Below, one piece after another: positions 1-64,000 of a stretch of DNA of 64,000 nt (the first letter of the stretch is position 1; each line of letters begins with the position of its first letter). A model generated the notes under the pieces. The model ran no database searches and was not told the DNA's origin. It saw only the letters and a list, made by a program, of their open reading frames with translations. The position numbers were made by a program, and so were the translations under genes. The stretch covers positions 64,952 to 128,951 of the forward strand of contig NZ_CAKSZA010000001.1 in the NCBI RefSeq assembly GCF_934525195.1. Direction: 5' to 3'. The DNA comes from an uncultured Eubacterium sp. Its GTDB lineage: Bacteria; Bacillota; Clostridia; Oscillospirales; Acutalibacteraceae.

Positions 1-822
1 CACTGACATTACCTGTTTTGACGGCAATTGCATTGGTGGCGGTCATACCCGTTCCCGCATCGCCCTCGGGAGGTGCCATCGGAACACCGTGTTCAAGATT
101 GCCCGACGGGTCAATGATCCTTGCACCCTCTTGGGTAAGAACACCGGCATTTTCACCTGCCACAAGAACCTTTGGCAAAATCTGAACAATATCAATACCA
201 AGCTCCTTGACTTTTGGAAGAGCATTGAATTTTTCTGTCATTTGAGAATTATAATCATTAACGGTGCTGTCTATAGGGAACATACCCGATGCTTCGCCGA
301 CACCGACAACTTTTTGCCCCGACAGTTTGTAGTGAACATATCCTGCAAGAGTTGTGAGAAAATCGATATTCTTTGTGTGCTTTTCTCCATTGAGTATAGC
401 TTGATACAGATGGGCAACACTCCATCTTTGCGGAATGTTGAAACCGAAAAGTTCGGTAAGTTCCTTTGCCGATTCGCCCGTAATCGTATTGCGCCAAGTC
501 CTGAATTCGCAAAGTTGATTGCCGTCTTTATCAAACGGAAGATACCCGTGCATCATTGCGGAAAAGCCGAGAGAAGCAAGCTTTGTAATTTTTGCTCCGA
601 ACTTACTTTCACAATCATCATTAAGGTCTTTATAAGCATCTTGAAGCCCTGACCAAACATCATCAAGGCTGTAAGTCCAAACGCCGTTTACAAGTTTGTT
701 TTCCCAAGTATGAGAACCTGAGGCAATCGGGTTAAAATTTTTATCAATAAGCACCGCTTTAATTCGGGTTGAGCCAAATTCTATACCCAAAGATTCAGTA
801 CCGTCAAGCGTATAATTCATCA
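1..822 (-). CDS. FGGY-family carbohydrate kinase (xylulokinase-like), N-terminal part; the gene runs off the left edge of the window
   Basis: Absent from the ORF track because it is open to position 1. Manual translation from the ATG at 820-822 (AGGAGA RBS just upstream) gives [26 protein letters not shown]...[15 protein letters not shown]...[16 protein letters not shown] with no stops. These are sugar-kinase/actin-fold phosphate motifs. Confidence 0.65.
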
Positions 823-892
823 AAAGTTATCTCCTAAATTAAGATATAATTATTATACAAAAACGCAAATTATAATTCAATATAATATTTAA

Positions 893-1420
893 TTATTTTA
901 GATATTTTTCGACTTTTTTCTTTAATTTTATTCTGTAAAGTTTCAACAGCAGACCGTAAAGCTTGTCAAACACGGTAAACACGAGGTTTAGGCAAACAAT
1001 AAAGAGGACTATTCCCCACTTTCCGAGCATATCGTCAAACGGAATCCCAAACACATAAACGCACAAAACCTGAGTGAGAATCATTGAAGCATTAAAGGTG
1101 AAATATTTTAGAAGTATTGACAAAAATTTTGGCTTTATATCGTTGATTTTATCTCTAATTAGTGGATAATAACCAAAAAACAGCACATACAAAAGCAAAC
1201 ATTCCTTATCGCTCAACAATATGAACGAAACAGCGGATGTTGCAACATAAGTCAGCAATGCACATTTTTGCGAAATTGAGTCTAAAAGTATAATCATAAT
1301 AAGACTCGCAATTAAAGGCATTGTATATCCGAGCACCCATATCAGCGAACCTAAAAACAACATAACGACCGACAAAGCGGTGGCTACACCCGAATAGGCA
1401 ATCAACCTTGAGTTTTTCAA
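893..1420 (-). CDS. Polytopic membrane protein of unknown function (possibly ECF S-component-like)
   Basis: The ORF 893..1474 is hydrophobic throughout. The preferred start is the TTG at 1420, preceded by GGGGTG, giving LKNSRLIAYSGVATAL... The family assignment is uncertain. Confidence 0.5.
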   Translation of the reverse strand: MKNSRLIAYSGVATALSVVMLFLGSLIWVLGYTMPLIASLIMIILLDSISQKCALLTYVATSAVSFILLSDKECLLLYVLFFGYYPLIRDKINDIKPKFLSILLKYFTFNASMILTQVLCVYVFGIPFDDMLGKWGIVLFIVCLNLVFTVFDKLYGLLLKLYRIKLKKKVEKYLK

Positions 1421-1540
1421 ATTATCACCCCATAAATGCAGTATGATAAATATTATATCAAATAAAACCGACAAGTTGTGAATTAATCGTAAACATTATT
1501 ACTAAATTTTAAATATTTGCTTTTAATTATATGAGAGGTA

Positions 1541-1569
1541 TTTACAAAGAGGGCAAAAATCATTATAAT
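1541..1569 (+). promoter_or_regulatory. Sigma-A-type promoter for the lipoprotein gene
   Basis: TTTACA (1541-1546), a 17-nt spacer, then TATAAT (1564-1569), about 30 nt upstream of the RBS and ATG at 1599. Confidence 0.5.
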
Positions 1570-1598
1570 TTAGTTAATGAAAAACAAGAGGTGTTTAA

Positions 1599-2528
1599 AT
1601 GAAAAAAGCAATAGCCGTGGTTCTTGCAACCACAATAGCTGTTTCGGTGGCAATGATAGGTTGCTCCAAGGGACAAAAAAAAGAAGAAGATACTACATCA
1701 ACAACGGTTGACGGACTCATAGGCAACGAGGACACATACGAAATCGTTGAAGAGAAAGTTACAAACGAAAAAGGCGAAGCTGTTACAGACAAAAACGGAA
1801 ACGCCGTAACCACTCAGGTTATGTACAAAGAAACAACCGACAAAAAAGGCAACAAAGTCAATGTTAAGATTGACGACGACGGTGAAGTTGTGACAGACAA
1901 AAACCACAAGCCTGTTACGTCAAAACCAAAGCCAACAACCACAACTACAACAACAAAGGCGCCTCAATCAACAGAGCCGACAAGCGAAGTAACAACAGTC
2001 CCTTTGGAGGATGACAACGTTCCAAAAATCAATGACAAAACCAAACCGGCAGAATTTAACGACTCTGAAAAGCAAATTGTAAAATCAATGCTTGAAGTTC
2101 CAAATCTCTTCAAATCAAACTACGAAAACAAAGATGGCGTACCGATTGAAGCAGCAAGACACGCCGCTGTTTGGATGGCTCAAAGAGAAAAACTCAACAC
2201 AAGCACTTATGCATCGGGCACTATTGTTCTTGGACTTTTCAAGTTTTACGGTCAAACCGTAGTTAACTTTAAAAACAACTGCGGAAGCACTCCTGAAATT
2301 ACATATAACTCAAAAGAAGATACCTTCACAATTAAAAAGGCTGAAAATGAAGTGCAAACAGTTACTATTGAAAAAGTTGAGGAATATGCCCAAAAGAACA
2401 ACAATAACTACTACAAAATTACAGGTAGTGTTTCAGGTTGCAGCAAAAAGAAAGTAGTTGCAGTTGTTCAAAAAAACAAACTTGACAATTCATTAGGCTT
2501 CAGCATCAAAGCTATGAGATGGTCATAA
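1599..2528 (+). CDS. Lipoprotein of unknown function with a Thr-rich linker
   Basis: Signal peptide plus lipobox (AMIGC), a PKPTTTTTTTKAP linker, GAGGTG RBS, and a terminator downstream. Confidence 0.8.
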   Translation: MKKAIAVVLATTIAVSVAMIGCSKGQKKEEDTTSTTVDGLIGNEDTYEIVEEKVTNEKGEAVTDKNGNAVTTQVMYKETTDKKGNKVNVKIDDDGEVVTDKNHKPVTSKPKPTTTTTTTKAPQSTEPTSEVTTVPLEDDNVPKINDKTKPAEFNDSEKQIVKSMLEVPNLFKSNYENKDGVPIEAARHAAVWMAQREKLNTSTYASGTIVLGLFKFYGQTVVNFKNNCGSTPEITYNSKEDTFTIKKAENEVQTVTIEKVEEYAQKNNNNYYKITGSVSGCSKKKVVAVVQKNKLDNSLGFSIKAMRWS

Positions 2529-2541
2529 ACTAAACAAACAT

Positions 2542-2573
2542 AACCCCGTAGAGAAATCTGCGGGGTTGTTTTT
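2542..2573 (+). terminator. Rho-independent terminator
   Basis: aaccccg / cggggtt stem (7 bp) followed by a T-run. Confidence 0.7.
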
Positions 2574-2635
2574 ATACTCAATCAACATACTGCAAAAAGC
2601 CTCTCATGCCGAAGTGACACGAGAGGTTTTGCTAA

Positions 2636-3088
2636 TTAATATAATTTTTCGCCGTTTTCGATAGCCATAATTTGGTCAATCCTTGTTTGATGTCTGCCAC
2701 CCTCAAATTTTGTGTTGATAAATACATCAACAAGTTCAAGTGCTGTACCCTCACCGATTACACGAGCACCCATGCAAAGGCAGTTTGCATCGTTGTGAAG
2801 TCGGGTATACTTTGCACTGAAATAATCGCTGCAACAGCAAGCTCTGATACCCTTTACCTTATTGGCAGCCATAGAAATGCCAACACCTGTGCCACAACAA
2901 AGAATTGCCATATCGGCTTCACCCGCAGACACTTTATCACAAGCGATTTGAGCCGAAACGGCATAATCAAATCTTTCAGGAGAATAACAACCTACATCGA
3001 TATAGTCAATCCCCTTTTCTTCAAAATGAGCACGAATAGCCTCTTTGAGCGGAAATCCTGCGTGGTCTGAACCTAAAACTACTGTCAT
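2636..3088 (-). CDS. rpiB: Ribose-5-phosphate isomerase B (RpiB/LacAB family)
   Basis: MTVVLGSDHAGFPLK..., CGTGVGISMAANK, about 150 aa, AGGAGA RBS. Confidence 0.9.
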   Translation of the reverse strand: MTVVLGSDHAGFPLKEAIRAHFEEKGIDYIDVGCYSPERFDYAVSAQIACDKVSAGEADMAILCCGTGVGISMAANKVKGIRACCCSDYFSAKYTRLHNDANCLCMGARVIGEGTALELVDVFINTKFEGGRHQTRIDQIMAIENGEKLY

Positions 3089-3099
3089 AATTATTCTCC

Positions 3100-3771
3100 T
3101 TATTTATTTAATTTAAGTTTCAATTCTCTTTCGGCTTGGCTCTGTCTTAAATAAACAGGCATAAGCACCTTTGGAGAAATCGGTTTTTTATTTTTCGCCG
3201 CTTTGGCAACGCCAACGGCATTTTGATAAATTCGGTCATCATCGGCAAGAATGCAATTTTCAAGTTCGATATTTTGGAAGCAAAGTTTTGCACCGTCACC
3301 TGCGATAATCACCTTGTCGTACTGTTTAAGGTCATTTCGCAAGTCCTCAATAGAAATTGCTCTATCGTCACAAAGACGCTCCACAGAGCCATTCTCGACC
3401 TTAAACACAGCATTATAAAACTGCATTCGTCTTGCATCCATAACAGCGCAAACAACAGCGTTTTCGTCAACAAAATTGTACGCTATAGCCTCCAATGTTG
3501 AAACGGAGAAGCAAGGAATGTTGTCATTAAACGCAAGACCTTTGACCGTTGCAACGCCGATACGAACGCCTGTGAACGAACCCGGACCTGCTGTGATTGC
3601 AATTCCGTCAAGTTCACCGTACTTGTGACCGTCCATAACTCTTGTAATCATAGGAAGCAATGTTTCGCTATGAGTGAGTCCCGAATTTACAAATTCACTT
3701 TTTATAATTTCATCGCCGTCAGTCAAAGCAACGGAAGCTGTGACGGCACTTGAATCCATTGATAAAAGCAT
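3100..3771 (-). CDS. tsaB: tRNA t6A37 biosynthesis protein TsaB
   Basis: GPGSFTGVRIGVATVKGLA motif. The start is taken at the internal ATG at 3771, which abuts the tsaE stop (3773-3775), rather than at the ORF-track start at 3831. Confidence 0.85.
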   Translation of the reverse strand: MLLSMDSSAVTASVALTDGDEIIKSEFVNSGLTHSETLLPMITRVMDGHKYGELDGIAITAGPGSFTGVRIGVATVKGLAFNDNIPCFSVSTLEAIAYNFVDENAVVCAVMDARRMQFYNAVFKVENGSVERLCDDRAISIEDLRNDLKQYDKVIIAGDGAKLCFQNIELENCILADDDRIYQNAVGVAKAAKNKKPISPKVLMPVYLRQSQAERELKLKLNK

Positions 3772-3772
3772 A

Positions 3773-4210
3773 TCAATCCTCGATATAATCTGATTTTGAT
3801 TTGAAAATAAACTTGCGAGTATTTTCATCAATTTTTTCTATTTCAATAATAATGGCATCGTCGGGCAGAGCACCGAAAATATTTTCGCTCCACTCGGCAA
3901 GAATGTAAGCATCTGTTTCGAGATAATCGAAAAAGCCTGTGGAATATAGGTCATCCCAACTTTCAACCCTATACATATCAAAATGATAGGCTCTTGCGTT
4001 TTCGCCGATATAATCGTTGCAAATTGCAAAAGTCGGTGATGACACATCGGCATTGATGCCAAGTCCTTTTACAAAGCCTGTTGTAAAGGCAGTTTTGCCC
4101 ATGCCGAGTCCGCCGACAAAGCCAATCACACTGCCCTTTGGCAAAGTTTTGGCATAATCGCTCGCCATAGCAAGCGTTTCTTCATAGCTGTGAGTAATAA
4201 CTTCTTTCAT
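3773..4210 (-). CDS. tsaE: tRNA t6A37 biosynthesis ATPase TsaE
   Basis: P-loop GGLGMGKTAFT, about 145 aa, and synteny with tsaB. Its start overlaps the fhs stop (ATGA). Confidence 0.9.
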   Translation of the reverse strand: MKEVITHSYEETLAMASDYAKTLPKGSVIGFVGGLGMGKTAFTTGFVKGLGINADVSSPTFAICNDYIGENARAYHFDMYRVESWDDLYSTGFFDYLETDAYILAEWSENIFGALPDDAIIIEIEKIDENTRKFIFKSKSDYIED

Positions 4211-5877
4211 CAGAAAAGACCTACCGTATCGCCGTTTTCGTCAATATCAATTCTATAAGCGGCAGGAGATTTTGAAAGTCCCGGCATAGTCATAATTGAG
4301 CCTGTTTGGCAAACAATGAAGCCTGCACCGTTTGAAAGTGTTGCACTTGAAACAGTAATTCTGAAGTTTTCAGGCTTGCCGAGAAGTTTTGGATTATCGG
4401 AAAGGCTATACTGTGTTTTTGCCATACACACAGGCATTTTGTCTGCGCCCAATTTTACAAAGCCGTCAATCGCATTTCTTGCTTCTTTTGTAAAATCAAC
4501 GCCGTCTGCACCATATATTTCTTTTGCTATTGTTTCAATCTTTTCATAAACAGGCATATCAAGGTCATAAAGGCAGTGGAAGTTATTTTCCTTTTCGCAA
4601 GCCTCAACAACCTTTTGAGCAAGTTGGGTTCCGCCTTTGCCACCCTCGGCAAAGCATTTGGTTACTGCAAAATCAGCGCCCTTTTCCTTGCAATACTGTT
4701 CGATATAATCAATTTCTGCCTGGGTATCGGCATAAAAATGATTGATTGCAACAACAACGGGAACACCGAATTTTTTGAGGTTATCAATATGAGCACCAAG
4801 GTTTACGCTGCCCTTTTTGAGTGCTTCAAGATTTTCTTCCTTGAGGTCGTCCTTTGCAACTCCGCCGTTATACTTCATTGAACGAACTGTTGAAACCAAG
4901 ACGATACAAGACGGAGCTAAGCCGGCGAAACGGCACTTAATATCCATAAACTTTTCAGCACCGAGGTCTGAACCGAAGCCCGCTTCGGTAATTGTATAAT
5001 CCGCAAGTTTGAGTGCAGTCTTTGTTGCACGAACAGAGTTACAGCCGTGTGCAATATTTGCAAACGGACCGCCGTGCATAATTGCAGGAGTATTCTCAAG
5101 AGTTTGCACAAGGTTTGGCTTGATGGCTTCCTTGAGGAGAACGGTCATAGCACCGTTTGCCTTGATGTCCTTGCAATAAACAGGCTGACCGTCAAATGTG
5201 TAAGCGACAAGAATATTGCCGAGCCTTTCCCTTAAATCAAACAAATCGGAGGCAAGGCAAAGGATTGCCATAACCTCGCTTGCAACGGTAATACAAAAAT
5301 GGTCCTCACGAGGAATACCGTTAAGTTTTCCGCCGAGCGAATTGATAATATTACGAAGTGCACGGTCGTTCATATCAAGGCAACGCTTAACCTGAATTCT
5401 TCTTGGGTCAATATTGAGTTCATTACCCTGCTGAATAGAATTGTCAAGCATTGCACACATCAAGTTGTTTGCCGATGTGATTGCGTGCATATCGCCTGTG
5501 AAATGAAGATTGATATCCTCCATAGGCACAACCTGCGAATATCCGCCGCCTGCTGCACCGCCTTTAATACCGAAAACAGGACCGAGTGACGGCTCACGAA
5601 GTGCGATAATCGCTTTTTTGCCGATTTGACTCATAGCTTCGCCGAGACCGATAGAAACCGTTGTTTTGCCCTCACCTGCCGGTGTCGGATTAACTGCGGT
5701 TACAAGAATGAGTTTGCCGTCCTTTTTATCTTTTAATCGTTCCATAACAGAATCGGATATTTTTGCTTTATAGTGACCGTAAGGGTCTATTTCATCAGAC
5801 GAAATGCCGAGAGAAGCGGCAATTTCGTTAATGTCCTTCATTTTTGCGTTTTGAGCAATTTCAATATCTGTGAGCAT
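4210..5877 (-). CDS. fhs: Formate--tetrahydrofolate ligase
   Basis: 555 aa with [10 protein letters not shown], typical FTHFS length and conserved blocks. Confidence 0.97.
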
Positions 5878-6017
5878 AGGTTATCTCTCCATATTTATTA
5901 GTGCAATATATTATAACACATATTGCAAAACATTCCAACATAAAAATTTATTATTTATATTGAAAAATAGGAGAATACATAATATAATAAATATATTACT
6001 GCGAAAGGAGGATTGCG

Positions 6018-7199
6018 ATGGCAACCACGGCAGTTGATTCAAACAGACTAAAACAAAAAAACTCAATATGGACGCTGATTAAAGGTACGGACTTTGTTAC
6101 AATGCTCACGGCACTTTCGGCATCAATCTACGGACTTATGCTTGTGTACAGCGCATCGTATTCTTCGCTTTCAGGCGGACGAGTTATATCAAGCGATGTC
6201 AGGTCAATGCTTGTTTCGATTATAATCGGCTTTGTTATTTCTATTGCAGTTTCAAACATCGACTATGATGTTATTTCAAAGCTATGGCCGATTATCGCCG
6301 CAGGCTGTGTCGGACTGATGATTTTTACATTCTTCTTTGGCGTTGCACCCGAAGCACGACCCGATTCAAAATGTTGGATTGACCTCAAAGTTTTTTATTT
6401 CCAACCGTCGGAGCTATTAAAAGTAGGATTCATCATTTCGTTTTCCTACCATCTTGATTTGGTCAGAGATAAAATAAACAAGCTGAAAACGATTATTCCG
6501 CTTGTTATCCACGGTGCAATCCCTGTCGGTCTTGTTCTCCTTACGGGTGACGCAGGCTCGGCACTTATCTTCCTCGTTATGTTCATCGGTATGCTGTTCC
6601 TGTCAAGGGTTAATATCGGCTACTTCATTGCAGGCTTTTGTGCGATATTCGTTGGTTTTGCGGTTGCTTGGAAAACGGGCATAATTGACGGTATTCAAAG
6701 GCAGAGAATCGTTGCTTTGTTCTACCCCGAACAATACGCAGACGCTATGTATCAGCAAACAAACGGCAAAATCGCAATGGGCTCGGGCGGACTTTTCGGA
6801 CAAGGCTTTTTGCACGGAAATATGACGCAGAGCGGTGCGGTTCCCGTTAACGAAAGTGATATGGTGCTTACCGTTGCAGGTGAAGAATTTGGATTTGTCG
6901 GCACAATGGCAGCTCTGCTGATTTTGTTCTTCCTTGTTTTGAGAGTTATCAAAATCGCAATGAACGCAAGAGATAATGTTGGATATTTGATGTGCGGAGG
7001 CATTGCTGTTATGCTGTTTGCACAGATACTCGTTAATGTCGGCATGGAGTTGTCGCTTTTGCCTTGTATCGGTATCACGCTTCCGTTGTTCTCGGCAGGC
7101 GGTTCAAGTTCATTGTGTATTTATTTGGCGCTCGGAATTGAATATTCAGTGTACAGATTTTCACGGACGCCGAGAGAAACATTGTTCTATACAAAATAA
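6018..7199 (+). CDS. FtsW/RodA/SpoVE-family peptidoglycan glycosyltransferase (SEDS)
   Basis: 393 aa, about 10 TM segments, SEDS-type blocks (GEEFGF.G, LPLFSAGGSS), AAGGAGG RBS. Confidence 0.85.
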   Translation: MATTAVDSNRLKQKNSIWTLIKGTDFVTMLTALSASIYGLMLVYSASYSSLSGGRVISSDVRSMLVSIIIGFVISIAVSNIDYDVISKLWPIIAAGCVGLMIFTFFFGVAPEARPDSKCWIDLKVFYFQPSELLKVGFIISFSYHLDLVRDKINKLKTIIPLVIHGAIPVGLVLLTGDAGSALIFLVMFIGMLFLSRVNIGYFIAGFCAIFVGFAVAWKTGIIDGIQRQRIVALFYPEQYADAMYQQTNGKIAMGSGGLFGQGFLHGNMTQSGAVPVNESDMVLTVAGEEFGFVGTMAALLILFFLVLRVIKIAMNARDNVGYLMCGGIAVMLFAQILVNVGMELSLLPCIGITLPLFSAGGSSSLCIYLALGIEYSVYRFSRTPRETLFYTK

Positions 7200-7236
7200 A
7201 AATGACTCTACGATATTTCGGTATCGTAGAGTTTTT
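7199..7236. repeat. Direct repeat copy 1 (38 bp, identical to 8493..8530); contains the rodA terminator hairpin
   Basis: aaaatgactctacgatatttcggtatcgtagagttttt occurs identically at both loci. Weaker similarity continues about 100-190 bp to the right. Confidence 0.9.
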
Positions 7237-7238
7237 TT
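7206..7238 (+). terminator. Rho-independent terminator of the SEDS gene
   Basis: 9-bp stem ctctacgat/atcgtagag followed by T7. Confidence 0.8.
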
Positions 7239-7524
7239 GTTTGTATTTGCCTGCGGGAGGATAATATCCTCCCCTACAGTTATTAAGCTTTGCTTTTAAT
7301 ATGCAAAGTAGTGTGCAACTTCATCGTAGTACCCTACTTTTTCTACGCAATCTATACACAAAGTACAGACAGTATTCCTTACAATAAGTGAAGCCTTAAC
7401 AAAACTATTTATTTTGTTTTTACAGCTTTTTTGGGTGACCATTTACCATAATAAGTTTTATTTGAACCATTAATGTTGACTGTTTTATATGTACGAATAC
7501 GAACATAATAATTCTTTTTTGATT

Positions 7525-8190
7525 TTAAACTTTTGATTTTTTTGACGAAGAACTGCTTGAAAGATTAATTGTTTTTGCAGATTTCATATTTTTATTTGTA
7601 CTGTATTGAAGTTGATAGCCTGATACATCAGAACACTTTGAATAATATATTTTTAATAACTTTTTTCCGGGTTTTGTTTTAGAAATATTTGCATTAGGGA
7701 AAACCGGATTATACTTTAATTCAATATCATAAGTTCCGGTTAAATAACTAGCACTATAACCGTCACCATAATTATATACAAGAAAATAATTTCCCTTTTT
7801 TAGCGAAATTGTATTATTACTAAAATATATACCTCTGCCAGAATCAAATTTATATGAAGGTTTATAATAATCTGCTATATACGAAGAAGTATCATTTTCA
7901 TTATATAAATATATTGTTGGCCAATAAAAATAATCGTCATCATCAGTTTCAATATGAATTGTCACATTTCCATTTTCCGAAACATTAAATTTAAAAGCAT
8001 CCGCATACCCATTATTCTTATATGCATCTGAAGCTTTACTATAACTTTCCGAGAACACAGTATCCAGCTCAACAGTTTGTGCCATATCTATCCAACCGGC
8101 GGCATATGCAGATAAATTGCAAACTGAAAATGATGATATGCACATTATTGTTGCCATAATTACGCTTAATAAATTTTTTGTTTTTTTCAT
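7525..8190 (-). CDS. Secreted protein with a PPC-like beta-sandwich region; the reading frame is interrupted at a poly(A) tract (see findings)
   Basis: Signal peptide MKKTKNLLSVIMATIMCISSFSVCNLSAYAA. The ORF stops at 7525, but the -1 frame continues to 7409 and encodes the expected end of the C-terminal module (NYYVRIRTYKTV...YYGKWSPKK). Confidence 0.7.
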   Translation of the reverse strand: MKKTKNLLSVIMATIMCISSFSVCNLSAYAAGWIDMAQTVELDTVFSESYSKASDAYKNNGYADAFKFNVSENGNVTIHIETDDDDYFYWPTIYLYNENDTSSYIADYYKPSYKFDSGRGIYFSNNTISLKKGNYFLVYNYGDGYSASYLTGTYDIELKYNPVFPNANISKTKPGKKLLKIYYSKCSDVSGYQLQYSTNKNMKSAKTINLSSSSSSKKSKV

Positions 8191-8222
8191 AAAAATTCTC
8201 CTTTATGTTTTTTCTTATATTA

Positions 8223-8256
8223 TAGGTCAATTTCACCATATTGTCAATAGGTCAAT
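8223..8256. promoter_or_regulatory. Candidate operator: two direct TAGGTCAAT repeats in the divergent promoter region
   Basis: TAGGTCAAT at 8223-8231 and 8248-8256, plus a related TTGTCAAT at 8241-8248, between the divergent secreted-protein and XRE genes. Confidence 0.3.
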
Positions 8257-8283
8257 ATGACATAATAATTATGAGGTGATTAT

Positions 8284-8499
8284 ATGTCAAGACTTAAGGA
8301 TTTAAGGAAATCAAAAGGATTTACACAAGTAAAAATGCAAATGCTTACAGGAATTGATCAAAGCGATTATTCTAAAATAGAAAACGAAAAAAGATATTAT
8401 ACCTTTGAGCAATGCAGAAAGATTGCCATTGCACTAAACACAAGCATGGATTACCTTGCAGGATTAACCGACGATCCAAAGCCGTATAAAAGAAAATGA
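8284..8499 (+). CDS. XRE-family helix-turn-helix transcriptional regulator
   Basis: 71 aa; LRKSKGFTQVKMQMLTGIDQSDYSKIENEKR is a typical HTH_3 pattern. Its stop codon lies inside repeat copy 2. Confidence 0.85.
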   Translation: MSRLKDLRKSKGFTQVKMQMLTGIDQSDYSKIENEKRYYTFEQCRKIAIALNTSMDYLAGLTDDPKPYKRK

Positions 8500-8530
8500 C
8501 TCTACGATATTTCGGTATCGTAGAGTTTTT
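8493..8530. repeat. Direct repeat copy 2 (38 bp, identical to 7199..7236); also a terminator hairpin
   Basis: Same 38-mer as copy 1. The hairpin at 8500-8525 is followed by T5. Confidence 0.9.
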
Positions 8531-8610
8531 GTTTGTGCGTAGGGGCAAACTGTGTTCGCCTACAGTATTAAGAATAGCTTTTCACCCTCAGTCTGCATAC
8601 AAGAGAAGCC

Positions 8611-9951
8611 TTAATCGGTTAATGATTTATCAATATCAGCTTGACGAATTAGTTTTTCTTTTGTATTACAATTAGGGTTGCCCGAAACGATTTTCACAAG
8701 AGCGTCAAGTTCCTCTGCAATTTCGTGACCCCGATAACCGAGTGCAATCAAATCTTTGCCCGTGATTGCAAGATCGCTCACCCTATAAGGCTCGCCCGAT
8801 GCGATGACCTGTAAGGTAATCTCTCTGATTTTATAAAGAGTGTCAATTTCTTCCTGTGCATATGTGAGATTATGCGTTGAAAGGTCGGCAATCTTCAAAT
8901 CTATATAATCAAAAATCATCTCCTCGCCGAAAACACGAAGCCATTTTTTTATATTCTTACGCTTGATTGTGATGTGGTCGTCGTGATATTTTACAAGCAT
9001 TGTGACCTTGTTGAAAACATCATTGCTGACCTTTAGTCTTTTGAGAACCGTTGCGGTTATTTTTTCGCCCTCAAAGCCGTGGAATTTGAAATGGTCATTG
9101 CCGTTTTCGTCCGTTGTTTTGGTTTGCGGCTTTGCTATATCGTGAAAAAGAAGTGCAAGGCGGATATAGTCCTTGTTCGGTGCAACAGCAACTGATTTTA
9201 CAATATGGGTATAAACATCATAAATGTGCCATTTGCTGACCTGTCGAAAATCAAAAGTCGGCACAAGTTCGGGAATAATCACGCCGATTACATCCCTGTA
9301 TTCCAACAAAACACGCTCACAATTTTTGCCCAAAAGGAGCTTGACAAGTTCAACATAAATTCGTTCAACTGCAATGTTTTTCAGGAGTTCTTTATTATCG
9401 TGCACGGCTTTTGAAGTATGTTGTTCAACATCAAAACCGAGAACAGAAGCAAAGCGAATACAACGCATAATGCGGAGTGCATCCTCCTCAAACCTTTTGT
9501 TTGGGTTGCCGACTGCACGAATAGCCTTGTTTTTTATATCATCGACTCCGCCGAAGCAATCAACAAAACCGACCGTGTCGTTATACGCAATCGAATTCAT
9601 AGTGAAATCACGGCGGGCAAGGTCGAGCCTTACATCCGTTACGAAATCAACGCTGTCGGGGTGGCGGTTATCGGCATAACCCCCTTCGGTACGAAATGTG
9701 GTTATCTCATACGGAATATGATTGACAAGTGCCGTAACCGTGCCGTGCTTGATGCCCGTTTCTATAAACTTTATGCCGTTATTTGCCAAAATCTGCTCCG
9801 TCTGCTCAGGAGTGGCAGATGTAGTTATGTCAATATCTTTTTCGGCAACGCCCATAAGAGCATCACGGACACAACCGCCCACAGCGTAGGCAGTGTGACC
9901 GTTTTGCTCAAACAGAGATATTAACATTTTTGCATCATTCGGCAAATTCAT
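8611..9951 (-). CDS. cca: CCA-adding tRNA nucleotidyltransferase
   Basis: GGCVRDALMG...DIDITT polymerase-beta nucleotidyltransferase head, plus an HD region (LLFHDIAKP). Confidence 0.9.
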   Translation of the reverse strand: MNLPNDAKMLISLFEQNGHTAYAVGGCVRDALMGVAEKDIDITTSATPEQTEQILANNGIKFIETGIKHGTVTALVNHIPYEITTFRTEGGYADNRHPDSVDFVTDVRLDLARRDFTMNSIAYNDTVGFVDCFGGVDDIKNKAIRAVGNPNKRFEEDALRIMRCIRFASVLGFDVEQHTSKAVHDNKELLKNIAVERIYVELVKLLLGKNCERVLLEYRDVIGVIIPELVPTFDFRQVSKWHIYDVYTHIVKSVAVAPNKDYIRLALLFHDIAKPQTKTTDENGNDHFKFHGFEGEKITATVLKRLKVSNDVFNKVTMLVKYHDDHITIKRKNIKKWLRVFGEEMIFDYIDLKIADLSTHNLTYAQEEIDTLYKIREITLQVIASGEPYRVSDLAITGKDLIALGYRGHEIAEELDALVKIVSGNPNCNTKEKLIRQADIDKSLTD

Positions 9952-9966
9952 ATTATGTTCCTTTTA

Positions 9967-12891
9967 TCAAATACCGATTGTGATAATTTCAAACGGTGAA
10001 TACTTGATTGTATCGGTTTCGCCGATTTCTTCTTCAAGCATATTGAGAAGTTTAACGGTTCTGTCGAGTTTGATTTCGCCTCTTGCACCATTTTGTTCAG
10101 ACAATCTGACAACAGTCATTTCGCTGTCCTCCGCTTTCTTTACCGCCTGAAGATAAAGCGGTTCAAAAGTCGGAAGTGTACACTCAACATCAGCCTTGAC
10201 AAGCGGTGCATTGTATTGAAGTGCAATCTTGTTTATATCGGCAGAAACAGCATCACCGCTATGTGGCATAATCATATAGCAAAAATCATGACTGCCCATA
10301 TCGGAAGTGACATCAGGGCGGATTGTTGCACGAAGAAGCGAAAGGCTCATCTTGTTTTCGTCAAATCCGACACCGTACTTGCCCTCATTAATGAGAGAAA
10401 TACCTCCGCCTGTTTCCGACATATCGCACCACTTGTGGTGGCAGACTTCAAATCTTGCCTGCTGCCAGGTGGTGTTTTTGTTTGTTTCTCGTTCTATAAA
10501 TCCTGCCGAAGTGTCGCAAAGGACTTTTCGGGTGAGGATATTTGAAGCAAATTCAACCTTTGCAAGTCTGTGCTTTTCGTTCCACGAAACTTGATTTTCA
10601 ACTTCTATTCCCCTGCTTTGACGGAAGAAGCGAACAAGCATTGTCCACGAAGATTTTTCTGTTGACAAAACGGTTTTGAAAGTTACGCTTTCGCCGTCCT
10701 GCTCAATTATTGCAAGAGGCTCTGTGACCTCAATTTCAATCTGTTTATCCTTATAATTCGGAAGAATATCCCAAGCGTCATAGTTACCGGGATTGTCGGT
10801 ATAAATCTTCAATTTATTGAAGTCGCCGTCTGTCCATTCTCTGCAAAGTTCGTTGTCATAAAGTGAGGAGAACGAGCCGTCGGAATTGAGACTTGCGGTA
10901 TAAAACGGTGTGGTAACTGTGCCGTTTTCAAATGTAAACCAATCATCGGTGTGTTTTGTGGCACGCAAGGTCTTTGACGAAAGTGCGGGAATTGACGGAA
11001 TGAGCCAATTTCCCTTTACTCCGTGACGGGTTGCAGAGCCGTTTTTATTTGGCACAAAGGTAAGCGCATTTCTTTCAAAATTGAGGGTGTTGAAATACTT
11101 TGAGCCTGTGCCGATAATTTCATCAAGTGCAGTTTCAATTTCGTTGTAATCAGCCATCGCGTCCTCATAAACAGGGTGAATATGAGAACCCGGAAGAATA
11201 TCGTGAAACTGATTTACAAGGAATTTTTTATATAGTGAGGTGAGGATTTCACGATTGTCATCCCCACGCAAAACAGAAAGCATTTCAGCAGTTCTGAATT
11301 TGAATTCAAGCTGTCTGTTTTTCTGCTTCAAATTACTTTTTGTGGTGAATGTTCCACGGTGCATTTCAAGGTACAATTCGCCGTCCCAAACCTCAAGATT
11401 TTTGTTATCTTTAAGATTCTTTTCGAGGAATTCCGCACCGCCCATATGCTCACATTTTGGCATAACAGACAATTTATCAAAGCGGTGCATAAGTTCAATC
11501 ATTTCCTCTGTGCAACCCGAACCGCCGTCACCGTAGCCAAACATATTCATAGTTTGACCGCCTTGGTCTTTGTCTATATATGCTTCCCAATTCTCCTGAA
11601 TTTGAGACGGAGCGTTCCAAGTTATAAAGTGGGTAGGCGGAACGCAGGCATAAACGCTGCTGCCGTCAATTCCTTTCCAAATGAAATTATTGTGTGGAAA
11701 ACGGTTTGTATCATTCCAAGTTGACATTTTGTTTGAAACAAAATAATCAACACCGCTCTTTTTGAGGATTTGAGGCATAATCCAGCTGTTGCCAAACACA
11801 TCGGGCAGCCAAGCATTATTGACATATTTACCGAACATTCGCTTATATGTTTTTTGACCGTAAAGGCATTGACGAATAAGACTTTCGGCACACGGAATAT
11901 TACAATCAGGTTCAACATACATTGCGCCGACAGGCTCGAACTGACCGTTTTTCACCTTTTGTTGAAGTTCCTTGAACACTTCAGGATAGTGCTTTTCCAA
12001 GGTTTCGTACACATACGGTTGAGTGTGAGTGTACTTGAAATCGGGATACTTATCCATCAAACGAAGTTGGATAAGCACAGTACGCAAATTCTTTTGAACA
12101 GCGTGAATTCTGCGCCAATAATACGCAATGTCAAGGTGAGAGTGTGCGATAAGTGCAACATCACCTGCCCCCTTATATGTATCATTTGCATAAATCACAT
12201 CATCAACATATTTTTTCGCTTCGCATACGCCGACAAGCTCATCGCCGTCAAAATCAATGAAGTTCATAGCGTTATTGAGTTCTCGGTTGAGGAAATCACG
12301 ATAGTCCTCGTTGAACAAATCCGATTTTGCAATATCAAGCAAAAGTTCAAAATCCCATACCAAATCCTGCACTTCGTGATTGACTGTACAGATATATGCG
12401 CCCTCAAAGATTTGACGGCAACCACGAACAGAAAGGCTTTCGGGATTTCGCTCATCATCAGGCTTTGAACGGTTATATCCCATCATATCAAAATGAAGAG
12501 TCTTTGTGTCGTCAACATAAGGAGAAAGGAGCATTCTCTCTCTGTTTGGGTCAACACCGCCAACATATTTGCCGTTGACCTTAACGCAAATTTCGGCTGC
12601 GGTTTTGAGCGAGAACCACAATTCTTTGCCTTGAAGTTCTTTTGGAATGTCAACATCAGCCTTGATAAATGCCGTGCCGTCGGGAGTAAAATACATATCA
12701 CCTTTTTGGAGCGGTCTGTAATCATCGGAATAATATTCAAACTCCATTTCGGACACCTGACGGGCATCTCTGATCATCAAATTTGTTATTTCCCACTTTG
12801 AGGAATAAATGTGTCTTTTGAGCCAGCCAAAGCGTAAATCCGTCCATTCTTCAGGACGCATAGAGCGTCTGACAACTTTTATATGTGCCAT
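9967..12891 (-). CDS. GH38-family alpha-mannosidase (cytoplasmic)
   Basis: 974 aa, IAHSHLDIAYYWRR and QFHDILPGS blocks typical of GH38. No signal peptide. Confidence 0.85.
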   Translation of the reverse strand: MAHIKVVRRSMRPEEWTDLRFGWLKRHIYSSKWEITNLMIRDARQVSEMEFEYYSDDYRPLQKGDMYFTPDGTAFIKADVDIPKELQGKELWFSLKTAAEICVKVNGKYVGGVDPNRERMLLSPYVDDTKTLHFDMMGYNRSKPDDERNPESLSVRGCRQIFEGAYICTVNHEVQDLVWDFELLLDIAKSDLFNEDYRDFLNRELNNAMNFIDFDGDELVGVCEAKKYVDDVIYANDTYKGAGDVALIAHSHLDIAYYWRRIHAVQKNLRTVLIQLRLMDKYPDFKYTHTQPYVYETLEKHYPEVFKELQQKVKNGQFEPVGAMYVEPDCNIPCAESLIRQCLYGQKTYKRMFGKYVNNAWLPDVFGNSWIMPQILKKSGVDYFVSNKMSTWNDTNRFPHNNFIWKGIDGSSVYACVPPTHFITWNAPSQIQENWEAYIDKDQGGQTMNMFGYGDGGSGCTEEMIELMHRFDKLSVMPKCEHMGGAEFLEKNLKDNKNLEVWDGELYLEMHRGTFTTKSNLKQKNRQLEFKFRTAEMLSVLRGDDNREILTSLYKKFLVNQFHDILPGSHIHPVYEDAMADYNEIETALDEIIGTGSKYFNTLNFERNALTFVPNKNGSATRHGVKGNWLIPSIPALSSKTLRATKHTDDWFTFENGTVTTPFYTASLNSDGSFSSLYDNELCREWTDGDFNKLKIYTDNPGNYDAWDILPNYKDKQIEIEVTEPLAIIEQDGESVTFKTVLSTEKSSWTMLVRFFRQSRGIEVENQVSWNEKHRLAKVEFASNILTRKVLCDTSAGFIERETNKNTTWQQARFEVCHHKWCDMSETGGGISLINEGKYGVGFDENKMSLSLLRATIRPDVTSDMGSHDFCYMIMPHSGDAVSADINKIALQYNAPLVKADVECTLPTFEPLYLQAVKKAEDSEMTVVRLSEQNGARGEIKLDRTVKLLNMLEEEIGETDTIKYSPFEIITIGI

Positions 12892-12903
12892 AGTTCACCC
12901 TCC

Positions 12904-13146
12904 TTAAACATCCTGAAAATACGGCTTTTTTCTTATTGCCGTGATATTCACATTCTTCTTGCAATCTCTTTTTATTTCGTCTTTTATCCAAGCAACGCAT
13001 CTGTCGAGGATGAGGCACTTTGAACATTCGCCACGAAAAATGACGGTCAATTCATCACCGCTGAGCGAATCGAATTCTATCCAACCGCCGTCGCCCTGAA
13101 TTTTCGGTTGAAGGACGGTTTCTATATATTTTTGAATCTTATCCAT
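12904..13146 (-). CDS. NifU-like (Nfu C-terminal type) Fe-S domain protein
   Basis: IQGDGGWIEF...FRGECSKC pattern. The start is taken at the ATG at 13146 (GAGG RBS) rather than 13197, which would overlap pgm by 44 nt. Confidence 0.65.
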   Translation of the reverse strand: MDKIQKYIETVLQPKIQGDGGWIEFDSLSGDELTVIFRGECSKCLILDRCVAWIKDEIKRDCKKNVNITAIRKKPYFQDV

Positions 13147-13153
13147 AGTCGCC

Positions 13154-14800
13154 TCACACATTAATAATTGAAGAAATTGTTTGTCTGATAGTTTCAAGTC
13201 GAGCCTTTGCGTTGCTCTTATCAGGGTCTACAATTGAATAATAAACCTTGATTTTCGGCTCTGTTCCACTTGGGCGAACAGCCATCCAAGAACCATCATT
13301 AAAAATATACTTGAGCACATTTTCCTTTGGCAAATCACGAATTCCGTCCTTGAAATCAACGATTTCCTTAATATTGGGTAAAAGTGCCGTGCCTTTATTT
13401 CTGAATTCAACCATAAGATTTTGGATTTTCTCTGCACCGTCTTTGCCCTTTAAGACAAAACTGTCGAGAAAATCGAGATAATAGCCGTATTTATCGTAAA
13501 TTTCGTTAAGACCGTCAACAAGGGTTTTGCCTTGATTTTTGTACCAAGCAGCCATTTCGCAAACAAGCATCGAGGACACAACGCCGTCCTTATCTCTTGC
13601 GTGAGTGCCGACCAAATAGCCGTACGACTCCTCATAGCCGATAACAAATTCCTGCTCACCCGATGCCTCATATTTATTGATTTTATCACCGATATACTTA
13701 AATCCTGTGAGAGTTTCCTCAACCTGCAAGCCGAAGCTTCTGCCAATATTTGCACCAAGTTCGGAAGTTACAATAGTTTTTACAAGAGTTGATTTTGAAT
13801 TGAGGCTGTCTTTTTTCATAGTCAACACAAAGTTAACAAGCAAAGCGCCTGTTTGGTTGCCTGTCAAAAGAACATACTCACCGTTGTGTTTTACGGCAAC
13901 ACCGACTCTGTCGCAATCGGGGTCGGTGCCGAGAACGATGTCGGCATCCTTTTCTTTGGCAAGTTCAATGCCCAAAGTAAGAGCCTTTCTGTCCTCCGGA
14001 TTTGGAGAAACAACCGTTGGGAAATTACCATCGGGATTTTCCTGTTCGGAAACAATATAAACTGTCTTGCCCTCAAGCACCTTGCGAACAGGAACATTGC
14101 CTGTGCCGTGAAGCGGAGTGTACACAATCTTCAACTCGCTGTGTTCGTTATAAAGCGACTGTGTTTTAACAGCCTTGATGAATTCGTCAAAAAGTTCGTC
14201 ATAAACGCCGACAATCATACCGTCGGAAATATATTCGTCAACGCTTTTTACATCTTTATACACGGATGAATAATCGTCAATAGCATTGATATAAGAGAGC
14301 ACTTCTTTTGCATCATCGGTGCAAAGCTGGCAACCTGTATTGTCATAAGCCTTGTAGCCGTTATATTCCTTTGGGTTATGCGAAGCGGTAATCATAACAC
14401 CTGCGTTGCAATGCAAATACCGTGTTGCAAAAGAAAGCATAGGAACAGGCACAATTTGAGTATAAGCATAAACCTTTATGCCCTGCGACGCAAAAACTCT
14501 TGCACTGTCCCACTCAAACGCACGGGAATTAAGGCGAGAGTCGCAAGCAATGGCAACGCTGATTTCGCCGTCGTACTTATCTTTGAGATACTTTGCAAAG
14601 CCGAGAGAAGCCTTGCCCACGGTGTACGAATTCATACGGTTTGTTCCTGCGCCCATAATGCCACGAAGTCCGCCCGTGCCGAACGCCAAATCCTTATAAA
14701 ATCTATCCTCAATTTCTTTTTTATCGGTGACAGATTCAAGTTCTTTTTTTGTTTCATCATCAAATGTCAGCCACAAATTATATTTTTGATTGATGTCCAT
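13154..14800 (-). CDS. Alpha-phosphohexomutase (phosphoglucomutase/phosphomannomutase, PgcA-like)
   Basis: 548 aa, active-site loop TASHNPKEYNGYK, metal loop GTDPDCDR. Confidence 0.92.
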   Translation of the reverse strand: MDINQKYNLWLTFDDETKKELESVTDKKEIEDRFYKDLAFGTGGLRGIMGAGTNRMNSYTVGKASLGFAKYLKDKYDGEISVAIACDSRLNSRAFEWDSARVFASQGIKVYAYTQIVPVPMLSFATRYLHCNAGVMITASHNPKEYNGYKAYDNTGCQLCTDDAKEVLSYINAIDDYSSVYKDVKSVDEYISDGMIVGVYDELFDEFIKAVKTQSLYNEHSELKIVYTPLHGTGNVPVRKVLEGKTVYIVSEQENPDGNFPTVVSPNPEDRKALTLGIELAKEKDADIVLGTDPDCDRVGVAVKHNGEYVLLTGNQTGALLVNFVLTMKKDSLNSKSTLVKTIVTSELGANIGRSFGLQVEETLTGFKYIGDKINKYEASGEQEFVIGYEESYGYLVGTHARDKDGVVSSMLVCEMAAWYKNQGKTLVDGLNEIYDKYGYYLDFLDSFVLKGKDGAEKIQNLMVEFRNKGTALLPNIKEIVDFKDGIRDLPKENVLKYIFNDGSWMAVRPSGTEPKIKVYYSIVDPDKSNAKARLETIRQTISSIINV

Positions 14801-14884
14801 AATTGTCCTCCTGATGCAAATAAATTTGCTTAAAGCGATTTGCCCAACAAAAATGAGATTTTATCGGGTTTATTATACAACAAA

Positions 14885-14906
14885 AGAGGTAGACAGGTCT
14901 ACCTCT
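14885..14906 (-). terminator. Hairpin terminator downstream of the GPH transporter gene (bidirectional in shape)
   Basis: agaggtagac/gtctacctct 10-bp stem, with T-runs on both strands. Confidence 0.6.
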
Positions 14907-14930
14907 TTTTAGCAATTAATGAAATTTTTA

Positions 14931-17489
14931 TTATTTCTTAGAAGCCTTTTTAGCAGCCTTTTCAGCCTTGCGGCGTTCAAGCTCTTCCTTCTCCTCAGCG
15001 AGACGCTTTGCTTCTTCTTCAGCCTCTTGCTTTTCGGCAAGTGCTACATTTGCCTTTGCAGTTTCATACTGAGCGGCAATTTCATCGAAGTGTGAGAAGT
15101 TTTCTTGTTGAGCCAAGAGCTTCTTAGCGTCAACATATGGCTTTGCGGCACGGTTGAACTGTGCATGCTTATCCATTTCTGCCTTTGAAAGCTTGCGAAC
15201 TTCCTTGCGTTCCTCTGAAAGCTTCTTAATTTCAGCCTTAAGTCTCTTAACTTCTGAGAAGTCCTTATCTTTCTTTGCGATATGGCTAAGCTTTGCAAGC
15301 TCTGCAATCTTTTCGTCGAGTCCATCTTCCTGATTGAAGTACTGCTCGATTGTGTCGAAGCTGAGTTCCTTGAACTCGTTTACAGTGCCGAAGAACTTAT
15401 TGTATGCCTTAACAGCAGAAATCTGGCTCTTTGCAAGTTCAATATAGAACTTTCTGATTTCCTTTTCTTCTTCTGTGTTTGCAGGCATAGTCTTTGCCTT
15501 TTGAAGCTGAGCCTTTGCACCGTCAAGTGAAGTGTTCTTGATACCGTCAAGACCTGCTTCGAAAATCTTGTTGTATGCTTCAAGCTTATGCTTACCGAGT
15601 TCTGAATCGAACTTGTTAAGCTCATCCATAACAAACTGTGAAACTTCGATTTCTTCGTTATATTCAAGAGCTTCTCTGTATGCTTTTTTAGCTGCTTTAC
15701 GCTCTGCCTTGTCGGATATGCCTTTATATGATGACTTATCAACAACCTTTGGAGTGGCAACTGCCATTTCCTTGGCATTGTTGACAAGGTCAATCATTTC
15801 AACAATGTCTTTATCCTTCATAGCGTTGTTGCCATAGTCCTCGAATACGGCACGAACCTTAAGAACACGAACATATGACTTTTGCTTCTTCTCTGTCAAG
15901 TCATAGAAGAAGAACGGAATAACATTGAGTGTAGCACCGAGAGCAGCGATAAGAACCAAAATACGAAGAAGTGGCAACAAGATACCGTCTACATTATAAA
16001 GTGCCGATGATGGGTTGATAAAGTTGTTTTGACCGTTTGCAAGCTGATCTGAAAGCATTTGGCTGATTGGCTGTTCAGTACCCGGAAGAACTCTTGACAT
16101 AAGAGATGCATCACTTGTTACCTTTTGAGCCATAGCGGCAGTCATACCGTATTTTTCCTGAAGTGCAGGAAGAATGCCGGCTGTAAGGAGTGTGATTACA
16201 CTGCCGATAGCAGCAACTGCGGCAAACATACCATCGATACGCTCACCTGTTCTGTACTGCTGATAGTCACGGATGTCAGCTTGGATTGACGGGTTAAGAA
16301 TATGAGCAAACGCACCGACAATACCGTTGAGGTAAAGACAAGCAAGAACTGCCCAAATTACATAGTTTTGAATGTTACCGTCCGGAGCAGCAGAGCTGTG
16401 GAAGAACGGATACATACAAAGAATGAACAAAATGTTGAAAAGGTTTGTAACAATCTGAACCTTTTTCTTACCCCATTTTCTGATACAAAGCGGAGCAAGA
16501 AGCATACCCCAAAGGGAGGCGTTGCCGTAAACGGTAGTTATGATTGCGTATGTACCTTGTGAGCAGGCACCGCCATAGTTACAGAGCCAATAAAGGATGT
16601 TTGAATAAGCTGTTTCGAGGAAACCAATCCATGTAGCAAGAGAGATAATCCAGAAATACTTATTCTTTGCAACTTCACGAAGTGCGTCTGTAAACTTAAT
16701 CTGAATAACGTGAGTTTTAGCCTGAATAATCTTTTCCTGTGTGTTTGCATAAACAATAAATACAAGAAGAATACCGATAACGCCGACAACAGGGAAAGCA
16801 ATTCTGTAAACCTTAATATCAGTCTGATTTGTCTTAAGCATTGCTGCAATAAGAGGAATGATAAGGTTATATACGGTTGGACCGAAAGAATATACAACGC
16901 TCTTGATTGATGCAACATCGGCACGCTCTTGTGAGTTTGGAGAAAGTACGTGAATAAGGTTTTCGTATGCATCATAGAAGAAGTTGTAGAAGAATTGAAG
17001 AGCAATGTTGAACGCAAGAATAACCGCACACTTTGCGATATATTCGCTGCTCTTGCCAAAAGCTTGACCGTCACCGACGATGAGGTGAAGTTTATCGTAC
17101 GGGAACCAAACCATTGCAACAAAAATGATTGCACAAGGGATACCCATTCTCAAAAGATACGGTCGATATTTACCTGCTTTGTTTCGGGTGTTGTCTACTA
17201 TATTAGCACGAACACCTGTAAGCGGGATACCTGACAAAATTGCGATAACGTACATAATGTACATATCTGTAAGACCGATACCGATTGTACCGGACAAGAA
17301 TACGTTTGTTGCACCCAAAATACAAGGGTAGCTCATACAAACGATTAAGTAAGCACCTATACCGCCGAAAGCGTATGAGGCGATTTCCTTAAAGGACATA
17401 TATCTGCCCTTTGCAGGCTTTTTCCAGTAGTACTTCACTTGATCAATCAAGGTCTTTACTTTACCGGACTGCTGTGTTTTTTCAGCCAT
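14931..17489 (-). CDS. GPH/MFS_2-family glycoside-cation symporter with a ~300-aa C-terminal coiled-coil extension
   Basis: Polytopic N-terminal ~550 aa with the GPH loop DNTRNKAGKYRPYLL. The tail is K/E/A-rich. The start is taken at the ATG at 17489 (AGGAG RBS), not 17531. Confidence 0.8.
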   Translation of the reverse strand: MAEKTQQSGKVKTLIDQVKYYWKKPAKGRYMSFKEIASYAFGGIGAYLIVCMSYPCILGATNVFLSGTIGIGLTDMYIMYVIAILSGIPLTGVRANIVDNTRNKAGKYRPYLLRMGIPCAIIFVAMVWFPYDKLHLIVGDGQAFGKSSEYIAKCAVILAFNIALQFFYNFFYDAYENLIHVLSPNSQERADVASIKSVVYSFGPTVYNLIIPLIAAMLKTNQTDIKVYRIAFPVVGVIGILLVFIVYANTQEKIIQAKTHVIQIKFTDALREVAKNKYFWIISLATWIGFLETAYSNILYWLCNYGGACSQGTYAIITTVYGNASLWGMLLAPLCIRKWGKKKVQIVTNLFNILFILCMYPFFHSSAAPDGNIQNYVIWAVLACLYLNGIVGAFAHILNPSIQADIRDYQQYRTGERIDGMFAAVAAIGSVITLLTAGILPALQEKYGMTAAMAQKVTSDASLMSRVLPGTEQPISQMLSDQLANGQNNFINPSSALYNVDGILLPLLRILVLIAALGATLNVIPFFFYDLTEKKQKSYVRVLKVRAVFEDYGNNAMKDKDIVEMIDLVNNAKEMAVATPKVVDKSSYKGISDKAERKAAKKAYREALEYNEEIEVSQFVMDELNKFDSELGKHKLEAYNKIFEAGLDGIKNTSLDGAKAQLQKAKTMPANTEEEKEIRKFYIELAKSQISAVKAYNKFFGTVNEFKELSFDTIEQYFNQEDGLDEKIAELAKLSHIAKKDKDFSEVKRLKAEIKKLSEERKEVRKLSKAEMDKHAQFNRAAKPYVDAKKLLAQQENFSHFDEIAAQYETAKANVALAEKQEAEEEAKRLAEEKEELERRKAEKAAKKASKK

Positions 17490-17671
17490 AAAAATTACTC
17501 CTTTACAAATACTTCCAATATGATAACACATCTTGTAATTAAATACAAGAAAATTAATTGAAAAGACAAAAATTTATACAATTTGAATATTTTATCTCTA
17601 AATTTAGTGCAATATTGTTAAAAAATTGTAAAATTCAACGACAAAATGTGCTTTTAAAGTATATTTTAATT

Positions 17672-17717
17672 GTTAAAAAAATAAACAAGCTCCCCTTACC
17701 AAAACGACAAGAGGAGC
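17672..17717 (-). terminator. Rho-independent terminator after the fucosidase gene
   Basis: gctcctctt/aaggggagc stem followed by a T-rich run on the minus strand. Confidence 0.6.
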
Positions 17718-17737
17718 AACATGAAACATATTGAATT

Positions 17738-19117
17738 TTATTCGTAAAAACCAACTGATTTGATGTGAGGAGTTGAACGGCTTTGACGGATAACAAGAAC
17801 TGCGCCTGTTGCTTTTTTGTTAAGCTTAACAATTTTCTTTGCGCCAACGATTGTGCCCTGATAAGCACGCTTGTAGCTTCCGTTCGGCTTTTTGATATAA
17901 AGGTCAAACTTTTCAATTCTCTGTGAATAAGTCAAATCTTCGCTGATAACAAAATATCTGAGTTTCTTCGCAGAGTCAAAGTCGAATTCGAAATAACCTT
18001 GATTTTCTTTGAGCTCACCGATATTCTGCTCCAAAACAGGATAAGCCGTGATGTCCTTGATTTTTTCGCCAAGGGCTTTGAGGCTATGAACATCCTTTGC
18101 ACAAATTACACCCTTATCGGTTGGCGGAATATTAAGGAGAAGTGTGCAGTTGTTGCCGACAGATGTGAGATAAATCTTGAAAAGTCGTCTTGCACTCTTT
18201 ACGGTTCTGTCATCTTTTTTGTGATAGAACCAACCCTTACGGATTGAAACATCAACCTCGGCAGGATACCAAGAGAGATTTGCATTTTTCTTGAGGATGT
18301 TTCTTGAACCCAAGTCCTCATCCATAGTGTCTACCTTTTGAAGTCTTGCGGCGTCACCCTCTGCATTTTGGCTGTTCTTTTCGATAGCTTCGCACTGTTT
18401 GAGAGAAGCAGGAACAACAGAATATTCATTCTTTCTTGCCTTGCCTGCCTCATTGCCTACCCAACGGATATCCTCACCGCAGATAGCAATATTTGCATTT
18501 GGTTGCATTGTACGGATAAGTTTGTAATATCTCTGCCAATCATATGTAAACGCCTTTGCATTCGCACCCTTTGCACCGTCAAACCAAACCTCAAAAAGTT
18601 CACCGTAGTTACCGCAAAGTTCTGTAAGCTGACGAATGAAATAATCATTATACTGCTCTGTTCCATAGGTCGGCTCGTGCATATCCCACGGAGAGAGATA
18701 AACGCCGAATTCAATGCCCTGATTGTGACATTCATCCGACACAGCCTTTACAATATCCTTGCCCATAGGGCTGTTCATAACATTGAAATCTGTTGTGCCT
18801 GTGTTCCAAAGGCAGAAACCGTCGTGGTGCTTACAAGTGAGGATAACGCCCGTCATACCGGCGGCTTTAACGGTCTTTACCCACTGTTCAGGCTTGATTT
18901 TTGTAATATCAAAATCAGAAGCAACCTCGCTTCCGCAACCCCATTCTCTGTCGTTTGCGGTGTTCATACCAAAGTGGAAGAACGCATAAAACGGCTTGTC
19001 CTGAAGTCTTTGTTGGCTCGGAGTAGGAACAACTGAAATATATCTCTGCACCTCTGCATCATTGAGAGGCGCACCGTTATTGTCGGTTGTCCAGTTTCTG
19101 TCAAGTTTCATATTCAT
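17738..19117 (-). CDS. GH29-family alpha-L-fucosidase (no signal peptide)
   Basis: FHFGMNT...EWG, LTCKHHDGFCLWNT and VWFDGA blocks. The C-terminal ~100 aa is beta-sandwich-like. Confidence 0.85.
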   Translation of the reverse strand: MNMKLDRNWTTDNNGAPLNDAEVQRYISVVPTPSQQRLQDKPFYAFFHFGMNTANDREWGCGSEVASDFDITKIKPEQWVKTVKAAGMTGVILTCKHHDGFCLWNTGTTDFNVMNSPMGKDIVKAVSDECHNQGIEFGVYLSPWDMHEPTYGTEQYNDYFIRQLTELCGNYGELFEVWFDGAKGANAKAFTYDWQRYYKLIRTMQPNANIAICGEDIRWVGNEAGKARKNEYSVVPASLKQCEAIEKNSQNAEGDAARLQKVDTMDEDLGSRNILKKNANLSWYPAEVDVSIRKGWFYHKKDDRTVKSARRLFKIYLTSVGNNCTLLLNIPPTDKGVICAKDVHSLKALGEKIKDITAYPVLEQNIGELKENQGYFEFDFDSAKKLRYFVISEDLTYSQRIEKFDLYIKKPNGSYKRAYQGTIVGAKKIVKLNKKATGAVLVIRQSRSTPHIKSVGFYE

Positions 19118-19182
19118 AGCAATGTACCACCATAATTGAATTTATACTCTTTTACTATACCATTATTTTAACATTCCGTCAA

Positions 19183-19213
19183 TAAAAAACTCCCTTGGGC
19201 GAACCCAAGAGAG
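19183..19213 (-). terminator. Rho-independent terminator of groESL
   Basis: ctctcttggg/cccaagggag stem followed by T6 on the minus strand. Confidence 0.75.
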
Positions 19214-19251
19214 TCTTTGAAATACATTTGGAGATTATCGGAACACACCGA

Positions 19252-21184
<1,933 letters not shown>

Positions 21185-21220
21185 AATATATCACCTCATT
21201 AAAAATTTACCATTTATGTG

Positions 21221-21247
21221 TTAGCACTCTTTATCCCTGAGTGCTAA
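21221..21247. promoter_or_regulatory. CIRCE operator (HrcA binding site)
   Basis: TTAGCACTC-N9-GAGTGCTAA is a perfect match to the CIRCE consensus, lying between the promoter and groES. Confidence 0.95.
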
Positions 21248-21252
21248 TATAT

Positions 21253-21280
21253 ATTTTAGCAACTTTTTCAAAAATGTCAA
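21253..21280 (-). promoter_or_regulatory. Sigma-A promoter of groESL
   Basis: On the minus strand, TTGACA (21275-21280), a 16-nt spacer, then TAAAAT (21253-21258), directly upstream of CIRCE. Confidence 0.7.
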
Positions 21281-21416
21281 TAGGGTTCATAAATTATTTA
21301 AAAAATATATGATGTTTAGTGAATATTATACTTCAAACAGAAATAAAAAACAGGCGAAAATCGTCACGCCCAAACAAAATGACTTCCCTTGATAACAAGA
21401 GAAGTCGGAATAAATA

Positions 21417-22532
21417 TTATTTAAAATACATATAATATTGGCACTTAATCATACCGTTATAAAGTTTACGACGTTTATCGGCTTTTCTGCCGAAACACTT
21501 TTCAAACTCTTCATCAGGAGAAATGATGCCATAACTCCAACCGTGTCTGCGAACAAATTTGTCACCCATAACACGATATAGTTTTTCGGCAGTGCGAATA
21601 TCAAGCATTCTTTCGCCATAAGGCGGATTTGTGATGAGAGTACCCTTTTCGGTTGTCGGATTGAACTTTGCAACATCGCAAACAGAAGTGCGAATAAACT
21701 TGTCAACCTTAATATTTCTTGCATTTTTTTCAGTCAATTCGATTGCGTGAGGGTCGATATCCGAACCAAAAGCAACAAAATCGGTGTCGGTCTTGATTAA
21801 ATCGTGACAACGTTCACGCTCGCTCATCCAAACAGATTCGGGAACAAAACCCCAACGGTCAACATCAAAATTGCGATTGATGCCCGGTGCAATATTGTTT
21901 GCAAGCATTGCGCCCTCTATAAGAATAGTTCCACTTCCGCAACAAGGGTCGTACATTGTGTGATAGTGACGAAGTTGAGAAAGTCGGCACATAGCAGCGG
22001 CAAGAGTTTCTCTGATAGGAGCATCATTGCCTACAGGACGGTAGCCTCTTTTGTGAAGTCCTCTGCCTGAAGTATCAAGCATAATTGTAACTTCATCCTT
22101 CATAATTGAGAACTGCACCTGATGGACAGGACCGCTTTCCTCAAACCAATTAATGTGATAATCTTCCTTAAGCGATTCTACAATTGCTTTTTTAATTATC
22201 TTTTGGCAATCAGGAACAGAATGAAGCGCGGAATTTATTGAAAAACCCTTTACAGGAAATTCATCGGCTGAACCGATAAATTCACTCCACGGCAAAGCTT
22301 TTACCGCTTGGAAAAGTTCCTCAAATGTCACAGCGTTGAATCTATCCAACACAATAAGAATACGTTCGGCATACCTTGACCAAATATTTGCACGCGCAAG
22401 TATTGTTTCGTCGCCGTCAAAAAACACTCTGCCGTTTTCTGCACAGACATTCTGCGCATCCATAGCTTTTAAATCATCCGCTACGATGCCCTCTATACCC
22501 AAGAGGCAGGTAGCAACCATTTTCATCATCAT
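21417..22532 (-). CDS. THUMP-domain class I SAM-dependent RNA methyltransferase (RlmL/YpsC-like)
   Basis: THUMP-like N-terminal region, DPCCGSGT SAM-binding motif, NPPYGERM catalytic motif. Confidence 0.85.
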   Translation of the reverse strand: MMMKMVATCLLGIEGIVADDLKAMDAQNVCAENGRVFFDGDETILARANIWSRYAERILIVLDRFNAVTFEELFQAVKALPWSEFIGSADEFPVKGFSINSALHSVPDCQKIIKKAIVESLKEDYHINWFEESGPVHQVQFSIMKDEVTIMLDTSGRGLHKRGYRPVGNDAPIRETLAAAMCRLSQLRHYHTMYDPCCGSGTILIEGAMLANNIAPGINRNFDVDRWGFVPESVWMSERERCHDLIKTDTDFVAFGSDIDPHAIELTEKNARNIKVDKFIRTSVCDVAKFNPTTEKGTLITNPPYGERMLDIRTAEKLYRVMGDKFVRRHGWSYGIISPDEEFEKCFGRKADKRRKLYNGMIKCQYYMYFK

Positions 22533-22552
22533 ATTTTACACCTACATAAAAA

Positions 22553-22582
22553 TTGGGTGGTTGTTGTGCCACCCAAATAGTT
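22553..22582 (-). terminator. Rho-independent terminator after divIC
   Basis: tgggtgg/ccaccca stem followed by a T-run on the minus strand. Confidence 0.6.
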
Positions 22583-22891
22583 TTATTTGCTTGAAGAGAT
22601 GTCGTAATAAACAACTTCTCCGTCTTTCACATAGCCTTTTTCACGAGCTTTTTGTTCGATATATTCATCCTTATTGTCTGAATTGAGGATTGACTTAACC
22701 TTTTTGTTTTCGTCAAGCTGTTGTTCATACTTAGCATTAAGTTCCTGCGATTCAATTTTAAGTCTGCTGATATCGGCAGCATTTGAAATTAAGCAAAACG
22801 AGCAGTATCCGACCAACGCCACAATAACCGCGATAACAAAACCGATAATTACATTTTTCTTGTTTTTAACCTTATTGCTTTTAGTTTTCAT
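22583..22891 (-). CDS. divIC: Septum formation initiator (FtsB/DivIC family)
   Basis: 102 aa, one N-terminal TM segment followed by a coiled coil. The yabP-yabQ-divIC order matches Bacillus. Confidence 0.75.
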   Translation of the reverse strand: MKTKSNKVKNKKNVIIGFVIAVIVALVGYCSFCLISNAADISRLKIESQELNAKYEQQLDENKKVKSILNSDNKDEYIEQKAREKGYVKDGEVVYYDISSSK

Positions 22892-22958
22892 AGCGGACTC
22901 CCCTCGTTTATTTACCCTTATATTATATTATAACCGCACAAGTAATTGCAATAGTTTT

Positions 22959-23288
22959 TTAAAACTTTTTTAACCTTTTTGTAAATCTTCTGCGTTTTAC
23001 AGAAAGTTTGTTTACAAGCTTTTGATTTATTTTTGAAAAAATTCTGTGTATAGTTTGACGATACAAAACAAAGCCGGTTAAAGTGAACAACAAATGGTAA
23101 TATCTAAAGCCGTCCGTTCCAAATCCTACAACAAAACAAAAGAACGCCACGCCGAATGACAAAAGCATAACAACATCAACAAAAAAGGCAATTACCTTAG
23201 GCAACAATACATCTTCAATCAAAGTAACAAACGAATAAACAAATGCAAAAACCGAACCGAGAGCGACAAACGAAAACAACATCATCAC
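22959..23288 (-). CDS. yabQ: Spore cortex biosynthesis protein YabQ
   Basis: 109-aa small polytopic membrane protein; overlaps the yabP stop. Confidence 0.7.
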   Translation of the reverse strand: MMMLFSFVALGSVFAFVYSFVTLIEDVLLPKVIAFFVDVVMLLSFGVAFFCFVVGFGTDGFRYYHLLFTLTGFVLYRQTIHRIFSKINQKLVNKLSVKRRRFTKRLKKF

Positions 23289-23557
23289 GAAAAAAGCCGC
23301 CTGAACGTGCTTTTTTTGACTCCGTCATTAACATAAACAAGGGCGGTTATTTTGCCGTTTACCTTTAAGCAACCGCTTGTTAAATCGAGTTCTTCAATGT
23401 GCAAGCCCTCGCCTTTGATAGTTAAAGCACCGTAATCGGTTTTTGCGTGTATTTCTTCTTCATTGAACGCATCAACATCCGTCACGCCGTCAAGAGTGGC
23501 AAATTCTCGATTTTTCACAGTAAAAGAATGTTCTTTTTTATTTTCAAATTCATTCAT
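23285..23557 (-). CDS. yabP: Sporulation protein YabP
   Basis: 90 aa; the pattern ...TLDGVTDVDAFNEEEI...LTIKGEGLHIEELD... is typical of YabP. Confidence 0.8.
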   Translation of the reverse strand: MNEFENKKEHSFTVKNREFATLDGVTDVDAFNEEEIHAKTDYGALTIKGEGLHIEELDLTSGCLKVNGKITALVYVNDGVKKSTFRRLFS

Positions 23558-23608
23558 ACTAATCCCTCAAAGGAATATATGAAAAAATGCCCTGAAATAT
23601 TCAGAGCA

Positions 23609-24121
23609 TTAAACATTCTTTTTAATTTTTGAAATTCGGTCAACAACCAATTTTGAAGCGTAGCCCATAACAAGACCGGTCACCATACCCGAAACAAGGA
23701 GAACCGGCAAATAATAAGCAATTCTGACCGTACTTGTAAGAACAACCGCTACAATCAACTGTCCGATATTGTGCATTATACCGCCGAGCATACTCACACC
23801 GACAATAGAAAGCTTGGTGTTTTTGAGCAAAGTCATAATGAGCCAACTCAAAAAGCAACCGACAAGGCTATATGCAATAGTCATCGGATTGCCAAACAGC
23901 AGACCCGACAAAAGCACACGAAGCACGCCTATAATAATTGCATCAACAGGCTTCATCATATAGAGTGCAAACACAACAACGATATTTGCAAAGCCGAGTT
24001 TTACACCCGGAATCGGGATGAGCAAATTAATCGGAATAAACGATTCAAGATAGCTGAACACAAGTGCAAGCGCTATCATCATACCGTAGAACGCAATATT
24101 TTTTAATTTAGATTTTTTCAT
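23609..24121 (-). CDS. Gx transporter family membrane protein (Hpt_synt_1-like)
   Basis: About 170 aa, 5 TM segments. The start is taken at the ATG at 24121 (MKKSKLKNIAFYGMMIALALV). This family characteristically pairs with a NusG_II protein. Confidence 0.7.
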   Translation of the reverse strand: MKKSKLKNIAFYGMMIALALVFSYLESFIPINLLIPIPGVKLGFANIVVVFALYMMKPVDAIIIGVLRVLLSGLLFGNPMTIAYSLVGCFLSWLIMTLLKNTKLSIVGVSMLGGIMHNIGQLIVAVVLTSTVRIAYYLPVLLVSGMVTGLVMGYASKLVVDRISKIKKNV

Positions 24122-24133
24122 ACAAAATACCAA

Positions 24134-24502
24134 CTATGCCACGGCATCAATCTCATCATCCGCCGATTTTTCATCAGTCACGGTGACAACAAATTTATGA
24201 GGCAGGCAAATAATCGACTCACCCGACCGATTGACAGATTTGTGATTGACGCAAACACCGTCGGGACAATTTGCCTGAGTCACCTTTGCTTTGCCGTCTT
24301 TAATGACAAGAGTGTTTGTATCGCCGTCAAAATCATACTGCTTTTCAAAATCTTCATCAAGTTTTAAGGTGTCAACGACTTTTCCGTCAACCTCAACCTG
24401 AACGAATTTGCCGCTGTCGCCATTGACAAAATAAAGATAAAAGCAAAGCACACCTGCAACTGCAAGCACAACAGCAACTATAATCAAGTCAGCCTTTTTC
24501 AT
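24134..24502 (-). CDS. NusG domain II-containing (DUF1312) membrane-anchored protein
   Basis: N-terminal TM segment, then ...VIKDGKAKVTQANCPDGVCVNH...SGESIICLPHKFVV, the typical CxxxxC...CLP pattern. Confidence 0.75.
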   Translation of the reverse strand: MKKADLIIVAVVLAVAGVLCFYLYFVNGDSGKFVQVEVDGKVVDTLKLDEDFEKQYDFDGDTNTLVIKDGKAKVTQANCPDGVCVNHKSVNRSGESIICLPHKFVVTVTDEKSADDEIDAVA

Positions 24503-25068
24503 TATTTAGCCAAAAATTCGGTTACATATTCTGCTGCGTTATCAACACCGTTGATTACAGCCTCTGATGAAATTGTACTCTTTGCGATTACATCAACCTT
24601 TGAGCCTTTTTCAATGCCGTTTGATGAAACAACAGGTATCTTTTTGCCCTCAAACTGATTTTTGAAATCATCGGTAGCAATACGAACACCGAGGTATTCG
24701 GTTTCTTCCTGTTTGATGATGTCAACCCCGCAAACAACTTTGCCGTCAGCGGTGATTGTTGTTGCCATTTCGATAGGAGATTCAGCGTTGTAACCGACTG
24801 TTGTGCCGTTGATTACATAAGCCACAACTTCGTTTTTATCGTTATACACTTCTTCAACGCCTGTTACGCCGAGTTTGTTATCTTTAACATCAACAGGCAC
24901 AGACTTTGAAATTGTGAAGTTCACATCAACGGTGCCGTTATTTTTCTCATCAACAGCATTTTTGATTGCGATTGAGCCAAATACAACAGCAACGCTGAGT
25001 ACAAGCATAATGACGAAATACACAAGCTGTTTTTTTGATTTTGGATTGTAATGCGCTTTTGATTTCAT
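24502..25068 (-). CDS. Membrane-anchored FMN_bind-like domain protein with a non-canonical attachment motif
   Basis: N-terminal TM segment; C-terminal VDVIAKSTISSEAVINGV aligns with the RnfG-type D..SGAT(I/V)T motif but reads AKST. GGAGG RBS. Confidence 0.7.
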   Translation of the reverse strand: MKSKAHYNPKSKKQLVYFVIMLVLSVAVVFGSIAIKNAVDEKNNGTVDVNFTISKSVPVDVKDNKLGVTGVEEVYNDKNEVVAYVINGTTVGYNAESPIEMATTITADGKVVCGVDIIKQEETEYLGVRIATDDFKNQFEGKKIPVVSSNGIEKGSKVDVIAKSTISSEAVINGVDNAAEYVTEFLAK

Positions 25069-25071
25069 AAT

Positions 25072-26130
25072 TTATTCCTCCGAATTATCTAAAAATTGAT
25101 TAAATCCTTTTGAAAATGTTTTGTTATATTCCTTATCAACCCACACGGCTTCTATTCCGTCAAGGCTGTCAACAAGATTTTTGCCGTCCTCAATAGTCAT
25201 ATTAAACAACGCAGTTGACATTGTATCGCCGAATGACGAATCCTTGCAAATCACCGACACGCTCGCCATATATTCGCTCGGCATAAGTGTTTCGGGGTTG
25301 ATTATATGGCAATATTTTTTGCCGTCAACGGTGTAGTAGCGTTGATAATCACCGCTTGTTACAATGCACTCGTCCGTGATATTGAGTTTTAGCAAGAAAT
25401 CATCCGAAGTAGTATCGGGATTTTCTATGCCGATAGTCCATTTTGTTTTGCCGTCATCGTTTTTATAGCCGAAAGTCGAGACATTTCCGCCGATTGAAAT
25501 AGCGGCGCTTGTCCACAAATTGCTCTTTGCCCAGTCTGAAATCTGTTGAACGGCATAGCCTTTGGCGATAGCACCGACATCGAGTTTCATCTCAGGGTCT
25601 TTAAAATAAACGGTATTATTATTCTTGTCTATAACAAGATTGTTAATATCGGTATGCTTGCTTGCTTCTTTAAGTTTCGACATATCGGGAAGCTTCGCTT
25701 CCTCGGGATTTGCAATGCCGTAATCCCTCTCGTTATGCCACAATTCAAGAACCGTGCCCATACAAATATTCACTTTACCCTGAGTGGTGTTATAAATTTC
25801 TTTGCCGTAATTGAGCATATCAATTATTTTCGCATCAACCTTTACAGGAGCTTTGCCTGCAAGTTTGTTGACATTATAAAGATTTGTTACACCCTCGTAT
25901 TCCTTATAAATATCGAACAGTTCATCATAGGTTTTAAGTTCATCATAAAACCGCTGATAATTGCGGTCGAACACTTCCTGACTGTTGTCATAAGCGATAA
26001 CAGTTGAAGCGGTATCGAAAAGGTCAAGGAACGACGCTTTATATTTTTCCTTTGCTTTGACAGAATTGGAGCAAGAAGCGAAAGCAACAGCAACCGCAAA
26101 AGCCAAAAACAGCGACATTATTTTTTTCAT
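25072..26130 (-). CDS. apbE: FAD:protein FMN transferase (ApbE), lipoprotein
   Basis: Lipobox AFASC, with GAIAKGYA, TSGDYQRY and HIINP blocks. The start at 26130 is chosen for the signal peptide; no clear SD precedes it. Confidence 0.88.
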   Translation of the reverse strand: MKKIMSLFLAFAVAVAFASCSNSVKAKEKYKASFLDLFDTASTVIAYDNSQEVFDRNYQRFYDELKTYDELFDIYKEYEGVTNLYNVNKLAGKAPVKVDAKIIDMLNYGKEIYNTTQGKVNICMGTVLELWHNERDYGIANPEEAKLPDMSKLKEASKHTDINNLVIDKNNNTVYFKDPEMKLDVGAIAKGYAVQQISDWAKSNLWTSAAISIGGNVSTFGYKNDDGKTKWTIGIENPDTTSDDFLLKLNITDECIVTSGDYQRYYTVDGKKYCHIINPETLMPSEYMASVSVICKDSSFGDTMSTALFNMTIEDGKNLVDSLDGIEAVWVDKEYNKTFSKGFNQFLDNSEE

Positions 26131-26258
26131 AAATAATATTATAACAGAAATTCGGCAACAATTCAACCACTATAATATATTTATTATATATAAAACAAAT
26201 AAATATGTTCACAAATATATTCAAAAAAAGGTTTCCAAAAGCAAACGAAAAACTTTAT

Positions 26259-26284
26259 AAAAAAAGTTCCCCAAAAGGGGAACT
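26259..26284 (-). terminator. Rho-independent terminator after the tandem-domain lipoprotein gene
   Basis: gttcccc/ggggaac stem followed by T-rich sequence on the minus strand. Confidence 0.7.
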
Positions 26285-26306
26285 TTAAATTAGCAATTAA
26301 AAGCAA

Positions 26307-27305
26307 TTATGAATTGATTGCCTTTGCAACATTTTCTGCAATGCCGTTGATTGTCATTGTGCAACCGGCCTTGAGGTCTGCGTCAGTTGCTGTCATATCG
26401 TCGCCATAAGAAGCCTTAACTTCGTCAGCTGTCTTGCCAACACACCACTTCTCAAATGCTTCAGCCTGCTCATACCACTCTTTACCGATTGGTGATGCGC
26501 CTCTCATATTGTAATCATCGCCAAGTTCTTTCTTTGACTTGTAAGCTCCTTTTGCGACAGTGAACTTGCCGTCAGCGATTGAGCACTTAGCCTGTGAAGC
26601 ATCGATAACGCAAGATGTTACCTTGCCGTTTGCATCAACAGTTACAATTGCATAGTTTGTGTCGTACTGAAGATTTGTTTCGTTTGACTCATAATACTTT
26701 TCTGTTGTCATAGAAAGCTTGAGTGAATCAGTAGCGCTTGCACCGAGGTCTTTTGCATTTTCCATAGCCTGTGCTGTTACCTGTGCAAAACCGTTTGCAT
26801 ACATTGTGCAACCGGCCTTGAGGTCTGCATCTGATGGATAACCGTCTTCGCCGATACCTGCCTTAACTTCTTCAGCTGTCTTGCCCTTTGCCCATTCTTC
26901 AAATGCAGCAATTTGCTCATACCATTCTTTGCCGATTCCGGAAGCACCCTTCATACCGTAGTCTTCCTTCTTATCACGCTTTGTTCTGAGGTCTGCTACA
27001 TCGCCGTTATCCTTTTTGAGGTCAGGCTTTGTCTGAGCTTCGTCAATTTTTACATCAATAATTTTACCGTCTGCATCAACAAGAACTGCTGCACATACAG
27101 AGTCAATTTCAAGGTTTGTGTCTGACTTATTGTATTCGTCATCCTTAATTTCGCTTGAAATAGCATAGCCTGTCTTTGCAGTTGCTGCTGCATCAGTTTT
27201 TGTGTCGTCTGGTGTTGCTGAATCCTTTGAACCGGAGCAAGCTGCAAAGCCGACTGCCATCAAGCCTGCAAGTCCGACTGCAAGAAATTTTTTCATTTTA
27301 GTCAT
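26307..27305 (-). CDS. Lipoprotein with two tandem FMN_bind-like domains carrying a variant AGCT motif
   Basis: Lipobox GFAAC. Two homologous halves each end in GKEWYEQ...GKTA(E/D)EVKA...DADLKAGCTM. A 27-nt block is identical between the halves. Confidence 0.75.
   Translation of the reverse strand: MTKMKKFLAVGLAGLMAVGFAACSGSKDSATPDDTKTDAAATAKTGYAISSEIKDDEYNKSDTNLEIDSVCAAVLVDADGKIIDVKIDEAQTKPDLKKDNGDVADLRTKRDKKEDYGMKGASGIGKEWYEQIAAFEEWAKGKTAEEVKAGIGEDGYPSDADLKAGCTMYANGFAQVTAQAMENAKDLGASATDSLKLSMTTEKYYESNETNLQYDTNYAIVTVDANGKVTSCVIDASQAKCSIADGKFTVAKGAYKSKKELGDDYNMRGASPIGKEWYEQAEAFEKWCVGKTADEVKASYGDDMTATDADLKAGCTMTINGIAENVAKAINS
26355..26381. repeat. Intragenic 27-nt exact repeat (copy 1) encoding ADLKAGCTM
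   Basis: cattgtgcaaccggccttgaggtctgc is identical at 26802..26828, an offset of 447 nt (149 codons). Confidence 0.9.
26802..26828. repeat. Intragenic 27-nt exact repeat (copy 2) encoding ADLKAGCTM
   Basis: Identical to 26355..26381. Confidence 0.9.
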
Positions 27306-27351
27306 AATAATCCTCTCCTTTAATATTATTGTTTACCAAAATGTTAACATC

Positions 27352-27380
27352 ATTTTAAATCATTGATAAGAGATTGTCAA
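27352..27380 (-). promoter_or_regulatory. Sigma-A promoter of the tandem-domain lipoprotein gene
   Basis: On the minus strand, TTGACA (27375-27380), a 17-nt spacer, then TAAAAT (27352-27357). Confidence 0.65.
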
Positions 27381-27385
27381 TATCT

Positions 27386-27405
27386 TTGTGAAAAATTTAT
27401 CACAA
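27386..27405. promoter_or_regulatory. 20-bp near-palindrome TTGTGAAAAATTTATCACAA (TGTGA-N8-TCACA), a candidate regulator binding site
   Basis: 18 of 20 positions are symmetric. It lies immediately upstream of the -35 element. The arms resemble Rex and CRP/FNR half-sites, but the spacer is 2 nt longer than in those consensi. Confidence 0.35.
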
Positions 27406-27415
27406 TATTTTGACA

Positions 27416-28213
27416 TTAATATTTCTTAATTATCTTTCTTGGACACTTTTCGGCACATTTACCGCAAGAAGTACATTTTTCGTAATCAATCTTTGCGATG
27501 TTATCAACCACTGTGATAGCTCCTGCCTCACAAACCTTTTGGCAAATACCGCAAGCGATACAACCTGCTGTGCAGGCATCTCTTACATCCTTGCCCTTTA
27601 CATGTGAGAAGCACTGAACACGATAATGTGATTCGGCAGGAACAAGCTCGATAAGCTGATGAGGACAAATCTTTACGCACTTGCCACAAGCAATGCAAAG
27701 GCTTTCGTCAACAACGGCTTTCTTGTCGATAATACGAATTGCACCTTCAGGGCAAACTCTTGCGCAAGAGCCAAAGCCGAGGCATCCGTATTTACAAGCA
27801 TACGGGCTTGAACCCGGCATAATTGAAGCTGCCGTACAGCTGTCAATGCCGATATAGTTATAATCAAGAGTTCTCTTGTCGCTGTTACCGTCACACTTTA
27901 CATATGCAACCTTGCGAGTCATTTCGCCAAGTTCCGCACCCATAATTTTTGCAACTTGTTCCGCAACAGGCTTGCCGCCGACAGGACAACCCGAAACCGG
28001 AGCTTCGCCTGAAGCGATAGCGTGAGCAAGAGCATCGCATCCTGCATAACCGCAACCACCGCAGTTACTGCCCGGAAGAACCTCTCTGACCTTTTCTTCT
28101 TTTTCATCTACTTCTACATGAAAAACTTTTTCTGCAATGCCGAGGGCAACGCCGACAATCAAACTGATGAGGCAAACAATACCAACGGCAATTAAAATCT
28201 CTTTAATATCCAT
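27416..28213 (-). CDS. rnfB: Rnf complex subunit B (polyferredoxin)
   Basis: N-terminal TM segment, CGGCGYAGC motif, and several CxxCxxCxxxCP 4Fe-4S motifs. Confidence 0.92.
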   Translation of the reverse strand: MDIKEILIAVGIVCLISLIVGVALGIAEKVFHVEVDEKEEKVREVLPGSNCGGCGYAGCDALAHAIASGEAPVSGCPVGGKPVAEQVAKIMGAELGEMTRKVAYVKCDGNSDKRTLDYNYIGIDSCTAASIMPGSSPYACKYGCLGFGSCARVCPEGAIRIIDKKAVVDESLCIACGKCVKICPHQLIELVPAESHYRVQCFSHVKGKDVRDACTAGCIACGICQKVCEAGAITVVDNIAKIDYEKCTSCGKCAEKCPRKIIKKY

Positions 28214-28228
28214 AAAGCTCCTTTCTGC

Positions 28229-28807
28229 TTAAGCAAAAGCATTGAAGCCGTAGAATGCAATAGACATAAGGCAAGCAGTCATAAGAACCGCAGGTGTGCC
28301 CTTGAAGCATCCCAAGAAATCATTGTTTTCTGTTTTTTCACGAACACTTGCCATAATAACGATGGCAACAGTAAAGCCTAATGCAGTGCCGAAGCCTGTA
28401 ACAACGCTTGTAATTACATCGTTTGACTGCTGAACATTTGTGAGAGCAGTACCCAAAACCGCACAGTTTGTTGTGATAAGAGGAAGGTATACACCAAGGC
28501 TCTTATAAAGTGACGGAACAACCTTTTTGAGGAAAGTCTCAACAAGCTGAACCAAGAATGCGATTACAACGATGAATATAATAGTTTTTAAATACTCTAA
28601 ATGAAGCTTTACAATAACATATTTATAGAGTGCACTTGAAACAAGTGACGAAAGAGTGATAACGAAAATTACCGCTCCGCCCATACCTGCGGCAGTTTTG
28701 GTGGATTTTGAAACACCGAGGAACGGACAAATACCCAAGAACTGACTGAGAACAACATTGTTGATGAGTGCTGTTGTAATCAGAACCAAAAACAACTTTC
28801 CTGCCAT
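28229..28807 (-). CDS. rnfA: Rnf complex subunit A
   Basis: 192 aa, 6 TM segments, LSQFLGICPFLGVS. Confidence 0.92.
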   Translation of the reverse strand: MAGKLFLVLITTALINNVVLSQFLGICPFLGVSKSTKTAAGMGGAVIFVITLSSLVSSALYKYVIVKLHLEYLKTIIFIVVIAFLVQLVETFLKKVVPSLYKSLGVYLPLITTNCAVLGTALTNVQQSNDVITSVVTGFGTALGFTVAIVIMASVREKTENNDFLGCFKGTPAVLMTACLMSIAFYGFNAFA

Positions 28808-29470
28808 TTACTTGCCCTCCTTTTCTGCCGACGGACATTGTGCACAGTTGCCTGTACAACCTGTCTTTTTCTTTTCTTTCTTGCTTACGCCGAGTTTGTT
28901 CATCAAAGCGCAGAGAAGTGAAAGCACCAAGAATGCACCCGGAGCAAGAATGAAGAGTGAAATAGGCTCATAGCTTTCAGTCAATACACGAAGTCCGAAA
29001 ACTGTGCCGTTGCCGAGGATTTCTCTGATGATACCGATAGTGGTAAGACCGATTGTGAAACCGATACCGATACCGATACCGTCAAAAATCGAAAGCACAA
29101 CGCTATTCTTCGAAGCATAAGATTCCGCTCTGCCGAAGATGATGCAGTTTACAACGATGAGAGGGATGAAAATACCCAAACTGCTGTAAAGCGGAGTGAG
29201 AAATGCATGCATAAGCATTTCTACAATAGTTACAAATGAAGCAATAATAATGATATAAACAGGCACTCTTACGCCGTTTGGAATAACCTTACGCAAAAGA
29301 GAAATAATCATATTTGACATAATGAGAACTGCCATTGTGGCAACACCCATACCAAGACCGTTGAGTGCGCTTGTTGTTACCGCCAAGGTCGGACACATAC
29401 CAAGCATAAGCACAAAGGTAGGATTTTCCTTGATGATACCGTTATAAAGTCTTTCTAAAATACCCTTCAA
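28808..29470 (-). CDS. rnfE: Rnf complex subunit E, with a Cys-containing C-terminal tail
   Basis: NPTFVLMLGMCPTLAVT, 6 TM segments; the tail reads ...KKKTGCTGNCAQCPSAEKEGK. Confidence 0.9.
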   Translation of the reverse strand: MKGILERLYNGIIKENPTFVLMLGMCPTLAVTTSALNGLGMGVATMAVLIMSNMIISLLRKVIPNGVRVPVYIIIIASFVTIVEMLMHAFLTPLYSSLGIFIPLIVVNCIIFGRAESYASKNSVVLSIFDGIGIGIGFTIGLTTIGIIREILGNGTVFGLRVLTESYEPISLFILAPGAFLVLSLLCALMNKLGVSKKEKKKTGCTGNCAQCPSAEKEGK

Positions 29471-29487
29471 AAAAATCTCCCCCTCTC

Positions 29488-30126
29488 TTACTGTGCCTGT
29501 GCGGAATCCGCACCGCCGAAGTTTGCTTGATAGAAAGCAATACCGGCATTGACCGCCTCTGTTACGGCATTTGTTGTGATTGTTGCACCTGAAATTGCAT
29601 CAATCTCCGTATCAGCCGTAGCACCTGACTTTGTATAGCTCAAAGTTTGTGCCGGCTTGCCCTTGAACTGATTTTGGAAATCAGGATCTGCACATTTTGA
29701 GCCGAGACCTGCTGTTTCGCTGTTGCTGATTACAGTAAAGCCTGTAAGCTTGTCGTCCTTGATACCGATTGCAACCTGAATTTCACCGCCGTAGCCGTTT
29801 GGTGAAGTTGAAGCAATGATATAGCCCTCTGTGTCGCCGTTTGATGACTTAACTTCAAGAGCGTCTGTTACAGCACAGCCTGCAAGGCCGTTTTTGTCAA
29901 AAAGTTTTGTTGATTTTTCAATCATTTTGTCGAGTCCGTCAACCTCGCCGAACTCTGTGGCATCGGCATAAACAACTTTATAAGCCGCTGCCTTTTGATT
30001 AATTTCCGCCTGTTCGATAGGACCTTTGGTAATTTGGTTTACAACAGCCAAAGCCGCAACGGCAACCAAGGTGATAATAACCAAAACCAATGTGTTTTTG
30101 AACAAGCCTGATTTTTTCTTTTCCAT
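29488..30126 (-). CDS. rnfG: Rnf complex subunit G (FMN-binding)
   Basis: N-terminal TM segment and the canonical flavinylation motif EIDAISGATITTNAV. Confidence 0.92.
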   Translation of the reverse strand: MEKKKSGLFKNTLVLVIITLVAVAALAVVNQITKGPIEQAEINQKAAAYKVVYADATEFGEVDGLDKMIEKSTKLFDKNGLAGCAVTDALEVKSSNGDTEGYIIASTSPNGYGGEIQVAIGIKDDKLTGFTVISNSETAGLGSKCADPDFQNQFKGKPAQTLSYTKSGATADTEIDAISGATITTNAVTEAVNAGIAFYQANFGGADSAQAQ

Positions 30127-31163
30127 TACTGTGCATCTCCTTTCGCTTTAACTGAGCCGAAAGGCTTTGGAACAGTTATTTTTTCAATCAACGGAACAAG
30201 AAGGTTGCAAATGATGATTGCATATGAAACGCCCTCTGCCGATGAGCCTACAACTCTGAACATTGCTGTTACGAAGCCGAGAAGCACACCGTAAAGGAGT
30301 TGTCCCTTTGGAGAAATCGGGCTTGTTACATAGTCGGTTGCCATAAAGAATGCACCAACAAGAAGTCCGCCTGACAAAGCCTCGCTCAAAAGGTAATTTA
30401 CAGTTACTGTGTCACCCTGAACAAGTCTGATAATTGCGATGAACGCAACAGTTGAAAGAATATATGTACCCGGAATACGGATTGAAATAACCTTTTTGAT
30501 AAGGAGATATGCGGCACCGATCAAGATAGCCAAAGCCGAAACCTCACCGATGCAACCGCCGTGCATACCGAGGAAAAGTGATGTCAAATCAAGTTCTTTG
30601 CCGTCACCGAGCTGTGCAAGAGGAGTTGCACCTGCCACAGCGTCAAGTGCGGTGTCTGTCTTGCCTGCAAGGAGATAAAGACAATCTTTGATTTTGCCGT
30701 CCTTGAAAAGTTCGGCAAATGATGCGCTGTATACCTTATACATTGCAAAGTCGCTCATTTTTGCTGCGAACGAAATGAGAAGGAAGCATCTTGCAGCGAG
30801 TGCAGGGTTCATAAAGTTCTGACCCAAGCCACCGAAAAGCATTTTTACAATAATGATTGCAAAGCCGCTACCGAGAACAGGTATGTACCAAGGCACACTT
30901 GCAGGAAGGTTAACAGCCAAAATAAGACCTGTTACCAACGCACTGTTGTCAAAAATTGTAATCGGTCGCTTTGTGATAACTTCAAAAAGAAGCTCAAAAA
31001 GAACACTTGATACAACGCAAAGAACGGTTACGAACAATGCCGGAAGGCCGAAATGGTAAATACCGAATGCAAGAATCGGCAAAAGTGCCAAAGCAACATC
31101 GCCCATAATTGTTTTGGTGCTGTCCTGTGTTCTTAAATGCGGAGATACCGAAACATTATACAT
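30126..31163 (-). CDS. rnfD: Rnf complex subunit D
   Basis: 345 aa, polytopic, DAVAGATPL motif. Confidence 0.92.
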   Translation of the reverse strand: MYNVSVSPHLRTQDSTKTIMGDVALALLPILAFGIYHFGLPALFVTVLCVVSSVLFELLFEVITKRPITIFDNSALVTGLILAVNLPASVPWYIPVLGSGFAIIIVKMLFGGLGQNFMNPALAARCFLLISFAAKMSDFAMYKVYSASFAELFKDGKIKDCLYLLAGKTDTALDAVAGATPLAQLGDGKELDLTSLFLGMHGGCIGEVSALAILIGAAYLLIKKVISIRIPGTYILSTVAFIAIIRLVQGDTVTVNYLLSEALSGGLLVGAFFMATDYVTSPISPKGQLLYGVLLGFVTAMFRVVGSSAEGVSYAIIICNLLVPLIEKITVPKPFGSVKAKGDAQ

Positions 31164-31166
31164 AAT

Positions 31167-32510
31167 TTACTTTACCCCCTTTGCTTTTTGTCTGTTAAGT
31201 TCTTTTCTTACCTCTGCCTTGCCGACATTGAAAAGGTGGGTAAGAGGAATTCTTGCCGGGCAAGTGTATGAGCAACAGCCACACTGTACACATTCCATAC
31301 CGCCCAAATCCGCAAAAGCAGTGAATTTGCTCTGCTTAACAGCCTTTGCAAGCATTTGCGGAACAAGATTTGACGGGCAAACACTTACGCATCTGCCACA
31401 GTGAATACAATTTGTAGCCTCAACAGAAGCAACATCATCCTCTGTGAAAGCAAGAATAGACGCAGAAGTCTTTTGAACAGGCACATCGAGTGTGCTCATA
31501 GCAAAGCCTGTCATCGGACCGCCTGAGATAATCTTGACTGCATCTTCCTTCAAGCCGCCGCACTTTTCAATTACATACTGATGGCTACAACCGATTGGCA
31601 CTTTGAAGTTGTTGCATTGATTAACGCCGTCACCTGTTATGGTCATATACCTGTAAATAAGAGGAATATTCTCATAAAGTGCATTGTAAATCGCAAAACA
31701 TGTTGATGAGTTTACAACAACGCATTTTGCATCGGCAGGAAGCATTTTTGAATTAATCTTTCTGCCTGTTACGGCATAGATAAGTGAACGCTCACCACCC
31801 TGCGGATACTTTGTTTTAAGTTCGCAGATGTCCATATTATCATCAGGTTGAATAAAGCCCTTGATAACCTTGATTGAATCGTTCTTGTTGTCCTCAATGC
31901 CGAAAACAGCCTTTGCATTTGGCAAAAGTCTTTGAATTTGGCGAACTGCCTTGACAATCTGCTCGCCCTTTTCAAGCATAATGCGATAGTCAACGGTGAG
32001 ATAAGGCTCGCACTCACAGCCGTTGATGATGATGGTGTCGATTTCATCGGCATTTTTAGGTGACAATTTTACACCTGTCGGGAAGCCTGCACCACCCAAA
32101 CCGATAATACCGAAGTCCTTGATTTTTTGGAGAACTTCCTCAACGGTCAAATCATCGGGATTTGACTTAACACCCATTCCCTCGACTTCTTCATCAAGTC
32201 CGTCATTTTCAACAACAATGGATTTTACAAGACTGCCGTTGATTACTCTGCGGTTTTCGATAGATTTTACCGTGCCTGAAACCGAGCTGTGCACGGGTGC
32301 GGAAATAAATCCGCCTGCCTTCGCAATCATCTGACCTTTTAGCACTCTGTCACCCGGATTTACGAGTGGCTCGGCAGGTGCGCCGATATGCTGGCTCAAA
32401 GGATAAACGGTTACAGAAGAAGCATTAATTGCGGTGATAGGAAAATCTTTTGAAAGCTCCTTGCCCTCATAAAGACGAAGTCCCTTTTTTAATGCTTTTC
32501 TTTTCTTCAT
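31167..32510 (-). CDS. rnfC: Rnf complex subunit C
   Basis: 447 aa, GLGGAGFPT, two 4Fe-4S motifs (CIHCGRCVSVCP and CVQCGCCSYTCP). Confidence 0.92.
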   Translation of the reverse strand: MKKRKALKKGLRLYEGKELSKDFPITAINASSVTVYPLSQHIGAPAEPLVNPGDRVLKGQMIAKAGGFISAPVHSSVSGTVKSIENRRVINGSLVKSIVVENDGLDEEVEGMGVKSNPDDLTVEEVLQKIKDFGIIGLGGAGFPTGVKLSPKNADEIDTIIINGCECEPYLTVDYRIMLEKGEQIVKAVRQIQRLLPNAKAVFGIEDNKNDSIKVIKGFIQPDDNMDICELKTKYPQGGERSLIYAVTGRKINSKMLPADAKCVVVNSSTCFAIYNALYENIPLIYRYMTITGDGVNQCNNFKVPIGCSHQYVIEKCGGLKEDAVKIISGGPMTGFAMSTLDVPVQKTSASILAFTEDDVASVEATNCIHCGRCVSVCPSNLVPQMLAKAVKQSKFTAFADLGGMECVQCGCCSYTCPARIPLTHLFNVGKAEVRKELNRQKAKGVK

Positions 32511-32623
32511 TAAAAAACATCCTCTCTACTCTTTTAGACATAAATTTTTAATCCAACTAAATTTTATGTTTATTATAATATAGCATATTATTATAGAAAT
32601 TTCAACAGTAAAACTATACCCAA

Positions 32624-35200
32624 CTAATGATTATTTTCAATTATACTGCGAATGTTCTCCTCTGCCGATTTCACCTCGCCCTGAAATTCACGGGAGGAAA
32701 CACGAAGCGCACCGTTGCCGAGAATAATAACCTGCTCAAGAGCATCGGAGGTGACAACTCTGACCTTGTGCTTTTTTGCCAAATCAAGCGAGGCCTTTTC
32801 GATGTACATATCTGCGGTTTCTGCCTCTTTGGTGTAAACAACGGTGATGTTGTTCACCTTTTCGATTTCACGGTGATTGCCTTTGACCTTGTAGGCATCA
32901 AAAACAACAATAACCTCGCATCTCTTATACCCCTGATAATTACAGAGAATATTGATGAGTGCATTTCTTGCCCCGTCAATACTGCTGTCGGCAAGATTTT
33001 TCAAATTATCCCACGAAAAGATGACATTGTAGCCGTCAACCAAAAGATATTCGGGGCCCTCATATTTTGGAGCTTTTGGCATCTTTTTAGGGTTTGGTTT
33101 CTCAGTTTTTTCAGTAAAGGTGAAGTGGCTGTTATTTGGATTTTTGTGCTTAATTTTTCCGTAGGTTTGCTCAAAAATCTCCATAAGTTCTTTATCAAGT
33201 GCAAACAAATCGTTTTTGTCTGCATAGCTTGACATCCTGCCGACCGATTGACTTGGGGCGTACTCGCTTTTCGGTGTTGACAGTATGCTCGGCAAGTGCA
33301 TATGACTTTTGACCTCGTCCCACTTTACATTATAGCCTGCGCCCTTTGAACAGAACACGGAATCACAAGTGTTGTCGGTGTCGCTGTCGGGATTATAATC
33401 AAATTCTGCAATCACTTCATCGGCATTATGGCACGGCTCATAGCCTTTGAGAGTGCACGAAAGTTTGCCCACTCCACGGGTATACTGACGCACTGTGCCT
33501 GCATAATCGCACATTGCCGAAACGGGAGCAGAACCTGTCAAAACAGACATTTCCCCGTCCGATTCGGGAGAGTTAAAAGTGCCGTGCATAAGCTGAATAT
33601 CGGACATTGCCCTACCGACATTTTCGTTTGGAACTTCAAGAACAAAATCATAATACGGCTCAAGCAAAACACTTTTTGCACTGCGGAGTCCTTGGCGAAC
33701 GGCACGATAGGTTGCCTGCCTGAAGTCACCGCCCTCGGTGTGTTTTGGGTGTGCCTTACCCGATTTCAAGATAATTTCCATATCGGTTATCGGCGAACCT
33801 GTCAACACACCGATATGAGTTTTTTCATACAAATGAGTGAGGATGAGTCTCTGCCAGTTTTTATCGAGAACATCCTCTTTGCAATCGGTTTTGAACACAA
33901 GTCCGCTGCCTCGTTTGCCGGGTTTCAACAGCAAATGCACCTCGGCATAATGGCGGAGCGGTTCAAAGTGACCGACCCCCTCGACCGCTTCTTCAATAGT
34001 TTCTTTATAAATTATACTGCCCTTGCCAAAGGATATTTCAATACCAAATCTGTCGGCAAAGAGCGTTTGCAAAACTTCAAGCTGAATATCACCCATAAGT
34101 TTGATGTGAATTTCGGAATAACGCTCGTTCCACTCGACTTTTAACTGCGGGTCTTCTGCCTCCAAAATACGCATATCCGACAACACGGTGTGAGCGTCTG
34201 TTCCGTCGGGAACATTGACGGTATATGTCAAAACAGGGGTAAGAACAGGCATTGACGAATTATCCTCAACGCCCAAGCCGTCACCCGAATTTGTAAATGT
34301 TATGCCCGTTACGGCACAAACTGTGCCTACCGTTGCCTCATCGACAGCGGTGAATTTTTCGCCCGAATAAAGACGAATTTGATTGACCTTTTCGCCGTTT
34401 ATGTTTTTCTCACTTTTCAAGATTTCTTTCACTTTCAGCGTGCCGCCCGTGATTTTCATCATAGTGAGTCGCTGACCTTTATCCTCGGAGATTTTGTACA
34501 CCTTTGCGCCAAAATCGGAGCCGTACTGCGGTTGCTCAGTGTAATCATTGATTAAATCCATAAAGGCGTCAACACCGTCAAGTTTGAGCGCAGAGCCGAA
34601 CATACAAGGAAAAACTTTTCTGTTTTTAATTGCAGAAGCGACATCCTGTTTGCCGAGGCTGTCCTCCTCGTATTTTTCAAGAAGAACATCATCGCACAAG
34701 GCAATATTTTCGTTCAACTCATCATCGGGCAAAGTGAAGTCAACGCAACTGTCGCTCAATTTGGTTTTCAGCTGATAGAGAACAATATCCTTGTCTGCGC
34801 CGTCCAAATCGGTCTTATTAACAAAAATAAAGCAGGGCACTTTATACTTTGCAAGGAGTTTCCACAGAGTTTGAGTGTGGCTTTGAACACCGTCGGTTGC
34901 GCTGATGACCAAAATTGCGTAATCGAGCACTTGAAGTGTTCGCTCGGTTTCAGCAGAAAAATCAACATGCCCCGGCGTGTCAATAAGCGTTATATCCGTG
35001 TCCTTGTATTTAAGCAGTGCCTGCTTTGAAAAAATCGTTATTCCTCGTGAGCGTTCAAGAGAAAATGTGTCCAAAAAAGAATTTTTGCTGTCTACCCTGC
35101 CGAGCTTTGAAATAGTGCCCGAATGATACAGCATAGCCTCAGATAATGTGGTTTTGCCCGAATCAACATGCGCAAGTATGCCGACAACAATCTTTTTCAT
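32624..35200 (-). CDS. TetM/EF-G-like translational GTPase fused to a C-terminal YacP/Rae1-type NYN nuclease domain
   Basis: G1 AHVDSGKT, G3 DTPGH and G4 NKTD within a ~630-aa EF-G-like body, then a K/P-rich linker. The last ~142 aa (LLVDGYNVI...VIVVFDA...ETAD...VVTSD) match the YacP pattern. Confidence 0.85.
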   Translation of the reverse strand: MKKIVVGILAHVDSGKTTLSEAMLYHSGTISKLGRVDSKNSFLDTFSLERSRGITIFSKQALLKYKDTDITLIDTPGHVDFSAETERTLQVLDYAILVISATDGVQSHTQTLWKLLAKYKVPCFIFVNKTDLDGADKDIVLYQLKTKLSDSCVDFTLPDDELNENIALCDDVLLEKYEEDSLGKQDVASAIKNRKVFPCMFGSALKLDGVDAFMDLINDYTEQPQYGSDFGAKVYKISEDKGQRLTMMKITGGTLKVKEILKSEKNINGEKVNQIRLYSGEKFTAVDEATVGTVCAVTGITFTNSGDGLGVEDNSSMPVLTPVLTYTVNVPDGTDAHTVLSDMRILEAEDPQLKVEWNERYSEIHIKLMGDIQLEVLQTLFADRFGIEISFGKGSIIYKETIEEAVEGVGHFEPLRHYAEVHLLLKPGKRGSGLVFKTDCKEDVLDKNWQRLILTHLYEKTHIGVLTGSPITDMEIILKSGKAHPKHTEGGDFRQATYRAVRQGLRSAKSVLLEPYYDFVLEVPNENVGRAMSDIQLMHGTFNSPESDGEMSVLTGSAPVSAMCDYAGTVRQYTRGVGKLSCTLKGYEPCHNADEVIAEFDYNPDSDTDNTCDSVFCSKGAGYNVKWDEVKSHMHLPSILSTPKSEYAPSQSVGRMSSYADKNDLFALDKELMEIFEQTYGKIKHKNPNNSHFTFTEKTEKPNPKKMPKAPKYEGPEYLLVDGYNVIFSWDNLKNLADSSIDGARNALINILCNYQGYKRCEVIVVFDAYKVKGNHREIEKVNNITVVYTKEAETADMYIEKASLDLAKKHKVRVVTSDALEQVIILGNGALRVSSREFQGEVKSAEENIRSIIENNH

Positions 35201-35260
35201 TTTCTCACCTCACGATATTTTATATTAAATATAATATCATATCACGAGCCGAATGTAAAA

Positions 35261-35653
35261 TTATATTTCTATTTTAACAATATCGTCAATCGGAATTTCC
35301 GTGCCGTCAATCAAAATCCTGCGTGCAAAAGAATCTATCTTTTTTACACCGCCGACTTTGGTTACATAAGCACCGCCCGATTTGAGTTTATCGGGCACAA
35401 AATAAGTGACTGACACCTCGGCAATTTCGCCCAAATTATATGAAATATACTGCAAAGCGTCATTGAGCGCCTCAATTTCGTTTTCGTCAAGAATTACCCT
35501 TTCGTCCGTCACACGGGCAGTTTCGGCAATTTCGTCCTCAAAGCCTTTCAATGCGGCAAACGAAGCGAACTGTGCCGAGCGTTGAGCCACAGAAAGATGC
35601 GCCCTCTTGGTTGAGGTGTGATGTGGCAAAGATATAATATCGTCATATTTCAT
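35261..35653 (-). CDS. YolD-like protein (accessory to the Y-family polymerase)
   Basis: The start at 35653 overlaps the polymerase stop (ATGA) and has a GGAGG RBS. The ...SVTYF...IPIDDIVKIE pattern resembles B. subtilis YolD/YqjX. Confidence 0.7.
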   Translation of the reverse strand: MKYDDIISLPHHTSTKRAHLSVAQRSAQFASFAALKGFEDEIAETARVTDERVILDENEIEALNDALQYISYNLGEIAEVSVTYFVPDKLKSGGAYVTKVGGVKKIDSFARRILIDGTEIPIDDIVKIEI

Positions 35654-37143
35654 TCCGCCTTGTGACCTCCCACCTGATTGTTGCGTTCTATCGTTGTGGC
35701 ACATTCCTGCAAATTTGTACCTTTGAGAATTGCGTTTTTGCCGTATCGTTTTTGAATACGAAGCATAGCGTTTTGCAGGCTTCGCTCTTTTTTCAAGCAA
35801 TCTTCTTGTGCCTTTATTTTTGAATAATCGGTGAAGAAATCAAGCTGACAAATCTGCGGTTCAACCTTATTTTCATCGGTTATGTGATTTGCGGAAATAT
35901 TGACCTTGCGAACAGACAAATTCCTGTCGGCAATCCTGAAAAGCACAGCCAATGCAGTTTCAACAATTAGTTTTGACGATGAAGTCAAGCGGTTTATATT
36001 CCCTGTTCCGTGTGCGTGCTTCGGAACTTTTCTGCCGTAGCCGTCAATCGTGATTTCGCCCTTATATCCGTTTTTTACATTTTCTATATCATAGTTAAGC
36101 GTGAGCACAATTTGGTCGGTTGTAACCCCTTTGTCCACTAAATCAAGTGCAAGAAGTTCTGCCATTTCACGCACGATAACGGTTGTTTCGTCAAAGCTGT
36201 ACGGTCGGGTTAGCACCTGACCGGAGCTGATGCTTTTGGTGTCGGGCTTATACGACTTAACATCCTCAATTGTGCAAGGTTCCCAACCCCAAGCATGGTC
36301 TATGATAAGTTCGGCGTTAATGCCGAAAAGTCGATACAGCAAATCCTCGTTGTAAAATTCATTTGACGAACCGACGGAACATTTTGCAATGTCGCCCATC
36401 GTGTAAATTCCAACGCTTTCAAGCCGTTTTGCAATTCCCTTGCCGACACGCCAAAAATCAGTAATCGGACGATAATTCCACAACTTTTGACGATAAGACA
36501 TTTCGTCAAGTTCAGCAATTCTGACACCGTTTTCATCGGCATCAATATGCTTGGCAACAATATCCATAGCGACCTTGCAAAGATACATATTTGTGCCTAT
36601 TCCCGCAGTGGCGGTTATACCCGTTTCGTCAAGAACGGCTTTTATCATATTCATTGCCATTTGATGAGCGGTGATTCCCGAAGTGCGGAGATACCTCGTT
36701 GCATCAATAAACACCTCGTCAATCGAATAAACCAAAATATCTTCGGGCGACACAAAGCTTGAATATATGGCAAAAATCCTGTTGCTGTATTTTTTGTAGA
36801 GATTCATCCGAGGCGGAGCAACGATATACGACAGTTTCAGTTCGTTATCCGTCAACTCATCTGCGTTGTAAGATTCGCCCTTAAATTCGGCATAATTATT
36901 TTTCAATTTGCGATTATTATTGACCTGACGGACACGCTCAACAACTTCAAAAAGTCTTGCTCTGCCCGGAATACCGTACGCTTTAAGCGACGGAGAAACG
37001 GCAAGGCAAATGGTCTTTTCCGTTCTGCTGTCATCAGCGACAACAAGATTGTTTTTCAGCGGGTCAAGCCCACGTTCAACGCACTCAACAGAGGCATAGA
37101 ACGACTTTAAATCTATTGCAATATATGTTTTTTGCTTTGCCAT
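35650..37143 (-). CDS. Y-family (UmuC/UvrX-like) translesion DNA polymerase
   Basis: YIAIDLKSFYASVE catalytic motif, SIDEVFID, 497 aa. Confidence 0.88.
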   Translation of the reverse strand: MAKQKTYIAIDLKSFYASVECVERGLDPLKNNLVVADDSRTEKTICLAVSPSLKAYGIPGRARLFEVVERVRQVNNNRKLKNNYAEFKGESYNADELTDNELKLSYIVAPPRMNLYKKYSNRIFAIYSSFVSPEDILVYSIDEVFIDATRYLRTSGITAHQMAMNMIKAVLDETGITATAGIGTNMYLCKVAMDIVAKHIDADENGVRIAELDEMSYRQKLWNYRPITDFWRVGKGIAKRLESVGIYTMGDIAKCSVGSSNEFYNEDLLYRLFGINAELIIDHAWGWEPCTIEDVKSYKPDTKSISSGQVLTRPYSFDETTVIVREMAELLALDLVDKGVTTDQIVLTLNYDIENVKNGYKGEITIDGYGRKVPKHAHGTGNINRLTSSSKLIVETALAVLFRIADRNLSVRKVNISANHITDENKVEPQICQLDFFTDYSKIKAQEDCLKKERSLQNAMLRIQKRYGKNAILKGTNLQECATTIERNNQVGGHKAE

Positions 37144-37300
37144 AAAAATGCCTCCATATAGATATTATTAGTTACTGAAAACATTATATCACACAAAAAG
37201 CAAAAATCAATACAAATGTTCGATTTTTGTTTAAAAGAGAAAATTTTGGTACAATTAAGCAATAAAACAAAAGCACATCAAAAGATGTGCAAAAAGTAAA

Positions 37301-37334
37301 ACAGCAACCACCAAATGGTGATTGCTGTTTTTTT
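37301..37334. terminator. Strong hairpin plus T7 (copy A of a duplicated module)
   Basis: acagcaa.cacc-aaat-ggtg.ttgctgt stem followed by T7. It shares its core CACCAAATGGTG with the hairpin at 37501-37522. Confidence 0.6.
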
Positions 37335-37351
37335 GTGCGTAGACGGGACTT
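37335..37351 (-). repeat. Remnant copy of the tRNA-Leu 3' end
   Basis: gtgcgtagacgggactt compared with gtgcgagagacgggactt at 37531-37548, each directly following the hairpin and T7. Confidence 0.6.
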
Positions 37352-37492
37352 TCGTCAAGATACATTCCGTGTTCAAATTCTTTTGCGAGCAAAAGAACAA
37401 CAAACACTACATATATCTTTCCTCTCCCCACAAAGTCTAACGGACTTTGCGGAGACCCCATACAAGACAATTCAAATCATACATCTCATAGC

Positions 37493-37529
37493 AAAAAAAA
37501 GTAGACACCAAATGGTGTCTACTTTTTTT
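37493..37529. terminator. Bidirectional hairpin terminator downstream of tRNA-Leu (copy B)
   Basis: A8, then a gtagacacc/ggtgtctac 9-bp stem, then T7. Confidence 0.75.
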
Positions 37530-37613
37530 GGTGCGAGAGACGGGACTTGAACCCGTACGAGTCGCCCCACACGCCCCTCAAACGTGCGCGTCTGCCGATT
37601 CCGCCACTCTCGC
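37529..37613 (-). tRNA. tRNA-Leu (anticodon GAG), with encoded CCA
   Basis: Manual fold of GCGAGAG...CTCTCGCACCA: 7-bp acceptor stem, T-arm ACGGG-TTCAAGT-CCCGT, anticodon stem CACGT/GCGTG with loop TTGAGGG, and a long variable arm. 85 nt. Confidence 0.85.
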
Positions 37614-37692
37614 GTCAACAGTTAGAAGTATAACAGAACCGGCTACAAATGTCAACACTTTTTTTAAATTTTTTTAAAGTTTTTTTGACCGC

Positions 37693-38346
37693 TTAAAATA
37701 AGCTTGATATGTAGCTCGTTTCGTCTATTATCACGGACGGATGCTCGGCAAAAAGAGTTTCGAAAGACCTGAAGCCCCAAGAGCAACCTACTGCTTCTAT
37801 ATTGGCATTTTTGGCTGTTCGCATATCAACCTCGCTGTCGCCGAAGAAAATTGCCTCTGTCGGCTTGCAATCAACTGCCGAAAGTGCTCTCAAAGTGGTT
37901 GTCGGGTCGGGCTTGGTCGGAAGTCCGTCTATGCAACCTGTGATGAAATCAAAAAATCCTTTGCCGAAAATATGCTCAACCATACCATGAGCAGCAATGT
38001 CGGGTTTGTTTGAAACAACGCAAAGTTTCACTCCCATATCCTTGAGAATTTGGAGTTGCTCCTTTATGCCGTCATAAGCGTGAGCATGGTCAAGCTTGAT
38101 TTCGTCATATATAATCTTAAATTCTTCGTATCTTTCATTAAGTGTTTGCTCGTCCAAAGTATGATTGAAAGCCCGCTCAACAAGTTTTTTTGCACCGTTG
38201 CCAACAAACTTTTTGTAATCATCCAAAGACCAATTAGCTTCAAAGTTATGCTTTTTAAGCAAGATTTCGGTTGCACCTGCCAAATCATCAATAGTGTTGA
38301 CAAGTGTGCCGTCCAAATCAAATATTGCACATTTAATTTTGCTCAT
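37693..38346 (-). CDS. HAD-IA family hydrolase (phosphoglycolate phosphatase-like)
   Basis: FDLDGTLVNT motif I, SNK motif, GDSEVD motif. The start at 38346 overlaps the end of potD by 14 nt. Confidence 0.85.
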   Translation of the reverse strand: MSKIKCAIFDLDGTLVNTIDDLAGATEILLKKHNFEANWSLDDYKKFVGNGAKKLVERAFNHTLDEQTLNERYEEFKIIYDEIKLDHAHAYDGIKEQLQILKDMGVKLCVVSNKPDIAAHGMVEHIFGKGFFDFITGCIDGLPTKPDPTTTLRALSAVDCKPTEAIFFGDSEVDMRTAKNANIEAVGCSWGFRSFETLFAEHPSVIIDETSYISSLF

Positions 38347-39604
38347 ACAAATCACCCAAATCCTGTTCTTTATCCTTTTTTCGTTTTCTGACAAAATAGG
38401 TGGCAACCGCTATAACAACAACACCTGCCACTACGCCCGATTCAATATAAATCTTGCGTTCCGTTTTTTTGCTGTTTACAGAGAGATTTCCGCTTTTTAC
38501 GCTTGACCAAAGATTGTTTTCAAGTTCAAGAATATTCTGCGGAAGATTTGCAAAAACCTCGCTCACAGGCGCAGGGTCGGGATAAACCGCATCGTTGCCG
38601 TAAAGCGAACATTCATCATTTTCCTGCACAGCCTTGTTTGCGGAAGCATAGAAAATATACTCCTCGTTTGCAAGTGCAACTTCCGGCTCTTGCATAAAGT
38701 TTATGAACGCTTCTGCGCCTTTTTTGTTCTGTGTGCATTTTGGAATACAAAAAGCGTCATAAAAAGCATTTACGCCCTCTTTTGGATAAGCATAGCCTAA
38801 ATCGGGATTGTTCTCGTTCATAAGAACATAATCGCCGACATAATAAGTTGCAAATGCGTACTCGCCCGATTCCATAAGATTGAACACCTCGTCCATAACA
38901 TAAACGGGATTAACCTTGTCTTTTTGCTCGGCAAGCAGTTTTGCGGCATCCACCCAATCCTGCTCATTTTGAGTGTTCAGGCTTTGACCCAACAATTTTT
39001 GAGCAATAGCAAACGCATCACGGCTGTTGTTGAACATCAGCACCTTACCCTTGTACTGCTCGTCCCACAAGACTTTCCAAGAGTCGGGTTTTTCTTTAAC
39101 CAACTTCTTATTATATATAAGAACGGTATAGCCTGTATTGAAGCAAACAGAATACTTCTGTTCGGGGTCAAACGGAAGATTCAGGCAATCCTCACGCATA
39201 TACTTCATATTCGGAATATTTGAATAATCAAGCGGAAGAAGCATATCTTCGTCAATAAGACGCTCAACCATATAGTCGGACGGAGTGATTACATCATAAG
39301 AAACGCCGCCGCCCGAAAGCTTGGAATACATATTCTCGTTTGATTCAAAATTGGTATAATTGACTTTTGCACCCGTAAGTTTTTCAAACTCACGGACAAC
39401 ATCCATTGAGCCTTCTCCGCCATCGGAAATATACTCACCCCAGTTGTACACATTGACAGTTGTTCCCTGAAGTCCAAGCGACTTATAATAAGCCTTTTGC
39501 TCATCGGAAAAATAGTCCTCATCTGCATAAGCTGTGACATTCATCAACGGCAAAGCACACACAAGGCACATAAGAAAAGCAACAATTCTTCTCAATTTTT
39601 TCAT
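38333..39604 (-). CDS. potD: Spermidine/putrescine ABC transporter substrate-binding protein with a C-terminal TM anchor
   Basis: Signal peptide, PotD-like body (VNVYNWGEYI...), and a C-terminal GVVAGVVVIAVATYFVRKRKK. Confidence 0.85.
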   Translation of the reverse strand: MKKLRRIVAFLMCLVCALPLMNVTAYADEDYFSDEQKAYYKSLGLQGTTVNVYNWGEYISDGGEGSMDVVREFEKLTGAKVNYTNFESNENMYSKLSGGGVSYDVITPSDYMVERLIDEDMLLPLDYSNIPNMKYMREDCLNLPFDPEQKYSVCFNTGYTVLIYNKKLVKEKPDSWKVLWDEQYKGKVLMFNNSRDAFAIAQKLLGQSLNTQNEQDWVDAAKLLAEQKDKVNPVYVMDEVFNLMESGEYAFATYYVGDYVLMNENNPDLGYAYPKEGVNAFYDAFCIPKCTQNKKGAEAFINFMQEPEVALANEEYIFYASANKAVQENDECSLYGNDAVYPDPAPVSEVFANLPQNILELENNLWSSVKSGNLSVNSKKTERKIYIESGVVAGVVVIAVATYFVRKRKKDKEQDLGDLYEQN

Positions 39605-40416
39605 CCTCGTGCCTCCTTTTTTTCCGCCCTTGTTTGTGCGATATTCATAAAAATCAAAAGCACAAGAATGACAAGAAACATAAGGGTTGACAATGCGAAC
39701 ATATCAGGTTTTACTCTCTTTTTGGTGAGAGAGAAAATGTAAATCGGTAAGGTCTGGAATGACGGTCCGTTGGTGAAATACGATATGATGAAATCATCAA
39801 GCGACAATGTGAAAGACATAATACAGCCTGTGATGATGCCGTTCATAATTTCGGGCATAACAACCTTAACAAACGCCTTGAACGGTTTGCAACCGAGGTC
39901 AACCGCCGCTTCGTAGACATTCATATCAAACTGACGAAGTTTTGGCATAACATTCAAAATAACATACGGCAAGCAGAAAGTGACATGAGCAATGAGAAGT
40001 GTTGTGAAGCCGAGCACTTCTTTTACATTGACAAGTGCACCGACAAATACAAACAAAAGCATCATTGAGATACCTGTTACAATTTCAGGATTCATCATAG
40101 GAATGTTTGTGACATTCATCATAGTTTTTTTGTACAATCTGTTTTTCTGCATAAACAGACCGACCGAAGCCATAACACCAAGCACGGTGGAAACAGCCAT
40201 TGTTGCAAGAGCAAGCAAAACAGTGTTTTTGAGTGCGTTCATAGCGGCTGTGTCGTGGAACATCTCAACCCACCAAGAAGTTGAAAAGCCGTCCATAATA
40301 TAGGTTGAAGAACCTGAATTGAACGAAAACACGGTCATAACGGCAATAGGTGCGTACAGAAAAACGAAAATGAGCACCATATAAAGCCTTGATGCAAGCG
40401 AAACCTTAGTTTTCAT
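39601..40416 (-). CDS. potC: Spermidine/putrescine ABC transporter permease
   Basis: 271 aa, 6 TM segments, EAA-type loop (YEAAVDLGCKPFKAF). Confidence 0.88.
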   Translation of the reverse strand: MKTKVSLASRLYMVLIFVFLYAPIAVMTVFSFNSGSSTYIMDGFSTSWWVEMFHDTAAMNALKNTVLLALATMAVSTVLGVMASVGLFMQKNRLYKKTMMNVTNIPMMNPEIVTGISMMLLFVFVGALVNVKEVLGFTTLLIAHVTFCLPYVILNVMPKLRQFDMNVYEAAVDLGCKPFKAFVKVVMPEIMNGIITGCIMSFTLSLDDFIISYFTNGPSFQTLPIYIFSLTKKRVKPDMFALSTLMFLVILVLLIFMNIAQTRAEKKEARG

Positions 40417-41240
40417 ATAACGACACCTCCGTCCTGTGTGCCGTCATCAAAGTAATTCATTACTCCGAGGCATACGAAAATCAAAAGCATAAGCACAAAA
40501 CTGAGTGCCGCACCGAGATGATAGTTATTTGCCGACTGGAACTGACTTTCGATAACATCGCCGATAAGAACAATCTGACCTCCGCCGAGTTTCTGCGTGA
40601 TGTAGAAAGTTGAAACGCAAGGCACAAAAACCATTGTGATACCGGACAAAAGACCCGGCAATGACAAAGGCAAAATCACTCTCCTAAAGGTTGTTATTTT
40701 ACCCGAACCCAAGTCGTGAGCCGCCTCGACAAGCGAATTGTCAAGCTTTGAAAGAACGGTATAAATCGGCAAAATCATATACGGCAGGAAATTATAAACC
40801 ATACCGAAAATTACCGCACCGCCCGTATTAATCATATGAACACCCTTTAATCCGATTGCATTGAGCAAGCTGTTCACTACTCCGCTGTCGCCCAAAATGG
40901 TCATAAGGCTATATGTGCGGATGAGGAAATTCATCCACATCGGGAGCATAACAAGGAGCACCATGGTTCTTTGAGTGTTGACACTGTGCTTTGAAAGAGC
41001 GTAGGCAAACGGATAGCCGATAAGCACGCAAATAACCGTTGCTGCCAAGCCATAAAGAACGGACAACAAAATTGTTGGAAAATAATTTTTTATCTGTGTC
41101 ATATTTGAAAAAGTGAACGCACCTGTTTTGTCGGTGAAAGCATAGAACACAACCATAACAAGCGGAACAATGATGAAAAGCACAGACCAAAGCAAATATG
41201 GCTTATCAAGCATTTTTTGAGAAAGACTACTCTTCTTCAT
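40413..41240 (-). CDS. potB: Spermidine/putrescine ABC transporter permease
   Basis: EAA loop ([18 protein letters not shown]). The start is taken at 41240 (MKKSSLSQK...), overlapping potA by 14 nt. Confidence 0.85.
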
Positions 41241-42366
41241 TTTCGTCCTCCCAATTATATGATGCATCGGAAATATGATCCATCTCGTCGGAGAATGACG
41301 AATAGTCACCGAACTCACCCGAATATTCGCTACGCTTCATAATATGAATAGCGTCGGGTTCGATATGCATACCGATAGTGTCATCAACATGGATGTCGTC
41401 CCTTGTGGTTTGAATCATCCAAATAAAACCGTTTACATCAACAAGGATTTCAAAATGAACACCCTTGAATGTTACGGATGTTACCTTGCCTGTGAGAGAA
41501 GCCTGTGTGCCCGGCTCTCGAATTAAAATATCCTCAGGGCGAACAACAGCCTCTACAAATTCGTTTTTGTCAAAGCCTTTATCAAGGCACTTAAACTTGA
41601 CGCCGCCAAAGGTTACAAGATAATCGTCAATCATAATCGCATCAACAATATTACTTTCGCCGATGAAGTCGGCTACAAAAGCGTTGACAGGCTCGTTATA
41701 AATATCTTCGGGAGTGCCGATTTGCTGGATTTTGCCCTTATCCATAACAACCACGGTATCGCTCATAGAGAGTGCTTCCTCTTGGTCGTGGGTAACATAA
41801 ATAAAGGTTATGCCGAGTTCCTGCTGAATATTTTTGAGTTCTCGCTGCATATCTTTGCGAAGTTTGAGATCAAGCGCACCGAGAGGCTCGTCCAAAAGAA
41901 GAATATGCGGTTTGTTTGCAAGCGCTCTTGCGATGGCAACACGCTGTTGCTGACCGCCTGAAAGCGAGTTGATGGGACGCTTTTCAAAGCCTTTAAGGTT
42001 GACGAGTTTGAGCATATCGGCAACGATTTGACGAACCTCCTCTTTCGGCTTTTTTTGAAGCTGAGGTCCGAATGCTATATTTTCATATACATTTAAATGA
42101 GAAAAAAGAGCATAACGCTGAAAGATGGTATTGACTCTACGCTTATGTGCAGGTAGGTCGTTGATGCGTTTACCCTCAAATATTATATCTCCGCTATCGG
42201 GCTTGACAAAGCCGGCAATGGCACGAAGAGTTGTGGTTTTACCGCATCCTGATGGTCCTAACAGGGTTATAAACTCTTTTTCGTTAATGTATAAATTGAG
42301 ATTTTCCAAAACTGTATTATCACCATAGCTGACGGTGATATTCTTCAAGTCAATAATCTTTTTCAA
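41227..42366 (-). CDS. potA: Spermidine/putrescine ABC transporter ATPase
   Basis: Walker [10 protein letters not shown], signature LSGGQQQR, Walker B LLLDEPL. TTG start with a GAGGAAG RBS. Confidence 0.92.
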
Positions 42367-42566
42367 TTATGCACTTCCTCTTTATTGCAGGCGTTGGAAA
42401 GACTCACCAACCCCCTCACGATTTACAATTAAAAAATTGCATTAAGTCAAATATATATTTTTTATATTATAATGTCAATATTTTTTTATGATTTTCAGCA
42501 AAAAAATTGTCGCAAAAAGTATAGTCGGCTCTCCTTGAGAAAAATACAAAGAGAGCCTTTTAAGTT

Positions 42567-43127
42567 TTAAATTATAGGATTAAACTGCACACCGTCAACA
42601 GCGCACTTGATTGTACCCTCTACTTTTGAAAAATCACAGACCAAAGAACGAGGCTTTTCGCAAGGATTATCGAGTGCCATAGGAACAAAATAGAAGTTAC
42701 GGTTGTTCATAAGAGCACCGATATTTTTTGCCGAAGCGCCGAGTGCATCATTTGTTGACACGCCGACAACAACAGGCTTGTCGTTGCGAAGATGCGATTT
42801 CACCGCCATTGTGACGGGAGTGTCGTTTATACCGTTTGCAAGTTTGGCGAGTGTGTTGGAAGTACACGGAACAACACACAGCACATCAAACATATGCTTA
42901 GGTCCAATCGGCTCGGCAGAATCAATGGTTGAAATTATATCTCTGCCACAGATTGAAACGACCTGTTCCCTCACATCTTTAGCATTTCCGAATCTTGTGT
43001 CAATATTATAAGCATTAAACGACATAATCGGAGTGACAATGTGACCGTTGTCTACAAGTGATTGCATAGCCTCGATGCTTTTTTTGAATGTACAAAACGA
43101 GCCTGTAAGGCAATATCCTATTTTCAC
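42567..43127 (-). CDS. dpaB: Dipicolinate synthase subunit B
   Basis: MKIGYCLTGSFCTF flavoprotein-fold N-terminus, 186 aa, coupled to dpaA. Confidence 0.85.
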   Translation of the reverse strand: MKIGYCLTGSFCTFKKSIEAMQSLVDNGHIVTPIMSFNAYNIDTRFGNAKDVREQVVSICGRDIISTIDSAEPIGPKHMFDVLCVVPCTSNTLAKLANGINDTPVTMAVKSHLRNDKPVVVGVSTNDALGASAKNIGALMNNRNFYFVPMALDNPCEKPRSLVCDFSKVEGTIKCAVDGVQFNPII

Positions 43128-43837
43128 AACCTCACCCCCATATGTTCAATCACAGCTTTTGCAACTGTTTTCCCTGCCGATTTTGGCGAATATTTGGCAG
43201 GAAGTCCTCTTGCCACAATCAAATTTAGCCCGAGAGATTCGGCAAAATGCACATCAATTCCGCCCGGAAACGATGCTAAATCAACAAGCAATGTATCTTT
43301 TTTGAACAATCGAAGTTCTCTTTCATTAATTATCGGATGAGGTATCGTATTAAACACAAAATCAAAATCGTTTTGTTCCGTAAGTTCATCAAGAGTAATT
43401 GCCGAAGCACCGTTCATTTCAGCCGTTGTTCGCTGAACACCGTTTCGTGCACACACGGTTATGTGCGATGTGTACGGAATTAAAAATCTATGGAGAGCTT
43501 TTGCAATTCTGCCATATCCCAAAATTAGCACATTTGAATTGACAAGGCTCAAATCGCTGTTTTGGCAGGCAATACACACGGCTGATTCGGCTGTATAATA
43601 AGCATTTTCGGCTGCGAAGCGTTCATTTTTTGTATAATCAAAAACATTGTCGCCCGACACATTTCCCGCACATATGTGAAAATCTCTGTAAGCATCAAGG
43701 CTGGGCGGATTGACACCCGTAAGAACAAAATCCGCCTTTGAAAGATTATCAACAGCTTTGTAACCAAAATTTTGGAGATAGTCGCTTGCATAAGCTACCC
43801 TTTTATCGTCAAAAGACGCAACATAAAAATTTGTCAT
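43124..43837 (-). CDS. dpaA: Dipicolinate synthase subunit A
   Basis: Rossmann motif LILGYGRIAKAL. The start is taken at the ATG at 43837 (AAAGGTGG RBS). Synteny with dpaB. Confidence 0.8.
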   Translation of the reverse strand: MTNFYVASFDDKRVAYASDYLQNFGYKAVDNLSKADFVLTGVNPPSLDAYRDFHICAGNVSGDNVFDYTKNERFAAENAYYTAESAVCIACQNSDLSLVNSNVLILGYGRIAKALHRFLIPYTSHITVCARNGVQRTTAEMNGASAITLDELTEQNDFDFVFNTIPHPIINERELRLFKKDTLLVDLASFPGGIDVHFAESLGLNLIVARGLPAKYSPKSAGKTVAKAVIEHMGVRL

Positions 43838-43855
43838 ATTTACTACCACCTTTTA

Positions 43856-43884
43856 TATTTTATGAAATAATATAAAAAGGGTGT
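43856..43884 (-). promoter_or_regulatory. Candidate sigma-K-type promoter of dpaAB
   Basis: The minus strand reads AC-(16 nt)-CATAAAATA, matching the AC / CATA---TA pattern used by spoVF in Bacillus. This is pattern match only. Confidence 0.3.
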
Positions 43885-43946
43885 TTATTTTTTTCAAAAT
43901 AGGTAGTATAATAAAAAAGATAATATGATTAATCGGAGGAATTTCC

Positions 43947-45341
43947 TTGAAAAATATAGACGAATTACTCAAAGAGAGCAAAAAGATACATTTTATCGGC
44001 ATTGGCGGTGCAGGAATGTGCCCTATTGCAGAGATTTTGTTATCCCTCGGATACGAATTGACAGGCTCGGACAACAACGACACCGAAACTTTCAGACGAG
44101 TTGAAAAAGAGGGTGCAAAGGTATTTTTGGGTCAGAAGCCCGAAAACATTGCCGACGGCACGGAACTTATTATATATACAAACGCAATTCTTGCAGGCAA
44201 TGCGGAACTTGAATATGCAAAAGCAAACTTTCCTTGTTTTGAAAGAGCGGAAGCACTCGGTGCACTCAGCCGTATTTTTTCAAACTGCATAGGTGTTTGC
44301 GGAACTCACGGCAAGACCACAACTTCGTCAATGATAACTCAAATCCTTATGGAAGCAGGGCTTGACCCGTCTGCTGTTATCGGCGGAAAATTGCCATTGA
44401 TAAACGCATACGGCAGATACGGACACAGCCAAAACTTCGTGTGCGAAAGCTGTGAATTCAACAACACATTTTTGCATATGAATCCCGATATGGCGGTAAT
44501 ACTCAACATTGACGAGGATCACCTTGATTTCTTCGGCAATCTTGACAACATCAAAAAGTCGTTCAGAAAATTTGCAGACCTCACCACAAAGACAATTATT
44601 TACAACGGTGACGATGCCAACACGGTTGACACAATCAAGGGCATTGAGGGCAAAAAACTCATCTCTGTCGGCAGAAATGACGGCAACGAATGGGTAGCAA
44701 AGAACATTGATGTTCCGGGCGGTTTTCACAGCGAATACGACGCATACCACAACAACGAATTTGTTGCAAGAGTTGTGCTTTCCGTTCCGGGTGAGCATAA
44801 TATTTTGAACTCGCTTTGTGCATTTGCGGCAGCATATGAAAGCGGTGCGGAAGTTGAAAAAATCCTTGAGGGATTGAAGCATTTTGGCGGTGCGGCAAGA
44901 CGATTTGAAAAGCTCGGCACATACTGCGGAGTTACATTTGCAGACGACTATGCACACCATCCTGCCGAAATTAAGGTTACTCTTGAGGCGGCAAAAAAGA
45001 TGGGATACAAGCGTGTTTGGGCGGTGCATCAACCGTTTACATTTTCAAGAACATCTCTGCTTCTTGACGATTTTGCCGAGGTGCTTAAAATTGCAGACAA
45101 GTGCGTTGTAAGTGCAATTATGGGAAGTCGTGAAGTGAACACAATCGGAATCAAGGCAACCGACCTTTCAAGCAAAATTCCGGGTGCCGTTCAGCTTGAC
45201 ACTTTTGAAGAAATTTGCGATTATGTATGCGACAATGCAGAAGACGGCGATTTGGTAATCACTCTTGGTTGCGGAGATGTATACAAGGTGGCACGAATGA
45301 TGTGCAAAAAGCTAAAAGAAAGAGAAGAACAAAATGCTTGA
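43947..45341 (+). CDS. murC: UDP-N-acetylmuramate--L-alanine ligase
   Basis: HFIGIGGAGM, GTHGKTTT; TTG start with a GGAGGA RBS. Confidence 0.95.
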   Translation: MKNIDELLKESKKIHFIGIGGAGMCPIAEILLSLGYELTGSDNNDTETFRRVEKEGAKVFLGQKPENIADGTELIIYTNAILAGNAELEYAKANFPCFERAEALGALSRIFSNCIGVCGTHGKTTTSSMITQILMEAGLDPSAVIGGKLPLINAYGRYGHSQNFVCESCEFNNTFLHMNPDMAVILNIDEDHLDFFGNLDNIKKSFRKFADLTTKTIIYNGDDANTVDTIKGIEGKKLISVGRNDGNEWVAKNIDVPGGFHSEYDAYHNNEFVARVVLSVPGEHNILNSLCAFAAAYESGAEVEKILEGLKHFGGAARRFEKLGTYCGVTFADDYAHHPAEIKVTLEAAKKMGYKRVWAVHQPFTFSRTSLLLDDFAEVLKIADKCVVSAIMGSREVNTIGIKATDLSSKIPGAVQLDTFEEICDYVCDNAEDGDLVITLGCGDVYKVARMMCKKLKEREEQNA

Positions 45342-45762
45342 ATTTAAGATAACGGACACAGCGACAGACGATTCAAAATTCATCAGATTCACTGTGTTTT
45401 GTGATGAACAGGGCGTGCAAAAAAACCACGAGATAGACGAACTTGACGACAACAAGGAAGCCAAACACATTGTTATGTACGACAACGGTAAGCCGATTGC
45501 AACATCAAGATTTTACAAAGAGCACGGTGACACTTGGCACGCAGGCAGAATAGCGGTGCTAAAAGAATATCGCGGCACAGGATGTGGCAGAAAGGTGCTT
45601 GAAAAAGCCGAGGAAGAAATGAAAAAGCTCGGTGCAAAAGAGAGTTTTATTTCTGCACAAACACAGGCACAGGGCTTTTATGAGGCACTCGGCTACAAGG
45701 CATACGGCGATGTTTATCCCGAAGAGGACATCCCGCACATTGCAATGAAAAAAGTATTATAA
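45334..45762 (+). CDS. GNAT-family N-acetyltransferase
   Basis: 142 aa, RGTGCGRKVL acetyl-CoA-binding motif; overlaps the murC stop. Confidence 0.85.
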   Translation: MLEFKITDTATDDSKFIRFTVFCDEQGVQKNHEIDELDDNKEAKHIVMYDNGKPIATSRFYKEHGDTWHAGRIAVLKEYRGTGCGRKVLEKAEEEMKKLGAKESFISAQTQAQGFYEALGYKAYGDVYPEEDIPHIAMKKVL

Positions 45763-45770
45763 AAACAAAA

Positions 45771-45802
45771 CCGTCAAAATTTACATTTTTGGCGGTTTTT
45801 TG
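45771..45802. terminator. Bidirectional hairpin terminator
   Basis: aaccgtcaaaa/ttttggcggtt stem, with A- and T-runs on either side, between convergent genes. Confidence 0.65.
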
Positions 45803-45806
45803 CATA

Positions 45807-47018
45807 TCAAAAATATTCTTTTAATAAATTATAATCATTATCAATGAGTTGTACGGTGTTTTGATGAATTTCGCAATCGACCTTTAATATATCAATCAAA
45901 TTCGGATTACGAACTGTCAGCACTCCGTTTTCCAGCGTTTCGATATTTCGTTCTCCGCCAAGTGCCCTGACAAGTGCACGCACATCCTTTGGATAGTATT
46001 TTTGATTGTCCATATCAAATTTTGAAAGCACAATTTCAACAATGAAATACATCAGCACGGCAAGGACAAATCCGACAAGCAGAAAATATCCGACGTTTCT
46101 GCCATACTTGAAAAGGCTGAACAGCGAAGCATATTTTTCAAACCCGATACGAATATCGACGAGGGCAGAAACAAAATAACCGACACCTCCGACAAAGACG
46201 CAACCGACAAAAATCAGCGGATTATAGAACAGCAAAAACAGAAGCAACAGCGTGTTATCTCCAAAAACGACCGACAACAGGCAAGGAAGTAAAAACGAAA
46301 ACAAATAACGCTTGCTTGTTTTCTTGAAAAGTGCAACAAATGTGCCAAAGGTCATAAAAACATTGAAAAAATACTTGCCTGTCAGATAATCGGCAACGGA
46401 CGATTGCGGTGCTTTTGGCGATGACAAAAATACATTTTGCACACCTGCGATGATTTTGCCATTCACTAAAGTTGCGACACTACAATCGGTGGTATAAATC
46501 AAATTGGAAAAAAAGTTTCCGAAAAACACAGAATAAATCTCATTTAACACCCCAAAAAGAACCGCCCTACCCTTAATCAACAAAGCAAATTCTTTAACAT
46601 ACATTTGCAAAAGTTCATCACAAATACCAAAAGCCACACCGAATGCAACACCCAAAAGCGATGTAGTTATGAGCAGATATTCAAAATCAAGATTATTACC
46701 GAGCAAAACAACTCCGACTGCCAGAGCAACAATCACCGTTAGTCCCAATGTGTGAGAGGTCAGCAGGAAGAAAACGGCATTTGCACAGAGAAGCGACAAA
46801 GCGACAACGAAGCTTTTGCTTGACTCCTTAAATTCATAAAACCCCAAAAACATACCGACACAGGCAGACAACAACAAAGATGTAACCACCTCGATATCAA
46901 CATTAAATTTTGGCAACACAAGTGAAATTATATGAACGACGAGGACATACAGCGCCGTTACGGCGATGGGATATTTTAGGCAGGTAATCAGCCTATCTTT
47001 AGATGTAAAAATATTCAT
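45807..47018 (-). CDS. Degenerate PTS EIIC-EIIB-like membrane protein (catalytic residues absent)
   Basis: Polytopic ~330 aa followed by a C-terminal domain LVRALGGERNIETLENGVLTVRN. This resembles the glucose-type EIIB block ALGG..NI....C.TRLR but lacks the Cys, and GDNT replaces the EIIC GITE motif. Confidence 0.55.
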   Translation of the reverse strand: MNIFTSKDRLITCLKYPIAVTALYVLVVHIISLVLPKFNVDIEVVTSLLLSACVGMFLGFYEFKESSKSFVVALSLLCANAVFFLLTSHTLGLTVIVALAVGVVLLGNNLDFEYLLITTSLLGVAFGVAFGICDELLQMYVKEFALLIKGRAVLFGVLNEIYSVFFGNFFSNLIYTTDCSVATLVNGKIIAGVQNVFLSSPKAPQSSVADYLTGKYFFNVFMTFGTFVALFKKTSKRYLFSFLLPCLLSVVFGDNTLLLLFLLFYNPLIFVGCVFVGGVGYFVSALVDIRIGFEKYASLFSLFKYGRNVGYFLLVGFVLAVLMYFIVEIVLSKFDMDNQKYYPKDVRALVRALGGERNIETLENGVLTVRNPNLIDILKVDCEIHQNTVQLIDNDYNLLKEYF

Positions 47019-47140
47019 ATTAAGAATATACCCAATAAAAAAACCTTTATACGCATTATGAATATTATGTAATAGATGTTTAAAAGAAAGAATTTGTGTT
47101 AATCATAATGATATAAAGAAAATTTTAAAGGGTGAACAAA

Positions 47141-47482
47141 ATGAACATTAAACGAGGCGACATCTACTATGCCGATTTAAGTCCCGTTGTAGGAAGTGAG
47201 CAAGGAGGAGTAAGACCTGTGTTAATAGTTCAAAACGATGTGGGCAACAAATTTTCGCCGACTGTGATAGTGTCTGCCATCACAAGCCAGCAAGGCAAAA
47301 CAAATTTGCCGACTCATATTGAGGTGAACGCTCATGACTGCGGACTTGCAAAAGACAGCGTTGTGTTGCTTGAGCAGGTGCGAACCATTGACAAGAGGCG
47401 ACTTAAAGAAAAGATGGGCACATTGCCGACAAGTGATATGAACAAAATCAACAATGCAATAACAATATCAATGGGATTATAA
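47141..47482 (+). CDS. mazF: MazF/EndoA (PemK-family) endoribonuclease toxin
   Basis: [33 protein letters not shown]...LPTHIEV...[13 protein letters not shown] is very close to B. subtilis EndoA. ATG at 47141 with an AAGGGTG RBS. Confidence 0.92.
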
Positions 47483-47489
47483 CAAAAAG

Positions 47490-47529
47490 CAGGTATTCGC
47501 ATCGTTTTGCGAATACCTGTATTTTATTT
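47490..47529 (+). terminator. Rho-independent terminator after mazF
   Basis: caggtattcgc/gcgaatacctg 11-bp stem followed by a T-rich run. Confidence 0.75.
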
Positions 47530-47539
47530 ACCTGTGTTT

Positions 47540-48829
47540 TTATTCGATAGTAGCGTAGTATTTTCCATATACCCAAGACTTTGAGTTTGAAACAACAATT
47601 TCTATCGGATATTGATTTTTATCATTTTTCTTTGAAACATCACATTTCAAGGTGAGGTTTGAAGAATTGATATTTGCCTTCTTAGGGGCAAGGACGGTTA
47701 CGGTTGCACTGTCAATAGATTTGACCGCAAGTTTGTTACCCTGCTGTGCACCTTCAATAATTATATCGTCCTTATTTATTCTGACCTTATGCTCGGAATA
47801 AGAACTGCTGACAGTAACTTTTGCGGTTATCTTCTTTGTTCCGTCAAGAACAGAAATACCGTTCAAATTGGTTACATCAAATTCAAAATCGTGACTGCCG
47901 ACTGTTAAATCGCCAAAATAGATTGTGCCGACATTTGCGGTTGAAATATCAGCCGTTGAAAGAGCACCTGCATAAAGCTGATTTTTTGAATAAGAAACGC
48001 TGACAACATCTCTTGCAAGACCTGTTGGTTTGTCCTCAAATGTTGTTGTGACCGGCAAAGTGCAAGTTTGAAGCACAGGTACGGTAACCGAAAGCGAATT
48101 AATCGGTGTGTTCGGGTCTGTTCTGTTTGTTATTGTGATATAACTTGTTTCAACACCGTTGCCGTCAAGTTTGAGGTCGCAATCCTGGGTGAACGGCTCG
48201 GTGAGATTTATTCTGTCGCCAAAATCGACCTCACAATAAGCGTTGTCAATCTTATCAACATATGTTTTTGGACCTGAAACAACAATCTTATCCTCGCTGA
48301 GAACAGGAGTGCCGAAAACATAGCCGTCTGCCACCTTGTCCCTGTCGAACTTGACATCAACATCAAAGGTCTTGGTTTTGTTGACATCAAAATAGCCCTC
48401 AATCGAGCTTGGATAAACCGATTCAACAGTATAATCAAGTCGCTTTGATTTATTGGTTACGCGGATAGGAATTGACTGATTGCCGGTTCTGTTAACCGCC
48501 GAAGTGTCAAAAGTGATGTTCAAATCATCAGCAGTAACCTGACCGATAACGTATTTTTGACCCGACAAAGTGATGCTCAAATCAACAGAATTTTGAAGTG
48601 CATAATACTGCATACCGATACCCGAAAGCTTACCGCTGAGTTCGATAGGAGCAGTCACTTTGATTGTTTTTGTGTCATCCGCACCGACGCTGAGCGACGA
48701 GCCTATCCACACGATAACAGCCAAGAATATTGACAAAACAATAAGATACTTATCATTATATACAAGATCTGAAAAGGAAAACTTTGATTTTTCTTTTTTT
48801 ACTGTATCGGAAGTGTTATTTTTGCTCAT
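47540..48829 (-). CDS. cdaR: YbbR-domain protein CdaR (regulator of CdaA)
   Basis: N-terminal TM segment and repeated beta-rich YbbR-like modules; overlaps the cdaA stop. Confidence 0.8.
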   Translation of the reverse strand: MSKNNTSDTVKKEKSKFSFSDLVYNDKYLIVLSIFLAVIVWIGSSLSVGADDTKTIKVTAPIELSGKLSGIGMQYYALQNSVDLSITLSGQKYVIGQVTADDLNITFDTSAVNRTGNQSIPIRVTNKSKRLDYTVESVYPSSIEGYFDVNKTKTFDVDVKFDRDKVADGYVFGTPVLSEDKIVVSGPKTYVDKIDNAYCEVDFGDRINLTEPFTQDCDLKLDGNGVETSYITITNRTDPNTPINSLSVTVPVLQTCTLPVTTTFEDKPTGLARDVVSVSYSKNQLYAGALSTADISTANVGTIYFGDLTVGSHDFEFDVTNLNGISVLDGTKKITAKVTVSSSYSEHKVRINKDDIIIEGAQQGNKLAVKSIDSATVTVLAPKKANINSSNLTLKCDVSKKNDKNQYPIEIVVSNSKSWVYGKYYATIE

Positions 48830-49758
48830 TACTTAAACCTCCTTTTCAGCTTAGAAATAATCTTGTCATCCGAGGAGAAACTGTCAGGGATGTACTGCTG
48901 AGTCAAAATATCACGCATATCGCCTGTTGAAATATCACGGCGAAGTGTACCGTTGATAGCACAACTGATTTCGCCTCTTTCCTCGCTCACAACAAAAACG
49001 ATGGCATCACTCTGCTCGCTCAAACCGAGTGCGGCTCTGTGACGGGTTCCGAGTTGAGAGGAAAGATTATTATTCTTTGTAAGCGGCAAAATACAGCCTG
49101 CCGCATAAATCCTATTGCCTCTGATAACCATTGCTCCGTCGTGAAGCGGTGACTTCGGATAAAAGATATTGCCGATGATTTCCTTTGACGGAGTGGCGTC
49201 AACAACCGTGCCCGAAGCGATAATGTCGCCCAACAGCGTTTCGTTTTCGAACACGATGAGTGCGCCGATTTTTGCATCAGCCATTTCTGCACAGGATTTG
49301 CAGGTTGCGTCAATGGTTTGCTTCATTTCGGCAACATCAATGGCAACGCCCGAATTGAACAGCCCTTTGATAAAATTGGTTGCCTTGCCCTTGCCGACTT
49401 GCTCCAAAATCTTGCGAATTTCGGGTCCGAACAGTATAACAAGAATAATGAGAATGTTATTGAAAATCATCCTCATAATATAACTTGAAGCACCCATTCC
49501 GAGGAAAGTTACAACAAGATAAACAATAGTCAAAAGCAAAAAGCCCTTGATGAGTTGCATTGCCCTTGTTTCTCGCAGAACTCTGACAACAAGGTAAATG
49601 ACAATGGCAACAAAAAGTATATCGACAACATCAATTATACCAAAGGTGCGGAAAAGCCCCTTGATTTGAGAAAAGAAATCTATAATTGAATTGCCGAGGT
49701 TTTTAAAATATCTAAATCTAAATTGAATAGTTAAATCAAACAGTGGCATTTTTTTCAT
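48829..49758 (-). CDS. cdaA: Diadenylate cyclase CdaA
   Basis: 3 N-terminal TM segments, with DGAMVI and RHRAALGLSE...VSEERG DAC-domain motifs. Confidence 0.92.
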   Translation of the reverse strand: MKKMPLFDLTIQFRFRYFKNLGNSIIDFFSQIKGLFRTFGIIDVVDILFVAIVIYLVVRVLRETRAMQLIKGFLLLTIVYLVVTFLGMGASSYIMRMIFNNILIILVILFGPEIRKILEQVGKGKATNFIKGLFNSGVAIDVAEMKQTIDATCKSCAEMADAKIGALIVFENETLLGDIIASGTVVDATPSKEIIGNIFYPKSPLHDGAMVIRGNRIYAAGCILPLTKNNNLSSQLGTRHRAALGLSEQSDAIVFVVSEERGEISCAINGTLRRDISTGDMRDILTQQYIPDSFSSDDKIISKLKRRFK

Positions 49759-49827
49759 TCCTATAAATTAAGTTACATATATAATACCACACATCACACG
49801 ATAAATAAAGTAGATTTAAGTCTAAAT

Positions 49828-50958
49828 TCACAACTTTTTTACAACATTAACAAGTGCGTCACAATCATAAAACGTGTTGAATGCACCAAAGCTCACACGA
49901 ACCGTGCCACGGTCGGCAGTTCCGAAATGCTTGTGTGCAAGCGGTGTGCAATGAAAGCCCGCCCTTGTGCAAATATTGTTTTTTGCAAGGATTGAAGCGG
50001 TTTTTTCGCTTGAATAATCCGCAAAATTGAAAGATATAATCGGCATAGTTTTGTTCTTTTCGGGAAACGGAGTGTAAAGTTTTACTCCATCAATGCCGTC
50101 GAGTACGGTATAAGTGTGGCGAGCAAGCGACAACTCGTGAGAATAAATCGCATCCGTGCCGTAGGTATTAATATAATCTATGCCCTTGCCAAGGGAAATT
50201 ATACCCGAATTGTTAAGCGTTCCCGATTCAAGTCTGTCGGGCAAAAATTCAGGTTGCTTGAGCGACATAGAGTTACTGCCCGTGCCACCCTCCTCGACAG
50301 TTGAAAGTTGAACACCGTCTTTTACGGCAATGAAGCCCGTGCCCATTGCACCGAACAGGCACTTATGCCCCGGAGCACAAAGAATGTCGATATTATCTCT
50401 TTTTGCATTTATATCCGCAACCCCGGCACCCTGTGCCCCGTCAACAATAAATCTTACGCCGTGAGTTTTGCACATATTGCCGATTTTTGCAACAGGAAAT
50501 GTCACGCCGAAAGCGTTGCTTGAGTGCATACAAACAACAACGGTTGTATTAGGTTTTATGAGATTTTCAAAATTTTTGACCGTTTCGTCATCATCAAACG
50601 AATAGCGTGCAATATCATATTCAATCATACCGTCATCAAACAATTTTTCGGCAACACGGCTAACGGAATTATGCTCAAGGGAAGAAATAATGATGTGGTC
50701 ACCCTGCTTGACGCTCCCCTTAATTGCCATATTGAGAGCCTCGGTGCAGTTTTTTGTAAAAGCCACATTTTGCGCCTCGAAGCCGAACATATCGGCGACC
50801 TTTTCACGAACGGAATAAATCATCTCGCCTGCACGAATACTCTCCTTATATCCGCCTCTGCCGCTGTTGAACGAATACTTTTTTAACGCCAAAACGGCTG
50901 ACGCAAGAACCGAAGCGGGTTTTGGATAAGTTGTGGCGGCATTGTCAAAATAAATCAC
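49828..50958 (-). CDS. Class V aminotransferase-fold PLP enzyme (cysteine desulfurase / selenocysteine lyase-like)
   Basis: IYFDNAATTYPKP N-terminus, with PGHK (the PLP lysine) in the context CAPGHKCLFG. The GTG start at 50958 overlaps the upstream stop (GTGA). Confidence 0.8.
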   Translation of the reverse strand: MIYFDNAATTYPKPASVLASAVLALKKYSFNSGRGGYKESIRAGEMIYSVREKVADMFGFEAQNVAFTKNCTEALNMAIKGSVKQGDHIIISSLEHNSVSRVAEKLFDDGMIEYDIARYSFDDDETVKNFENLIKPNTTVVVCMHSSNAFGVTFPVAKIGNMCKTHGVRFIVDGAQGAGVADINAKRDNIDILCAPGHKCLFGAMGTGFIAVKDGVQLSTVEEGGTGSNSMSLKQPEFLPDRLESGTLNNSGIISLGKGIDYINTYGTDAIYSHELSLARHTYTVLDGIDGVKLYTPFPEKNKTMPIISFNFADYSSEKTASILAKNNICTRAGFHCTPLAHKHFGTADRGTVRVSFGAFNTFYDCDALVNVVKKL

Positions 50959-51173
50959 AGTTCCCTCACCCCAAGTATTCTTATTCCGTTTTGAGCAAGC
51001 AATCTCTTTGCCGTGTCGCAATCCGCATACTCAACGCCGATAACAAAACCGCAACCGTCACCGACAGCAGGATTTTCTATTCTTGACACAGTAGGCTTGA
51101 TGCCATAACGCCGAAGCAATTTTGAGCCTCGCTGTGCGTTGGTTACAGAGCCCACCTTAATTTCACATTTCAC
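50955..51173 (-). CDS. DUF3343-like small protein (putative S/Se carrier)
   Basis: GTG start at 51173 with a GAGGTG RBS; VKCEIKVGSVTNAQRGSKLL...GCGFVIGVEY...AKRLL. Translationally coupled to the PLP enzyme. Confidence 0.6.
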   Translation of the reverse strand: MKCEIKVGSVTNAQRGSKLLRRYGIKPTVSRIENPAVGDGCGFVIGVEYADCDTAKRLLAQNGIRILGVREL

Positions 51174-51261
51174 GAAATCACCTCGTTTACAAGTGTATAC
51201 ATATATTACATAGTATGCACAAAACAAGGTTTTTGCATCATATTAATTTTTGGCATAAAAA

Positions 51262-51290
51262 AGAGGCGAACACTCGCCTCTATAAAAACA
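51262..51290 (-). terminator. Hairpin terminator after the acidic-protein gene
   Basis: agaggcga/tcgcctct stem with flanking A- and T-runs. Confidence 0.55.
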
Positions 51291-51297
51291 CTTTATT

Positions 51298-51873
51298 TTA
51301 TACTATCATACCTGATTCCATCCAAGCCATAACGGACGGATACTCCTCTTTGTAGTCATCCAATCGTTCACTATTGGAATCAACAAAAGCCATAAATTCG
51401 TCCACATCATCAAAATCAAAGGTAAAGTCCTGAACAAAATCATAAGTTGCGGTGAAGAAATAATCGAACAAATCATCGGCTGAAAAACATTGAAGCAATT
51501 TATCCGCAACAATCTCGGTGACATAGTCAAGACCGTTTTTGATTTTCAAATCCTCGTCATCATCAAAGGTATCGATATTTTCATCTTCTTCGCAATAAGC
51601 AACAATATCTTCCTTGGAAATGCCGATTTGTGCAAGATAATCAACAACATCCTCAAAACCTGTTTCGTTGACTTCATCATAAAGACGGTATTCAAACTCG
51701 CCGATAAGATTTTGAATAGCCGTTGCCTTGAAAATATCGTCAATCTCGTGCCCCGGCTCATCGGTAATTACAAAGCCGTCTTGTTCAAATTCCGACCATA
51801 TAAGTTCATAAAGACGAGTGTACTTGTCTTTTTCCTCAAATATCGCCTCATGAATAAATGAATATAAATCCAT
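51298..51873 (-). CDS. Highly acidic cytoplasmic protein of unknown function
   Basis: 191 aa, roughly 30% Asp+Glu by eye, no TM segment or signal peptide; own RBS (GGAG) and terminator. Confidence 0.7.
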   Translation of the reverse strand: MDLYSFIHEAIFEEKDKYTRLYELIWSEFEQDGFVITDEPGHEIDDIFKATAIQNLIGEFEYRLYDEVNETGFEDVVDYLAQIGISKEDIVAYCEEDENIDTFDDDEDLKIKNGLDYVTEIVADKLLQCFSADDLFDYFFTATYDFVQDFTFDFDDVDEFMAFVDSNSERLDDYKEEYPSVMAWMESGMIV

Positions 51874-52005
51874 AGTTAACTCCTAACATCACATAAATCT
51901 TTAACTGTATTGTATATCATATTGCGTGCATTTTCAATATTGCATTATAGATTATTTTAAGTTATAATTAAAATATGTATATATTACTTAAATTAAGGTG
52001 AAATT

Positions 52006-52881
52006 ATGAAATACAAAATCACAAGCAACGAAGCCGAGGTTTGCGTTTTGCAAGACGGGGCAATGCTTACTTCTCTGCTCAAAAACGACACGGAATATCT
52101 TTGGCAGGGCGACGAAGAGCATTGGAGCGGTCAGGCACCAATCTGCTTTCCTATTGTCGGAATGTTACCTAACAACGAGGGCACGGCATTTGAAGAAAAG
52201 TGCGTAATGAAGCGCCACGGCATTGCAAGAATAAATCCGTTTGAACTCAAAGAGCAAATCAAAAATTCAATTACATTCATTCAAAAATCAAATGATACAA
52301 CCAAGGCGGCTTTTCCGTTTGACTACGAACTTGAAGTAAAGTACACACTTGTAGGCTCAACCGTAAGCGTTGAATATCTTGTTAAAAACACAGGCAAGAA
52401 AAAGATGCCGTTTGTTATCGGCGGTCACCCTGCATTCAACTGTCCGCTTGACAAAAACGAAAAATTTGAAGATTATAAGGTTAAATTTGACAAAGCACTC
52501 AAGGGCGGTTATCTCCGTCCCGACCATCACAGCGGACTGATAAACATTGAAAACCGATTTGATGATTTTAACGGCAAGTCTGAAATTGCGATGCGCCACG
52601 ACTTGTTTGAAGAAAAAGACGCTATGATATTTGACGGCATTGCGCCGAAATCTGCAACGCTTATCGGACCAAATGGCAAAGGTATAAAAATCGAATATCA
52701 GGATATGGCAAACCTGCTTATTTGGTCTGCATGCGGCAATGCCGACTTTGTTGCGCTTGAGCCGTGGACAGGAATTTCCAACTGCTCCGACGAAACAAAC
52801 GAGATTGAAAAAAAGCGTGGAATGACAATACTTGAACCGAACGAACAGGCAGGATTCAAGTATAAAATTACAATGATATAA
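52006..52881 (+). CDS. Aldose 1-epimerase family protein (LacX-like)
   Basis: 291 aa; PICFPIVG, GGHPAFN and EPWTG blocks. Confidence 0.85.
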   Translation: MKYKITSNEAEVCVLQDGAMLTSLLKNDTEYLWQGDEEHWSGQAPICFPIVGMLPNNEGTAFEEKCVMKRHGIARINPFELKEQIKNSITFIQKSNDTTKAAFPFDYELEVKYTLVGSTVSVEYLVKNTGKKKMPFVIGGHPAFNCPLDKNEKFEDYKVKFDKALKGGYLRPDHHSGLINIENRFDDFNGKSEIAMRHDLFEEKDAMIFDGIAPKSATLIGPNGKGIKIEYQDMANLLIWSACGNADFVALEPWTGISNCSDETNEIEKKRGMTILEPNEQAGFKYKITMI

Positions 52882-52894
52882 CCGAGGGTAAAAA

Positions 52895-54847
52895 ATGAAT
52901 TACGGAATGTTTAGAGTAGCTTCGGCAAGCCTCAAATTGAAAGTGGCAAACCCAAGCTACAACAAAGTTGAAATCAAAAAAGCAATTTACGATGCAGAGA
53001 AACAAGGTGTGCGACTTCTTGTAACTCCCGAACTTTCAATAACAGGATATTCCTGCGGAGATTTGTTCTTTACAAAATCACTCCTCAAAGCATCAAACGA
53101 AGCACTTTACGACATTGTTGAATACACAAAGGACAGAAACATTGTTGTGGTTGTGGGTGCTCCGTGGGCTATAAAGAACTCACTTTACAACTGCGCATTT
53201 GTAATTTATAAAGGTGAAATCTTGATGGCTGTGCCAAAAAAACATCTGCCAAACTACAACGAATTCTACGAAAAAAGATGGTTTGCAGAGCCTATGGAAG
53301 AGGGCTTCAGCGAATGGGTTAACGGAGAAGAACTCGGCTTTGATATTTCCACATCCAAGCTCATACAACTTGATGACGGAGTTACTATCGGAGTTGAATT
53401 GTGCGAAGATTTGTGGGTTACAAATCCGCCGTCAAACGAACTTGCTGTTGCGGGTGCAAACATCATAGTTAATCTTTCTGCAAGTGACGAATATGTTTCA
53501 AAGGCACAATACAGAAAGAAATTGATTGAAACGCAGTCTGCAAAATGTATCTGCGGATATATTTATGCCGGTGCAAGCATATACGAAAGCACGGCAGACC
53601 TTGTTTTTGGCGGAGCAACAATCATTGCGGAAAACGGAGCAATTCTTGCCGAGGGCAAGCGTTTCAGCCGTGAAAATGTAATCACCATTGCAGACATCGA
53701 CTGCGAAAAGCTCAACAATCTTCGACTTAAGGACACAAGTTTTGGCAACAAATCAATTAACGAATTTGAATGTATGGATATGACTTGTGATTTTTGCTTT
53801 GACAATGATGATGACGAAGATGACGAGCCTGAAATCAAATTAAATCCGGACAACGATATGAAGTTCAGATATATTGACCCTCACCCATTTGTTCCGAGCA
53901 ACAAAGATGAAGTGCGTGAAAGATGCGAAGAAATCTTTGCTATTCAGGCAAGCGGACTTGCAAGAAGGCTTGAACACATCAACTCAAAAGGCTGTGTAAT
54001 CGGAATAAGCGGTGGACTTGACAGCACACTTGCACTTCTTGTTGCGGTTGAGAGTATGAAAATGCTCGGTAAGCCTATGACAGACATCATCGGCATCACA
54101 ATGCCTGGCTTCGGCACAACCGACAGAACCTACAACAACGCCATTGAATTGATGAAGTCACTCGGCGTGACTATCAAGGAAATCAGCATAAAAGATGCTT
54201 GTATTCAGCACTTAAAGGATATTGAGCACAGCGAGGATGTGCACGACATTACATACGAAAACACACAGGCAAGAGAAAGAACGCAAATTCTTTTTGATAT
54301 GGCAAACAAGATGGGTTGCTTGCTTGTGGGCACGGGTGATTTGTCTGAACTTGCAATGGGTTGGTGCACATACAACGGCGACCATATGAGCATGTACGGA
54401 GTGAATGCTTCTGTGCCAAAAACACTTGTGAGATACCTTGTTGAATATGTTGCAAGCCAAAGTGACGAAAAGACAAAAAATATCTTGCTTGATGTACTCG
54501 ACACACCTGTTTCGCCTGAACTTCTGCCGCCTGACGAAAACGGAAAAATTGCTCAAAAGACGGAGGACAACATCGGTCCGTACGAATTGCACGACTTCTT
54601 CCTTTACAACTTCGTGAGATTCGGATTTACAAAAGAAAAACTCCAAAAACTTGCCGAAAAAGCATTTGACGGAGTTTATGACAGAAAGACAATCAGAAAG
54701 TGGCTTGATGTGTTTATGAGAAGATTTTTCATCAGCCAATTCAAGAGAAATTGTATTCCCGACGGACCAAAGGTCGGCTCGGTTTCGCTCTCCCCTCGTG
54801 GTGATTGGAGAATGCCGAGTGACGCAAGTTTTGACGATTTTATGTAA
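52895..54847 (+). CDS. nadE: Glutamine-dependent NAD+ synthetase
   Basis: N-terminal nitrilase-like domain (VELCEDLW), C-terminal synthetase domain with SGGLDS, 650 aa. Confidence 0.93.
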   Translation: MNYGMFRVASASLKLKVANPSYNKVEIKKAIYDAEKQGVRLLVTPELSITGYSCGDLFFTKSLLKASNEALYDIVEYTKDRNIVVVVGAPWAIKNSLYNCAFVIYKGEILMAVPKKHLPNYNEFYEKRWFAEPMEEGFSEWVNGEELGFDISTSKLIQLDDGVTIGVELCEDLWVTNPPSNELAVAGANIIVNLSASDEYVSKAQYRKKLIETQSAKCICGYIYAGASIYESTADLVFGGATIIAENGAILAEGKRFSRENVITIADIDCEKLNNLRLKDTSFGNKSINEFECMDMTCDFCFDNDDDEDDEPEIKLNPDNDMKFRYIDPHPFVPSNKDEVRERCEEIFAIQASGLARRLEHINSKGCVIGISGGLDSTLALLVAVESMKMLGKPMTDIIGITMPGFGTTDRTYNNAIELMKSLGVTIKEISIKDACIQHLKDIEHSEDVHDITYENTQARERTQILFDMANKMGCLLVGTGDLSELAMGWCTYNGDHMSMYGVNASVPKTLVRYLVEYVASQSDEKTKNILLDVLDTPVSPELLPPDENGKIAQKTEDNIGPYELHDFFLYNFVRFGFTKEKLQKLAEKAFDGVYDRKTIRKWLDVFMRRFFISQFKRNCIPDGPKVGSVSLSPRGDWRMPSDASFDDFM

Positions 54848-54887
54848 AAAAAGGCATTGCGGTCAAATGACTCGCAATGCCTTTTAT
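54846..54887. terminator. Bidirectional hairpin terminator
   Basis: aaggcattgcg/cgcaatgcctt 11-bp stem flanked by A7 and a T-run, between convergent genes. Confidence 0.75.
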
Positions 54888-54907
54888 ATAGGAGAAAATT
54901 ATTATAT

Positions 54908-55318
54908 TCAATACCATTTGTCAACCCAGCCGTCTTTATCGGTGTTGACTTTATTTTTTTCTGTTTTCGTGCCATTGTCGGCTGTTGTTTCGCTCAAATC
55001 CGTTGACGATTCAACCGTCGATGACGTCACTTCTGTTTTTTTATCAGGAACAACCGTTGTGCTGTCATTTGAGAAGTTAATATCATTATCGGCATCGGTT
55101 TTATTTAAATCGTTTTTTTCTGTTATACCGTTTTGCTCAATCGAAGCGGTTGAAACTTCACCGTCCGAAGCAAAATTTGAAGTTTGCTCCGTAACAGAAA
55201 CATCAACTTCGTTTTTGTTAAGAGAATCATTTTCTATGTCGGAAGCACCGTGTGAGCAAGCGGCAAACATCAAAGCACAAAGCAGAAATACAGCAAGCGG
55301 TAAAAATAATTTTTTCAC
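54908..55318 (-). CDS. Small lipoprotein, mostly low-complexity (S/T/D/N-rich), unknown function
   Basis: GTG start at 55318 with a perfect GAGGAGG RBS embedded in the end of the protease gene. Lipobox MFAAC; ends GWVDKWY. Confidence 0.6.
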   Translation of the reverse strand: MKKLFLPLAVFLLCALMFAACSHGASDIENDSLNKNEVDVSVTEQTSNFASDGEVSTASIEQNGITEKNDLNKTDADNDINFSNDSTTVVPDKKTEVTSSTVESSTDLSETTADNGTKTEKNKVNTDKDGWVDKWY

Positions 55319-55319
55319 G

Positions 55320-57965
55320 CTATTCCTCCTCTGCCATAACTTCGCTGACCGAAAGTTTAACCGTATCGTCAACTTCCTCATCACCGAGAACGGCTGTTGC
55401 CACTTGATTGAAAGAGCGCTTTACAATCGGCGAATAGAAATACCAACCGTCAATATTTACATACGCTCTGACCGAAACAACAGTATCTCGTTGATTTGGC
55501 GGAACTTCATTTATAACAAGGTTAAACGCTGTTTTATTGCCATCGGAAACAGTTTTTCCCGCCTTTACCTTGCGTTGCGCATTGTCAACATAAAGTGTGT
55601 CGGTGTCGCCATAATTAAGAACAAATCCATATTCAACATTAGTTGCAAGAGTTTCCAACTCGTCAATTTTTGTCCACGTGAATCCAAATCTCATTCCTGA
55701 ATCCGTCGCTCGGATTTGAGCACCTCTTGCTTCTGCATAATTGCCCGAATCCTTATATGAACAGAAACGGTAAGAATATTTTTCCAAAAACGCTCTTAGT
55801 TTGCTGAATCCGCTTTGAAGCTGAGCGATAAAGTTATATTTATACTCACCATCTGCCTCCAATTCAGGAGAAAGGTTGTTGTTTACATAAATATCGACAT
55901 CACTCGGAATATCAAGATAGAGCGAAGACGCCTTTGGGACAAACAAAGTTTCGAGTGATTTGCAATTTTCAAAAGTGCTTGTTACATTTGCGTCACAATC
56001 AACAAGTCGAGGCAAATACGCAATTTGAAGTTTGGTGCAGTTTTTGAATAAACCGTTATTGATTTCTGCAAGTTTACCGAGTTTAACGATTTGAACCAAC
56101 GAATTTTCAAAAGCATTTTCATCAGCTTTAAAACATTTTTCAAGTATAATATAGCTAAATCCCGAATTTTTAAAGGCATATTTGCCAACTGTTCTTATGC
56201 TCGGAGAAGAAAATCCGCTTGCAAATGCAGTACAATCGGCGAAAGCATAATCGCCGATATTCTTTACTGTTTTAGGCAACGACACATTGTTAATATCGCA
56301 ATATCTAAAACAATTTTCGCTAACCGAAACAGGAACTGTACCATCGATTGAATCAGGAACGACAACATCCTTTTTGCCGCCCAAATACGCAAGAAGCGAA
56401 CCATTTTCGTCAATAATGAATTCCGACTCGTTAATATAATAATCGCCACAGAAAAATCTGCCGTGGAACACAGAACCTGTTTTTTCATAAGCGGCGGCAA
56501 TAATTCGAGTGCTTTCATTAATTTTTATAGGCTCTGAATAAATCGTACCGTTTTTTAGAGTAGGCAATGTTCCGTCAGTTGTATAAACAATATCAATCAA
56601 AGTGCTTGAACAATCAAGTTTTAGACTGATTTCGTCAGTATAAACGCCGCTTTGATAATTAGGTTTGATATTTTTACTTCTTGTGGAATCAATCAAATTT
56701 GAAAAATTCACTATTCCCTTGCCGTATTTTTTGCATTGATTTTTTTCCATAAAAGGAACGCAGCAATCAAGCAATTTCTTTTTTACTTCATACGGAGAAT
56801 AGTTTGAATGTTCTGTGCGAACAATGGCTGCGGCAGCAGAAACAATCGGAGCGGAAAACGACGTTCCTTTTGAATAAATATATTTTGGGCTTGGATCTTT
56901 TCTTGTTGCCTTGTAGGAAGCAAATGCAAACGGAGCCGAAATATCAACATAATTACCATAATTTGAATATTCACTCGGAACGCTGTTTTTTTCAACTCCC
57001 GCAACGGAAATCACATTATCATACTGAGAAGGAAAACTCAAAGACTCATCTCCGCTATTGCCTGCCGAGCTGACAAAGAGAACCCCCATATCGGTGAGTT
57101 CATTGATTTCATTTTCAATATGACTGTCCATTTTATCTCCGCTGAACGACATATTGATTATATCGGGACGTTTAGTCATATTCTTGATGTGATTAAGTGC
57201 AAGAAGCAAGCTTGAATCAGTTACAGACATACCATATGCCACCTTGAAAGCCTGAACCTTAACATTTTCGGGTGTGCAAAGGACAACTGTACTTGCAACC
57301 TTTGTGCCATGTCCGTTATCATCCATTTCGTCGCCTGATGCCATAAAAGAAAAATCTGTATGCGTGCGGATAACTCTGTTTTTGAACAAATCAATATCAT
57401 ATTGTATACCGCTGTCAAGCACTCCGACAACAACTTCCCTGTTCACTCTATATTTATAAAATGAAACAGCTTCATCAATATCACACAATTTATATGCCCA
57501 TTCAAAAGCATCGCTTCTGTCTTTTAAAGTTGAAAGAAGGCTGCTGTTGAGATTATAAGAAACCTCTGTTTCCTGCTCATAAGCCTCATCAAGAGAAAAA
57601 ACAGAATCGTATGACGGTTCATAACCGAGAGCCTCGAATTTTGAAAAGGCTGATGATGCAGATTTTACGTCATCATACTGAACAACCGTATAGCCATACA
57701 AATTTGCTGTGGCAACACTGTTATAAGTGTCGACATTTTTGTCATTGGCTTTTATTATAATTCTGTTTTTAACCACCACTCTGTCAACTTTTTCGGATAA
57801 AAACTCATCAACAAAGTCATCGTCGGTTGTAAGCAATCCTGCCAAATCCTCGGCTGCACGATTAGCTTCTTTATCGGATGCGGCAGAAACAACAACACAG
57901 TTCATAGGTGCAAATGTACCGGCAAAAAGAAGCAAAGCCAAAAACAATGACATTATTTTTTTCAT
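55320..57965 (-). CDS. Secreted S8 (subtilisin-like) serine peptidase with C-terminal leucine-rich-repeat (BspA-type) modules
   Basis: Signal peptide; catalytic triad contexts VGVLDSG, DNGHGTKVAS and GTSFSAPIVS; repeated LRR-like modules (...IGDYAFADC..., ...VGKYAFKNS...). Start at 57965 with a GGAGGTG RBS. Confidence 0.85.
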   Translation of the reverse strand: MKKIMSLFLALLLFAGTFAPMNCVVVSAASDKEANRAAEDLAGLLTTDDDFVDEFLSEKVDRVVVKNRIIIKANDKNVDTYNSVATANLYGYTVVQYDDVKSASSAFSKFEALGYEPSYDSVFSLDEAYEQETEVSYNLNSSLLSTLKDRSDAFEWAYKLCDIDEAVSFYKYRVNREVVVGVLDSGIQYDIDLFKNRVIRTHTDFSFMASGDEMDDNGHGTKVASTVVLCTPENVKVQAFKVAYGMSVTDSSLLLALNHIKNMTKRPDIINMSFSGDKMDSHIENEINELTDMGVLFVSSAGNSGDESLSFPSQYDNVISVAGVEKNSVPSEYSNYGNYVDISAPFAFASYKATRKDPSPKYIYSKGTSFSAPIVSAAAAIVRTEHSNYSPYEVKKKLLDCCVPFMEKNQCKKYGKGIVNFSNLIDSTRSKNIKPNYQSGVYTDEISLKLDCSSTLIDIVYTTDGTLPTLKNGTIYSEPIKINESTRIIAAAYEKTGSVFHGRFFCGDYYINESEFIIDENGSLLAYLGGKKDVVVPDSIDGTVPVSVSENCFRYCDINNVSLPKTVKNIGDYAFADCTAFASGFSSPSIRTVGKYAFKNSGFSYIILEKCFKADENAFENSLVQIVKLGKLAEINNGLFKNCTKLQIAYLPRLVDCDANVTSTFENCKSLETLFVPKASSLYLDIPSDVDIYVNNNLSPELEADGEYKYNFIAQLQSGFSKLRAFLEKYSYRFCSYKDSGNYAEARGAQIRATDSGMRFGFTWTKIDELETLATNVEYGFVLNYGDTDTLYVDNAQRKVKAGKTVSDGNKTAFNLVINEVPPNQRDTVVSVRAYVNIDGWYFYSPIVKRSFNQVATAVLGDEEVDDTVKLSVSEVMAEEE

Positions 57966-58159
57966 ACAATCGCACCTCCGATCTAAACTTTCAATCAATG
58001 CAAATCGAATGTTTTAACATTACTTTAACATTATTATACTATTAATATATCATAATGTTGCGACTATTTCAACATTTTTTTATAGGCGAGTTGCACAAAA
58101 TTTATCTATAATAATTTGTCACAATGTTCATATTATGTTATTCTTTATACAAAGATATA

Positions 58160-58191
58160 AAAAACTGCAAGCCGAAGCTTGCAGTTTTTTT
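58160..58191. terminator. Bidirectional hairpin terminator after the GH18 gene
   Basis: ctgcaagc/gcttgcag stem flanked by A5 and T7. Confidence 0.7.
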
Positions 58192-58206
58192 GTTATTTGT
58201 AATTGA

Positions 58207-59640
58207 TTATTGTTTTGCAGACTTGGTGTCTGTAATCGCTTTGAAAAGCGAAAGTTCGTTATCATAAGGCAAATCGCAGCTATAATGCCAAATCATCACT
58301 CCGCCGAGACCCGCATCAATGGCAAAAGCGGTTTTGTCGGCAATCATCTGAACCGAATTGATATATTGCGGAGCGGTCATTGGATTGCCATCGTGGTCAA
58401 AATCATTGAAATAAATGAGATTGGTAAATTTATCAATCTTATTGCTGTACTGATTATAATTTCCCCAATAGCCAAGACGGTTGGTCGGTCGAGAATAGAA
58501 CGGCAAACCAAGGTCGATTTGTTCGGGAGAAAAACCGCCTTTGATTGCCTTGTCAATACCGTTGACGGTTGTTGAGAAAATCGAATGATAGCCGTGAGCG
58601 GTGAACATATCATAGAGCATAACCTCTACCCTGTCAACTGCCTTGATTACATCATCGTCAAACCTCAAATCCCACGGTGCGATTGCAAGGGAAATAATCT
58701 TGTCGGGCATTGCCTTGTCAAGCTTACGCAAGAAATTGTTAAAGCGCTTCCAATCCGCCTTATCATACGGAAATTCATAATCCATATCATAGCCGTCAAA
58801 GCCATATTTATTGACAAAGTCAACAATGCTTGCAACAAGATTGTCAACATTCTGATCACTCATCATAGACTTGATGTCGAGATTATCCTCGCCATAAGGC
58901 ATCGCTATATCAGTTATAATATTGATTTTTCTGTCGCCGATTTTTGATTTTAAAAGATTAACTTTATCTGCATAATACTGCTCGTCAACCTCGTTTGAAT
59001 TCCCGTCATAAAATTTGATATTACCCTGTCCGTCAAATTTTGCCGTGCCGAAAACGATGACATCGGTGAGTGCGTCAAGATTTGAAAAATCAGCCTCTTC
59101 CTTGATGTCCTCGGCAAGAAAATACGCATTTACACGGAGGTCTTTTGCCTTTTCATTTTTAAGATAATACGCCTCAAAATTATTTACATTATAATTGCCC
59201 GATGACTCATTTACGAAAACACGAAGGTATCTGTATTTTACATCACCCAAAAAGCAGGTGTGACCGCCCTCGATACAATCGCTCTGATAAAGGAACTGAT
59301 AATTTGCATCCTGTTCGTTTGAGCCGTAAATTTCAAACAAAGTAACTTTTTTACCCGACTCGCCGAGGATAACGGTGTTGAAATCGACACTATCTCCAAA
59401 ATCAACGGTCATATACATGACTTCCTCGTGCTTACCTTTGAGAGAAAAGCTCTTTTTGGTTTTACCGTCCTGCGTGGTATATGTTGCGGATGAGGCAAGA
59501 TTCAAGCCGTCACTTTTCGTTGCGGACTTTGTATAGGTATTCGTCATTATACTTTTGCCCGTATTTGAGCACGAGCAAAATGTAAGGCAGACAAGAACTG
59601 CAACAAGTAAGATTGATAGTGTTTTTTGTAATTTTTTCAT
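58207..59640 (-). CDS. Lipoprotein with a discoidin-like (F5/8 type C) N-domain and a GH18 catalytic domain (chitinase / endo-beta-N-acetylglucosaminidase-like)
   Basis: Lipobox LTFCSC and an intact GH18 DxxDxDxE motif (FDGYDMDYE). Confidence 0.8.
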   Translation of the reverse strand: MKKLQKTLSILLVAVLVCLTFCSCSNTGKSIMTNTYTKSATKSDGLNLASSATYTTQDGKTKKSFSLKGKHEEVMYMTVDFGDSVDFNTVILGESGKKVTLFEIYGSNEQDANYQFLYQSDCIEGGHTCFLGDVKYRYLRVFVNESSGNYNVNNFEAYYLKNEKAKDLRVNAYFLAEDIKEEADFSNLDALTDVIVFGTAKFDGQGNIKFYDGNSNEVDEQYYADKVNLLKSKIGDRKINIITDIAMPYGEDNLDIKSMMSDQNVDNLVASIVDFVNKYGFDGYDMDYEFPYDKADWKRFNNFLRKLDKAMPDKIISLAIAPWDLRFDDDVIKAVDRVEVMLYDMFTAHGYHSIFSTTVNGIDKAIKGGFSPEQIDLGLPFYSRPTNRLGYWGNYNQYSNKIDKFTNLIYFNDFDHDGNPMTAPQYINSVQMIADKTAFAIDAGLGGVMIWHYSCDLPYDNELSLFKAITDTKSAKQ

Positions 59641-59658
59641 AATTTCTCCTTTTGGTTA

Positions 59659-61410
59659 TCACTTAACCGATGGGAACTGCGAATTATACAGTTCATAATA
59701 AAATCCTTTTTTAGTAAGCAAATCTTTGTGTTTGCCCTGCTCAACAATATTACCGTCACGCATAACAAGAATTATATCGGCTTCCCTGATTGTGGCAAGG
59801 CGGTGAGCAACGATAAAGGTTGTTCTGCCCTGCATTAATCGTGAAAACGCCTTTTGAATTCTGATTTCCGTTCTTGTATCGATTGACGAAGTTGCTTCAT
59901 CAAGAATAAGCATTGGCGGTTTGCAAAGCATCAAACGGGTTATGCACAAAAGCTGTCTTTGTCCTTGAGAGAGAGAACCTCCCGATTCGCCGATAACAGT
60001 ATCGTATCCGTTCGGAAGTCGCTTGATAAACGAATGAGAATGTGCTTTTTTGGCAGCTTCAATAACTTCTTCATCGGTTGCATTCGGAGCACCGAGTTTG
60101 ATATTATCCTTGATTGTGCCTGATTTGAGCCAAGTATCTTGAAGCACCATACCAAAGTTTTGTCTGACTGATTTGCGAGTTATATCGCTGTATTCGGTAT
60201 CATCAACGGAGATTGTTCCGCTGTTGACATCATAGAACCTCATCAAAAGATTTATGAGAGTAGTTTTACCGCAACCCGTAGGTCCGACGATTGCAACCCT
60301 CTGTCCCGGCTGAACAGACAAATTAAAGTTTTCAATCAACTTTTTATTTTCCGTATATGAGAAATTAACATTTGTGAGTTGCATTTTGCCGTCAACTGAT
60401 TTGAGTTCAACCGCATTTTCGCTGTCGGCAGGAACTTCCTCCTCGGCAAGAAGCTCGAAAAGTCTGCCTGCGCAGGCAAAAGCGTTTTGAAGTTCTGTGA
60501 CAACACCGCTGATTTCGTTAAACGGCTTTGTGTACTGATTTGCATAAGACAAGAAACAAGTCAAGACACCGACCGTGATTGCCTCTTGATTTGTCTTGAC
60601 TGCAAGGATTGCACCGAACATTGCAACGGCGGCATACACTATTGAATTGACAAATCTTGTTGCAGGATTGGTGATTGACGAGAAGAACACAGCTTTAAGA
60701 GAATAACCCTGAAGTCTGTCGTTGATTTCGTCAAACTTTTGCATATTTTCCTCTGCGTGAGAATATGCGTCAACCGTTTTTGCATTGCCAATCATTTCGT
60801 CAATAAACGAAGTTTGTTCGCCTCTTGTTTCGGACTGGAGTTTAAACATCTTGTGAGTGTTCTTTGCAATGAACGAAGCAATTACGAACGAAAGCGGAGT
60901 GACAACAACCACAACGATTGTAATCCACCAATTGATTTTTAGCATAAACACAAGCGTTGCAAGAATGGTGACAACACCTGTAAAAAACTGAGTGAAGCCC
61001 ATCAAAAGACCGTCTGCAAACTGGTCAACATCTGCAATTACCCTCGACACAATTTCGCCGCTCGGATGAGAATCAAGATAAGAAACAGGAAGTTTTTCAA
61101 TTTTTGCAAAAGCCTTGTCCCTCATATCACGAACAACGCCAAAGGTTATCTTGTTGTTGAGCACATTCATAACCCATTGAGAGAGTGCAACAACACCGAT
61201 TACAACACAAATTTCAATAAGAACAGGAACAATCTTGTCGAACCGAACAAGACCCTTATCAATTATGAAGTCAATTACATTACCGATACGAACCGGAATG
61301 TAAAGTGAGCCGGCAACGCTGACAAGTGCAAGAAGCATTGACGCAACAAGCATTGCCTTGTATCTACTGACATAAGCAAAGACACGCTTTAATATCTGTT
61401 TATTAGTCAC
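59659..61410 (-). CDS. ABC exporter, fused permease-ATPase (heterodimer partner 2)
   Basis: 6 TM segments plus an NBD with GPTGCGKTT, LSQGQRQL and ILDEATS. The GTG start at 61410 overlaps the upstream gene by 8 nt (GAGGAGG RBS). Confidence 0.88.
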   Translation of the reverse strand: MTNKQILKRVFAYVSRYKAMLVASMLLALVSVAGSLYIPVRIGNVIDFIIDKGLVRFDKIVPVLIEICVVIGVVALSQWVMNVLNNKITFGVVRDMRDKAFAKIEKLPVSYLDSHPSGEIVSRVIADVDQFADGLLMGFTQFFTGVVTILATLVFMLKINWWITIVVVVVTPLSFVIASFIAKNTHKMFKLQSETRGEQTSFIDEMIGNAKTVDAYSHAEENMQKFDEINDRLQGYSLKAVFFSSITNPATRFVNSIVYAAVAMFGAILAVKTNQEAITVGVLTCFLSYANQYTKPFNEISGVVTELQNAFACAGRLFELLAEEEVPADSENAVELKSVDGKMQLTNVNFSYTENKKLIENFNLSVQPGQRVAIVGPTGCGKTTLINLLMRFYDVNSGTISVDDTEYSDITRKSVRQNFGMVLQDTWLKSGTIKDNIKLGAPNATDEEVIEAAKKAHSHSFIKRLPNGYDTVIGESGGSLSQGQRQLLCITRLMLCKPPMLILDEATSSIDTRTEIRIQKAFSRLMQGRTTFIVAHRLATIREADIILVMRDGNIVEQGKHKDLLTKKGFYYELYNSQFPSVK

Positions 61411-63130
61411 CGACAGCCACCTCCTCTTCGCTAAACTGCGAGAAATAGATTTCTCTGTAAACCTCGCAGGATTTAAGGAGTTGTTCATTTGTGCCGACAT
61501 CAACAATCTGTCCGTCCTCAAGAACGATAATTTTATCCGCAGACAAAATTGAGGAGGTTCGTTCTGAAACTATGAACAAAGTCGGTTTGTAATCAAGTGA
61601 CAATATAGCTTCCCGAAGTGCTTTTTCGGTTGCGAAGTCGAGAGCCGATGCGCTGTCATCAAGCACTATGATTTCAGGTTTTGACACAATAGCTCTTGCA
61701 ATAGACAGTCTTTGCTTTTGACCGCCCGAAAGGTTTGCACCGTTCTGTTCGATAACCGTATCAAGTCCGTCTTTTTCGTATACATTATCATAAACTTGAG
61801 CAATGCGGAGTGCCTCGTTGATTTCCTCATCCGTGGCATCTTTTTTGCCCCATTTGATATTGTCACGAACAGTGCCTGCAAACAGCACAGCCTTTTGCAT
61901 AACAAAGCCGATATTTGAACGAAGTTCGTCCTTATCAACCGATTTGACATCTCTGCCGTTGACGGTCACTCTGCCCTTTGTGGCATCATAATAATGCGGA
62001 ATAAGGTGCACAAGGCTTGATTTTCCGCTACCTGTTGAGCCGATAATTCCGACCGTTTGACCCTTATCTGCAAAGAAGCTGATATCTGTAAGGCTTTCCT
62101 CACCTGCACCGTTATATGTGAGTGATACATCATCAAAACAAACAGCGTGGTTGTCATAGCATTTAATGTCGTCAGTGTGTTCAAGAGTGTTTTCAACATT
62201 TAGAACGCTTGCAATTCTGCCACCCGAAGCAAAGCCCTTTGTTATGGTAACTATAAGCGAAGCAAACTTGACAAGTTCAACAAGAATTTGGCTCATATAA
62301 TTATAAAGAGCAACGACCTGACCTTGATTGAGAGTTCCCGATTCAACCTTTAATGCACCGCTGTAAATGAGAAGCACAATACCAAGATTGATAATTATAT
62401 AGGTAATCGGATTCATCAAAGCAGAAATCCTGCCAACGCTCCTTTGAAAATGAGCAAGAAGATTGTTTCTTTCCTTAAACTTATCATACTCGTCATCTTC
62501 CTCTGTGAATGCACGGATAACTCTTGCACCCGTGAGATTTTCCCTTGTCATAAGAGTTACGGAATCAAGAGTGTTTTGCACATTTTTGTACATAGGCACG
62601 GTACATTTCATAATAACCGCAACCACAATGCTGAGAAGTGCAATAACAAGCAAGAAAATAAGGCTGATTTTTGCATCAATCGTCATAGCCATAACGAACG
62701 CACCCACAACGATGAACGGTGAACGCAAAAACAAGCGAAGCACCATATTAACAGTGCTTTGTGCTTGATTGACATCATTTGTCATTCGAGTGATGAGAGT
62801 TGATGTGCCGATACTGTCTATCTCATTGAACGAGAACGACTGTATTTTTTTAAACAGAGAATGTCTGACCTCCGTTGCAAAACCCGTAGCCGCCTTTGCC
62901 GCAAAGAACTGTGCGGTAATAGCCGCAACCATACCCACAACAGCAAGAACCACAAGCAAAAGTGCCTTGGACACAACCAATTTCAAATTGCCCTCACGGA
63001 TACCGTCGTTGATGATTGATGCAACAACAAGAGGCACAATGAGTTCAAATATCGCTTCAAGCATTTTAAAAAGCGGTGCTAAAAACGACTGTATTTTATA
63101 ATTTTTCAAAAATGGCAGCAGTTGTTTCAT
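61403..63130 (-). CDS. ABC exporter, fused permease-ATPase (heterodimer partner 1)
   Basis: 6 TM segments plus an NBD with GSTGSGKSS, LSGGQKQR and VLDDSAS. Confidence 0.88.
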   Translation of the reverse strand: MKQLLPFLKNYKIQSFLAPLFKMLEAIFELIVPLVVASIINDGIREGNLKLVVSKALLLVVLAVVGMVAAITAQFFAAKAATGFATEVRHSLFKKIQSFSFNEIDSIGTSTLITRMTNDVNQAQSTVNMVLRLFLRSPFIVVGAFVMAMTIDAKISLIFLLVIALLSIVVAVIMKCTVPMYKNVQNTLDSVTLMTRENLTGARVIRAFTEEDDEYDKFKERNNLLAHFQRSVGRISALMNPITYIIINLGIVLLIYSGALKVESGTLNQGQVVALYNYMSQILVELVKFASLIVTITKGFASGGRIASVLNVENTLEHTDDIKCYDNHAVCFDDVSLTYNGAGEESLTDISFFADKGQTVGIIGSTGSGKSSLVHLIPHYYDATKGRVTVNGRDVKSVDKDELRSNIGFVMQKAVLFAGTVRDNIKWGKKDATDEEINEALRIAQVYDNVYEKDGLDTVIEQNGANLSGGQKQRLSIARAIVSKPEIIVLDDSASALDFATEKALREAILSLDYKPTLFIVSERTSSILSADKIIVLEDGQIVDVGTNEQLLKSCEVYREIYFSQFSEEEVAVGD

Positions 63131-63226
63131 TTTCCCTCCAAAAAGTTCGTATAAATATATACATATTATATAAACGAAAGTTATTTATGTCAATTGAAAA
63201 AATATAATAAAAAGACAAAAAAATTA

Positions 63227-63256
63227 TTGAAATGAGTATATAAATAGTGGTATAAT
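63227..63256 (+). promoter_or_regulatory. Sigma-A promoter with a TG-extended -10 element
   Basis: TTGAAA (63227-63232), an 18-nt spacer, then TGgTATAAT (63248-63256). Confidence 0.55.
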
Positions 63257-63288
63257 CAAAATCGAAATTTATCGGAGAAGGTGTTAAT

Positions 63289-64000
63289 ATGGAACAGAAA
63301 CCTGTTACAGCAATTATCGTAGGCGCAGGACACAGAGCGTTTGTTTACAGCAAACTTGCAAAAACCAACCCGGAACTGCTCAAAATCGTGGGCGTTGCAG
63401 ACCCTAACCCGATAAGGCGAAAAAAGGCTATGGATGAGTTTGGATTTTCAGAGGATATGTGCTTTGAAAATGCCGAAGAACTCGCAAAGCACGGCAAACT
63501 CGCAGACACGGTCATCAACGGCACAATGGACGAACAGCACCTCGAAACCGCTGTTCCGCTTCTCAATGCAGGATATGATATGCTCCTTGAAAAGCCGTTT
63601 GCGCCAAACGAGGACGAAATGCGTCAAATTGTTGACTGCGCAAAAAAGAACAATTCCAAAGTTATGATTTGCCACGTTCTGCGCTACACCCCGTTCTATT
63701 ACGGAATTAAGGAGAGAATAGTCAACGGCGAAATCGGCGATATTATTAATATTCAAACAACGGAACACGTTTCGTATCATCATCTTTCAACCTCATATGT
63801 TAGAGGCAAATGGGCAAACAAGGACAAGTGCCACACAACAATGCTCCTTGCAAAATGTTGCCACGACCTCGACATTATGATGTGGATGATGGCAGACACA
63901 AAACCGACTCAGATTTGTTCGTTCGGCGGAAAGTTTCAGTTCAAGCCTGAAAACGCTCCGAAAGGCGCAGGCACAATCTGTATGAAAGACTGCCCTTTGG
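63289..64000 (+). CDS. Gfo/Idh/MocA-family NAD(P)-dependent oxidoreductase, N-terminal part; the gene runs off the right edge of the window
   Basis: Absent from the ORF track. Manual translation from the ATG at 63289 (GGAGAAGG RBS) gives MEQKPVTAIIVGAGHRAFVYS...LLEKPFAPNEDE...VMICHVLRY..., open to the window end. Confidence 0.75.
   Translation, partial: MEQKPVTAIIVGAGHRAFVYSKLAKTNPELLKIVGVADPNPIRRKKAMDEFGFSEDMCFENAEELAKHGKLADTVINGTMDEQHLETAVPLLNAGYDMLLEKPFAPNEDEMRQIVDCAKKNNSKVMICHVLRYTPFYYGIKERIVNGEIGDIINIQTTEHVSYHHLSTSYVRGKWANKDKCHTTMLLAKCCHDLDIMMWMMADTKPTQICSFGGKFQFKPENAPKGAGTICMKDCPL

Follow-up and report, generated by a model that had tools for sequence, protein, structure and literature searches.

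The gene studied here lies in a window of 64,000 nt, the whole stretch of DNA that was analysed, which covers positions 64,952 to 128,951 of contig NZ_CAKSZA010000001.1 (GCF_934525195.1) from an uncultured Eubacterium sp. It is a single unbroken ORF of 858 residues on the minus strand (32624..35200 in window coordinates; all features given below lie on this strand), with an ATG start at 35200 and its stop codon at 32624..32626. A Shine-Dalgarno-like GAGGTGA (35205..35211), read from the sequence, stands 5 nt before the ATG. Further upstream are two candidate promoters, TTTACA-17-TATTAT with a TG extension (35231..35259), found by consensus scan and sequence reading, and TTGACG-18-TATAAT (35289..35260), found by the consensus scan; both are consensus matches, which is no proof of function. 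Downstream, rnfC starts at 32510, 113 nt beyond the stop, and the other flank is a cassette of Y-family polymerase and YolD-like genes, so the initial annotation was right to place the gene between an rnf operon and a translesion-polymerase cassette. The gene is present in one copy in the window and in one copy in each of 80 fetched loci, where its neighbours are housekeeping genes. No neighbouring gene is conserved across the 80 species genomes, and the fusion gene is a lone gene of the core chromosome, without operon partners.

Translation bears out the reading of this locus as one uninterrupted frame, and profile searches place GTP_EFTU, EF-G_D2, EFG_III, EFG_IV, EFG_C and NYN_YacP all within that ORF. 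An ORF that joins a translational GTPase to a nuclease could arise trivially, if adjacent Tet-like GTPase and yacP genes were merged by a sequencing or assembly error or by a recent frameshift. This explanation has next to no probability and is refuted by the recurrence of the protein. The identical 858-aa sequence occurs on at least seven contigs, at least four of which come from different samples (ENA, Logan assemblies) and carry the same neighbours. Such independent assemblies indicate that the fusion is genuine, and in the more than 120 clusters of 96-100% identity the length is 858 aa throughout. The homologous ORF is also unbroken in 80 of 80 other species genomes, save where a contig end cuts it. 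Clustered at 50% identity, the family as a whole falls into at least 145 groups, and the taxonomic survey proposed in the initial annotation found the fusion in at least 599 species genomes, including those of the dominant human gut genera Faecalibacterium, Ruminococcus, Blautia, Dorea and Agathobacter. Both modules are present in 145 of the top 150 representatives, which are distant from the window protein. Starting from an NYN-less form, just 4 of its 120 closest relatives are without the NYN domain. The GTPase is thus nearly always fused to the nuclease.

The N-terminal module has the features of the translational GTPase superfamily with the EF-G/EF2 fold, namely motifs G1 to G5, the histidine of DTPGH and domains II to V. 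Its G domain (residues 4-222, 34535..35191; Pfam GTP_EFTU, E 9e-51) contains the AHVDSGKT, DTPGH and NKTD motifs that had been quoted for it, as G1, G3 and G4, together with switch I RGITI and G5 GSAL, and is modelled by AF2 with a pLDDT of 80-96. The G1 to G5 motifs hardly vary among 151 family sequences, drawn from clusters at no more than 50% identity, and the catalytic His78 of DTPGH is kept in 148 of 149. Domain II (residues 232-310, 34271..34507) is a beta-barrel that scores 29.7 bits against EF-G_D2 (cut-off 27), and its AF2 prediction is confident and all-beta. Domain III (residues 321-392, 34025..34240) scores 31.7 bits against EFG_III (cut-off 27), and domains IV (residues 395-509, 33674..34018; EFG_IV, E 7e-17) and V (residues 511-592, 33425..33670; EFG_C, E 4e-19) complete the five-domain plan. 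The AF2 model of the whole protein has a pLDDT of 84 and matches ribosome-bound EF-G in Foldseek with E 1.6e-54 over about 685 columns.

Domain IV is the best-conserved domain of the protein, with a median identity of 62% to family members and 20% of its positions conserved at 95% or more. It carries two tip motifs that are specific to the family, GHFEPLRHYAEV (residues 410-421) and AHxKHTEGGDFR (residues 483-494), the second of which has as its counterpart YYSPVSTPADFR in TetO and SYHDVDSSEMAFK in EF-G. The conservation of this domain and the family-specific character of its tips suggest that the GTPase reads the decoding centre and is more than an anchor. After domain V the GTPase module continues into a conserved C-terminal extension (residues 593-641, 33278..33424), which is delimited by conservation and by AF2 and is predicted to fold as helix, beta-hairpin and helix (pLDDT 85-92). 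Its motif is SVFCxHGAGxxVxW..V..MH, residues C590, C617 and H635 each show conservation of about 88%, and the extension is also kept in the rare relatives that lack the NYN domain.

Between this extension and the nuclease lies a flexible tether (residues 642-716, 33053..33277), defined from AF2 and the family alignment. In the window protein it is predicted to be disordered, with a pLDDT below 50 at residues 642-673 and 679-713, and a weakly predicted helix at 662-680 bears a semi-conserved ELxxIFExTYG. The tether sequence is not conserved (mean top-residue frequency 0.18). Among 141 members, the distance from residue 636 to the start of the NYN domain ranges from 57 to 191 aa with a median of 85, and the last 40 aa before that domain are net positive in 89%. 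The earlier description of a Lys/Pro-rich linker of about 80 aa holds for the last 30 or so residues before the NYN domain, but residues 593-641 belong to the folded extension of the GTPase.

The C-terminal NYN_YacP (Rae1-type) endoribonuclease domain occupies residues 717-858, which correspond exactly to the interval first assigned to it (32627..33052). Pfam PF05991 matches residues 719-856 with E 4e-50 and 170.5 bits, far above the gathering cut-off of 24.6, over profile positions 1-140 of 166. The domain aligns with residues 3-136 of B. subtilis YacP/Rae1 (crystal-structure chains 5MQ8/5MQ9) with one 1-residue gap (E 4.5e-26) and 45.9% identity over 133 aa. Published hallmarks of NYN_YacP proteins are a first Asp followed by GYN and an active site of four Asp (PMC5499597). 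In the window protein these are D722 (D-GYN), D768 (FDAY), D797 (ETAD) and D819 (TSD), which align with the Asp of LVDGYN, FDAH, ETAD and TSD in 5MQ8, so the proposed resemblance to YacP/Rae1, acidic residues included, is upheld by profile, alignment and all four active-site positions. All four are retained almost throughout the family, in at least 143 of about 145 sequences each. Judged by residue conservation across 151 sequences, the catalytic centres of both the GTPase and the nuclease appear to be under purifying selection. AF2 models the NYN domain with a pLDDT of about 90. [quoted passage not shown] The tail after residue 840 measures 19 aa, within a family range of 0-59, and by its sequence the window protein appears to lack the final basic helix of stand-alone YacP proteins, which some fusion members keep.

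The architecture is not new. Proteins combining Tet and NYN_YacP modules in clostridial genomes have been in print since 2015, when they were reported from ten species according to the text of that paper, together with a proposal to assay their RNase activity (Atkinson 2015, BMC Genomics, PMC4342817), and TetM-NYN_YacP fusions in Clostridia were described again two years later (Matelska 2017, NAR, PMC5499597). The published work on these fusions is bioinformatic throughout. The statement in the initial annotation that no characterisation was known therefore stands for function, as we found no functional study of a GTPase-NYN_YacP fusion in the searchable literature, but not for the architecture itself. 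Two recent Rae1 papers make no mention of the fusion. Full-length identity between the window protein and seven sequences of Additional file 8 of Atkinson 2015 is 51-56%; these come from Ruminococcus albus, E. eligens, E. rectale, Butyrivibrio, C. cellulolyticum, C. thermocellum and Desulfitobacterium. The window protein shares their architecture and their signature motifs in domain IV, the extension after domain V and the NYN domain, and it shows no essential difference from them, its short C-terminal tail being the one feature to mention. On these alignments, the window protein is an orthologue of the published fusions. What our analysis adds to prior knowledge is the size of the family, the near-obligate character of the fusion, the lone-gene context, the conservation, the domain IV motifs, the shortfall against tet_protect and the tether.

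The placement of the published fusions in the Tet subfamily raises the possibility that the protein confers tetracycline resistance by ribosomal protection, like TetM and TetO, the GTPase displacing the drug from the A site and an accessory RNase acting as a second resistance activity (Atkinson 2015). The HMMs of that study assigned the fusions to this subfamily (PMC4342817), TetO is the top PDB sequence match (248 bits), tet_protect is the top NCBIfam model, and PGAP labels some members TetM/TetW/TetO/TetS family proteins. Like TetM and TetO (PDB 3J9Y, 4V6V), the fusion has the five-domain plan of an EF-G paralogue, a similar length and a short G' region, and it presumably shares with them the ribosomal site and release by GTP hydrolysis. 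The scores, however, fall under the curated cut-offs: 416.5 bits for tet_protect (NF012153; cut-off 775), 285.4 for the TetM/W/O/S model (NF033148; cut-off 1100) and 241 for Tet(M) (cut-off 1420). EF-G nearly equals TetO in the PDB search, with 239 bits. The tip loops of domain IV that are specific to Tet proteins contact and dislodge tetracycline (PMC4342817), and both differ in the fusion. In the PDB alignment the drug-dislodging loop of TetO, YYSPVSTPADFR, stands opposite KAHPKHTEGGDFR, which falls in the near-invariant AHxKHTEGGDFR of the family, and PPNPFWASVGL of TetO stands opposite EPLRHYAEVHL. The fusion further departs from TetM and TetO in its 266-aa C-terminal addition and in its setting, the core chromosome of at least 599 species, with surroundings that are neither those of a mobile element nor otherwise conserved, and the 60-nt upstream gap is too short for a tet(M)-style leader attenuator. 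A role in tetracycline protection is therefore very improbable, and the label of a TetM/EF-G-clade GTPase, which is sound for the five EF-G/Tet-type domains, is loose where it says TetM-type. Identity as EF-G itself was also considered and rejected, with 305.4 bits against a cut-off of 659.4 for TIGR00484, 345.4 against 583 for NF009381, and neither the SGGRGQ nor the SYHDVDSSEMAFK loop conserved.

The endonuclease Rae1 acts on the mRNA of stalled or collided ribosomes and feeds into the tmRNA pathway (PMC12407103; PMC13622287). The fusion nuclease shares with Rae1 of B. subtilis the NYN_YacP fold, the D-GYN motif, the four catalytic Asp and 46% identity. Whereas Rae1 is a single-domain protein of 170 aa encoded in the cysS-mrnC-rlmB(yacO)-yacP cluster (PMC5499597), the fusion nuclease makes up the C-terminal quarter of a GTPase 858 aa long, is encoded at an unrelated locus and lacks the last part of the Pfam profile (141-166). 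Rae1 also associates with the ribosome only transiently, to which the 2026 preprint attributes the lack of a ribosome-bound structure, and it is now linked to collided ribosomes and tmRNA (PMC13622287). The initial annotation had taken Rae1 to be an established A-site cutter and proposed that the GTPase delivers it there, but the same laboratory has withdrawn that premise in a model revised in 2025, in which the cut falls 12 nt upstream of the stalled A site. Ribosome structures of EF-G/TetM-type factors have domain IV filling the A site. The attached NYN domain thus could not occupy the A site at the same time and would act at the end of its tether, and GTPase-guided delivery to the A site is not sustained.

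We favour, with a probability of roughly 0.5, a role for the fusion as a housekeeping ribosome-associated factor of mRNA surveillance in Clostridia, in which a GTPase anchors a tethered mRNA endonuclease on stalled or collided ribosomes. In such a mechanism, the five-domain GTPase of the EF-G/Tet clade would dock in its GTP form at the ribosomal factor-binding site, and domain IV would probe the decoding centre and pick a particular stalled state, perhaps an A site that is vacant or blocked, or a collided ribosome unable to translocate. The Rae1-type endonuclease, hanging from its disordered basic tether, would most likely cut mRNA at its entry into the GTPase-bound ribosome. Were this the trailing member of a collided pair, the cut would fall in the inter-ribosome segment, the region in which stand-alone Rae1 cuts. 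The sarcin-ricin loop would then trigger GTP hydrolysis through His78 and release of the factor, and the truncated mRNA would pass to trans-translation and decay. That the family binds ribosomes, how its GTPase is activated and which RNA it cuts are here extrapolated from homologues; the ribosome state recognised, the position of cleavage and the link to tmRNA are likewise what we infer. Non-rotated ribosomes whose A site is empty are the preferred substrate of TetM-type factors, whereas collided ribosomes are believed to be rotated, with hybrid-state tRNAs. This mismatch and the apparently missing final basic helix were both counted against this explanation. A more specific version is tentative and falls somewhat short of an even chance, namely that this GTPase with its tethered Rae1 is the dedicated agent of no-go-type mRNA cleavage in most Clostridia of gut and rumen, that it reads the decoding centre of ribosomes which have stalled or cannot translocate, and that hydrolysis licenses or times a single cut in the entering mRNA.

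A nuclease tethered to a ribosome-bound factor would sit amid rRNA, and the tether is basic. Numerous ribosome-assembly factors are GTPases, and NYN_YacP was first predicted to act in rRNA and tRNA processing from its operon with mrnC and rlmB. The GTPase might accordingly guide the nuclease to 16S or 23S rRNA or to ribosome-bound tRNA, in order to mature ribosomes or to inactivate or turn over damaged or idle ones. We consider this unlikely, as Rae1, the sole characterised member of the nuclease family, is an mRNA endonuclease and no rRNA activity is described in the Rae1 papers (PMC12407103; PMC13622287). The complete five-domain plan is typical of factors that act on mature 70S ribosomes, the A-site domain is highly constrained, and no linkage to rRNA-processing genes was found in the 80 genomes.

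The protein might also be a toxin or defence effector that stays inactive until a stress or phage signal and then shuts off translation by global mRNA cleavage. RelE-like ribosome-dependent mRNases work in this way, two records named 'Bacteriophage sp.' contain family members by tblastn, and the 2026 Rae1 preprint speculates on Rae1 action against phage mRNAs (PMC13622287). Such a role is nevertheless quite improbable. The single-copy gene sits in housekeeping surroundings in the window and in each of the 80 loci, no antitoxin, immunity or sensor gene is conserved beside it there, and a PADLOC search gave no significant match (the sole hit was LeoA, with E 0.009 and 13 bits) and no defence-island context. 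The one 'phage' record examined is marked UNVERIFIED and encodes an NAD(P)H-hydrate dehydratase, a peptidoglycan-binding protein and a citrate transporter, so that it looks like a bacterial fragment, and the plasmid matches are large non-mobilizable replicons with housekeeping genes.

The proposed surveillance factor has partial parallels in known systems. In Hbs1-Dom34/Pelota, a translational GTPase picks the stalled ribosome and delivers an effector. That effector is a separate tRNA mimic without nuclease activity and the GTPase is of the EF-Tu type, whereas the fusion has a covalent effector and a GTPase of the EF-G type. SmrB in E. coli, Cue2/NONU-1 in eukaryotes and MutS2 in B. subtilis follow an analogous logic, in which a nuclease, or a domain resembling one, reaches stalled or collided ribosomes by way of a separate recognition module, and MutS2 also couples an NTPase to such a domain (PMC13622287). 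These proteins differ from the fusion in having an SMR and not an NYN fold, in recognising the disome interface and not the factor site, and in lacking a translational GTPase. If the GTPase-gated reading is true, the fusion would be the first natural translational GTPase with a catalytic effector, and would serve as a stable substitute for the transient complex of Rae1 and ribosome, whose structure has so far eluded determination. An abundant natural fusion of nuclease and GTPase gives practical access to the way in which Rae1 picks out stalled or collided ribosomes, and could reveal whether bacteria use GTPase-gated no-go decay. As the gene belongs to the core of at least 599 Clostridia species, its role would be part of mainstream translation quality control in the gut microbiome. 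The TetM/TetW/TetO/TetS labels on some members, given despite the missed cut-off and the absent drug-dislodging loops, can inflate resistome counts.

The fusion gene (32624..35200, minus strand) joins a translational GTPase to a Rae1/YacP-type nuclease in a single reading frame, which begins with ATG and continues for 858 codons without interruption, as the initial annotation had read it. The AHVDSGKT, DTPGH and NKTD motifs on which that annotation based its GTPase assignment are found in the translation, and profile searches placed six Pfam domains along the protein: GTP_EFTU (residues 4-222, E 9e-51), EF-G_D2 (residues 232-310, 29.7 bits), EFG_III (residues 321-392, 31.7 bits), EFG_IV (residues 395-509, E 7e-17), EFG_C (residues 511-592, E 4e-19) and NYN_YacP (residues 719-856, E 4e-50, 170.5 bits against a cut-off of 24.6). 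The C-terminal domain aligns with the B. subtilis YacP/Rae1 chains 5MQ8/5MQ9 over residues 3-136 with one 1-residue gap (E 4.5e-26, 46% identity), and the four Asp positions, in LVDGYN, FDAY, ETAD and TSD, align without exception, in agreement with the Rae1/YacP match and acidic active site proposed from the sequence. The nuclease ends at position 140 of the 166 in the Pfam NYN_YacP profile, and lacks a final basic helix that is present in some relatives. A GAGGTGA sequence resembling a ribosome-binding site lies 5 nt 5′ of the ATG, and a promoter-like TTTACA-17-TATTAT element with a TG extension falls within the 60-nt gap that separates the gene from the preceding one. An Rfam scan of 31000-38000 for a regulatory RNA or leader 5′ of the fusion gene returned only a tRNA.

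That two genes were falsely joined by mis-assembly or a frameshift has a negligible probability. The identical protein occurs on at least seven contigs, four of them from different samples (ENA, Logan assemblies) and with the same neighbours. A length of 858 aa is also shared without exception by over 120 protein clusters of 96-100% identity, among them one at 97% identity that is named Eubacterium coprostanoligenes. The homologous frame is also uninterrupted in 80 other species genomes (median 869 aa), where the only shorter copies are those cut by contig ends.

The architecture itself was already published, as a family of clostridial Tet-like GTPase and NYN_YacP fusions (Atkinson 2015, PMC4342817; Matelska 2017, PMC5499597). 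From end to end, the window protein shares 51-56% identity with seven of the sequences listed by Atkinson and has the family-specific motifs in common with them, which by sequence identifies it as an orthologue. The initial annotation was not aware of any functional characterisation of the architecture, and no functional study of the family was found in the searchable full-text literature; the Rae1 papers of 2025 (PMC12407103) and 2026 (PMC13622287) make no reference to a GTPase, to TetM or to Clostridia.

The family is large and taxonomically coherent. In an HMMER scan of 1.84 billion representatives of 50%-identity clusters, both modules were present in 145 of the best 150, the lowest of which still scored 657 bits. 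A one-genome-per-species scan with two family-specific peptides (GH[FY]EPL[RK]HY and KHT[ED]GGD[FM]) matched at least 600 stretches, 599 of which were confirmed, placing the family in at least 599 species genomes; the best 80 matches all continue through the nuclease. The taxonomic survey suggested by the initial annotation thus returned Clostridia: Ruminococcus, Oscillospiraceae, Acutalibacteraceae, Faecalibacterium, Flavonifractor, Intestinimonas, Blautia, Dorea, Herbinix and Peptostreptococcaceae, to which Atkinson's list adds Desulfitobacterium (PMC4342817). The fusion is a core gene of dominant gut Clostridia. We also considered an independent GTPase subfamily without the NYN domain, which would serve as a Rosetta-stone partner for stand-alone Rae1. 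This was unsupported: among the 120 proteins most closely related to one NYN-less form, only four are without the domain, and those nearest to it, at 61% identity, are fusions about 900 aa long. Given the rarity of such forms, the GTPase subfamily is essentially always joined to the nuclease. No second NYN copy was found in the window or in the fetched loci. The best one-genome-per-species match to residues 400-858 is 70% identical, while public assemblies hold 97-100% copies; the species from which the window comes is apparently missing from that set of genomes or masked within it.

Across 151 family sequences, the G1 motif AHVD[AS]GKT, switch I, DTPGH, NKxD and G5 are near-invariant, with His78 of DTPGH kept in 148 of 149. 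The same is true of the nuclease, in which the GYN motif is near-invariant and D722 (144/145), D768 (145/146), D797 (143/145) and D819 (146/146) are retained. This conservation indicates that selection maintains the GTPase and nuclease centres alike.

An AlphaFold2 model built from 101 aligned homologues (mean pLDDT 84.4; with 13 sequences the value was 56, too poor for use) is confident for residues 1-641 and 717-857, and matches ribosome-bound EF-G over about 685 columns (Foldseek E 1.6e-54). The initial annotation had placed an ~80-aa linker between the two modules. A flexible stretch is indeed predicted, with residues 642-713 below pLDDT 50 and one weak helix at 662-680. Residues 593-641, however, belong not to the linker but to the GTPase module, which they extend as a conserved, predicted helix, beta-hairpin and helix with the motif SVFCxHGAGxxVxW..V..MH. 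Between this extension and the nuclease, family members carry 57-191 unconserved residues (median 85), the last 40 of which are net positive in 89% of them. Within and just before the extension, C590, C617 and H635 (window 33296-33433, minus strand) are each retained in some 88% of the 151 sequences and may constitute a metal-binding or structural cluster; position 619 is His in 72% of family sequences and Lys in the window protein.

Conservation among the domains is highest in domain IV, where it exceeds that of the G domain: the median identity to the window protein is 62%, and 20% of positions are at least 95% conserved across the family. Both tip motifs of domain IV are unlike those of TetO and of EF-G. 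The first reads GHFEPLRHYAEV in the fusion family, PPNPFWASVGL in TetO and SGGRGQYGDVHI in EF-G; the second reads AHxKHTEGGDFR, YYSPVSTPADFR and SYHDVDSSEMAFK, respectively. Since these tip loops are the means by which Tet proteins dislodge tetracycline (Atkinson 2015, PMC4342817), their replacement by family-specific motifs argues against a role in tetracycline resistance. Consistently, the window protein reaches 416.5 bits where the NCBIfam tet_protect model requires 775, and 285 where the TetM/W/O/S model requires 1100. It also falls below the EF-G family cut-offs, and in a PDB sequence search its score to EF-G (239 bits) nearly equals that to TetO (248 bits). Taken with the genomic context, these results place it outside the true tetracycline protection proteins, and it is best described as a member of a distinct EF-G/Tet-clade subfamily; a resistance function is a remote prospect. 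NCBI names for the family are inconsistent, and include 'translation factor GTPase family protein', 'NYN domain-containing protein' and, for some members, 'TetM/TetW/TetO/TetS family tetracycline resistance ribosomal protection protein'; one inconsistently named example is the Agathobacter rectalis member at 6093-8894 of the stretch fetched from NZ_CP143948.1. Because members miss the curated cut-off, the third name is probably a false resistance call.

In ribosome structures, EF-G/TetM-type factors fill the A site with domain IV itself, and an attached nuclease therefore cannot be there simultaneously. The initial annotation proposed GTPase-guided delivery of an mRNase that acts in the A site, a model whose premise has since been revised: according to work of 2025, Rae1 cuts 12 nt upstream of the stalled A site. 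We favour, at a probability of about one half, a GTPase-anchored, tethered mRNA nuclease that acts on stalled or blocked ribosomes. The anatomy of the fusion protein is observed directly; each step that follows is inferred, including which ribosome state is recognised, what is cut and where. In its GTP form the protein would bind where translation factors dock, on a ribosome that is stalled or blocked in translocation, with the constrained domain IV selecting that state. The nuclease, on its flexible basic tether, would cut mRNA on the entry side of the GTPase-bound ribosome. Were the bound ribosome the trailing one of a collided pair, the cut would fall in the inter-ribosome segment, as for stand-alone Rae1. 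GTP hydrolysis would then free the factor, and trans-translation would receive the truncated mRNA. This geometry is more tentative than the general mechanism. A nuclease directed at rRNA or tRNA is an unlikely alternative to mRNA cleavage, though the most probable of the rivals considered. A 2026 preprint ties Rae1 to collided ribosomes and tmRNA (PMC13622287), and in light of this recent work the fusion family, an unusual case of a natural translational GTPase with a catalytic effector, offers a timely and practical way into the structural side of how Rae1 recognises stalled or collided ribosomes.

The gene content of the window is that of ordinary core chromosome, and includes genes for formate-THF ligase, RodA, a CCA-adding-type enzyme, GH38, phosphoglucomutase, GroEL, RlmL, an ApbE flavin transferase (25072-26166, minus strand, near the rnf operon), a HAD hydrolase, an ABC importer, a Mur ligase, CdaA and NadE. 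As first described, the fusion gene lies between an rnf operon and a translesion-polymerase cassette. The complete rnfCDGEAB operon (27416-32510, minus strand) begins 113 nt 3′ of the fusion stop codon on the same strand. Directly upstream, the cassette (35261-37143, minus strand) encodes a 497-aa Y-family polymerase with IMS domains, the end of whose gene is overlapped by a small ORF whose YolD-like match is only weak (21 bits, cut-off 27.5) and which public assemblies annotate at 130 aa. No terminator-like site is present between cassette and fusion gene, which makes read-through transcription possible; this linkage is not conserved among the 80 loci from other species. A tRNA-Leu(GAG) (37529-37613, minus strand) between the HAD hydrolase and polymerase genes is followed by two terminator-like hairpins (37331..37273, minus strand).

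All-against-all ORF clustering of the 80 loci gave no neighbour family in more than 11, which argues against a conserved operon. The most recurrent families were MATE and ABC transporters of a generic kind, whose positions varied, and the HTH-gene association mentioned by Matelska 2017 (PMC5499597) was not a general feature among these loci. With no conserved partner gene in the 80 loci and nothing significant from PADLOC, a defence system was rejected, and a stress or defence toxin is improbable. Carriage on phages or plasmids was likewise rejected. A tblastn search with the C-terminal 265 aa matched two 'Bacteriophage sp.' records, and the one examined, MT835563.1 ('UNVERIFIED: Bacteriophage sp.'), holds an 875-aa family member at 5397-8024 beside genes for NAD(P)H-hydrate dehydratase, a peptidoglycan-binding protein and a citrate transporter, and resembles a piece of bacterial chromosome more than a phage. 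Full-length plasmid matches were to large replicons, a 518-kb one from Monoglobus and a 252-kb one from Agathobacter rectalis, the latter non-mobilizable and with the family member among housekeeping genes. The fusion gene is thus a lone housekeeping gene, neither a mobile resistance determinant nor part of a defence island. Stand-alone Rae1-like 'NYN domain-containing protein' genes, 44% identical to the fusion nuclease, were also seen on C. difficile records filed as plasmids (roughly 97-150 kb); several of these come from single-cell assemblies, and the records may be chromosome fragments.
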